DNA of 29,661 nt from Planctomycetota bacterium (lineage in GTDB: Bacteria; Planctomycetota; Planctomycetia; Pirellulales; PLA5). Under the pieces are notes generated by a model, which saw only the letters and a list, made by a program, of their open reading frames with translations, searched no databases and was not told where the DNA came from. The stretch spans positions 1 through 29,661 of the forward strand of contig QEVJ01000070.1 in the NCBI GenBank assembly GCA_003576845.1, read 5' to 3'. Positions 1-29,661 of the stretch are shown in pieces. Position 1 is the stretch's first letter. Each line of letters starts with the position of its first letter. A program made the position numbers and the translations under genes.

Positions 1-1
1 T

Positions 2-60
2 GACGGTCCTCCTGTGCAGTCCTTGCGACTTGCCAAACGAAGCAGGAGGATCGTCTTTTT
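2..60 (+). terminator. Putative intrinsic terminator for an upstream plus-strand gene lying outside the window. The window itself begins with TGA.
   Basis: The 13-bp arms gacggtcctcctg (2-14) and caggaggatcgtc (43-55) pair with one G-U. They are followed by TTTTT (56-60). The long loop makes this weaker than a textbook terminator. Confidence 0.3.
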
Positions 61-200
61 CGCTCGCCCTTCAAATACGAACTCTTCGATTCAACATAAC
101 TACCCAGCAACAAAGAACTTAACCGTGCTATCACTCTCTAAAGTGGCGCTGTCCAATTAGGCTTTCAAATCACCTCGATTTAAGGTTTAAGCGTCTCGCA

Positions 201-1571
201 TCAATGCACATCCGCCCCGCCGAGCTTCTCTTCGACCTTATCCGCCTGCCAGGCGATCGCGGTGAGCAGCTTCGTCACTTCGGGCAAGCTCGCCGTCGAG
301 GCGAGTTGATTTGCCTGTAACACGGCCATCGAACCGCTCGGGCCGTCGACGATCGCGAACGCGCCGTAGACCATTTTCGTGTTGTACTTGAGCAACGCGA
401 GGGCGTTTTCCGGCGTGGCCGCCCCGCAGTTCGACGCGAACGAGATGATCTCGTTGCCGTGCTGGTCCTTGCCGCCGAACGTCACGGAAATGTGCTGCTT
501 TCGCAGCGCGCCGACGGGCACCGTGATCTGCCACGTGTCGCCGCTTTCGCTAATCTGGCCGCCGGCCGCTTGCACCGCCGAGCGCACGAGCACCTTGGGA
601 TCGCCGCCCGGGCCCGCCAGGTCGTCGAAGCTCAGCGCGCCTGCGGGCGGAGCCATACCGGCCGCGACCGTTGCTGCAGGAGCAGCTTGAGCCGGAGCCG
701 ATTGCTGCGGCGCGGCTTGTTGCCCTGGTTGCATCGCCTCGCGGATCATCCCCGGCATCATCATGCCGAAGCCGGCGCCCATGCCCATGCCCATCGCGCC
801 GCCCGCGCTTCCGCCGCCTTGCTCTGCCATTTTGGCCATGCTGTTGGCCGCCTGAAACTTCATGTAGGCGTTCAGATCGCCGACCGCGCCCATCGAACTG
901 CGGGCGTCGATCGCCTTTTGCACTTCCTCCGGAGGCGTGATCGAGTTGATGAAGAAGTCGACGAGCTCGAGGCCGTATTTGCCAAAATCGTCGGCGAGCT
1001 TGGCCCGCGTGCCCGCGCCGATTTCGTCGAACTTTGCCGGCAAATCCAACATGCCGACGCCGGACGTGCCCAAGAGATCGGTGAGCCGCGAAACGATCTG
1101 ATCCTTGAGATAGGTCGCGATTTCGTCGGTCGTATACTTGCCTTGCGTGCCGACGAGCGTGCCGATGAGCAGCTTGGCATCGACGACGCGGAACGAGTAC
1201 TTGCCGAAGCTCCGCAGGCGGACCATGCCGAAGTCTTTGTCGCGGACGATAATCGGCTGCCGCGTGCCCCATTTCTGGTCGAGAAACGTCTGCTTACCGA
1301 CGAAGTAGACCTGGGCCTGAAACGGCGACTTTTCCCACGGAATCGTCAAGAGCCGCGTGAGAATCGGCACGTTCATCGTCGTGAGCGTGTGCCGGCCGGG
1401 ACCGAAGGCGTCGAGCGCCTTGCCGTCGCGAAAGAAGACCGCTTCCTGGTTCTCCTGGACGATGAGCTGCGCCCCGAGCTTGATGTCGGCCGAGCCTTCC
1501 TGGGGCACGCGATGCACGAGCGACGTGTTCGTATTGTCGAAAAAGTCGATGACTTCCAGGCGGATGCCCAT
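201..1571 (-). CDS. SPFH/band-7 (stomatin-like) domain protein with a Gly/Ala/Met-rich low-complexity linker and a C-terminal YbjN-like (putative sensory-transduction/chaperone-like) domain.
   Basis: The N-terminal half ([13 protein letters not shown]...[14 protein letters not shown]...[14 protein letters not shown]) looks like a band-7/SPFH domain. The C-terminus (GDTWQITVP...ISVTFGGKD...ISFASNCG...YGAFAIVDG) looks like YbjN. Start is set at the ATG at 1569-1571 (MGIRLE). The track start at 1691 is a GTG that adds 40 non-homologous residues. Confidence 0.7.
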
Positions 1572-1825
1572 CGGAGAACTCCGGACTTCGGGGGTCGGGA
1601 TTCGGGGACTGGAGCGGTGGCACGGGTGGCTTGTCGACCCGTGAGAACCGCCGTTTGACTTGCCATTCTCTCCGCGCCTACGCCGACACACAACTGGCGC
1701 AACGGATCATTCGCATAAACGGGGGTGAATCTTGGAATGCGACGTGGGCTTATCTACACTGGGGTTTGCCGTCGCGCGGCGTTTGCCGTGCGACGCGCCC
1801 ACCCACCATCGCCAAGGATCTCACC

Positions 1826-3127
1826 ATGCTACGAATCCGACCCCATCTGCCCTTTCCCTCTGCGACCTCTGCGCAACCTCTGCGTCTCTGCGTTAAAAAA
1901 CGAACCAGCCTGTTTTTGACCGGAGCCAAGAGCCGTCGAATCCTTGCCACGATCGCACTAGTTGCACTCGCCAATGTCGCCCAAGCCGCCGATCCCGTCT
2001 CAGGCGACAAGATCGAATTCAAGAAAACCGTTCTCGACGTGAAGTTCCGCAGCGAAGGCGTCGCCGTGGCCGACTTCAACAAGGACGGAAAGCTCGACGT
2101 CGCCACCGGCCGCGTGTGGTTCGCTGCGCCGGACTGGAAGATGCACGTCGTCGAGGGCGACGGGAAGGATTTCGACCCGCACGGCTACAGCGGCAGCTTC
2201 TGCAACTTCGCCGACGACTTGAACGGCGATGGTTGGCCGGACTTGATCCTCGTCGACTTTCCCGGCACGCCGACCTATTGGTACGAGAACCCAAAGGAAA
2301 CCGGCAAGCCCTGGACGCGGCACGTGATGGCCAAGGTGTCGAACAACGAAAGCCCCACGTATCTCGATGTGGACGGCGACGGGATACGCGAGCTGGTGAT
2401 GGGAATTGCCCCGGCCGACAACGTCGATGGGCCACAGCGGCAAATGGCGGTCCTTGCGCGGACCAAAGACCCGACGGCGGAATGGGCGGCCCGCGTCGTC
2501 TCGACGAAGGGCGCGCCGGGCACGGTCCGCTATGCCCACGGTCTCGGCGTCGGCGACGTCAACGGCGACGGCCGCAACGACGTACTCGTCAAGGAAGGCT
2601 GGTGGGAAGCGCCGGCCGATAAATCCGCGTCGCCGTGGCAGTTTCATGCGGCCCCGTTCGGGGCGGATTGTGCGCATATATACGTGTACGATTTCGACGG
2701 CGACGGCGACAACGACGTGCTCTCGTCGAGCGCCCATCAAGTCGGCATCTGGTGGCACGAGCAAACGAAAGCCGATGACGGTAAACCCGCGTGGAAGACG
2801 CACGAGATCGAACGCAGCTTTTCGCAAACGCACAGCCTGATGCTCGCCGACATCAACGGCGACAGCCTCCCCGATTTCGTCACGGGCAAACGCTGGTGGG
2901 CCCACGGACCGGGCGGCGACATCGACCCGAACGCGCCGGCCGTGATGTTCTGGTTCGAGCTAAAGCGGGACGGCAGCAAGGCGACGTGGATCCCGCACCA
3001 ATTCGACCACGACAGCGGCGTCGGCACGCAGTTCGAAGTCGTCGACCTCAACGGCGACGGATTGCTCGACGTCGCAACGGCGAACAAGAAGGGCGCGCGG
3101 ATTTTTATCCAGGAACGGAAGTCGTAA
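1826..3127 (+). CDS. Secreted FG-GAP/VCBS-repeat beta-propeller protein with seven Dx[ND]GDG-type repeats.
   Basis: Seven repeats are visible: DFNKDGKLDVATG, DLNGDGWPDLILVD, LDVDGDGIRELVMG, VGDVNGDGRNDVLV, YDFDGDGDNDVLSS, ADINGDSLPDFVTG, VDLNGDGLLDVATA. Start ATG at 1826 sits behind an AAGGA Shine-Dalgarno. A signal peptide reads ...RRILATIALVALANVAQA|ADP. The gene converges on the giant gene with a 19-bp gap. Confidence 0.85.
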   Translation: MLRIRPHLPFPSATSAQPLRLCVKKRTSLFLTGAKSRRILATIALVALANVAQAADPVSGDKIEFKKTVLDVKFRSEGVAVADFNKDGKLDVATGRVWFAAPDWKMHVVEGDGKDFDPHGYSGSFCNFADDLNGDGWPDLILVDFPGTPTYWYENPKETGKPWTRHVMAKVSNNESPTYLDVDGDGIRELVMGIAPADNVDGPQRQMAVLARTKDPTAEWAARVVSTKGAPGTVRYAHGLGVGDVNGDGRNDVLVKEGWWEAPADKSASPWQFHAAPFGADCAHIYVYDFDGDGDNDVLSSSAHQVGIWWHEQTKADDGKPAWKTHEIERSFSQTHSLMLADINGDSLPDFVTGKRWWAHGPGGDIDPNAPAVMFWFELKRDGSKATWIPHQFDHDSGVGTQFEVVDLNGDGLLDVATANKKGARIFIQERKS

Positions 3128-3146
3128 CGGCGACTCCTTGCCGTTT

Positions 3147-6100
3147 CTAACGTCGCCGGAGAGCTCGGGCAGCACGGATCGAAGCCGTCGCTGATTGCTC
3201 GTTAGTGCGCGTGGCTCGTAGCTCCGTTTCGCCAAGCGCGATATCGACCGCGGAAACTACGGAAACGGCCTCACGAACGCGGCGCGACGCACGACGGGCC
3301 GTCAACGTCGATTCGCCAGCGGCATTTCCGTCAATGACCTGTGGGTTGGGCCGTCGAGCCACGACCGCAGCCGCGGCGGATGCGGCCGGCGAACCCGCGC
3401 CCCCACTTTGCCCATAGAGTCGGGCAAACATCGCGACATCGGTTCGATTGACCGTGCCGTCGGCGTTGAGGTCGCCTTGGCTGGGAGTTGCGCCGCTGGC
3501 GATTCCCAGGTGCGCTTGAAGAATCGCCAGGTCGACAAGACCCACGATCGTGTCGCCATTGAAGTCGCCGGGCACGTTGACCGGCGAATCGGGTCCGCCC
3601 GGCGAACCACCGATGGTCGCGCTCGCCCGCCAACCGGTTGCGACGTTCCACTCGCTCTTGGCCGCGTTCAGGTCGACGACGACGAGCGATTTTCCCGGCC
3701 CGTCGGTTTCGGGATACCAGATGTCGTCGTAGGTGAAGTCGTGGAGCGACGCGCCGACGGATTGAGCGAGCACGATCCGCTCTCCGCCGTTGCTGAGGTT
3801 GCCGGAATACTCGCCGGCGATGGCCAGGCCGGTCGTGTCGTAGCGCGTCGCGAAGGCTTGCTGATTGCCGACGACGAGGACGTAGCCGCCGGGCGGCAGC
3901 GACGTGACGGCGCTCGCCGTGAAGTCGAAGGTAATGCCGGTGGTGAATTGCACGCCCGTCAGATCGAGTGTCCGCGTCGTACTGAGGTTGACCAGCTCGA
4001 CGAACTCGAACTCTTCGGCATCCGTGAAGCCCGCGGCGACCTCGGCCGTAGACGGTTCGGCCGGGTGATACATCAGCTCGCCGATCCGCAGAAAATCTTC
4101 GAGCGGCCGATCCGAGTAAGTGCTCGTCACCGTGACCGAATCGGTTCCGATGAGATTGCCCTGGAAGTCGTAGGCCTCGAATTCAAGCGTCTGCGTGCCG
4201 AAGTCGACGGGAATCGTCGCCTGCCACGTGCTCACGCTCGGATAGGTCGCGGCGATCGGGTCGTCCATGCCGGCGACGCGGATTTCGCGGACGTTGATCC
4301 AGGCCGAGCCGCCGAGCGTGACCGTCGGGCCGTCAACGGTGATCTCTTCGCTGCCCGAGGCGACCTCTTCGGCGACGAGCTGCGGCGAGATGAGCATATC
4401 GCTGCTGCCGGAGCCTTGATTGAGGCCGTGAATCGCGAGCACGTTCTCGCCGGCGACGAGGGCCGAGCGAAAGGCGGTGATATCGAACTCCTGAAACTGA
4501 ACGGCGGCGCCGTCGTCGCGGTTGGCCGTCGCTTCGCTGTTCCAGCCGAGCGTCGCCGGGGCATTGGAAGACGCCACGCGCACGCCGTTGAGGAACGCGA
4601 CGAAGCCGTCGTCGTACTTCATCCGCAGCTTGAGCCGGTCGAACGACGCCGGGTCGGCGACGTTAAACGGCACGCGGACGTAGACGCTGTTCGTGTCGTT
4701 CGTGCCGTTGTTGTCCGCGTCGATGGAGGAGAGGATGTCGATGCCGATAAGGTTTTCGTACCCGCCCGTGCGTTCGTAGCCTACTCCCGTCGGTCCGGTC
4801 AGCCAGCCGGCCGTATCGAAACCGGCGCTCATCCACGAATTGCCCAGGGCATCGCTCGTCGGCACGAGCGCGAAGGCCGTCGCCGGTTCGTCAACGAGCG
4901 TCGTCGAGTTGACCGTATCGCCGGTGGACGCGGAGAACGGCACCGCGGGCGGAAGCTGGCTGGCGATGAACGCGCCGCGATTGTCGAGATAGGTGAGCGC
5001 CGGCGCAAAGTTCTGACCCGGCAACAGGCTGCTGTAATGGGTCGTCCAATAGGCCATGTAGGCGCTGTTGAACGTCGTGTTCATCAAATCGTGCAAGTGG
5101 CCGTAGAACAGCCGTTTGTTGGCCGGAATGTCGACGACCTTGCGGATGTTGCTATTGGGGAACGGATCGGCGTTCGTCGGCAAGCCGAATGCGCTCAAAT
5201 CCCAGTCCCACGGAAAGGCCAGGACCTTGCTGTCTTCGGGTCGGACGAACAACCGCAAGTTGTGCGGCAGGCCGCGCCCGTACAGGTCGGAACCGGCGCC
5301 GGCGAGCGATTGCGCCGCGAACACGCGCATCCACTCGTCGACGTCCATCGTGGCCTGCGTGGCGAGGTCGAGCGCCCCGCCGTTTGTGCTGCCCGTAAGG
5401 CTCATCGCCTGGAGGAACTCGATCAGGTCGCTGTAGTCCGACTCGCGGCGAGCGTTCTGCAAGCGGAAATGCCAGCGGTACTTCTCGACGTCTTCGCCCA
5501 AGTATTCCAAGTCGATGTTGTACGATGGATGGCCGTAGCCCGTCGGAACTTTCGGTCCGTCGGGCAGGCCGTTCGACGTGTTGTTCTGGTAATAGATCAA
5601 ATCGAAGTTGTAAACGGGACCGTCGCTGCCGTTGTCGTATTGCTCGTCGAGAAACACGTCGCTGTACTCGCCGAGCATCAGAATCGCGTCGTCGTTGACG
5701 TTCCCCTGGGGCGAGATGAGGTAGACGAGGTCGTCGTACTGCCCGGGCAACCCGCCGCCGGCATTCGCGACCATGTGCTTGATGAGAAACTCGTCCTGGC
5801 CGTTCGGAACGATCGCGCCGCGGCCGGAGCGGTCGATGGCGATGTCTTCGTGGACGCCGCGGAACTTTTGATCGGGGTTGAATTTGACCCGGAAGCTGAC
5901 AAACGCGGTGTTGGGCCGCGCGGCCATGCTGCCCTTGAGCGACACGCCGACGTTGTAGTAGACCTCCTGCTCGTCGTAGACGACCGTTGCCCGCATCTCC
6001 TCGCTGCTCATCACGTTGGTGACGTCGTGGAGCCAGGCGGCGTCGGCCGGGGTCATGATGATGCGGAGACTGTGCTTACCGGCGGCGGGCTGGGCCTGGC

Positions 6101-9100
6101 CGTCTTGCACCTTGTAGAGCGTTCGCGAAGCCGCGCCGGCTGCGGGATACGTCGATGCCGCGCCCAGACCGTCCGTGCCTTCGACGAAAAACTGCACGAT
6201 CGCGCCGGCCGATGCTTGTCCCGGGATGACGCCCATGTAGTGTCCGCCGCCGGCGTGCGTCATCGCGACGCTCGCGAGCGCCCCGCCATTGACCGAGTAG
6301 CGCAGCGTCATGCTTGCGACGCCGTCGGGATCGGCCGCTTGCACCGACACCGTGACCGCTTCGCCCAACGCAGGAACGACGGGCGTGTGCTCGAAGCCTT
6401 CGTAAGTCGGCCCGGCGTTTACGACCGCGCGAGAATTCGGCGCGCCGGGCGTGCCGCCGTGGGCCGGCGAATCGAGGGTAATCCGCCGCGCGAGGCGATT
6501 GAAGTACAGCCGCGTGTTGAACTGATCCGTTCCCGCAAGCCACTTCGCCCGGAACGAGATTTCGTACTCGCGGCCGTTGACGGCGGGCTGGTTGCCGACG
6601 AACGTCGTCTCGGCATGGTTCGAGCGGTCCTGGGTGTACCCGGTGGAGATGAGCTTGAGCACCTTGTTCGTCGGGTCGGTCGGATCGGCGACGACGAAGC
6701 TGCGCTGGTGATTGCCGTTGATTCGCCACGACGCGGGAAGCGCGCCGATCGCGTCGCCTTGGAACGAGCCGTTGATGATTTTCTGCACCGGCGCCGTGCC
6801 GGGCGACTCGATCACCGAAATATCGTCGAGCAAGACTTCGCCGTCGCCGAACAGGCCCATGACGAACTCGTTCCAGCGCGCCGGCGGAAACTCGGCCATC
6901 GCCACGCCGCGGTACGTGAACGTCTTCCACTCGGATTTGCCCGACTCGTCGCTGGCTTGCCAGGCTTCGGCCCGCGAGTTGTCGGCGTCGGGATCGGCAA
7001 GTTCGAGGCTCGAACCCAGGCCGTCGGCGTAGCTCGACCAGCGTCCGCCGTCATAGTAGCGAACCGAGTCGGCGACGTTGTTTCGCGGGTCTTTGAGGAC
7101 AATGCGGTCACTGCTGTTGGAAAGCCCGCCGTTGTAATTGCCGACGATCGCAATGCCGGGATAGATCGCGGCGAGGGCCGCGGCGGCGTTGGATACGACT
7201 AGGTAACCACCTGGGTCGATCGTCGTCCCAGCGGGGAAGTTGAAGTCGATGCCCTCGTCGAGCCGCCAGCCGGTCAGATCCACCGGCGAATTGCCGCGAT
7301 TGTAGAGTTCGATCCATTCCTCGCCGACTTCCATGTATTCGGTCGCCGGGCTGGTTTCGACGACCGTGGCCAGCGCCATGCCGAACGCGACGTCGGAGTC
7401 GGCGGCGCCTGCGGCGGCGTTGATCTCGATCTCGTCGATGGCGATATCGTCGTCCGAAACCTTGATGCGCAGGCCCGTGGCTTGGATAGGGCTGCCGTCT
7501 CGCGCGAGCGTGTAGCGGTGGCGCAGGTACGGCGTGAAGCCGGGTCCCGCGGCGCCGTAGGTCACCGTGCCGATGGTCTGCCACCCGGTCGCGGCGTTGC
7601 CGGTTTCGGCGGTTCCCGTGCCGGGCGCGGCGACGTTCGTGATCTGGATCGTGTACGTGCCGATCGAACGATCGCCGCACGTTCCGCCGCAGGCATCGGT
7701 AACCGTATTGCCGTTGTCGCGTCCCCACGCGATGCTCGAAAAACTTAGCGTGCCGCCGAAGTTCAGCCCGATGTAAGGATTCGGGTCTCCGACCGGGAAG
7801 TTGGCAAGCCAACTGTTCGAGTTGCCGTACTTGCCGTCGCGGATATTGGCAATCAAGTGAATGCCGCCGCCGTATTGGCTGCTGCCGAACGCCGTGACGC
7901 TGGGATTGAGCGCATCGTTAGCGGGAGCGAGAGCCGGATTCGCGGGGCTGTAAAAATCGCCGTCGCTACCGTCCCAGGCAATTTGAAAGTTCGGTTGCGG
8001 CGCAATCTGCGGACCGCCGCCGGTCGGCGCCGTCGCTTGATGGACCTCGACGGCGAGAACGTTCGTTCCGTTCACCAATCCCGTCGCCGGCACGATAATC
8101 GGTCCGGCAAGTCCGGCGTCGTCGACGATGGTGAGCGCCGAGGTGCCATAGTCGATGTCACCGGCGGGCATGTTGTGGCGATAGATTTCGACGCCGTTGA
8201 GATAGAACACCGCGCCGTCGTCGACGACCGGTGAAAGGCTCAACTTGGCGTTCGCCAGCTCGCCGGCATAATCGAACGTTTTGCGGAAGTAATACGTCTC
8301 GCGCCCCGCTGCAAGCTCGGTATTCTTGGGCGCGGGGAGCGTCCCCGCTTCGCTGTGGAACAAGCCCGCGCCGCTCGGCCACGCCGAGTCGTCGTAGGCC
8401 GCCGCACGCCAGGCGACGCCGCGGTCCGTGCCCGAGTCATCGTACTTCCACGTCGCATCGAGCGGAAACACCGGCGTTTCGTCGAACTCGGCCGGGCGCG
8501 GCTGAATCGGCCGGTGATGGTACATGATCTCGTTGATGACGATTTCGTCGTGCAGGGAAACGGTGTTTGCCGCGCCGGGGGTGAGGGCTTCGACGTAATG
8601 CCAATCGCCGGTTCCGCTCGGCGATCGGCCGCGGGCGGCCGTCTTGACGACGATCGCATCCAAGAGGACCGTCTTGCCGGGCGTGTACAAGAAAACTTTG
8701 TCGCCGTCGGCGGCGCCGAAACCGAGTTGTGCCGTGGTGAGCGATAGATACGCTCCCGGCGCGAGCGACGACGCCGGCAGCACGTAGTCCGCCGCGGTCG
8801 CTCCATCGCGGGTAATCACCACGCCGGTCAGATCGAGCGTCGTGTCGCCGCGGTTGTACAGCTCGACGGCGATATTCTCGCCAGCCGCGGAAACCTCGTT
8901 GAGGGCGAGGTTCGGCAAATCCGCGCCGGTTTCGATAATCGTTTCGGCGACCTTGAATTCCGCGGCAAACGTGACGTCGTTGCTGCCGATCGTGGCCTGG
9001 TGTACTTCGACGGCAATTGCATTCTCGCCGGGCTGCAACGCGGCCGCAGATACCGTGAACGGTCCGGCATAGCCGGCTACGCCGACGGCGAGCGACGCCG

Positions 9101-10118
9101 GCGTCGAATAGGTGATGACCGTCGGCGCTCCGGGCATATTGCGGCGGAAAATTTCCTGCCCGTTGAGGTAGTAAACCGCCCCGTCGTCGACGATCGGGCG
9201 AATGACGAGGTTCGCCTGGGAAGGATCGCCCGTGTATTCGAACGTCGTACGGAAGTAATACGTCATGCGGCCGAGCGTGAGCAGCGTCGTCTTCGGCTCG
9301 GGATAGGTTTGGGCATTGTTGGCATAAAACAGGGCATTGCCGACCGACCACGGGTCCGTGCCGCAGGTATCGTCGGCGGTCGGATCGTATCCGCCGGGTC
9401 CGGCGGTCCAATTGGCCGCCGGTTCGGCCGTTTGGCAGTAATGCCAACTGGCATTCACGGGCACGACGGTGGTCTCGACGACCTGCGGCGCGTCGGTGGG
9501 AAAGTTTCGCGCACCCGGCGTGCCGCCGATTTCGCGGCTCGTCGACCAGTTGGCGAACTCCGGCGTGCCGAGGTTCGGTTCGAGCTTGGCGAGCGAAACG
9601 CCACCGCCGTCCGCGCCGCTCGGCCAGTCGCCGTCGTCGCCGTATTCAAGCTCGTCCATGGTTCGGCCACCGTTGCTCACGAGCCGGATCGTTTCCCCGC
9701 CGTTGCCGAGCGTGCCCGTGTAGGGACCAAGCGCGCCGGCGAATCCGGAGGCGGCTTGCAGGTCGGTCGGCGACGCCGCAACGACGAGATAGTCGCCGCC
9801 GCCGAGCCGCGTACCCGGCGCAAACGTGTAGTTGACGCCGCCGGTGATGCGCCAGCCCGATAGGTCCATATCGACGGACTGCTGGTTGTAGAGCTCGACC
9901 CATTCGAGCGCGTCGTTGTTGCCGGCCGGGTGATACATCACCTCGTTGAACACGACGGTGCTGTCGAGGACGCGGCGGTCTTCGAGGGTTTCGAGCGACA
10001 GACGCCGGGTCCGACGGCGGGCGGTCGATTCAGCAGCGACGCCGCGCCGCGATTCGCGCGACGAAGCAGGCGAATTGGGTAGGGAACGGGCGGCGCGAAC
10101 GGGACGCATGAACGGCAT
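3147..10118 (-). CDS. Giant (2323 aa) multidomain surface/secreted-type protein: lamin-tail domains (LTD) x4, CotH kinase-like core, three beta-sandwich-like modules, one YGNSNSW module and a C-terminal dockerin.
   Basis: One continuous ORF runs on the minus strand. Start is chosen at ATG 10116-10118 (MPFMRPV), which has GGAGG 7 nt upstream. The track start at 10199 is a TTG. The N-terminus RRLSLETLEDRRVLD has no hydrophobic signal peptide. LTD-like segments lie at about 9504-9956, 8556-8918, 6975-7343 and 3600-4094 (motifs NEVMYHP...EWVELYN...DLSGW). The CotH-like core at about 5010-6053 reads YYNVGVSLKGSMAARPNTAFVSFRVKF...WDWDLSAFG. The dockerin at 3414-3572 carries GDFNGDTIVGLVDLAIL and GDLNADGTVNRTDVAMF. 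Confidence 0.85.
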   Translation of the reverse strand: MPFMRPVRAARSLPNSPASSRESRRGVAAESTARRRTRRLSLETLEDRRVLDSTVVFNEVMYHPAGNNDALEWVELYNQQSVDMDLSGWRITGGVNYTFAPGTRLGGGDYLVVAASPTDLQAASGFAGALGPYTGTLGNGGETIRLVSNGGRTMDELEYGDDGDWPSGADGGGVSLAKLEPNLGTPEFANWSTSREIGGTPGARNFPTDAPQVVETTVVPVNASWHYCQTAEPAANWTAGPGGYDPTADDTCGTDPWSVGNALFYANNAQTYPEPKTTLLTLGRMTYYFRTTFEYTGDPSQANLVIRPIVDDGAVYYLNGQEIFRRNMPGAPTVITYSTPASLAVGVAGYAGPFTVSAAALQPGENAIAVEVHQATIGSNDVTFAAEFKVAETIIETGADLPNLALNEVSAAGENIAVELYNRGDTTLDLTGVVITRDGATAADYVLPASSLAPGAYLSLTTAQLGFGAADGDKVFLYTPGKTVLLDAIVVKTAARGRSPSGTGDWHYVEALTPGAANTVSLHDEIVINEIMYHHRPIQPRPAEFDETPVFPLDATWKYDDSGTDRGVAWRAAAYDDSAWPSGAGLFHSEAGTLPAPKNTELAAGRETYYFRKTFDYAGELANAKLSLSPVVDDGAVFYLNGVEIYRHNMPAGDIDYGTSALTIVDDAGLAGPIIVPATGLVNGTNVLAVEVHQATAPTGGGPQIAPQPNFQIAWDGSDGDFYSPANPALAPANDALNPSVTAFGSSQYGGGIHLIANIRDGKYGNSNSWLANFPVGDPNPYIGLNFGGTLSFSSIAWGRDNGNTVTDACGGTCGDRSIGTYTIQITNVAAPGTGTAETGNAATGWQTIGTVTYGAAGPGFTPYLRHRYTLARDGSPIQATGLRIKVSDDDIAIDEIEINAAAGAADSDVAFGMALATVVETSPATEYMEVGEEWIELYNRGNSPVDLTGWRLDEGIDFNFPAGTTIDPGGYLVVSNAAAALAAIYPGIAIVGNYNGGLSNSSDRIVLKDPRNNVADSVRYYDGGRWSSYADGLGSSLELADPDADNSRAEAWQASDESGKSEWKTFTYRGVAMAEFPPARWNEFVMGLFGDGEVLLDDISVIESPGTAPVQKIINGSFQGDAIGALPASWRINGNHQRSFVVADPTDPTNKVLKLISTGYTQDRSNHAETTFVGNQPAVNGREYEISFRAKWLAGTDQFNTRLYFNRLARRITLDSPAHGGTPGAPNSRAVVNAGPTYEGFEHTPVVPALGEAVTVSVQAADPDGVASMTLRYSVNGGALASVAMTHAGGGHYMGVIPGQASAGAIVQFFVEGTDGLGAASTYPAAGAASRTLYKVQDGQAQPAAGKHSLRIIMTPADAAWLHDVTNVMSSEEMRATVVYDEQEVYYNVGVSLKGSMAARPNTAFVSFRVKFNPDQKFRGVHEDIAIDRSGRGAIVPNGQDEFLIKHMVANAGGGLPGQYDDLVYLISPQGNVNDDAILMLGEYSDVFLDEQYDNGSDGPVYNFDLIYYQNNTSNGLPDGPKVPTGYGHPSYNIDLEYLGEDVEKYRWHFRLQNARRESDYSDLIEFLQAMSLTGSTNGGALDLATQATMDVDEWMRVFAAQSLAGAGSDLYGRGLPHNLRLFVRPEDSKVLAFPWDWDLSAFGLPTNADPFPNSNIRKVVDIPANKRLFYGHLHDLMNTTFNSAYMAYWTTHYSSLLPGQNFAPALTYLDNRGAFIASQLPPAVPFSASTGDTVNSTTLVDEPATAFALVPTSDALGNSWMSAGFDTAGWLTGPTGVGYERTGGYENLIGIDILSSIDADNNGTNDTNSVYVRVPFNVADPASFDRLKLRMKYDDGFVAFLNGVRVASSNAPATLGWNSEATANRDDGAAVQFQEFDITAFRSALVAGENVLAIHGLNQGSGSSDMLISPQLVAEEVASGSEEITVDGPTVTLGGSAWINVREIRVAGMDDPIAATYPSVSTWQATIPVDFGTQTLEFEAYDFQGNLIGTDSVTVTSTYSDRPLEDFLRIGELMYHPAEPSTAEVAAGFTDAEEFEFVELVNLSTTRTLDLTGVQFTTGITFDFTASAVTSLPPGGYVLVVGNQQAFATRYDTTGLAIAGEYSGNLSNGGERIVLAQSVGASLHDFTYDDIWYPETDGPGKSLVVVDLNAAKSEWNVATGWRASATIGGSPGGPDSPVNVPGDFNGDTIVGLVDLAILQAHLGIASGATPSQGDLNADGTVNRTDVAMFARLYGQSGGAGSPAASAAAAVVARRPNPQVIDGNAAGESTLTARRASRRVREAVSVVSAVDIALGETELRATRTNEQSATASIRAARALRRR
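3414..3572 (-). other. Dockerin-like double Ca-binding repeat at the C-terminal end of the giant protein.
   Basis: PGDFNGDTIVGLVDLAILQAHLG...GDLNADGTVNRTDVAMFARLYG matches the dockerin type-I repeat pattern (DxNxDGxvnxxDxxxl). Confidence 0.65.
5010..6053 (-). other. CotH (spore-coat protein H-like atypical kinase) domain inside the giant protein.
   Basis: The CotH-like opening LKGSMAARPNTAFVSFRVKF and the later WDWDLSAFG and HLHDLMNTTFN segments are present. LTD+CotH is an established architecture for this family. The domain boundaries are approximate. Confidence 0.6.
7419..7877 (-). other. YGNSNSW module (unknown function) in the giant protein, homologous to the two modules of the adjacent PEP-CTERM protein.
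   Basis: Giant protein: IRDGKYGNSNSWLANF...NPYIGLNFGGTLSFSSIAWGRDNGN...ACGGTCGDRSIGTYTIQIT...GWQTIGTVTYG...YLRHRYTL...ATGLRIKVSD..IAIDEIEI. PEP-CTERM repeat 2: LNDGSYGNSNSWIGG...FAGVLLDGLFYVDSIAWGRDNGN...ACGGQCDDRFAGTYTIQYT...GWADVGTVNYT...YLRHEFSV...ASGIRLLVPS...AIDEIEIY. Confidence 0.7.
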
Positions 10119-10232
10119 GAAACGGCCTCCGCGCGACAAAACGACCCACGCCGAAAGCGCCGGCCACGAAAGCCGGACCGTCGGAGGTCGCTGGCGCAAG
10201 GGGAAGTGGTCGGGGAAAAGAGGAAAACGAGA

Positions 10233-10271
10233 ACTGTATACAGTTGACAGTATACTGAGACAGGTTATACT
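10233..10271. promoter_or_regulatory. AT-rich divergent control region with overlapping face-to-face sigma70-like promoters and GTATAC-core palindromes.
   Basis: Plus strand reads TTGACA (10244-10249), N16, TATACT (10266-10271), pointing at the PEP-CTERM gene. Minus strand reads TTGCAA, N16, TATACT, pointing at the giant gene. Palindromes are ACTGTATACAGT (10233-10244) and CAGTATACTG (10248-10257). This is an AT-rich island in GC-rich DNA. Confidence 0.4.
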
Positions 10272-10393
10272 TGCAATCAGTTTTGTAGCGATTTTAGCGA
10301 AATATCGACGCTCTCTTGATTACTTTAACCTGAACGTCCGCCATCGTGTTGCTCGTGAACTGAACCGTCTCGAGATCTCTTCTGGAGGGACCA

Positions 10394-11845
10394 ATGAGTC
10401 GCTTGCCTCTCGCTCTTCGCACCTTCGCCCGCCGTTGCGGCGGCGCGGTGTTCGCCCTGGCCGCAGTGGCTGCCGCGGCCGTCACGCCTCAAACCGCGCA
10501 CGCCGTCGTCACGCTCTCCGGCGGCGGACTCGTCCTCGCCGAACAAGGCGGAACCTTCGCGCCGAACAATGTCGCGGGAGCATCGTTGGGCGCGATTCCG
10601 TTTTCGAGCAGCGACCTCGGTCCGCAACTCGGCATTCCCTTTCATATCGCCGCAAACCTCAACGACGAAACCTACGGCAACTCGAATAGCTGGATCGGCG
10701 GCGACGTGAATCCCTATCCCGCGCCGTTTGCCGGCGTCGCGCTCGACGGTTCCTTCACGCTGCAAAGCATCGCCTTCGGCCGCGACAACCTCGGCGCGTT
10801 CGGCGATCGGACCTTGGGCCTCTACACATTGCAGTACACGACCGCCGGGACGGTTGACGCCAACACACCGGACGCTTCCTGGACGACGATCGGCACGCTC
10901 AACTACGTTTCGCCCGGCGGCACGAACTTCAGCAACCCCGCGCTGCGCCACCGCTACAATTTCGATCCTGTTGCGGGCGTCACCGGCGTGAGATTGCTCG
11001 TCCCAAGCACGGGTATCGGCGGCGGAACCGACATCGACGAGATCGAACTGTACGAAACGGCTGGCGTCATCGTCCCGCCGCCGCCGGTCGTCATCCTGAC
11101 GCCTGCCGCCGGCCACGGTATCGGGTACAACGGCAACGACGGCGATCATTTCGATCCGGCGCCTCCGCCGGGCGGGGCCGTCGTACCGAACAACCTGGCG
11201 CTGGCCAGCAACGGCGGCGTGCCGATTTCGAGCAGCGACCTCGGTCCCGAACTTGGCATCCCGTTTCACGTGGCGGGAAATCTGAACGACGGTTCCTACG
11301 GCAACTCGAATAGCTGGATCGGCGGAAATCTGCCCGGCGGCGTTCCCGCGCCGTTCGCCGGCGTGCTGCTGGATGGTCTGTTCTATGTCGACAGCATTGC
11401 CTGGGGTCGCGACAACGGCAACGGCGCGTTTGACGACAGTTTTGCTGGCTCCGACGCTTGCGGCGGTCAGTGCGACGACCGATTCGCCGGCACCTACACG
11501 ATCCAGTACACGCAACTGACAACGGCCGACGCCAGCACACCGTTCACGGGCGACCCGACGACCGGTTGGGCCGACGTGGGCACGGTCAATTACACCGCGG
11601 TCAACGATGCCGGTCCCGGCGGCGAGTTCACCGGCTATTTGCGCCACGAATTCTCCGTCCAAGCCGGCGGCGGCCCGGTGCTCGCCTCGGGCATTCGGTT
11701 GCTCGTGCCCAGCACGGGGCTGGGCGGCGGCACGGCCATCGACGAGATCGAGATTTACGGCTCGGCCGTTCCCGAACCGTCGACTTACGCGCTGGTCGCT
11801 ACGGCGATTTTCGGCCTGGCCGCGATTCGTCGCCGCCGCCGATAA
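10394..11845 (+). CDS. PEP-CTERM sorting-domain protein with an N-terminal signal peptide and two tandem YGNSNSW modules.
   Basis: ATG at 10394 has GGAGG 5 nt upstream. Signal peptide reads MSRLPLALRTFARRCGGAVFALAAVAAAAVTPQTAHA. Module copies lie at about 10556-11060 and 11165-11767. The C-terminus VPEPSTYALVATAIFGLAAIRRRRR (11768-11842) is a textbook PEP-CTERM (VPEP motif, TM helix, Arg cluster). Confidence 0.85.
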   Translation: MSRLPLALRTFARRCGGAVFALAAVAAAAVTPQTAHAVVTLSGGGLVLAEQGGTFAPNNVAGASLGAIPFSSSDLGPQLGIPFHIAANLNDETYGNSNSWIGGDVNPYPAPFAGVALDGSFTLQSIAFGRDNLGAFGDRTLGLYTLQYTTAGTVDANTPDASWTTIGTLNYVSPGGTNFSNPALRHRYNFDPVAGVTGVRLLVPSTGIGGGTDIDEIELYETAGVIVPPPPVVILTPAAGHGIGYNGNDGDHFDPAPPPGGAVVPNNLALASNGGVPISSSDLGPELGIPFHVAGNLNDGSYGNSNSWIGGNLPGGVPAPFAGVLLDGLFYVDSIAWGRDNGNGAFDDSFAGSDACGGQCDDRFAGTYTIQYTQLTTADASTPFTGDPTTGWADVGTVNYTAVNDAGPGGEFTGYLRHEFSVQAGGGPVLASGIRLLVPSTGLGGGTAIDEIEIYGSAVPEPSTYALVATAIFGLAAIRRRRR

Positions 11846-11913
11846 ACCGTCGTGCCGAAAAACGTCGAGCCGCCGCGGAGATAGTCCTCGTTGCGGCCGG
11901 CTCGATGGGGTAG

Positions 11914-11955
11914 ACGCGCTCTGCGTTGCGTCGACAATGCAGAGCGCGTTTTTTT
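11914..11955 (+). terminator. Rho-independent terminator downstream of the PEP-CTERM gene.
   Basis: A perfect 11-bp stem acgcgctctgc/gcagagcgcgt (11914-11924 and 11939-11949) with a 14-nt loop is followed by seven Ts (11949-11955). Confidence 0.7.
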
Positions 11956-12032
11956 GCGCGCCGCACGTGGGAGTTGCCGCGCCGGCCCGGCGTCCGTTTC
12001 GTCGATACGATTCCATTTGTTCCGATATTCCC

Positions 12033-12941
12033 ATGCCATTCGCCACAAACTTGACCGGCCTGATCGCCGCTCCGTTTACCCCGTTCGACGAAAGCGGCCG
12101 ATTGCGGCTCGCCGGCGTCGAACCGATCGCCGCCCATCTCGCCGCCAACCGAGTCGCCGGCGCGTTCGTCGCCGGCACGACGGGCGAGGGCCTTTCGATG
12201 TCGGTCGACGAGCGGCGCGAGCTGGCGACGGCGTGGTCCGAAGCGGCCCGCAACCACCGCGTGAAGCTGATCGTCCATGTCGGCGCGGCCGCGCAATGTG
12301 ACGCGGTCGCACTGGCCGCGCACGCCTGCGAAATCGGGGCCGATGCGGTGGCCGCGATGGGGCCGCCGTACTTTCGCCCGACCACCGTCGACGATCTCGT
12401 CGGGTTTTGCGAACCGATCGCGGCCGCCTGCGGTCCGCTGCCGTTTTACTACTATCACATCCCCGACTGGACCGGCGTCCGCCTGCCGATGGACCAGTTC
12501 CTCGCTCGCGGCCGCGAGCGAATCGCCAACCTCCGCGGTCTCAAGTTCACGCACAACGACCTCGCGATGTTCCAGCTTTGCACGCGGCTCGACGGCGGGG
12601 CATTCGACATCTTCTTCGGCAGCGACGAGATCATGCTCGCCGCGCTGGCGCTCGGCGCGCGGGGCTTTGTCGGCAGCACGTACAATTTCGCCGCGCCGCT
12701 CTATCACCGCATTCTCGCGGCATTCGACGCGGGTGATTGGCCCACCGCCCGAGCCTTGCAAGAAAAGTCCGTCCGGCTGGTGAACGAACTGTGCGCCCGG
12801 CGATTTCTTCCCGCGGCCAAACGGCTGATGGCCGTCGTCGGCGTCGACTGCGGCCCGGTGCGGCCACCGCTGGCAGACATCTCCGTCGCGGATCGCGGCG
12901 CGCTCGCGCGGCAATTGCATGAATTCGAGGCGATAACCTAG
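12033..12941 (+). CDS. Dihydrodipicolinate synthase / N-acetylneuraminate lyase family (DapA-like class I aldolase) protein.
   Basis: GTTGEGLSMS, YYYHIP and LKFTHND (candidate Schiff-base Lys) motifs are present. The 302-aa length is typical. Start is chosen at ATG 12033 (MPFATNLTG). The track start at 11607 overlaps the PEP-CTERM gene and the terminator. Confidence 0.8.
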   Translation: MPFATNLTGLIAAPFTPFDESGRLRLAGVEPIAAHLAANRVAGAFVAGTTGEGLSMSVDERRELATAWSEAARNHRVKLIVHVGAAAQCDAVALAAHACEIGADAVAAMGPPYFRPTTVDDLVGFCEPIAAACGPLPFYYYHIPDWTGVRLPMDQFLARGRERIANLRGLKFTHNDLAMFQLCTRLDGGAFDIFFGSDEIMLAALALGARGFVGSTYNFAAPLYHRILAAFDAGDWPTARALQEKSVRLVNELCARRFLPAAKRLMAVVGVDCGPVRPPLADISVADRGALARQLHEFEAIT

Positions 12942-13091
12942 CGCGGCAGCGGCGTCGCCGTGCGAATCTCGCCTTTTTCGTGGCGGGGTTTGAACCGCAT
13001 TTGCGGTATGGGGGGTAGCGGGCATAGAATGCCGGGGCGTGGGCCTTCGGCATCGTCGAACTGCTATCCCCTTTGACCCAAGGAGTGCGAG

Positions 13092-15077
13092 ATGAGGCAT
13101 CGCATGATTGGCTCGGCCGTCGCGGTTCTGTCCGCCGCATTGGCAATCTCTCTGTCGGCGCCGCTCGCCGCGGCCCCGAAGAGTACCGAAATCAAACCGG
13201 TGTTCATTCTCAACGGCCACGCCGGCTCCGTAACCGGCGTCGCATTCTCGCCCGACGGAACGAAGCTCGCATCGTCGGGCACGGATATGACGGTAAGGCT
13301 TTGGGACGCCGCCAGCGGGCGGGCGATCAAGACGATCGTTACCGAACAGTCGAAGCGCGTCGTGCCCCAGGGAAAGGCAATGTCGGCGGCGGAGTGGACG
13401 AAGCTCATGAACACGATCCACGCGGAGATGTTGCGTTGGATGTTTATGGACAACAAGTTCGGCTACGACTTTGCGCGGAGGAGGCAAGCCGAAAACCTCA
13501 AGTACGCGGTGCGGCTATCGGCGCGGGATGCAGAAGAGCGGCTCAGCGGATATCGCGGGCATGCAGCGGTCGTCGCTTTCGCCAGTGATGGCGTCAACGT
13601 AGCGGTTTTGTGTCCATCATTCTTTTCCTCGCCGCAATTCAACGCGCACGCACCAAGGCTCTACAACAGCGAGGTCGGAGTCTACGACGCCGACACAGGC
13701 AAGCGGATTTCGATCGTCGACGTTTGGACTCCGAAGTCGGCTAACCCGGATGAGTTGTTGTCCGACAAGAACAAGTACACGCAGACATGGATCGTCAACG
13801 ACGCGGATCGCGTCGCCTTTTGGGGATACTCTCCTCGATACCCTGCCGATGTGCCGCAGAATCTAAAAAGGCTTCAGTTACGGTATTGGTACGTCGAGGC
13901 TTTTGATGACATATTCCCGGGTGGACGCAAGCAGGGTTCGGGAGCTGCAATCGGACAGCAAAGCGATTATCGGGATTCGGAATCGCAGGCAATTCCGGAA
14001 TCCGACAATTCCCCTCGCATCGACGGTGGAGCAGGCGGCGGAGGTGGCGGGACTCGCGCAAATGGGCCCGTGCGCGAGTTGGGCCTCCCACCCGAATTTG
14101 CCGGTGAAGGCACCGCCGCCGGCGACGGCAAGATGGTTGACGCCCAAATCTGCCGCACGGTTTGTTACGTCGACGGCGGCAAGCTGTTTGCCACAGGCAG
14201 TGTTCTCGGCGACGTGAAAGTTTGGGACGCCGCAGGCAATCTCGTTCACACTCTCGGCGGCCACGAAGGCGGCGTGCGGTCGGTAGTGGCGTTTCCCGCA
14301 TCGGCTATCGACGCCGCTCAAACTGAAAGTCCGGACCGTCCACTGCTGCTTTCGGCCGACGGCAAGAGCGTGATTCGCGTTTGGACCGCGGCCGGCAAAG
14401 TCGCGGCCAAGTGGAACGGCGCGGCCGAAGAGGAGAAGATCGAAGGCCGAGGCGTCTGGCCCTCCGGCGTCGAAATGCTCGCGATTACCGATGACGGCAA
14501 GACGCTCGCGGCATCGCAGACGAACGGCCATGTGGCACTGTTTGACGTTCCGACAGGTAAGCTGCAGCGCGTCATCGAGGCGCATGGCTATGTCGGACTC
14601 GATGGCTGGATGCCCGTTGCCTTCGCGCCGCAGGGTCAATTCCTCGTCACAGGTGCAGGTGAAGGAACGGTGAAGGTGTGGGATCCGCGTACCGGCTTGC
14701 GGCTTGCGATTCTTAAAGGACACACCGATCATCTTTGGGGTCTCGCCGTCTCACCCGACGGGCAGTGGCTCGCTACCGGCGGGCGCGACAAGTCCGTACG
14801 CGTGTGGAACCTGCCCGACGCGGTGTCTGCGTGGAAGACCGATCCGCATCCGGAATGGGATCTGATCGGCCTCGATCGCGGTTGGATTTCCTCCAAGGAC
14901 GAAGAGATCGACGGCGAATGCGTCGCTTTCGATAAAGACGTTCTCACGATCAAAGTCAGCACCATGACGATCAACGCAGAACGTAAAGTCCGGAACCAGC
15001 GCGTTGCTCTTTCCGCCCTAAGCCAAGGCGATCAAGACTTCATCAAGCGGCGGCTGGCGCTGGAAACGGAGCCGTAA
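13092..15077 (+). CDS. Secreted WD40 beta-propeller protein with a long central insertion (poly-Gly tract) and a C-terminal SHD1-like domain.
   Basis: ATG at 13092 has AGGAG 6 nt upstream. Signal peptide reads MRHRMIGSAVAVLSAALAISLSAPLAAAP. WD repeats include GHAGSVTGVAFSPDGTKLASSGTDMTVRLWD and, at the C-terminus, GHTDHLWGLAVSPDGQWLATGGRDKSVRVWN. A GGAGGGGGG stretch is present. The tail ECVAFDKDVLTIKVSTMTINAERKVRNQRVALSALSQGDQDFIKRRL resembles the SHD1 consensus (..LS.eDq.yv). Confidence 0.8.
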   Translation: MRHRMIGSAVAVLSAALAISLSAPLAAAPKSTEIKPVFILNGHAGSVTGVAFSPDGTKLASSGTDMTVRLWDAASGRAIKTIVTEQSKRVVPQGKAMSAAEWTKLMNTIHAEMLRWMFMDNKFGYDFARRRQAENLKYAVRLSARDAEERLSGYRGHAAVVAFASDGVNVAVLCPSFFSSPQFNAHAPRLYNSEVGVYDADTGKRISIVDVWTPKSANPDELLSDKNKYTQTWIVNDADRVAFWGYSPRYPADVPQNLKRLQLRYWYVEAFDDIFPGGRKQGSGAAIGQQSDYRDSESQAIPESDNSPRIDGGAGGGGGGTRANGPVRELGLPPEFAGEGTAAGDGKMVDAQICRTVCYVDGGKLFATGSVLGDVKVWDAAGNLVHTLGGHEGGVRSVVAFPASAIDAAQTESPDRPLLLSADGKSVIRVWTAAGKVAAKWNGAAEEEKIEGRGVWPSGVEMLAITDDGKTLAASQTNGHVALFDVPTGKLQRVIEAHGYVGLDGWMPVAFAPQGQFLVTGAGEGTVKVWDPRTGLRLAILKGHTDHLWGLAVSPDGQWLATGGRDKSVRVWNLPDAVSAWKTDPHPEWDLIGLDRGWISSKDEEIDGECVAFDKDVLTIKVSTMTINAERKVRNQRVALSALSQGDQDFIKRRLALETEP

Positions 15078-15170
15078 CGCTGGCACGGCGTGCAGTGGGC
15101 GTTAGATGTTGTGGTCGGCGCTTTCCGTCGGGCCCGGCGGCGTTTGGCTGCCAAACCTCGCCGCCGCGCA

Positions 15171-16373
15171 TCAATCGTCGCTGACCCCGAGACGCACGCG
15201 GATGGGCGTCGCTTTTCCGCCGCGGATGACGCTGACTTCGACCGTTTCGCCCGGCTTGCGGCTTTCGATGAGCGATTGAAACTGCGACGCCGATTTCACC
15301 GGCTTGCCGTCGACCGCGACGATCGTGTCGGCCTGCGAGCGGTCCAGGCGCTGCCACTCTTCGATGAACGCCCCGCGCTGGCGGCGTTCGCGGACGATGC
15401 GATACCCGCGCAGGCCCGCTTGCGCCGCGGGGCCGTTCGGCGTCGCGGCGACGATGACCAGTCCGTGATCGGCCTCCAAGACGCGGGCGATGCCGATGTC
15501 GGCGCGAATCACGCGGCCGTGCTCGATCAACTGCGGCAGGATCGGCGCAATCGTGGTCGAACCGATCGCGAACCCGACGCCGGCGCTTTGGCCTGTCTTG
15601 CTGGCGATGGCCGTGTTCATGCCGATGACGCGGCCGCGCGTGTCGAGCAGCGGCCCGCCGGAGTTGCCGGGATTGATCGAGGCGTCGATCTGGATGATCG
15701 ATTTCATGATGTGACGGTTCCGAGTCGGCAGCGAGCGGTTCAAACTGGCAATGATCCCGGCGGTGAGCGTTCGTTCGAGGCCAAAGGGATTGCCGATGGC
15801 GAAGACGCGCTGCCCGACCCGAAGCTGCGACGAATCGCCGAACGTGACGGGAAACAGCGACTCGGCCGGGGCGTCGATTTTGAGCAGGGCCATGTCGGTC
15901 GACGCATCGCGGCCGACAACCTGGGCGTCGTAAGCCTTGCCGTCGAAGAGCGTAACGCGGATTTCGTCGGCCGCTTCGACGACGTGGTAGTTGGTCAAGA
16001 TGTGGCCGTGCTTGTCGATGACGAAACCCGAACCGGCGCCTTCCTCGGCTTGGGCCTCCATGCCGAAGAACGTATCCTCGCGCTGTGCCCGCGTGGTAAT
16101 GTTGGCGACGCTGCGATTCACTCGCTCGTAGACGTCGATGTTTACCCGCTCCTCCGCGGACAGTTCGTCGAGCCGGTTTCCGGGCACGATGGCGGGTCCG
16201 GCGGCGGGGCGTTCGCTGGCGGGGCGATTGGCCGGCCGTCGCCCATCGAGCGGCGGGGCTGGCGGCGGCTCTTGAGCCAACGACTCGGCTTCGCCGGGCA
16301 GCCGTTCCAACAACTCGGCACCCACGGCGCCAACGGCAACACAGATCACACACAGAATGAGGTTTCGCAGCAT
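15171..16373 (-). CDS. htrA: HtrA/DegP-family periplasmic serine protease (S1C) with one PDZ domain and an N-terminal membrane anchor.
   Basis: Catalytic triad context is HVV, DMALLK and GNSGGPLL. The PDZ-like C-terminus reads IGIARVLEADHGLVI...GDTIVAVDGKPV. The anchor reads MLRNLILCVICVAVGAVGA. Start ATG is revcomp of 16371-16373. Confidence 0.9.
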   Translation of the reverse strand: MLRNLILCVICVAVGAVGAELLERLPGEAESLAQEPPPAPPLDGRRPANRPASERPAAGPAIVPGNRLDELSAEERVNIDVYERVNRSVANITTRAQREDTFFGMEAQAEEGAGSGFVIDKHGHILTNYHVVEAADEIRVTLFDGKAYDAQVVGRDASTDMALLKIDAPAESLFPVTFGDSSQLRVGQRVFAIGNPFGLERTLTAGIIASLNRSLPTRNRHIMKSIIQIDASINPGNSGGPLLDTRGRVIGMNTAIASKTGQSAGVGFAIGSTTIAPILPQLIEHGRVIRADIGIARVLEADHGLVIVAATPNGPAAQAGLRGYRIVRERRQRGAFIEEWQRLDRSQADTIVAVDGKPVKSASQFQSLIESRKPGETVEVSVIRGGKATPIRVRLGVSDD

Positions 16374-16643
16374 GGCGTCACCGCTTGAGGTTCGGGTCGC
16401 GGCGGGGGGAATCCCGCCTTCCCTCCGGGATTTTAACCCATGTTACGCACGCAGGCGAAGGCGAGTTCGCCGGGGACGGACGAGCGGCACCGGGTTCTTC
16501 GGTAGATTCCGCGGCCAATGGTACGCTCCGGGCGGACCGTTGGTTATGATGCCGGGAACCGTGGAAGATGCAGACAGCGGACCATTGCGACTTCCCCTAC
16601 GAATCCCGCGGGAATCTTGCGGCTTAACATCGCGGAGGCAACT

Positions 16644-18065
16644 ATGTTCGGCGACACCTTGGCCGGCGGTCTCGATCGGCGTTCTTTTCTGCGGCAGGCA
16701 GTCGGCGGCGCGGCGGCGTTCGGTTTCGGAGCGTCCGCATTGAACTTCGCGTGGCCGGCGCGGCTTTTCGCCCAAGAGCCGGGCGAGCGACCGAAGCGGT
16801 CCGACGGCGTGACGGTCGTCAACCCCCGCGGCCGCGTGCCGCTGAGCTTCATCATCGACGACTCGACGTGCCTGGTGAATCTCAACCGCTTCGCCATGCC
16901 GCAGTTCGCCGTCGCGACGGGCAATCGCAAGACATACAACGACGCCTGGCGGAAATGGCCGGCCGAGATTCCCGACGACTTCGTCCGCAAGTTCGGCAAC
17001 TGGTGCGGCGAGCACGGCGTGAAGGGAAAATACAGCGTCGTGCCCTATCCGGCGTGCGTCGGCCGGCTCGATCGCGAACTGCCGGGCTGGACCGACGCCG
17101 AAGTGAAGGCGAGCATCGACCTCGTCCGCACGCTGATGCTGCCCGGTTGGGACATCCATCCCGAAATGATTACGCACACCTGGGCGATCGACACGAAGAC
17201 GGGCCATCCGTTTCCCGAAAAATCGATGAACTTCGCCGAGAACTGGGGCTGGTCGGTCGGCAAGTCGGCGGACGAGTTGACCGATTACTTCGTTTATGCG
17301 CTCAACATCCTGAAGAACGTCGGCCTGCCGTGCGAAGGCGTGACGACGCCGGGCGGATTCGGCGGCCGCTCGCTCGTTTCGCTCTCGAAGGCCACGCTCG
17401 ATTCGTGCCGCGACGTGTTCAAGACCGAAATCCCGCACTATTTCCGCCATCTTTATGACCGCGGCGACGAAAGCGTGGCCCCGCGCGTCGAGTATGCCGC
17501 GGACTTGGGCGGCGACGATCCCAAGTGCGTCGTGTCGATCATCGGCTGCACGGGCGATTGGACCGGCGGCTGGGACTGCTCCGATCGTGGCTTCGTCGAC
17601 AAGTTCATCACGCCGAACCTCAAGAGCGGCCGCATGGTCGAGGTGATCGAGCGCGGCGAACCGGCCTGCATTGTCTGTCACTGGACGGGCATCTACTTCA
17701 ACGGCGAAGAGGTCGGCTTCAAGGTGTTTCAAGAAGCCGTGCGGCGCTTGCACGCGCGGTACGATCACCTCTTATGGATGAAGCTTAGCGAGATCGCCCG
17801 CTACTGGGCGGCGAAGGAACTGACGACGATCGCCAAGGTCGACAACCGCATCGAGTTTGCGGCGCCGTTCGCCTGTCCCGCGTTTACGGTGAAGTTCGCG
17901 GCCGACGAGCGTGCGCGGCCGAACGTCGGCAACGGCGACAAGACGATCTTGCTCAAGGAGGTCGATACGATGCTCGCGCTCGAACCCGGCACGTTCGTTC
18001 GGCAGGGCAAAGACGTGGTTTGCTGCTTCAACTTGATGAAGGGGCGTTCGCTGGTGACGTGGTAA
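16644..18065 (+). CDS. Tat-signal exported hypothetical protein (473 aa) of unknown function.
   Basis: ATG at 16644 has GGAGG 5 nt upstream. A twin-arginine motif DRRSFLRQAVGGAAAFGFG...AQEP is present. I recognise no family with confidence. A faint carbohydrate-esterase-like flavour (SFIIDDS) is not enough for a call. Confidence 0.65.
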   Translation: MFGDTLAGGLDRRSFLRQAVGGAAAFGFGASALNFAWPARLFAQEPGERPKRSDGVTVVNPRGRVPLSFIIDDSTCLVNLNRFAMPQFAVATGNRKTYNDAWRKWPAEIPDDFVRKFGNWCGEHGVKGKYSVVPYPACVGRLDRELPGWTDAEVKASIDLVRTLMLPGWDIHPEMITHTWAIDTKTGHPFPEKSMNFAENWGWSVGKSADELTDYFVYALNILKNVGLPCEGVTTPGGFGGRSLVSLSKATLDSCRDVFKTEIPHYFRHLYDRGDESVAPRVEYAADLGGDDPKCVVSIIGCTGDWTGGWDCSDRGFVDKFITPNLKSGRMVEVIERGEPACIVCHWTGIYFNGEEVGFKVFQEAVRRLHARYDHLLWMKLSEIARYWAAKELTTIAKVDNRIEFAAPFACPAFTVKFAADERARPNVGNGDKTILLKEVDTMLALEPGTFVRQGKDVVCCFNLMKGRSLVTW

Positions 18066-18077
18066 CGCGGCGGCGAG

Positions 18078-19385
<1,308 letters not shown>

Positions 19386-19614
19386 TATTCTAAATTGGCG
19401 GTCTGCCCGCGGCCACCTACTCGCCCGATGGCGAAAATAACGTCAATCGCGGCGTTCCCGCCGACTTGCAGAACGGAGTCGGCGATTTTTCCACGCCCCC
19501 GCGGCTCGTCCTGACGCGGAGCGCGGCCGCTGCGTATACTCTCCATAGCGGTTCCGTTCCACGCTCGCCGCCGGGAGTGCGGCCGGCAAGGGGCCCGCGC
19601 CAGGAGTGCGACGG

Positions 19615-19941
19615 ATGAAGAAGTCCCGAGTCAAGTTGGACACCATCGAACCGGTCGGCCTTCGGGTGCTCGTCTGTAAGGACGAGGAACGCCGAACCAC
19701 CAAGGGCGGCATCCACCTGCCCGACGACGCCAAGATTCCCGTCATCACGGGCCGGATCGTGGCGATCAGCCAGCAGGTGGAGAACGATCCCGACTACCCG
19801 CTCAAGCAATACGACAAAGTGCTCGTGAACCCGACGAACGCGATTCCGGTCGATTTCGAGCGAGACAACAAGCTGTTCGTGATTCCGGTCGAGGATGTGG
19901 TCGCGGTGATGCGCCCGGGCGTTGCCGAGGTGGAAGAATAG
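19615..19941 (+). CDS. GroES/Cpn10-like co-chaperonin paralog. It is an orphan, with no groEL downstream.
   Basis: ATG at 19615 has AGGAG 8 nt upstream. TKGGIHLPDDAKIPVITGRIVAIS and YDKVLVNPTNAIPVDFERDNKLFVIPVEDVVAVM align with the GroES mobile-loop and roof regions. Confidence 0.7.
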   Translation: MKKSRVKLDTIEPVGLRVLVCKDEERRTTKGGIHLPDDAKIPVITGRIVAISQQVENDPDYPLKQYDKVLVNPTNAIPVDFERDNKLFVIPVEDVVAVMRPGVAEVEE

Positions 19942-19980
19942 ACGCTTTCGATTCGGCGAGCGCGGCGAAAGGAGGTTTTC

Positions 19981-20220
19981 ATGAAACAATTCGTGGACGC
20001 GGTATATGAGGACGGCATCTTTCGACCGGTGCTGCCGGTCGAGCTTCCGCCGGGCGAACGCGTGCGCGTCGAGATCGACGTGAAGCCCAAGGTGGACGTC
20101 GAGAAAATGCTCTCCGAATTCCAAAAAGTGTATGAAGGATTTACGCCAGCGGAAATCGAAGAACTGGAGAAAGTAATCCTCGACCGAAGCAACTTTTCGC
20201 GGCGGGAGCTCGACCTATGA
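19981..20220 (+). CDS. DUF104-type antitoxin (partner of a PIN toxin).
   Basis: MKQFVDAVYEDGIFRPVLPVELPPGERVRVEI matches the AF2212/DUF104 antitoxin N-terminal pattern. GGAGG lies 5 nt upstream. The stop overlaps the next gene start (ATGA at 20217-20220). Confidence 0.65.
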   Translation: MKQFVDAVYEDGIFRPVLPVELPPGERVRVEIDVKPKVDVEKMLSEFQKVYEGFTPAEIEELEKVILDRSNFSRRELDL

Positions 20221-20630
20221 GCCGGTCGCGCGTGCTGATCGACACCGATGTGCTCTCGGCTATCCAGCGCAGCGATCCCCAGGCGATGTCACGCCTCGCC
20301 GAGTACATTTCACTCTTTGGTCGGGCAACGTGGTCCGTAATCACAAGCTATGAAGTATTGCGTGGACTTCGCTGGAAACGCGCGACGGGACAAGAACTGG
20401 CGTTTAGGCGGATTTGCGATGGCCATGAAGTCTTGCCTCTGACCGCGGAAATCGCCGACGTTGCGGCGCAACTCCATGCTGACTGCAAGTCCCGAGGAAT
20501 TGCGGCTGGCGACGCCGATACCTTGATCGCAGCAACCGCGCTCGTGTACGGCATGAGCGTTGCCACGGGAAACGTGCGCCATTTTCGCGAGTTCTCGAGC
20601 CTTCACTTGGAAAACTGGCTCGTGCATTAG
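20217..20630 (+). CDS. vapC: PIN-domain toxin (VapC-like ribonuclease).
   Basis: Acidic PIN residues are seen in VLIDTDVL, SYEVLRG and AAGDADTLIAATA. Size is 137 aa. The gene is translationally coupled to the upstream antitoxin. Confidence 0.8.
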   Translation: MSRSRVLIDTDVLSAIQRSDPQAMSRLAEYISLFGRATWSVITSYEVLRGLRWKRATGQELAFRRICDGHEVLPLTAEIADVAAQLHADCKSRGIAAGDADTLIAATALVYGMSVATGNVRHFREFSSLHLENWLVH

Positions 20631-20672
20631 TTCAAGTGGCTATTTATGGCGATTTGGCTTGGGGAGTTCTCG

Positions 20673-21674
20673 ATGACACGATCGATTCAATGCGGCGGGG
20701 TGTGGACCCTTTTGTGTCTGGGCCTGGGTTTGGCAATTGCGAACATCGTCGCGGCGGACGGACGTGCTGCAGAAGTCCGAACGCTGCGAATCGCGGCCGA
20801 CGACAATCTCGTCCAAATCGAAGCGGTTGAAGTCGACACGTCAAATGCGACGCCCTTGCTCAAGTATTGGCGTGAGAAGCCCAAGGATACAAAGCTCGCC
20901 GCCGAAAGTGGCTGCTTTTTTCACCCACTCTGCACGCCCGACGGACATACGGTGACCGATCTCGCGCCGGACGATCACCCGCACCATCGCGGCGTGTTTC
21001 TCGCGTTCGTCGAAATGCGGGGCGCCAAACTCGATGCGGACTTCTGGGGATGGGGCGCCCACGCGCCGATCGAAGGCCGCAGGATCGTGAACGTCGACAA
21101 GGCGGTAACCGAACTCGATGCCCAAGCAATTACGACGACGTTCGACAACGCTTGGAAAGTTGGGGATACGGTGCTTTTGGGCGAACGCCTCGCAGCGCGA
21201 ACACGGGCATTGCGCGAAGCGAACGTGTTGGATCTTGAGTATCGCCTCACGCCTCGCGAGGACATTCGCCTGCCGCAATGGGCCTTCAGCGGCTTTTGCG
21301 TGCGGCTGCGGAAGGATGGCAAGATCGTGTATACGTCGCCGAAGGGCGCGGTCGATCTGCCGCCGCTCGACCACATGAAGCCGGAACTCGATTGGCCGGC
21401 GGAGGCGTGGTACGATGCGACCATGACGCTCGAGGGCGGCAAGCAAGTCGGCGTGGCCGTGGTCGATCATCCGGCGAACCCGCCGTGCCTGTGGCACAAC
21501 GAGTCGCGGATTCACATGCTCAATCCGTGCATTGTCGCCCCGGGCGAAGTGAAGCTAACGGCGGGAAAGCCGCTCGTGTTGTCGTACAGGCTCGTGGTGC
21601 ACGACGGCCCCGTGCCGGTCGAGTTGATCGAGAAGTTGGCAAAAGAGTTTCGCGCAGCAAAGCGGGCGGAGTGA
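20673..21674 (+). CDS. Secreted PmoA-family / DUF6807-like protein with an HPHHRG motif.
   Basis: Signal peptide MTRSIQCGGVWTLLCLGLGLAIANIVAA is present. GGGGAG lies 6 nt upstream of ATG 20673. The DDHPHHRGVFLAF motif is present. The family assignment is from memory, not searched. Confidence 0.5.
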   Translation: MTRSIQCGGVWTLLCLGLGLAIANIVAADGRAAEVRTLRIAADDNLVQIEAVEVDTSNATPLLKYWREKPKDTKLAAESGCFFHPLCTPDGHTVTDLAPDDHPHHRGVFLAFVEMRGAKLDADFWGWGAHAPIEGRRIVNVDKAVTELDAQAITTTFDNAWKVGDTVLLGERLAARTRALREANVLDLEYRLTPREDIRLPQWAFSGFCVRLRKDGKIVYTSPKGAVDLPPLDHMKPELDWPAEAWYDATMTLEGGKQVGVAVVDHPANPPCLWHNESRIHMLNPCIVAPGEVKLTAGKPLVLSYRLVVHDGPVPVELIEKLAKEFRAAKRAE

Positions 21675-21725
21675 GTAGCAATAGTGATTGGAAATTGGTG
21701 AGTTGTGAATGGTGAGTGCGTGCGC
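21671..21725. repeat. Four degenerate tandem 13-14-bp repeats with GTGAGT/GTGATT heads.
   Basis: The array reads gtgagtagcaata, gtgattggaaattg, gtgagttgtgaatg, gtgagtgcgtgcgc. It starts within the stop codon of the PmoA-like gene and lies about 100-150 bp upstream of ltaE. Confidence 0.4.
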
Positions 21726-21823
21726 GTCGTGACGTTGTTTCTTTGCATCGAGCGGATTGCCCCCGGTGTATTCACCGGGTGGTAAATCCCTGACCCCCGA
21801 CCCCCGATCCCTGCCCCCCGCCC

Positions 21824-22912
21824 ATGATCGACCTCCGCAGCGATACGGTCACCAAACCCACGCCGGCCATGCTCGCCGCGATGACGTCCGCGCCCTTGGG
21901 CGACGATGTGTTCGACGAGGACCCGACCGTCCACAAGCTGCAAGAGCGCGTCGCCGAACTGCTCGGTAAGGAAGCGGCCGTGTTCGCTCCCTCGGGAACG
22001 ATGACGAATCAGATCGGCGTCCGCGTGCATTGCCAGCCGGGCGATGAGTTTTTGTGCGAAGCCGGTTGTCACATTTACAACTACGAGCAAGGCGCGTATG
22101 CGCAGCTTAGTGGCCTCGCCGTGCGGCCGGTCGAAGGACGCGAGAACATTTTGCACGTCGACCAGCTTCGCGACCTGATCCGCGGCGACAACGAGCATCT
22201 GGTGCGAACGCGGCTCGTGTGCCTCGAAAACACGCACAATCGCGGCAGCGGGCGCGTGCTGCCCTACGACGGCGTGGCCGAGATTTGTGCCTGGGCGCAC
22301 GACAACGGCTTGGCGACCCACTTGGACGGCGCGCGGCTGTTCAACGCGGCGGTCGCGACCGGCATACCGGCGAACGAATGGGCCAAACACTTCGACACGG
22401 TTAGCGTCTGTTTCAGCAAGGGGCTCGGCTGCCCCATCGGTTCCGCGCTGGCCGGGCCTGCGCCGCTGATGAAACAAGCCCGGCGGATTCGCAAACTGTT
22501 CGGCGGCGGGATGCGCCAGGCGGGCGTGATTGCGGCGGCGGCGCTCTATGCACTCGACAACCACATCGAACGCCTCGCCGAAGATCACGCGGCCGCGCAG
22601 ATTCTCGCCGACGCGGTTCGGGCGACCAGCGGGTTGCGGCTCGAACCGGACACGATCGACACGAACATCATCATCTTCAGTGTCGACCCACAGATCGCCA
22701 CAGCCCACGAGTTCGTCGCGGCGCTTCGCGCGCGCGGCGTGTTGACGCTCGCGGTGAGCAAGACCCGCATCCGCGCGGTGACGCATTTGGACGTCGACCG
22801 TGCGGCGGTGGCCCGAGCGGCGAAGATCGCGCAAGAAACAACCGCGGCGCTGGCGGACGGAAAGCTGCACCCGGCAACCGTCGACGAAGACTCGGCGGCG
22901 TATGGACGATAG
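21824..22912 (+). CDS. ltaE: Low-specificity L-threonine aldolase (PLP-dependent).
   Basis: The N-terminus MIDLRSDTVTKPTPAM and the PLP-lysine context CFSKGLGCPIGS are present. Length is 362 aa. Confidence 0.9.
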   Translation: MIDLRSDTVTKPTPAMLAAMTSAPLGDDVFDEDPTVHKLQERVAELLGKEAAVFAPSGTMTNQIGVRVHCQPGDEFLCEAGCHIYNYEQGAYAQLSGLAVRPVEGRENILHVDQLRDLIRGDNEHLVRTRLVCLENTHNRGSGRVLPYDGVAEICAWAHDNGLATHLDGARLFNAAVATGIPANEWAKHFDTVSVCFSKGLGCPIGSALAGPAPLMKQARRIRKLFGGGMRQAGVIAAAALYALDNHIERLAEDHAAAQILADAVRATSGLRLEPDTIDTNIIIFSVDPQIATAHEFVAALRARGVLTLAVSKTRIRAVTHLDVDRAAVARAAKIAQETTAALADGKLHPATVDEDSAAYGR

Positions 22913-22941
22913 GTTGCCCCTTGTTCCCGAATTGATCTTCA

Positions 22942-23304
22942 ATGACCCGCCTGATCGACAAACCAACCCGCATCGAAGCCTGCGGCCAACCGCCGAAGGT
23001 CATCGAAGAATTCATCGGCCGCGTGAACTCGCAAACCGACGGCGTGAGCATCGCCCGCATGAAAAGCCCGTCCGGCTGGAGCGAGCCGGGGCAAACGCCG
23101 GAGTTTGACGAGTATTCCATCGTCCTCCGCGGCACGCTGCGGGTGGAGACTCGCGACGCGACATTCGACGTGCCCGCCGGCCAAGCGGTCATCGCCCCGC
23201 GCGGCCAGTGGGTCCGTTACAGCACGCCCAGCGCGGAAGGAGCCGAATACATCGCGGTGTGCCTCCCGGCGTTCTCGCCGCAAACAGTGCATCGCGATGA
23301 GTAA
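22942..23304 (+). CDS. Small cupin-fold protein (120 aa).
   Basis: A beta-barrel-like segment reads EYSIVLRGTLRVETRDATFDVPAGQAVIAPRGQWVRY. No specific subfamily is recognised. Confidence 0.5.
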   Translation: MTRLIDKPTRIEACGQPPKVIEEFIGRVNSQTDGVSIARMKSPSGWSEPGQTPEFDEYSIVLRGTLRVETRDATFDVPAGQAVIAPRGQWVRYSTPSAEGAEYIAVCLPAFSPQTVHRDE

Positions 23305-23315
23305 CGTCGGTTGGT

Positions 23316-25328
23316 TCACTTCGCTTCGTCCGACGGCGGCGACATAATCCGGCCGGCGAAGAGAATGTTCTTCGTGCGATCGTCGCGAATCAACAGCACA
23401 AACGGGCGATCGACCCGGAAAATGACCTTCCTGGGCGGCTTGGTAATACCACCGCCGCCGCCAAATCCCCCGGCTGTAGCCGCCGCGGCGTCCGTTCCCT
23501 TTTCATCGACGCGCAAGAATGCCTGATGCGTGACGAACGTCAAATAGAAAGGCTCCTCAGTCGATAAGGCGTCGAATTGCGCTTGCGACGGATCGAACGC
23601 GCGGCGAATACCGAGCGCTTGAAGCGGATCCTCTAAGCCCAGTGAGTCGTGAAAGGTGAACTTAGGAAAATAAAGCTTCACGTTCGCCGTTTCGAACGCG
23701 TTGGCGACGCTCTCGATATAGTCCGCGGACAGCGATTTCTCAAGCGTCGCGAGTCCGCCTTCTTCTGAGGGAGGCGCCATCACAATCATGGATGCGGCGC
23801 CGTCAACGGAATCAGGACCGTAGCGCAGTTCGACGGCCCGCACTCCGTCCTCCATTTCCGCATACGGCAAATCGGTTTCCTGCGTCATCGTCGGGACCAT
23901 CCGCCGGCCCTCGATGGCGTTGAAGGGAAGCGGCTTCGTGCCTCGTTCGAACGGGTTCGACCATTTGCCGTTGAAGTAAACCGCGTTGGCCAGCACCGAG
24001 CGCGTCTCTGGCGTAATCATGTGCGGCCGAAGTAAATCACGAATCCGATCGGCCGTGTGATCGGCGACCCAGGCGTTGATCGCTTCGCGCGCCGCTTCGG
24101 GCGTGGCCTTGAAGTCGACGAAGCCGAGTTCGCCGCCGTAATGCGTTTGGAGCGTATTGACGAATTCGTCCTCGATCTCGAATCGCGAACCTGCCCAAAG
24201 CCGATTCGCGACGCGGAGTTCATAACCGCGCCGCTCGGGAGTTGCGCGCAGCGCCGTGCGCAGACTGCCATAGCCGGCGTGCAGTTTCGCGGTTTCGCCG
24301 TCGAAACGCAGCACTTTGGAAATCTCCGCGCCCGTTTCGTTTGTCGCGCCCGCACGGAGCATCGCGAGCGCCACGGCAATGCTGTGCGGCGAATAGAAAA
24401 CGTTTCGATCGTTGTCCGCGGTCAATTGGCGATAAAGATCGAACGCCATGTCGTTCGCCCCGTGAACGATGGCGTCGCGGTTTTCGTCGGGCTTGAGCAC
24501 GGGTTCGTCGCTTGAATTCCGCTCTCCGAAGGCTTCGTCAAGCGCTTCCTCAAGCGCGCGATTCGCGGACGGCTTCTTACCCGTCTTGCTGTCCGTTTTG
24601 TGCTGCGCCGCGCGGAGGTCGGCAAGTAACCGCTCGATTTGCTCGTGGATGTCTTGCGTTTGCGAAATGACGAGCACGTAAATGTTCGCCGTCTGATACT
24701 CTTTTATGTTCGCATACCCGCCGACGGCGCTCCAAGTTGTCGGCGCGACATTCGACGTGATCAATTCGATCAGAGACTCCATATCGCCGTGCACGTATTC
24801 GCCGGACTCGTCGCGATCTGAAATGTCGTAGACGCGAAGCTCTAGCGCCGACTGTGCGGCGTCGAGCGTGGTAATCCAGAGCGTTTCATACTTGACGACC
24901 CACTTCAGGTCGTGCTCTTGCAGGATCAAGTCGAGGGCCGAGCGGCGCGAAATCGGCGATTTCCGGAACGTGACCTGCAATGCGGCCGGGTCGATGCTGG
25001 CGTCGGCGAGCTTGCGTTTATCGACGTAAATTCGCTCGCCGAACTCCGCTTCGAGGGTGTCAACGACTTCGTTGAGCGGCGTGTTGTCGAAGCCGAACGT
25101 CGCCGGCTTGCTGAGTGCTTCCGCGATACGGCGGTAAGCTTTGCGATTTGCGGCGACGACGTCCCAGTCCGGGGCGGGCGGGGAGGCGATTGCAAGTCGG
25201 GATTCCGGGACCGAATCGTTGGTCTTTTCGTCCGCCGCCGGATCGCCCGCAAGGACGCTTCTGCCGGCGAGCGACGCGGCGATAAGTGCTAGCGCAAACG
25301 TGCGTAGCACGCGAAAACTGCGAGCCAT
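23316..25328 (-). CDS. Secreted serpin (serine protease inhibitor) with a roughly 270-aa N-terminal extension containing a secretin-N/STN-like segment.
   Basis: The serpin core (about 23319-24443) shows NDMAFDLYRQL...NVFYSPHSIAVALAML, the hinge EKGTDAAAATAGGFGGGGGITKPP and the C-terminal FRVDRPFVLLIRDD. The N-extension (about 24876-25118) reads TFGFDNTPLNEVVDTLEAEFGERIYVDKRK...VTFRKSPISRRSALDLILQEHDLKWVVKYETLWITT. Start ATG (revcomp of 25326-25328) has GAGGAGG 5 nt upstream and a signal peptide MARSFRVLRTFALALIAASLAGRSVLAG. Confidence 0.85.
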   Translation of the reverse strand: MARSFRVLRTFALALIAASLAGRSVLAGDPAADEKTNDSVPESRLAIASPPAPDWDVVAANRKAYRRIAEALSKPATFGFDNTPLNEVVDTLEAEFGERIYVDKRKLADASIDPAALQVTFRKSPISRRSALDLILQEHDLKWVVKYETLWITTLDAAQSALELRVYDISDRDESGEYVHGDMESLIELITSNVAPTTWSAVGGYANIKEYQTANIYVLVISQTQDIHEQIERLLADLRAAQHKTDSKTGKKPSANRALEEALDEAFGERNSSDEPVLKPDENRDAIVHGANDMAFDLYRQLTADNDRNVFYSPHSIAVALAMLRAGATNETGAEISKVLRFDGETAKLHAGYGSLRTALRATPERRGYELRVANRLWAGSRFEIEDEFVNTLQTHYGGELGFVDFKATPEAAREAINAWVADHTADRIRDLLRPHMITPETRSVLANAVYFNGKWSNPFERGTKPLPFNAIEGRRMVPTMTQETDLPYAEMEDGVRAVELRYGPDSVDGAASMIVMAPPSEEGGLATLEKSLSADYIESVANAFETANVKLYFPKFTFHDSLGLEDPLQALGIRRAFDPSQAQFDALSTEEPFYLTFVTHQAFLRVDEKGTDAAAATAGGFGGGGGITKPPRKVIFRVDRPFVLLIRDDRTKNILFAGRIMSPPSDEAK

Positions 25329-25447
25329 GTGAGCCTCCTCAGTGACAAACAGCGTTCCGATATCATAACTCGCCGGCCGCGCGAGGTGTTCCAGTCCTCG
25401 CCGCGAACCATGCAAGCTAAACGCAAATTCGTCTTTGTAGTCCTCCG

Positions 25448-26509
25448 CTATTCCTCATAAATCGCCACGTGCCGCTTTCCGTCCTTGGTGACGTAGCCGC
25501 GGTAGAGGCCGTTCGTGTTGAACGGAGCGGCGTGGTTGCCTTTGGCGTCGAGGGCGATGACGCCGGCTTCGCCGCCGGCGGATTTGATTTTCTTGTGCAC
25601 GACTTCGCGGGCCGCATCGGCGACGGCGAGGCCCTTGTATTCGACCAAGGCCGCGATGTCGTAGGCCGCCACCGAGCGAATGAAGAACTCGCCTTGGCCC
25701 GTGCCGCTGACGGCGCAGGACTTGTTGTCGGCGAACGTTCCCGCGCCGACGATCGGTGTGTCGCCCAAGCGGCCGTGACGCTTCAGGGTGAGTCCGCCGG
25801 TGGACGTGGCGGCGGCCAGATTGCCGCCGCGATCGAGAGCCACCGCCCCGACCGTGCCGCACCGGGCTTCGGCATCGCGAAGGTGGAGCGCGAGATTCTC
25901 CGCGTCGCGGTTGCCGAGTCCGCTCGACTGCTGCTCGTCGCGCTTCTTCTTTTCCTCTTCGAGCGCTTCCTGCAAGCTCTTCCAGCGGCGTTCGGTCCAG
26001 AAGTATTTGGGATCGACGATTTCGCAGCCCGCGTCTTCGGCAAAAGCTTCCGCGCCGTCGCCGACCATCAGCACGTGACCGGATTTCTCCATCACGGCGC
26101 GGGCGGCCGAGATCGGATTCTTGATCGTGGTGACGAAACCGACGGCTCCGGCGGCGCGAGTGCGGCCGTCCATGATCGAAGCGTCCATTTCGTTCGTGCC
26201 TTCGCGGGTGAACGCCGCGCCTTTGCCGGCGTTGAACAGCGGCGAGTCTTCCAGCACGCGAACGGCCGCTTCGACGGCGTCGAGGCTCGTTCCGTCTGGC
26301 TTGTTGAGCACGGCCTCGCCCGCGGCGAGTGCCGCGTCGAGCGTCGCGCGGATTTCCTTCTCGCGCTCGGCGGAAAGCTTGTCGCGGTCGATCACGCCCG
26401 CCCCGCCGTGAACGGCCAGAACCACGTTGCTCACGGAATCCGCAGCCGTTGCCCGTGATGCGCCCGTTGTCGCCATTGCCAACACTGCCATAAACGCGGT
26501 CCACCTCAT
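25448..26509 (-). CDS. Periplasmic isoaspartyl peptidase / plant-type L-asparaginase (Ntn-hydrolase).
   Basis: The autoproteolytic/nucleophile context is RCGTVGAVALDRGGNLAAATSTGG. VLAVHGGAG and IVGAGTFADN are also present. Signal peptide MRWTAFMAVLAMATTGASRATA precedes the mature protein. Start is chosen at ATG 26507-26509 (GGGAG upstream). The track start at 26575 adds 22 residues. Confidence 0.85.
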   Translation of the reverse strand: MRWTAFMAVLAMATTGASRATAADSVSNVVLAVHGGAGVIDRDKLSAEREKEIRATLDAALAAGEAVLNKPDGTSLDAVEAAVRVLEDSPLFNAGKGAAFTREGTNEMDASIMDGRTRAAGAVGFVTTIKNPISAARAVMEKSGHVLMVGDGAEAFAEDAGCEIVDPKYFWTERRWKSLQEALEEEKKKRDEQQSSGLGNRDAENLALHLRDAEARCGTVGAVALDRGGNLAAATSTGGLTLKRHGRLGDTPIVGAGTFADNKSCAVSGTGQGEFFIRSVAAYDIAALVEYKGLAVADAAREVVHKKIKSAGGEAGVIALDAKGNHAAPFNTNGLYRGYVTKDGKRHVAIYEE

Positions 26510-26978
26510 GATGCTAGTCTCCCGTTGGGCTTGCGAATCGAGAAGCGTTTCGCCCTCGGAGTCGATTGCCGCCAAAGCGTCCGTGCGACGCGCGGGCCAT
26601 TGTCGCGGGCGGCGGGGATTGCAGTCAAGGGAGCGTAGGACGCAAACGGTTCCGAGAAAAGGACACCGTCGGATTGCTGCATGCTACCGCAACGCGCGAA
26701 GTCGAGAGGCGACAAATAGCAACAACACTAGCGCGCATGCGCCGCTGGAAAGATCGGCGACATATCGCGAACGCTGCGTCCAGCCAAGGATTCGTGCAAT
26801 GGCCGGAAGCCAGGCCCCGACCAACAGCAAAACGTATGGCCAGTACCGAAGCAGGCTTCCCGGCTTGGTGCTGCGGTGGTTCACGCGCGAATTGTAGTCA
26901 GGGGCGGAGTTTCGAGTATTATGACGACTCGTAGTCTAATGTTATTGCTCGAATTCGTCGACTAGCGCCATCCTCGCC

Positions 26979-28232
26979 ATGCCCCTCAAAACCGCCAAGC
27001 CACGCCGTGCGCCCGCGCCGATATCTGCCAGTTCCTTGCCGCACGTCGAGCCGGACCTCGACCGCGCGATTGCGCTCGTGATGGAGATGATGGCGATACC
27101 GGGCAAGAGCGGCGAAGAGGCGGCGATTGCGGAGTTTGTCGTCGCTCGGCTGCGCGAAGCGGGATTGCCGGAGGACGCGATTCGGTTCGACGCGGCGCAC
27201 AAGCGATCGCCGCTCCGTGGCGGGACGGGGAACCTGATCGTCAAGCTGCCCGGAACGATCGCGGGACCACGGCGGTTGCTCTCCGCCCATCTCGACACGG
27301 TGCCGATTTGCGTTGGGTGCCGCCCGGTGCGGAAGGGCGACCTGGTTTCGTCGGCCGATCCCAGCACCGGCTTGGGAGGCGACAACCGCGCGGGCGCGGC
27401 CGTGCTCCTCGTCGCGGCGATCGAGATTCTCTCGCGGTCGCTGCCGCATCCGCCGCTCGCGTTCGTTTGGTTCGTGCAGGAAGAAGTCGGGCTGCAAGGC
27501 TCGCACTATCTGCAAACCGGGCTCTTGGGCAAGCCGAAACTCGCGTTCAACTTCGACGGCGGCTCGCCGGAAAAGCTTACGCTCGGCGCGACCGGCGGGT
27601 ATCGCATGGATATCGAAATCCGCGGCCTGGCGAGCCACGCCGGCGGCGCCCCGGAGCAAGGCATCAGCGCGATCGCGATTGCGTCGCTGGCGATTGCCGA
27701 GCTGCACCGCGAAGGCTGGCACGGACTGGTGCAAAAGACCGACACCCGCGGCCGCGCGCTGCAAGGGACGAGCAACGTCGGCGTGATTCGCGGCGGCGAC
27801 GCGACGAACGTCGTGACCGACCGCGTGCTCGTGCGGGCGGAAGCGCGAAGCCACGATCCCAAGTTTCGCGGCCAGATCATCAAGCGAATCGAAACGGCGT
27901 TTCGTGACGCGGCCAAGACGGTAAAGAACGTCGGCGGCAAGTGCGGCAGCGTCGAAATCAAGGGCCGACTCGATTACGAATCGTTTCGGCTCTCGGCCAA
28001 GGAATCTTGCGTCGTCGCGGCCGAGCAGGCCGTTCGCGAGACCGGCGGCGAACCGATCCACGCCATCTCGAACGGCGGACTCGACGCCAACTGGCTCACG
28101 AGCCACGGCATCCCCACGGTCACGCTCGGCTGCGGACAAAAGAACATCCACACGACTGCCGAGCAGCTCGACTTGAAGGAGTTCCTGCGAGCGTGCCGGA
28201 TCGGATTGCGACTCGCAACAGCGACCGAGTGA
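26979..28232 (+). CDS. M20-family metallopeptidase (PepT/ArgE/DapE-like).
   Basis: SAHLDTV, GGDNRAG, FVQEEVGLQGS (catalytic Glu-Glu) and HAGGAPEQG motifs are present. Length is 417 aa. No signal peptide is seen. Confidence 0.85.
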   Translation: MPLKTAKPRRAPAPISASSLPHVEPDLDRAIALVMEMMAIPGKSGEEAAIAEFVVARLREAGLPEDAIRFDAAHKRSPLRGGTGNLIVKLPGTIAGPRRLLSAHLDTVPICVGCRPVRKGDLVSSADPSTGLGGDNRAGAAVLLVAAIEILSRSLPHPPLAFVWFVQEEVGLQGSHYLQTGLLGKPKLAFNFDGGSPEKLTLGATGGYRMDIEIRGLASHAGGAPEQGISAIAIASLAIAELHREGWHGLVQKTDTRGRALQGTSNVGVIRGGDATNVVTDRVLVRAEARSHDPKFRGQIIKRIETAFRDAAKTVKNVGGKCGSVEIKGRLDYESFRLSAKESCVVAAEQAVRETGGEPIHAISNGGLDANWLTSHGIPTVTLGCGQKNIHTTAEQLDLKEFLRACRIGLRLATATE

Positions 28233-28251
28233 TATAGCCCCAAGCCATTTA

Positions 28252-28275
28252 GCCCCGGGTGAAAACACCCGGGGC
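28252..28275. terminator. Strong GC hairpin between the convergent M20-peptidase and sugE genes (putative bidirectional terminator).
   Basis: GCCCCGGGTG-aaaa-CACCCGGGGC forms a perfect 10-bp stem with a 4-nt loop. No clear U-tract follows on either side. Confidence 0.4.
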
Positions 28276-28336
28276 AATGCCCGCGCCATTCTCGCACTCG
28301 CGATTCTCGAAGGACGTTCTCGCCCGCTGCACGCCC

Positions 28337-28654
28337 TCAATGCGAAAGCTTCAGCGTCGCCACGCCCGCGACGATTAGCCCCACGCCGAGGAATCGGCCC
28401 AAAGTCGCCGCATCGCCGAACAACCACACGCCAAGGAGAAACGTTCCCGCCGCGCCGATGCCGGTCCAAACGGCATAAGCCGTGCCCATGGGAATCTCGC
28501 GCTGTGCCAGCCAGAGGAACACGCCGCTGGCCGCCATCGAAGCAATGGCGGCCGCGATGCCGACGAGGCGATGGTCGGGACTCTGGCCATACTTGAGGCC
28601 CAGCGGCCAGCCAATTTCGAACATCCCAGCCAACAACAGGTAGAACCAACTCAT
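28337..28654 (-). CDS. sugE: SMR-family small multidrug/guanidinium exporter (SugE/Gdx).
   Basis: MSWFYLLLAGMFEIGWPLGLKYG...GTAYAVWTGIGAAGT...LKLSH aligns along its full length with E. coli SugE. It is 105 aa with 4 TM helices. Confidence 0.9.
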   Translation of the reverse strand: MSWFYLLLAGMFEIGWPLGLKYGQSPDHRLVGIAAAIASMAASGVFLWLAQREIPMGTAYAVWTGIGAAGTFLLGVWLFGDAATLGRFLGVGLIVAGVATLKLSH

Positions 28655-28700
28655 CGCGTGCTCTTGTAGTTCGGGTTGGGCGGCGGAGGCCAGCGTCCGG

Positions 28701-28730
28701 TTGACGCTCCGCGTCGGGGCGACGTAAAAT
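28701..28730 (+). promoter_or_regulatory. Sigma70-like promoter for the Rrf2 regulator gene.
   Basis: TTGACG (28701-28706), 18 nt, TAAAAT (28725-28730). The -10 element overlaps the palindromic operator. Confidence 0.4.
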
Positions 28731-28750
28731 GGATTGTTGAATCCAATTTT
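28726..28750. promoter_or_regulatory. AT-rich palindromic operator, probably an Rrf2 binding site, in the sugE/rrf2 divergent region.
   Basis: AAAATGGATT-gttg-AATCCAATTTT has perfect TGGATT/AATCCA arms and AT-rich flanks, inside otherwise GC-rich DNA. Confidence 0.45.
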
Positions 28751-28810
28751 CTACGAGGATCGTCCGCCCGCAAGCGGATGAAACACGCTTGTCGTGCGGG
28801 GAGCGTAATT

Positions 28811-29266
28811 GTGCTATCTCAGACCGTCGAATATGCCCTTCGCGCGGTGGTTTTTTTGGCCGCGGAAAGCCCCAATGCCCGCACCACCGACGAAATCGCC
28901 GCCAAGACGCTCGTGCCCAAAGCATATCTGTCGAAAGTCTTGCAGGGTTTGGTCCGCGGCGGGATCGTTCGCTCGCGGCGCGGTGTCGGCGGCGGCGTGA
29001 CGCTCGCTGATCCGCCGTCGAAAGTGACGATTCTCGACGTCGTCAACGCGGTCGAACCGATCGCGCGGATTCGCTCCTGCCCACTGGGAATCGTGGCGCA
29101 CGGCGCCCGTCTCTGTCCATTACACAAGCGGCTCGACGCGGCGCTCGCGAGCGTAGAAGAGGCGTTTGCCCGCACGACGCTCGCCGAAGTGCTGGCGGAC
29201 CCGTCGAAGAGCGTCCCGCTCTGCGAAATCCCGCCGAAAGCGAAGGTCAAGGCGGCGCGGCGATAG
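28811..29266 (+). CDS. Rrf2-family transcriptional regulator (IscR/NsrR-like, Cys-containing).
   Basis: Start is chosen at GTG 28811, with GGGGAG 7 nt upstream, giving VLSQTVEYALRAVVFLA. The HTH reads TDEIAAKTLVPKAYLSKVLQGLVRGGIVRSRRGVGGGVTLA. The putative cluster ligands CPLGIVAHGARLCPLH plus a later Cys are present. The track start at 28676 adds an unsupported N-extension. Confidence 0.85.
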   Translation: MLSQTVEYALRAVVFLAAESPNARTTDEIAAKTLVPKAYLSKVLQGLVRGGIVRSRRGVGGGVTLADPPSKVTILDVVNAVEPIARIRSCPLGIVAHGARLCPLHKRLDAALASVEEAFARTTLAEVLADPSKSVPLCEIPPKAKVKAARR

Positions 29267-29352
29267 GCGAATGCCAATCGATTCGGTATACTCGCCTATA
29301 AGCCCGGATGAGGGCGAGTCGCTTTATTTTCCTGGGCGGAACGCCGAAGCGT

Positions 29353-29381
29353 TTGGCGGCCTTCCGAGAACGGCCTACAAT
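29353..29381 (+). promoter_or_regulatory. Candidate sigma70-like promoter for tRNA-Gly.
   Basis: TTGGCG (29353-29358), 17 nt, TACAAT (29376-29381). This would put the transcription start about 30 nt before the tRNA 5' end. Confidence 0.25.
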
Positions 29382-29418
29382 CTATCGGCGCTAGGCGACA
29401 TTTTTTGCAAAAGTACCC

Positions 29419-29491
29419 GCGGGCGTAACTCAGTTGGTAGAGTGCTAGCTTCCCAAGCTGGATGTCGCCGGTTCGAGTCCGGTCGCCCGCT
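29419..29491 (+). tRNA. tRNA-Gly (anticodon CCC).
   Basis: Manual cloverleaf: acceptor GCGGGCG/CGCCCGC, D-arm ACTC-AGTTGGTA-GAGT, anticodon arm CTAGC-TTCCCAA-GCTGG (anticodon CCC), variable loop ATGTC, T-arm GCCGG-TTCGAGT-CCGGT, discriminator U. No CCA is encoded. Confidence 0.9.
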
Positions 29492-29498
29492 CTTTACG

Positions 29499-29529
29499 CG
29501 GCCCGTTGACATGCTTTGTCAACGGGCCG
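29499..29529 (+). terminator. Perfect 13-bp hairpin immediately 3' of tRNA-Gly (likely transcript terminator or processing structure).
   Basis: cggcccgttgaca-tgctt-tgtcaacgggccg. A second stem CCCCCAAA...TTTGGGGG follows at about 29577-29606. Confidence 0.4.
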
Positions 29530-29661
29530 TATCTGTTGGCGGGCGTTGCGCTTACATTGACGGTCATTGTTTACCGCCCCCAAACTGATCTTGGGCGTTT
29601 TGGGGGGCGTCGGGTAGGTTGGTCCGCGTTATGGATGCGGACTTGGAATTGCTGAAGGCCG

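Follow-up and report, generated by a model that had tools for sequence, protein, structure and literature searches.

Within a 29,661-nucleotide stretch of a Planctomycetota genome (contig QEVJ01000070.1; hereafter the window), a giant protein with lamin-tail (LTD), CotH and dockerin domains and a PEP-CTERM protein are encoded divergently and carry the same module, named here after its YGNSNSW motif. The locus raises the question of what this module is and whether it couples the two proteins. An earlier note on this DNA had suggested a two-part surface system in which the PEP-CTERM protein might play a cohesin-like role for its dockerin-bearing partner. All the sequence features that it described for the pair are present, and no description of a PEP-CTERM/CotH pairing was found in the literature, where the two terms occur together in one unrelated paper.

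The gene pair and its modules

The genes, the region between them and the three modules are located as follows.

3147..10118, minus strand: giant LTD/CotH/dockerin ORF, 2323 aa from the ATG (ORF and translation)
10119..10393: divergent intergenic region, 275 bp with an AT-rich core (sequence read directly)
10236..10276: overlapping back-to-back sigma70-like sites (promoter scan and direct reading; consensus matches only)
10394..11845, plus strand: PEP-CTERM protein ORF, 483 aa
10394..10504, plus strand: probable Sec signal peptide of the PEP-CTERM protein, aa 1-37 (translation inspected by eye)
10526..11059, plus strand: module copy 1, aa 45-222 (HMM, 207 bits)
11099..11770, plus strand: module copy 2, aa 236-459 (family HMM)
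11765..11842, plus strand: PEP-CTERM sorting signal with VPEP, transmembrane helix and RRRRR (PF07589, TIGR02595)
7413..8000, minus strand: discoidin/CBM32-like module in the giant, aa 707-902 (family HMM, 242 bits)

The giant has a possible alternative TTG start upstream at 10199. In the intergenic region the promoter scan found two sites where 0.2 would be expected, TTGACA-16-TATACT on the plus strand (10244-10271) and TTGCAA-16-TATACT on the minus strand (10276-10249), both of which are consensus matches only. The same 10236..10276 stretch contains two palindromes of 10 bp, CTGTATACAG and CAGTATACTG. Comparison by eye of the intergenic regions of six divergent pairs revealed no convincing common operator.

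The PEP-CTERM protein consists of a probable signal peptide, module copy 1, a Pro-rich linker, module copy 2 and the sorting tail. The putative signal peptide has a basic n-region, a AVFALAAVAAAAV core and a site between AHA and VV, which on inspection makes a plausible n/h/c arrangement. The tail, VPEPSTYALVATAIFGLAAIRRRRR followed by the stop, contains the PEP motif, the transmembrane helix and the basic cluster, and its earlier identification is borne out by scores above cut-off for both PF07589 (23.2 bits, cut-off 20.7) and TIGR02595 (24.6 bits, cut-off 16). The NCBIfam PEP-CTERM passenger families match the protein over this tail only. No exosortase was found among the 22 ORFs scanned in the window.

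When the small protein was compared with the giant by blastp, copy 2 matched with an E of 1.6e-43 (39.5% over 258 aa) and copy 1 with an E of 2e-20, both far beyond chance, confirming one module in the giant and two in tandem in the PEP-CTERM protein. Its length had been put at about 150 aa; the family HMM gives 180-225 aa, so that the coordinates first assigned cover the core of a wider module. Both a leader (WDGSDGD) and a Cys loop (ACGGTCGDR) are present in the giant module. Copy 2 is of the full type, having the leader together with an ACGGQCDDR loop, while copy 1 is of a short type that lacks both the WDGNDGD leader and the Cys loop. Over aligned positions copy 2 is nearer to the giant module than is copy 1 (45.4% against 39.8% identity), as had been noticed before, and the nearest pair among the three is formed by the two PEP-CTERM copies (57.5%). 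The best matches to the giant module are modules of verrucomicrobial multi-module proteins (59-60%) rather than its own neighbours, and copy 1 is best matched (59%) by the first of the two modules of a PEP-CTERM protein at another locus, L010. The idea that the three copies arose by recent duplication at this locus or by gene conversion was rejected, as they are only 40-58% identical and each has closer relatives in other genomes.

A discoidin/CBM32-type module family

Direct scans of the window copies against Pfam and NCBIfam models gave no match, and neither the window proteins nor copy 2 alone reached the gathering score of PF00754. Sub-threshold matches to PF00754 were seen in 8 of 67 family members (best E 1.5e-4), and the module HMM matches neighbouring domains that Pfam terms F5_F8_type_C, three of them at 28.2 bits or more, which provides a transitive link. 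A profile search of PDB sequences with the module gave lactadherin only, and the weakness of this match (E 0.21) made a comparison of folds necessary. The module is predicted to fold as a jelly roll, a distorted beta-sandwich that can be superimposed on discoidin/CBM32 domains of solved structure; the fold matches include IFT25, APC10/DOC, SUN-KASH and factor V/VIII C2. On the evidence of its fold and the transitive sequence link, the module, which the earlier note could not place in any named domain family, belongs to the galactose-binding-like beta-sandwich superfamily of F5/8 type C (discoidin) and CBM32 domains, as a divergent and lineage-specific member. The polar motifs YGN, RDN, DR and RH are conserved within the module.

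Nor is the module private to this locus, as had been thought: species-representative genomes contain at least 454 stretches that encode it, and its family forms 1,473 clusters when grouped at 50% identity. It is almost wholly confined to the PVC superphylum and is widespread in Planctomycetes and Verrucomicrobia. The possibility that the module is simply a common discoidin-type domain, raised at the outset as a case against the idea, is correct as to type, but the subfamily is lineage-restricted and the pairing is kept. Within PVC genomes the module occurs in PEP-CTERM proteins, in multi-module arrays and in giants, with related domains in kinases and PSCyt proteins. A PEP-CTERM tail is present in 39 of the 67 family members, and other members have a different C-terminal domain in its place. 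Each protein has from 1 to 11 tandem copies, and such arrays look like an avidity-type binding domain.

The giant and the recurrence of the pair

From the N-terminus the giant consists of an Arg-rich segment with an LExLExR motif, an LTD, a beta-sandwich, a second LTD and a second beta-sandwich, followed by the discoidin-like module; beyond this come an LTD, a conserved region with CotH, a beta-sandwich, the last LTD, the dockerin and a tail.

9966..10022, minus strand: Arg-rich segment and LETLEDRRVL motif at the N-terminus, aa 33-51 (ortholog N-termini compared)
7053..7343, minus strand: lamin-tail domain, the top-scoring of the four LTD stretches, aa 926-1022 (Pfam PF00932)
4749..6011, minus strand: CotH kinase-like region, aa 1370-1790 (Pfam PF08757)
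3426..3572, minus strand: dockerin type I repeat pair, aa 2183-2231 (Pfam PF00404)

The four LTD stretches together match PF00932 with a whole-protein E of 1.7e-61. The Arg-rich/LETLEDRRVL segment immediately precedes the DSTVVFNE of the first LTD and stands where the verrucomicrobial orthologs have their Sec signal peptide. Sec signal peptides are present in orthologous giants; that the window giant has no classical one holds true, as no hydrophobic signal is found there.

The dockerin scores 31 bits against Dockerin_1 (PF00404; cut-off 22.9). The piece that contains it (aa 2160-2323) had no tblastn match at E<=1e-5 in 79 related loci (L001-L079), L001 being listed with Dockerin_1 as "faint" only. 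There was no Pfam match to cohesin in the proteins and no cohesin among the listed fold matches.

Membership of the CotH family is indicated by PF08757 (27.8 bits, cut-off 23.8). A phmmer search of the PDB with this region found nothing and a profile of 12 giant orthologs was therefore needed to reach B. cereus CotH (5jd9, E 9.6e-7). In all 12 orthologs HN and WDxD (WDWD in the window) are invariant and align with the HN and WDYD of 5jd9. Five residues before the Asn, at the position of B. subtilis D228, the giants have Arg or Gly instead of Asp; a near-invariant Asp is found 9-10 residues upstream of the Asn. In Bacillus CotH both D228 (catalytic) and D251 (metal-binding) are required for activity (PMC7821199). 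With the catalytic Asp off its canonical position, the predicted kinase activity is uncertain.

The window contains one instance of a recurrent PVC gene cluster in which one or more exported module proteins, with a PEP-CTERM anchor or some other C-terminal domain, lie beside a giant exported LTD-CotH protein. The divergent arrangement of a giant and a two-module PEP-CTERM protein is found in six further planctomycete loci (L001, L006, L020, L025, L052 and L083), and in L001 the pair is kept while the other neighbouring genes differ from those of the window. In verrucomicrobial genomes module genes stand immediately upstream of a colinear ortholog of the giant. Depending on the genome, the module lies within the giant itself or is confined to neighbouring genes, which is evidence of fusion or fission. 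Together these observations uphold the proposal of a linked gene unit.

The synteny is real, asymmetric and not obligate. Of 25 module loci that are fully flanked, 12 have a colinear ortholog of the giant no more than 10 kb from the module and 13 have none; overall, 32 of 75 module loci have one. Seen from the other side, the module is present in only 4 of 80 giant-centred loci, and in 3 of the 40 that have at least 3 kb upstream. The chance rate of module-giant adjacency is an estimate. Synteny across relatives, which the earlier note had proposed as a check, thus holds in that the pair recurs in two phyla, but about half of the module loci have no giant.

Tallies of neighbouring histidine kinases and PSCyt proteins made with full-length queries were set aside as confounded, because the queries share a discoidin-like domain with the module proteins; even a contig with a single ORF (L015) scored positive. 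This neighbourhood was assessed instead from gene tables and the positions of weakly matching ORFs. A PSCyt/DUF1501 pair is adjacent in 18 of 75 loci, which may be background since this gene pair is abundant in PVC genomes. One module homolog adjoins polysaccharide-biosynthesis genes.

Possible functions and known counterparts

The reading that we favour, to which we give a probability of roughly 0.5, is that these lineage-specific discoidin/CBM32-type modules belong to a recurrent PVC cluster in which the PEP-CTERM protein and the giant are co-localised by a shared ligand. The fold, the discoidin sequence link, the spread of the family, the adjacency, the fusion or fission and the signal peptides of the orthologs are observed here; we infer beyond this that the modules bind a ligand, that they are displayed on the envelope and that the giant is targeted. 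The ligand would most likely be a glycan, for instance an exopolysaccharide made by the cell itself or a polysaccharide from its surroundings. Once exported by Sec and processed by an exosortase, the PEP-CTERM protein would display two modules on the envelope, and the giant, through its single module, may bring the CotH kinase-like domain and the LTDs to this same ligand or matrix. As the modules common to both proteins would bind one ligand, co-localisation would need neither cohesin-dockerin nor obligate module-module contact. Against this reading, the discoidin fold also serves protein-protein contacts (IFT25, APC10/DOC, SUN-KASH) and lipid binding (factor V/VIII C2), and such domains are among the fold matches; the predicted two-module structure (pTM 0.73) hints at a fixed arrangement of the modules; and the giant is missing from 13 of the 25 fully flanked module loci and the module from all but 4 of the 80 giant loci.

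It seems unlikely that the two genes have no functional coupling, the module being a mobile extracellular domain cassette that is locally duplicated and shuffled and the cluster spreading by descent or horizontal transfer. This would fit the promiscuity of the module in PVC genomes, the closeness of the giant's module to verrucomicrobial arrays and not to its own neighbours, and the half or so of module loci without a giant. However, the adjacency has lasted across two phyla despite module identities of 40-60% and rearranged gene order and orientation, the pair is kept in L001 among different neighbours, and selection for co-function more easily explains the repeated, independent fusions at different positions of the giant.

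Direct tethering, in which the envelope-anchored PEP-CTERM protein would hold the giant through homo- or heterotypic module contacts or, cohesin-like, through its dockerin, also appears improbable. The two-module model (pLDDT 86) leaves room for direct contacts, through the fixed cis arrangement at which it hints. The cohesin-like form of this idea fails, since the dockerin is not conserved in L001-L079 and no cohesin is found by Pfam or among the listed fold matches.

It is very doubtful that the giant might be a secreted CotH-family protein kinase with the adjacent module proteins as its dedicated substrates, by analogy with Bacillus cotB/cotH/cotG, where the CotH kinase phosphorylates the products of neighbouring genes and so patterns a surface layer. 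The family membership, the profile match to 5jd9, the invariant Asn and metal-binding Asp (HN...WDxD) and the conserved adjacency, which recalls the clustering of kinase and substrate genes in Bacillus (PMC7821199), would agree with this, but the canonical catalytic position holds Arg or Gly with the conserved Asp 9-10 residues upstream, the module proteins have no Ser/Lys/Arg-rich repeats like those in CotB and CotG, and with module neighbours at so few giants any substrates would usually be something else. A long shot, likewise argued by analogy, is that in some Planctomycetota and Verrucomicrobiota the LTD-CotH giant and its discoidin-module neighbours might form a dedicated surface-patterning system, a Gram-negative, non-sporulating counterpart of CotH/CotG/CotB, in which a lectin-like PEP-CTERM protein anchored to the envelope would, outside the cell, either recruit the CotH-family kinase or serve as its substrate for phosphorylation, and which in Verrucomicrobia a sensor kinase with the same type of ligand-binding domain may control.

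PVC bacteria have very many giant extracellular proteins whose role is unknown and, to our knowledge, bacterial CotH proteins outside the spore-formers are essentially uncharacterised. The recurrent but uncharacterised cluster gives a handle on the giants' role, through partner proteins, a probable localisation and a candidate regulator, and a set of PEP-CTERM proteins now has a clear passenger domain. New is a discoidin/CBM32-like subfamily of about 1,500 clusters, without a Pfam or NCBIfam model, that is repeatedly found beside LTD-CotH giants or fused into them.

Known types account for the module fold, for the sorting signal and for the giant's domains, and the work reveals no new kind of system. 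As in cellulosomal cohesin-dockerin systems the giant bears one dockerin type I repeat pair, and published lists of the cellulosomal components of Clostridium thermocellum also include dockerin-bearing CotH/LTD proteins; here, however, the partner has a discoidin/CBM32 fold and no cohesin, and the dockerin piece is unmatched in related loci. As in cotB/cotH/cotG (5jd9), the gene for a CotH-family domain lies beside genes for surface-layer proteins, and the Asn and the metal-binding Asp are kept. Here, though, the bacterium is a non-sporulating member of the PVC superphylum and the CotH region forms part of an LTD-rich exported protein of 2323 aa; the catalytic Asp of this region is off the canonical spacing, and the neighbours of the giant are discoidin-like rather than Ser-rich repeat proteins and are absent beside most related giants. 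The small protein has the PEP motif, transmembrane helix and Arg cluster of PEP-CTERM/exosortase surface proteins (TIGR02595), among them the floc-associated PepA (NF033554), together with a probable signal peptide, while its passenger domain has no counterpart in the NCBIfam PEP-CTERM passenger families. Compared with discoidin/CBM32 domains (PF00754) the module is longer than their usual 130-150 aa or so, and it bears an additional leader strand at the N-terminus (WDGNDGD) and a family-specific GRDNGN...(CGGxC)DR insert in which the Cys-bridged CGGxC loop is optional; its YGN and LRH motifs are invariant and its range is essentially the PVC superphylum.

A discoidin-like module present three times in the window

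The window encodes a divergent pair of genes, for a giant protein with lamin-tail (LTD), CotH and dockerin domains and for a small PEP-CTERM protein, which share one module. The features of the pair, with the modules placed by the family HMM and the N-terminal motif by comparison of ortholog N-termini, are:

3147-10199, minus strand: ORF of the giant, 2323 aa counted from the ATG at 10118
9966-10022, minus strand: Arg-rich stretch and RLxxExLExRxVL motif of the giant
7413-8000, minus strand: module in the giant, aa 707-902
10394-11845, plus strand: ORF of the PEP-CTERM protein, 483 aa, divergent from the giant
10526-11059, plus strand: module copy 1, aa 45-222
11099-11770, plus strand: module copy 2, aa 236-459

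The PEP-CTERM protein gave two blastp matches (E 1.6e-43 and E 2e-20) and, because both fall on one common segment of the giant, the threefold module described in the earlier note is real, far beyond chance. The domains named there were likewise matched above the Pfam cut-offs: four lamin-tail domains (E 1.7e-61), CotH (27.8 bits, cut-off 23.8) and Dockerin_1 (31 bits, cut-off 22.9) on the giant, and a PEP-CTERM tail on its partner (Pfam 23.2 bits, cut-off 20.7; TIGR02595 24.6 bits, cut-off 16). The length of the module, put at about 150 aa, is 180-225 aa by the family HMM. Copy 2 is indeed nearer to the giant's module than copy 1 is (45.4% against 39.8% identity over aligned positions), and the closest pair among the three is formed by copies 1 and 2 (57.5%). 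Each copy has nearer relatives in other genomes than at its own locus, in L001 for copy 2 (69%), in L010 for copy 1 (59%) and among verrucomicrobial array modules for the giant's (59-60%), so the three are old paralogs and did not arise by recent duplication at the locus. The WDGNDGD(H/F)F leader of the full-type modules (window 11099-11170 and 7930-8000), missing from the short-type copy 1, resembles DxDxDG-type calcium-binding loops.

No Pfam or NCBIfam model matched the module in the window proteins, and it had been thought to fit no named family. The best PDB-sequence match of the module family profile, A1, is to lactadherin at the GNxNxW motif (E 0.21). An HMM made from A1 matches regions of neighbouring proteins at 33-64 bits, which Pfam assigns to F5_F8_type_C in the six proteins scanned, the gathering score being reached in three. 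Sub-threshold PF00754 matches were found in 8 of the 67 family members (best E 1.5e-4), and the discoidin framework is recognisable in NLA..SS..NDGxYGNxxSW, a central Trp, an Arg-containing strand and a terminal IDEIEvYG. The module thus belongs to the very common F5/8 type C discoidin/CBM32 superfamily, as a divergent subfamily with no model of its own. The WDGNDGD leader strand, an LRH motif and a GRDNGN...(CGGxC)DR insert are specific to the family. Among the 67 sequences, the three copies of the window included, ten positions do not vary. The earlier note had named a common promiscuous domain, such as discoidin, as the outcome that would count against its proposal; this holds in part, although the subfamily is lineage-restricted and does keep the pairing.

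Nor is the module private to this locus, as had been supposed. A database search with copy 2 returned 114 protein clusters, mostly of 250-345 aa, several of them ending in PEP-CTERM tails and some carrying a Verrucomicrobiales label. An exhaustive profile search over 1.84 billion representatives gave 1,473 proteins at E<=1e-3, of which 886 reach E<=1e-10 and 418 reach E<=1e-30, with 1 to 11 module stretches per protein. In species-representative genomes the scan counted at least 454 module coding stretches. Almost all of the 76 loci listed belong to Verrucomicrobiota (Verrucomicrobiales, Limisphaerales, Chthoniobacteraceae) or Planctomycetota (Planctomycetales, Pirellulaceae, Phycisphaeraceae), the remainder being one from Lentisphaerae and a few on contigs that are probably mis-binned. 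The 251 strong copies detected by the family HMM in the window and related loci occur in three contexts: in PEP-CTERM proteins, one or two to a protein; in multi-module proteins of 4-6 copies that end in a different C-terminal domain; and embedded in LTD-CotH giants. Verrucomicrobial module proteins and giants without PEP-CTERM carry a bacterial TSP3 repeat followed by a C-terminal domain of about 90 aa (L003 10793-11812; C-termini in L004, L005, L007, L009, L016, L017, L027 and L041). This domain finishes in ...(F/Y)(F/Y)R(I/V)..., is unrecognised by Pfam and may serve for sorting or anchoring in place of PEP-CTERM.

Association of the module with the giants

When pieces of the window giant were compared by tblastn with all module loci, a colinear giant ortholog was found inside the fetched flanks of 32 of the 75 genome-scan loci and in 12 of the 25 with full 10-kb flanks. 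The order is LTD, sandwich, LTD, sandwich, LTD, conserved region, CotH, LTD, with identities of 40-57% in the region preceding CotH and 35-47% in CotH. The divergent arrangement of the window, giant against two-module PEP-CTERM gene, recurs in the planctomycete loci L001, L006, L020, L025 and L052 and in the metagenome locus L083; the neighbours listed for L001 are not those of the window and the pair is present nonetheless. In Verrucomicrobiota the giant is preceded on the same strand by two module genes, the first for a PEP-CTERM protein and the second with a TSP3 repeat and a C-terminal domain, an order seen also in a complete 6.3-Mb genome. The giant itself contains the module in the window and in L001, L016, L017, L027, L041, L057, L058, L060, L064, L068, L072, L077 and L078; in L003, L005-L009, L011, L012 and L160 only adjacent genes do. 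This is classical fusion/fission evidence of functional linkage.

The reverse test, in which a CotH-region profile from module-associated giants was scanned on metagenome contigs, gave 80 giant-centred loci, among which the planctomycete and the verrucomicrobial type both occur. The module was present in only four, in neighbour genes in L083 and L126 and within the giant in L147 and L154; it was found in 3 of the 40 with at least 3 kb upstream of the giant and in 3 of the 23 with at least 3 kb either side. About half of the module loci are thus tied to a giant while the giants mostly lack the module, and the association is strongly asymmetric. The linked pair proposed in the earlier note stands in that adjacency recurs, with fusion and fission, and falls short in that few giants have the module: giants of this family are spread far more widely, and in the pairing a widespread LTD-CotH protein has been elaborated in particular lineages; the pairing does not define that protein. 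That the genes are adjacent without any shared function would suit the roughly half of module loci that have no giant and sits poorly with the fusions; we consider it unlikely.

For the last 164 aa of the window giant, which bear the dockerin, tblastn gave no match (E<=1e-5) in the related loci L001-L079. The dockerin is outside the conserved pairing, and the cohesin-like role suggested for the PEP-CTERM protein is not supported. At the N-terminus, the orthologs from Verrucomicrobiota begin with a classical, cleavable Sec signal peptide that ends directly ahead of DSVVVFNE (...A|DSVVVFNE). The window giant, as had been noticed, has none; at this position, directly ahead of the first LTD (DSTVVFNE), the planctomycete giants have an Arg/Lys-rich stretch and then RLxxExLExRxVL (also in L001, L006, L020, L022, L068, L083, L086-L091, L096, L114, L118, L127, L128, L137, L138 and L146). 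By position the motif stands in for a signal peptide and looks like a lineage-specific export signal. Since it occupies the place of the Sec signal peptide of the orthologs, the giant is very probably exported, the planctomycete route being inferred. The 5-module protein of L068 begins with a similar ESLEDRRLLA motif.

Control region and gene surroundings

The 275-bp intergenic region of the pair has an AT-rich core. Within the AT-rich island at 10236-10276 are two overlapping, opposed sigma70-like sites (2 found against 0.2 expected, as consensus matches only) and two 10-bp palindromes, CTGTATACAG and CAGTATACTG, separated by 4 bp. These are compatible with shared divergent control, and the island may be the operator of the pair. 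The intergenic regions of the other divergent pairs, when compared, showed no motif clearly in common.

In seven verrucomicrobial loci the module genes have a Reg_prop/Y_Y_Y/HisKA_3 sensor kinase immediately upstream (L003 5714-9861, L160 5716-9860, L013 6193-9741, L048 5728-9210, L039 2434-6141, L043 2-3544, L049 1052-4645), with a GerE-type response regulator listed beside it in L003 and L160. Its N-terminal region is matched by the module HMM at 33-64 bits and, in the one kinase scanned with Pfam (L043), is F5_F8_type_C below threshold; sensor and effectors may recognise a common ligand. P0008, a single-module PEP-CTERM homolog (L162 2782-9853), adjoins a polysaccharide biosynthesis locus with glycosyltransferase, WecG, polysaccharide pyruvyl-transferase, epimerase and radical-SAM genes. 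The sensor kinase and these neighbours are hints that favour a ligand-centred logic, probably centred on glycans.

Downstream of the cluster are PSCyt1/PSCyt2/PSD1 proteins (L001 11186-14062, L003 16579-19494, L160 16597-19506 and others), whose central F5/8C-like domain is weakly matched by the module HMM, followed in several loci by a DUF1501 gene. As the PSCyt/DUF1501 pair is very abundant in PVC genomes, this adjacency may be background.

The rest of the window's genes are functionally unrelated; their products include SPFH, FG-GAP repeat, WD40, PIN and DUF6807 proteins, DapA, dehydroquinate synthase, a beta-eliminating lyase, an asparaginase, a serpin and an Rrf2 regulator. No exosortase is among the genes of the 29,661 nt. 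The FG-GAP protein (1631-3127, plus strand, 498 aa) is of extracellular type, and its gene and that of the giant converge at their 3' ends. The serpin ORF (23316-25415, minus strand, 699 aa) has a full serpin domain at aa 320-693 (E 4e-99), while the roughly 320 aa ahead of it match no family; the PIN-domain gene (20217-20630, plus strand) encodes 137 aa. The ORFs at 15090-16388, 16518-18065 and 26919-28925 (432, 515 and 668 aa) had no Pfam match. ARAGORN and Rfam agree on a tRNA-Gly(CCC) at 29419-29492, plus strand; an ARAGORN tRNA-Ser call at 28032-28101, minus strand, within the 668-aa ORF, is unsupported by Rfam.

A proposed common ligand and comparison with known systems

From an alignment of 27 two-module homologs, the mature PEP-CTERM protein with its two modules was modelled at a mean pLDDT of 86 and a pTM of 0.73, with the Pro-rich linker and leader predicted as structured strands; this hints at a defined mutual arrangement of the tandem modules in cis. 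We give a probability of about one half to the reading that the modules are ligand-binding discoidin/CBM32-like units that bring both proteins to a common ligand. The PEP-CTERM protein, presumably processed by an exosortase, would display two modules on the envelope, while the single module of the giant would direct the CotH-like and LTD domains to that same ligand or matrix, where the two proteins could co-localise. Our results cover the fold and homology of the module, its distribution, the conserved adjacency, the fusions and fissions and the export signals of the orthologs; the ligand class, exosortase processing and co-localisation are inferred. Direct tethering of the giant through module-module contacts we regard as unlikely; the arrays of up to 11 copies, like the many module proteins that have no giant nearby, suit avidity-type binding of a ligand better than they suit a dedicated docking module.

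Least probable is a kinase-substrate cluster like Bacillus cotB/cotH/cotG (PMC7821199), for which the CotH region speaks both ways. A profile of 12 orthologous CotH regions matches B. cereus CotH (5jd9; E 9.6e-7), and HN and WDxD, invariant in all 12, align with its HN and WDYD. With residue roles taken from B. subtilis CotH D228 and D251 (PMC7821199) and numbering from the profile-5jd9 alignment, the first Asp of WDYD is D251 and D228 lies five residues ahead of the Asn. The giant family differs in having Arg or Gly at the D228 position, with a near-invariant Asp 9-10 residues upstream.

The literature search returned no description of a PEP-CTERM/CotH pairing. The fold, the sorting signal and the domains of the giant are each of a familiar type. 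The new elements are a discoidin subfamily that Pfam and NCBIfam do not model and the way in which it recurs with LTD-CotH giants of PVC bacteria, in part fused to them. This is not a new type of system but a useful handle on uncharacterised giant surface proteins.

What the first reader, a model, noticed from the sequence alone, without database searches (positions are those of the whole stretch)
10119..10393. AT-rich island with face-to-face near-consensus promoters and GTATAC-core palindromes between the giant and PEP-CTERM genes
Within a GC-rich 275-bp intergenic region lies a roughly 110-bp AT-rich block. On the plus strand TTGACA-N16-TATACT points at the PEP-CTERM gene. On the minus strand, built from the same nucleotides, TTGCAA-N16-TATACT points at the giant gene. 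The palindromes ACTGTATACAGT (10233-10244) and CAGTATACTG (10248-10257) overlap the -35 and -10 elements. This arrangement allows co-regulation or mutually exclusive firing of the two promoters, and repression by a dimeric regulator that recognises TGTATACA-like sites. It supports coordinated expression of the two partner proteins.
Basis: seen in the sequence. Interest (0 to 1): 0.6.

Follow-up and report, generated by a model that had tools for sequence, protein, structure and literature searches.

The report
Two-way promoter with GntR-type operator
A 45-base stretch between two oppositely oriented surface-protein genes of a planctomycete holds two overlapping promoters and a likely repressor-binding palindrome; it is strongly conserved and real, but it is an ordinary kind of bacterial gene switch.

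Summary
The promoter-like sites TTGACA-N16-TATACT (+) and TTGCAA-N16-TATACT (-) occupy the same 33 bp (10244-10276). The palindromes ACTGTATACAGT (10233-10244) and CAGTATACTG (10248-10257) are present. The block sits in the most AT-rich 110 nt of the window.

The promoters are divergent and overlapping, with predicted starts about 36 bp apart and no transcript overlap. They are not "face-to-face".

Seven orthologous loci plus the window share synteny: a giant LTD/CotH/dockerin gene lies divergent from the PEP-CTERM gene. Their synonymous sites are saturated, yet TGTATACAGTTGACAGTATACTG and TTATACTTGCAAT are invariant and the 6-7 nt between them vary. A ninth locus (L164) keeps both promoters and the first palindrome core.

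The same TGTATACA core, as (A/G)ATTGTATACAAT, lies 42-58 nt upstream of homologous genes in eight Verrucomicrobiales loci. Seven of these also carry a divergent GntR/FCD regulator gene. Three planctomycete orthologous loci have a GntR/FCD gene directly downstream. The core fits the published FadR-subfamily operator consensus and the proven Atu1419 site ATGTATACAT.

Best reading: a compact two-way sigma-70-type promoter repressed by an FCD-type GntR regulator that is encoded elsewhere in this genome. Transcription starts and protein binding are untested. It is a new member of a known kind, of moderate-to-low interest.

The parts
10213..10330 (.). AT-rich island: 38% GC in a 63.5% GC window. It is the lowest-GC stretch of the whole window.
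10244..10249 (+). -35 hexamer TTGACA of P(+), which points at the PEP-CTERM gene
   Evidence: 11/12, spacer 16; invariant in 9 loci
10266..10271 (+). -10 hexamer TATACT of P(+). The predicted start is about 10275-10279, giving a 5' UTR of about 115-119 nt.
   Evidence: invariant in 8 loci; TATATT in L164. The start position is inferred.
10271..10276 (-). -35 hexamer TTGCAA of P(-), which points at the giant gene
   Evidence: 9/12, spacer 16; invariant in 8 loci; TTGCTA in L164
10249..10254 (-). -10 hexamer TATACT of P(-). The predicted start is about 10241-10244, giving a 5' UTR of about 124 nt.
   Evidence: invariant in 9 loci. The start position is inferred.
10233..10244 (.). O1: palindrome ACTGTATACAGT with core TGTATACA, a putative FCD-type GntR operator. 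Its centre lies at about +3.5 of P(-) and about -39.5 of P(+).
   Evidence: The core is invariant in 9 loci. The same core lies upstream of homologous genes next to GntR/FCD genes. It fits the published consensus.
10248..10257 (.). O2: palindrome CAGTATACTG (GT-AT-AC kept, flanks swapped). It covers the P(-) -10 and lies in the P(+) spacer. It is a putative second, weaker operator.
   Evidence: invariant in 8 loci including the CTG that belongs to no hexamer; degenerate in L164
10258..10264 (.). Spacer shared by both promoters. Most of it varies between orthologues (10258, 10260 and 10262-10264); 10259 (G) and 10261 (C) are invariant. The variation shows that conservation of the flanking blocks is selective.
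10213..10232 (+). Purine/A-tract block GGAAAAGAGGAAAACGAGAA, partly conserved. It is in the UP-element position for P(+) (about -46 to -65) and forms the start of the giant-gene 5' UTR.
   Evidence: invariant A's; function is inferred
10280..10300 (-). T-tract block GTTTTGTAGCGATTTTAGCGA, which reads as A-tracts on the minus strand. It is in the mirror-image UP-element position for P(-) and forms the start of the PEP-CTERM 5' UTR.
   Evidence: invariant T's; function is inferred
3147..10118 (-). Giant gene, 2323 aa: four matched lamin-tail-domain stretches, a CotH domain and a dockerin domain. GGAGG lies 7 nt before the ATG (10126-10130).
10394..11845 (+). PEP-CTERM gene, 483 aa: two copies of a domain of about 200 aa with no Pfam or PDB match, then a PEP-CTERM tail. 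GGAGG lies at 10384-10388.

Best explanation
This is a compact two-way promoter. Two sigma-70-type promoters lie on opposite strands of the same 33 bp. The -35 of each abuts the -10 of the other. P(+) drives the PEP-CTERM gene and P(-) drives the giant LTD/CotH/dockerin gene. Their predicted starts are about 36 bp apart, so one bound RNA polymerase must exclude a second. Two GT-AT-AC palindromes are laid over this core. O1 (ACTGTATACAGT) covers the P(-) start site and abuts the P(+) -35. O2 (CAGTATACTG) covers the P(-) -10 and sits in the P(+) spacer. They are most likely operators for a dimeric or tetrameric FadR-subfamily (FCD) GntR repressor that shuts both promoters together. An unknown small-molecule effector would release the repressor, so the two partner proteins are made together. 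What is shown: the sequence elements, their selective conservation, the conserved gene pairing, the recurrence of the same core next to GntR/FCD genes at homologous loci, and the fit to a published consensus. What is inferred: transcription starts, binding, repression rather than activation, and the identity of the regulator, which is not encoded in this window.
For: Promoter-like sites: 2 found against 0.2 expected, and the same mirrored pair occurs in L164. Conservation: in 8 loci the PEP-CTERM proteins are 62-85% identical, four-fold sites average 0.49 pairwise identity, and only 11.5% of them are invariant. Even so, 10235-10257 (23 nt) and 10265-10277 (13 nt) are invariant, and most of the 7 nt between them vary. 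By that proxy a 23-nt invariant run has a probability of about 2e-22. O1 lies outside all four hexamers apart from one shared T, and the CTG of O2 belongs to no hexamer, so promoter function alone does not explain their invariance. Synteny of the giant gene and the PEP-CTERM gene holds in all orthologous loci examined. The link to a regulator rests on several results. GntR+FCD genes lie directly downstream in the loci of P0017 and P0015, with an FCD fragment in L164. Related GntR+FCD genes lie beside homologues in L013, L014, L017, L021, L023, L069, L078 and L033. In L013, L014, L021, L023 and L078 a perfect TGTATACA core lies 42-51 nt before the homologue's ATG; L017 and L069 have one mismatch; L007 has a perfect core without an adjacent regulator. 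In L014 the core follows TTGACC-N18-TAGAAT. TGTATACA occurs 18 times in 1.08 Mb of loci against about 7 expected. Sixteen of the 18 lie upstream of this gene family. The flanks change symmetrically between the phyla (C...G in the window's clade, T...A in Verrucomicrobiales), as expected for a dimer site. Literature: the FadR-subfamily consensus is an A/T-rich palindrome with TKGT/ACMA boxes, with GT and AC 3 or 2 nt apart (PMC4494728). The FCD regulator Atu1419 binds ATGTATACAT at promoters, and its G3 is essential (PMC7797058).
Against: No GntR-family gene is found in the 29.7-kb window or in the flanks of the seven closest loci. No second copy of the palindrome occurs in about 105 kb of the closest loci, so no regulon could be shown. 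O1 reads CTGT/ACAG, not the canonical TKGT/ACMA. O2 reads CAGT/ACTG and is degenerate in L164. The FCD fragment of L164 is only 34-37% identical to the other regulators, and its DNA-binding domain was not recovered. That the planctomycete and verrucomicrobial regulators are orthologous is therefore not shown. Planctomycete promoter consensus and transcription starts are not established here. A 67% homologue in a different gene context (L165) and orthologues at 60% identity or less (L160, L162, L163) lack the element.
Confidence: 0.62

Rival explanations
1. An unregulated two-way promoter. The palindromes are by-products of placing a -10 hexamer (TATACT) back-to-back with a -35 hexamer on each strand, and no transcription factor is involved. 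Expression of the two genes would be set only by promoter strength and polymerase competition.
For: O2 and the TTATACTTGCAA block coincide largely with hexamers. The pseudo-symmetry of promoter elements is known to create two-way promoters (PMC12825309). No regulator gene lies in the window.
Against: O1 (10233-10243) lies outside every hexamer and is invariant, as is the CTG at 10255-10257. The same TGTATACA core occurs downstream of single, one-directional promoters in Verrucomicrobiales beside GntR/FCD genes. That rules out promoter mirroring as the origin of the core.
Confidence: 0.12
2. The palindromes are operators, but for a regulator of another family. Candidates are the Rrf2 protein encoded at 28676-29266, a LexA-like repressor, or an Xre, TetR or MarR protein.
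For: Short AT-rich palindromes are bound by many helix-turn-helix families. An Rrf2 gene lies 18 kb away. CTGT and ACAG are the half-site words of the E. coli SOS box (own knowledge).
Against: The spacing is CTGT-N2-ACAG or CTGT-N9-ACAG, not the N8 of the SOS box. No Rrf2 or other regulator gene recurs at the related loci, whereas GntR/FCD genes recur at 11 of them. The GT-N2-AC core is the GntR signature.
Confidence: 0.12
3. A directional switch. A regulator at O1 (about -39.5 of P(+), about +3.5 of P(-)) would activate the PEP-CTERM promoter while blocking the giant-gene promoter. The two genes would then be expressed alternately rather than together.
For: The position of O1 relative to P(+) is close to a class II activator position (inferred coordinates). 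Activators at two-way promoters repress the opposite direction through polymerase competition (PMC12825309).
Against: The conserved pairing of the two genes suggests joint use. FCD regulators characterised so far are mostly repressors. In Verrucomicrobiales the site sits downstream of the -10 of the homologue's own promoter, which is a repressor position. P(+) is already 11/12 to consensus and should not need activation.
Confidence: 0.1
4. An RNA-level element. The conserved block would act in the transcripts, for example as a 5'-terminal hairpin of the giant-gene mRNA or a structured leader, rather than on DNA.
For: The minus-strand transcript would begin inside O1, and the fold puts a 3-bp hairpin there.
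Against: Neither 5' UTR folds better than shuffles (z = -0.09 and -0.59). The consensus fold of 8 leaders has 11 pairs and no compensatory change. Rfam gives no match even at E = 1. Most of the invariant block lies upstream of both predicted starts.
Confidence: 0.03

Closest known systems
FadR-subfamily (FCD) GntR operators, for example Atu1419 of Agrobacterium fabrum (ATGTATACAT) and the group with 2 nt between GT and AC (GntR, HpxS, HypR, MdcY, PrpR)
   Same: A short A/T-rich palindrome with GT-AT-AC at its centre, and the identical 8-bp core TGTATACA. The sites overlap -10 boxes and spacers of divergent promoters, and there are two sites per intergenic region. GntR/FCD genes lie next to homologous target genes.
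   Different: The outer positions are C/G here, not the T/A of the TKGT/ACMA boxes. The regulator gene is not adjacent in this window. The two sites are 14 bp apart centre to centre, not 109-190 bp as for Atu1419. The target genes encode secreted or surface proteins, not a catabolic pathway. Binding is untested.
Overlapping divergent promoters with shared operators, such as Tn10 tetA/tetR and E. coli bioA/bioBFCD (own knowledge) and acrR/acrAB (PMC12825309)
   Same: Two promoters on opposite strands lie within one polymerase footprint. Palindromic operators are laid over both, so one repressor controls both directions (for acrR/acrAB: AcrR represses both RNAs).
   Different: In those systems one of the two transcripts usually encodes the repressor (tetR, acrR). 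Here neither divergent gene is a regulator.
Bidirectional promoters in the sense of Warman, Grainger and colleagues (pseudo-symmetric shared -10 region)
   Same: Pseudo-symmetric sequence, divergent transcription, and steric competition between two polymerase orientations.
   Different: That class has -10 elements coinciding on opposite strands, with starts 18 bp apart (also 10 or 23). Here the two -10 hexamers are 11 bp apart, each abuts the other promoter's -35, and the predicted starts are about 36 bp apart.
E. coli NanR operator (GGTATA)3
   Same: An FCD-type GntR repressor and a GTATA-containing operator. DHDPS-family (the family that includes NanA lyases), Kelch/NanM-like and BNR genes lie nearby in the window and in related loci.
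   Different: NanR uses three tandem direct GGTATA repeats. Here there is no GGTATA, and the sites are inverted repeats 14-15 bp apart.

Membership tests
Sigma-70-type promoter | -35 hexamer like TTGACA and -10 hexamer like TATAAT (A at position 2, T at position 6), separated by 16-18 bp | tested here: met
   + strand 11/12, - strand 9/12, both with spacer 16; shuffles give a mean of 0.2 sites
Sigma-70-type promoter | Placed upstream of a gene in the right orientation and conserved in orthologues | tested here: met
   Each promoter points at its own gene, about 115-125 nt before a start codon preceded by GGAGG. The hexamers are invariant in 8 loci and kept with spacer 16 in L164.
Sigma-70-type promoter | A transcription start about 7 nt downstream of the -10 | not testable with these tools
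   No transcript data are available.
Bidirectional promoter (shared -10 region; Warman, Grainger and colleagues) | -10 elements coincide on opposite strands, with divergent starts 18 bp apart (also 10 or 23) | tested here: not met
   The -10 hexamers lie at 10249-10254 (-) and 10266-10271 (+), and the predicted starts are about 36 bp apart. The definition is from PMC12825309.
Overlapping divergent promoters under a shared operator (tet, bio or acr type) | Both promoters lie within one polymerase footprint, with palindromic operator(s) over both | tested here: met
   Both promoters lie within 10244-10276. O2 covers the P(-) -10 and the P(+) spacer, and O1 covers the P(-) start.
Overlapping divergent promoters under a shared operator (tet, bio or acr type) | One of the divergent transcripts encodes the repressor | tested here: not met
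   The two genes encode an LTD/CotH/dockerin protein and a PEP-CTERM protein.
FadR-subfamily (FCD) GntR operator | A palindrome of the form NyGT-N(2-3)-ACNy with an A/T-rich centre | tested here: met
   O1 is C-TGT-AT-ACA-G and O2 is C-AGT-AT-ACT-G.
FadR-subfamily (FCD) GntR operator | TKGT/ACMA boxes | tested here: inconclusive
   O1 has CTGT/ACAG, so the K position fits but the outer T/A do not. TTGT is present in L157, L164 and all verrucomicrobial sites. O2 has CAGT/ACTG, which does not fit.
FadR-subfamily (FCD) GntR operator | A GntR/FCD regulator gene linked to the target | tested here: inconclusive
   Not met in the window or its seven closest loci. Met at 11 related loci: P0017, P0015, L164, L033, L013, L014, L017, L021, L023, L069 and L078.
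FadR-subfamily (FCD) GntR operator | Specific binding by the regulator, released by an effector | not testable with these tools
   This needs EMSA, DAP-seq or footprinting.
LexA SOS box (E. coli type) | CTGT-N8-ACAG | tested here: not met
   Only CTGT-N2-ACAG and CTGT-N9-ACAG are present. The consensus is from own knowledge.
NanR operator | Three tandem direct GGTATA repeats | tested here: not met
   There is no GGTATA in 10200-10300. The definition is from the abstract of PMC8012715.
Sigma-54 promoter | GG-N10-GC (TGGCAC-N5-TTGC) | tested here: not met
   The only candidate, GG at 10263-10264 and GC at 10273-10274, has 8 nt between them. The consensus is from own knowledge.
Known structured RNA (Rfam) | A match to a covariance model, or a conserved fold with covariation | tested here: not met
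   no match; no covariation; z-scores about 0

The most novel reading that the evidence does not exclude
An FCD-type GntR sensor, with its TGTATACA operator, may form a regulon shared across Planctomycetota and Verrucomicrobiota. It would control a family of secreted two-domain proteins with PEP-CTERM or dockerin tails. In one Pirellulales clade the operator would have been built into a mirror-symmetric two-way promoter that also drives a 2300-aa LTD/CotH/dockerin protein. Because only one polymerase fits on the shared core, the two partner genes could fire alternately in single cells. O1 might then act as a direction selector rather than as a simple off switch.
Probability: 0.12. Interest if true: 0.55.

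Novelty: new member of a known kind. Interest (0 to 1): 0.36.

Why it matters
Little is known about how planctomycetes regulate transcription, or about what their many giant LTD/CotH/dockerin proteins and PEP-CTERM proteins do. This locus offers a defined 45-bp element that is more conserved than the coding sequence. It also offers a concrete candidate regulator family and a testable operator word, A[CT]TGTATACA[AG]T, which recurs in a second phylum. Finding the effector of that regulator would show when these surface proteins are made, and so hint at their function. The compact near-consensus two-way promoter could also serve as a genetic tool for these bacteria. The regulatory principle itself, a repressor over overlapping divergent promoters, is textbook.

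Tried and rejected
- **RNA element.** Rfam at gathering thresholds and at E <= 1 found nothing in the region. Single-sequence folds of both leaders are no better than shuffles. The consensus fold of 8 leaders shows no compensatory changes.
- **Sigma-54, LexA and NanR.** All were rejected on spacing or sequence.
- **Warman-type bidirectional promoter.** Rejected on start spacing.
- **Regulon search.** There is no further CTGTATACAG or TGTATACA site in about 105 kb of the window and the seven closest loci beyond coding-region near-matches.
- **Recovering the full planctomycete GntR/FCD protein.** A homologue search with the 110-aa L164 fragment returned nothing. The loci of P0017 and P0015 have no DNA on file.
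- **More distant or non-syntenic homologues.** L160/L161, L162, L163, L003-L032 and L165 lack the element. L160 has two separate, non-overlapping promoter-like regions and a different palindrome, GTATATAATATAC.
- **Literature search on planctomycete promoters.** It failed on a syntax error and was not repeated.
- **PDB profile search with the PEP-CTERM protein family.** No hit.

Full report
**1. What is in the sequence**

The finding's coordinates are exact. The giant gene on the minus strand (3147-10118, 2323 aa) has four matched lamin-tail-domain stretches, a CotH domain and a dockerin domain. It starts at an ATG preceded by GGAGG. The plus-strand gene (10394-11845, 483 aa) ends in a PEP-CTERM motif and is also preceded by GGAGG.

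Positions 10213-10330 of the 275-bp spacer are 38% GC, against 63.5% for the window. The lowest-GC 110-nt segment of the whole window starts at 10216.

The promoter scan finds exactly two sigma-70-like sites in 9600-10900, against 0.2 expected from shuffles:
- TTGACA(10244-10249)-N16-TATACT(10266-10271) on the plus strand, 11/12 matches.
- TTGCAA(10276..10271)-N16-TATACT(10254..10249) on the minus strand, 9/12 matches.

The palindromes ACTGTATACAGT (10233-10244, called O1 here) and CAGTATACTG (10248-10257, O2) are present.

**2. Geometry**

The plus-strand promoter fires rightward and the minus-strand promoter fires leftward. The predicted starts, about 10278 and about 10242, are roughly 36 bp apart, and the transcripts do not overlap. 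These are therefore overlapping divergent promoters, not face-to-face ones. The -35 of each shares one base with the -10 of the other, so both lie within the same 33 bp, and a polymerase bound in one orientation must exclude the other.

This is not the bidirectional-promoter class described for E. coli. In that class the -10 elements coincide on opposite strands and the starts are 18 bp apart, or 10 or 23 (PMC12825309).

The positions of the two palindromes differ:
- **O1** shares only its last T with the plus-strand -35. Its centre lies at about +3.5 of P(-) and about -39.5 of P(+).
- **O2** covers the P(-) -10 entirely and lies in the P(+) spacer.

O2 differs from O1 by a symmetric T/A swap at the positions flanking GTATAC. 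That swap supplies the final T of the minus-strand -10 hexamer. This looks like a compromise between operator and promoter (inference).

A-tracts on each non-template strand lie in mirror-image UP-element positions (10213-10232 and 10280-10300). They are partly conserved, and their function is inferred.

**3. Conservation**

Homologues of the PEP-CTERM protein are numerous in Planctomycetota and Verrucomicrobiota. Seven further loci have proteins 70-80% identical to the window's by pairwise alignment (62-85% among all eight): L001, L002, L154, L155, L157, L158 and L159. All keep a divergent gene on the other side of the spacer. Where it was annotated it is a giant LTD/CotH/dockerin gene, and in L001 and L002 its N-terminal coding sequence can be read directly.

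Four-fold degenerate sites in the coding sequence are saturated. Mean pairwise identity is 0.49, and only 11.5% are invariant across all eight. Even so, the alignment of the spacers shows 10235-10257 (TGTATACAGTTGACAGTATACTG, 23 nt) and 10265-10277 (TTATACTTGCAAT, 13 nt) to be invariant. Most of the seven bases between them vary, and the flanks diverge. By the four-fold proxy, a 23-nt invariant run has a probability of about 2e-22.

Part of the invariant block belongs to no hexamer: most of O1 and the CTG at 10255-10257. Promoter function alone therefore does not account for it.

A ninth locus, L164 (66% identity), keeps TTGACA-N16-TATATT and TTGCTA-N16-TATACT, together with ATTGTATACAGT. Its second palindrome is degenerate.

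The element is absent from orthologues at 60% identity or less and from a non-syntenic 67% homologue. The mirrored architecture is therefore specific to one Pirellulales clade.

**4. What recognises the palindromes**

No regulator gene flanks the spacer in the window. The only regulator found is an Rrf2 protein 18 kb away.

Three orthologous planctomycete loci do have a GntR/FCD gene directly downstream of the PEP-CTERM gene. The loci of P0017 and P0015 carry a full 225-aa gene, and L164 carries an FCD fragment.

A tblastn search of all fetched loci finds related GntR+FCD genes beside homologues in L033 and in seven Verrucomicrobiales loci. In those seven loci the spacer between the regulator gene and the homologue contains (A/G)ATTGTATACAAT. 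The core is perfect in five loci and has one mismatch in two. It lies 42-51 nt before the homologue's start codon. In L014 it lies just downstream of TTGACC-N18-TAGAAT. L007 has the same core after a promoter-like site read by eye, TTGCAT-N16-CATAAT, with no adjacent regulator.

Across 1.08 Mb of loci, TGTATACA occurs 18 times against about 7 expected, and 16 of the 18 lie upstream of this gene family. The flanking positions change symmetrically between the phyla: C...G in the window's clade and T...A in Verrucomicrobiales. L157 and L164 are intermediate. This is the pattern expected for a site read by a symmetric dimer.

**5. Fit to known families**

The FadR-subfamily consensus is an A/T-rich palindrome with TKGT/ACMA boxes. 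GT and AC are 3 nt apart, or 2 nt in several groups (PMC4494728). The FCD regulator Atu1419 binds ATGTATACAT, which has the same 8-bp core. Its sites overlap -10 boxes and a -10/-35 spacer of a divergent promoter pair, and the G of GT is essential (PMC7797058).

O1 meets the GT-N2-AC and A/T-centre criteria. It only partly meets the outer-box criterion. O2 meets only the core criterion.

LexA, NanR and sigma-54 signatures are not met. No RNA family or conserved fold is present.

**6. Mechanism proposed**

An FCD-type GntR repressor, encoded elsewhere in this genome, binds O1 and probably O2. Bound there, it blocks polymerase access to the shared core and silences both genes. An unidentified effector releases it, and the PEP-CTERM protein and its giant partner are then expressed together. 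P(+), at 11/12 to consensus, is likely the stronger of two sterically competing promoters.

What is shown:
- the sequence elements;
- selective conservation;
- the conserved gene pairing;
- the association of the core with GntR/FCD genes at related loci;
- the fit to a published consensus.

What is inferred:
- the transcription starts;
- binding;
- the sign of regulation;
- the regulator's identity in this genome;
- polymerase competition.

The rivals, with their confidences:
- an unregulated mirrored promoter, 0.12;
- another regulator family, 0.12;
- a directional switch, 0.10;
- an RNA element, 0.03.

**7. Verdict**

The element is real, under strong purifying selection, and now has a specific candidate regulator family.

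It is a new member of a known kind: a GntR-type operator on overlapping divergent promoters. The recurrence of the operator and regulator across two phyla, at a family of uncharacterised secreted proteins, is the most interesting by-product. Interest is moderate to low.

Noticed in passing
window 10351-10363: A conserved box, GCT(C/A)GTGAA(C/T)(T/C)GA, lies in the PEP-CTERM 5' UTR about 35 nt before the ATG. GCUCGU could pair with the invariant AUGAGU at the start codon, but there is no covariation, and two loci break one pair. It also repeats the GAACTG word found on the left flank of O1 (direct repeat D1). It could be a distant half-site for a looping tetramer or a translational element.
   Followed up: partly
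window 10394-11845 and alignment A1: The PEP-CTERM protein consists of two copies of a domain of about 200 aa (recurring GAIPFSSSDLGPELGIPFH...NLNDG.YGNSNSWIGG...DEIE.Y). It has no Pfam domain and no PDB sequence match. Homologues in other lineages carry dockerin, F5/8-type-C or laminin-G-like additions, or are embedded in proteins of 850-1700 aa.
   Followed up: partly
window 11607-12941; L154 11576-16635; L155 8918-12650: A DHDPS-family gene directly follows the PEP-CTERM gene in the window, L154, L155 and L159. This is the family that includes N-acetylneuraminate lyases. Kelch/NanM-like, BNR_2 (sialidase-like) and GFO/IDH/MocA genes follow in related loci. This suggests a sugar-acid context that might point to the effector of the proposed FCD regulator.
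   Followed up: no
L033 1700-1745 and 2690-2720: In this Planctomycetaceae locus the GntR/FCD gene lies upstream of the homologue on the same strand. There is no TGTATACA site. Instead, TGCATAATGCA precedes the regulator gene, and a related ACATTATGCAC follows the homologue's TTGACA-N16-TATATT promoter. This may be a diverged operator.
   Followed up: no
L160 640-810: In the 60% orthologue the two genes have separate, non-overlapping promoter-like regions about 110 bp apart. A different palindrome, GTATATAATATAC, covers the minus-strand -10. The overlapped design therefore arose, or was lost, within the order.
   Followed up: partly
window 28676-29266 (+) and 29419-29491 (+): An Rrf2-family regulator gene (with weaker, below-cutoff matches to the SUF, RirA and NsrR models) is followed by a tRNA gene at the end of the window.
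   Followed up: no
window 20217-20630 (+), 23316-25415 (-): There is a PIN-domain protein, which may be a toxin-antitoxin-type toxin. There is also a serpin with an N-terminal extension of about 300 aa that has no Pfam match.
   Followed up: no
L164 4520-4852 (-): The word-indexed homologue search with this 110-aa FCD fragment returned no hit at all. Yet GntR+FCD genes are annotated at the same position in the loci of P0017 and P0015. This is probably a limit of the index.
   Followed up: no
window 31-210: This is the only other stretch of the window below 45% GC. It lies downstream of the SPFH/Band-7 gene and has no similarity to the element studied.
   Followed up: partly
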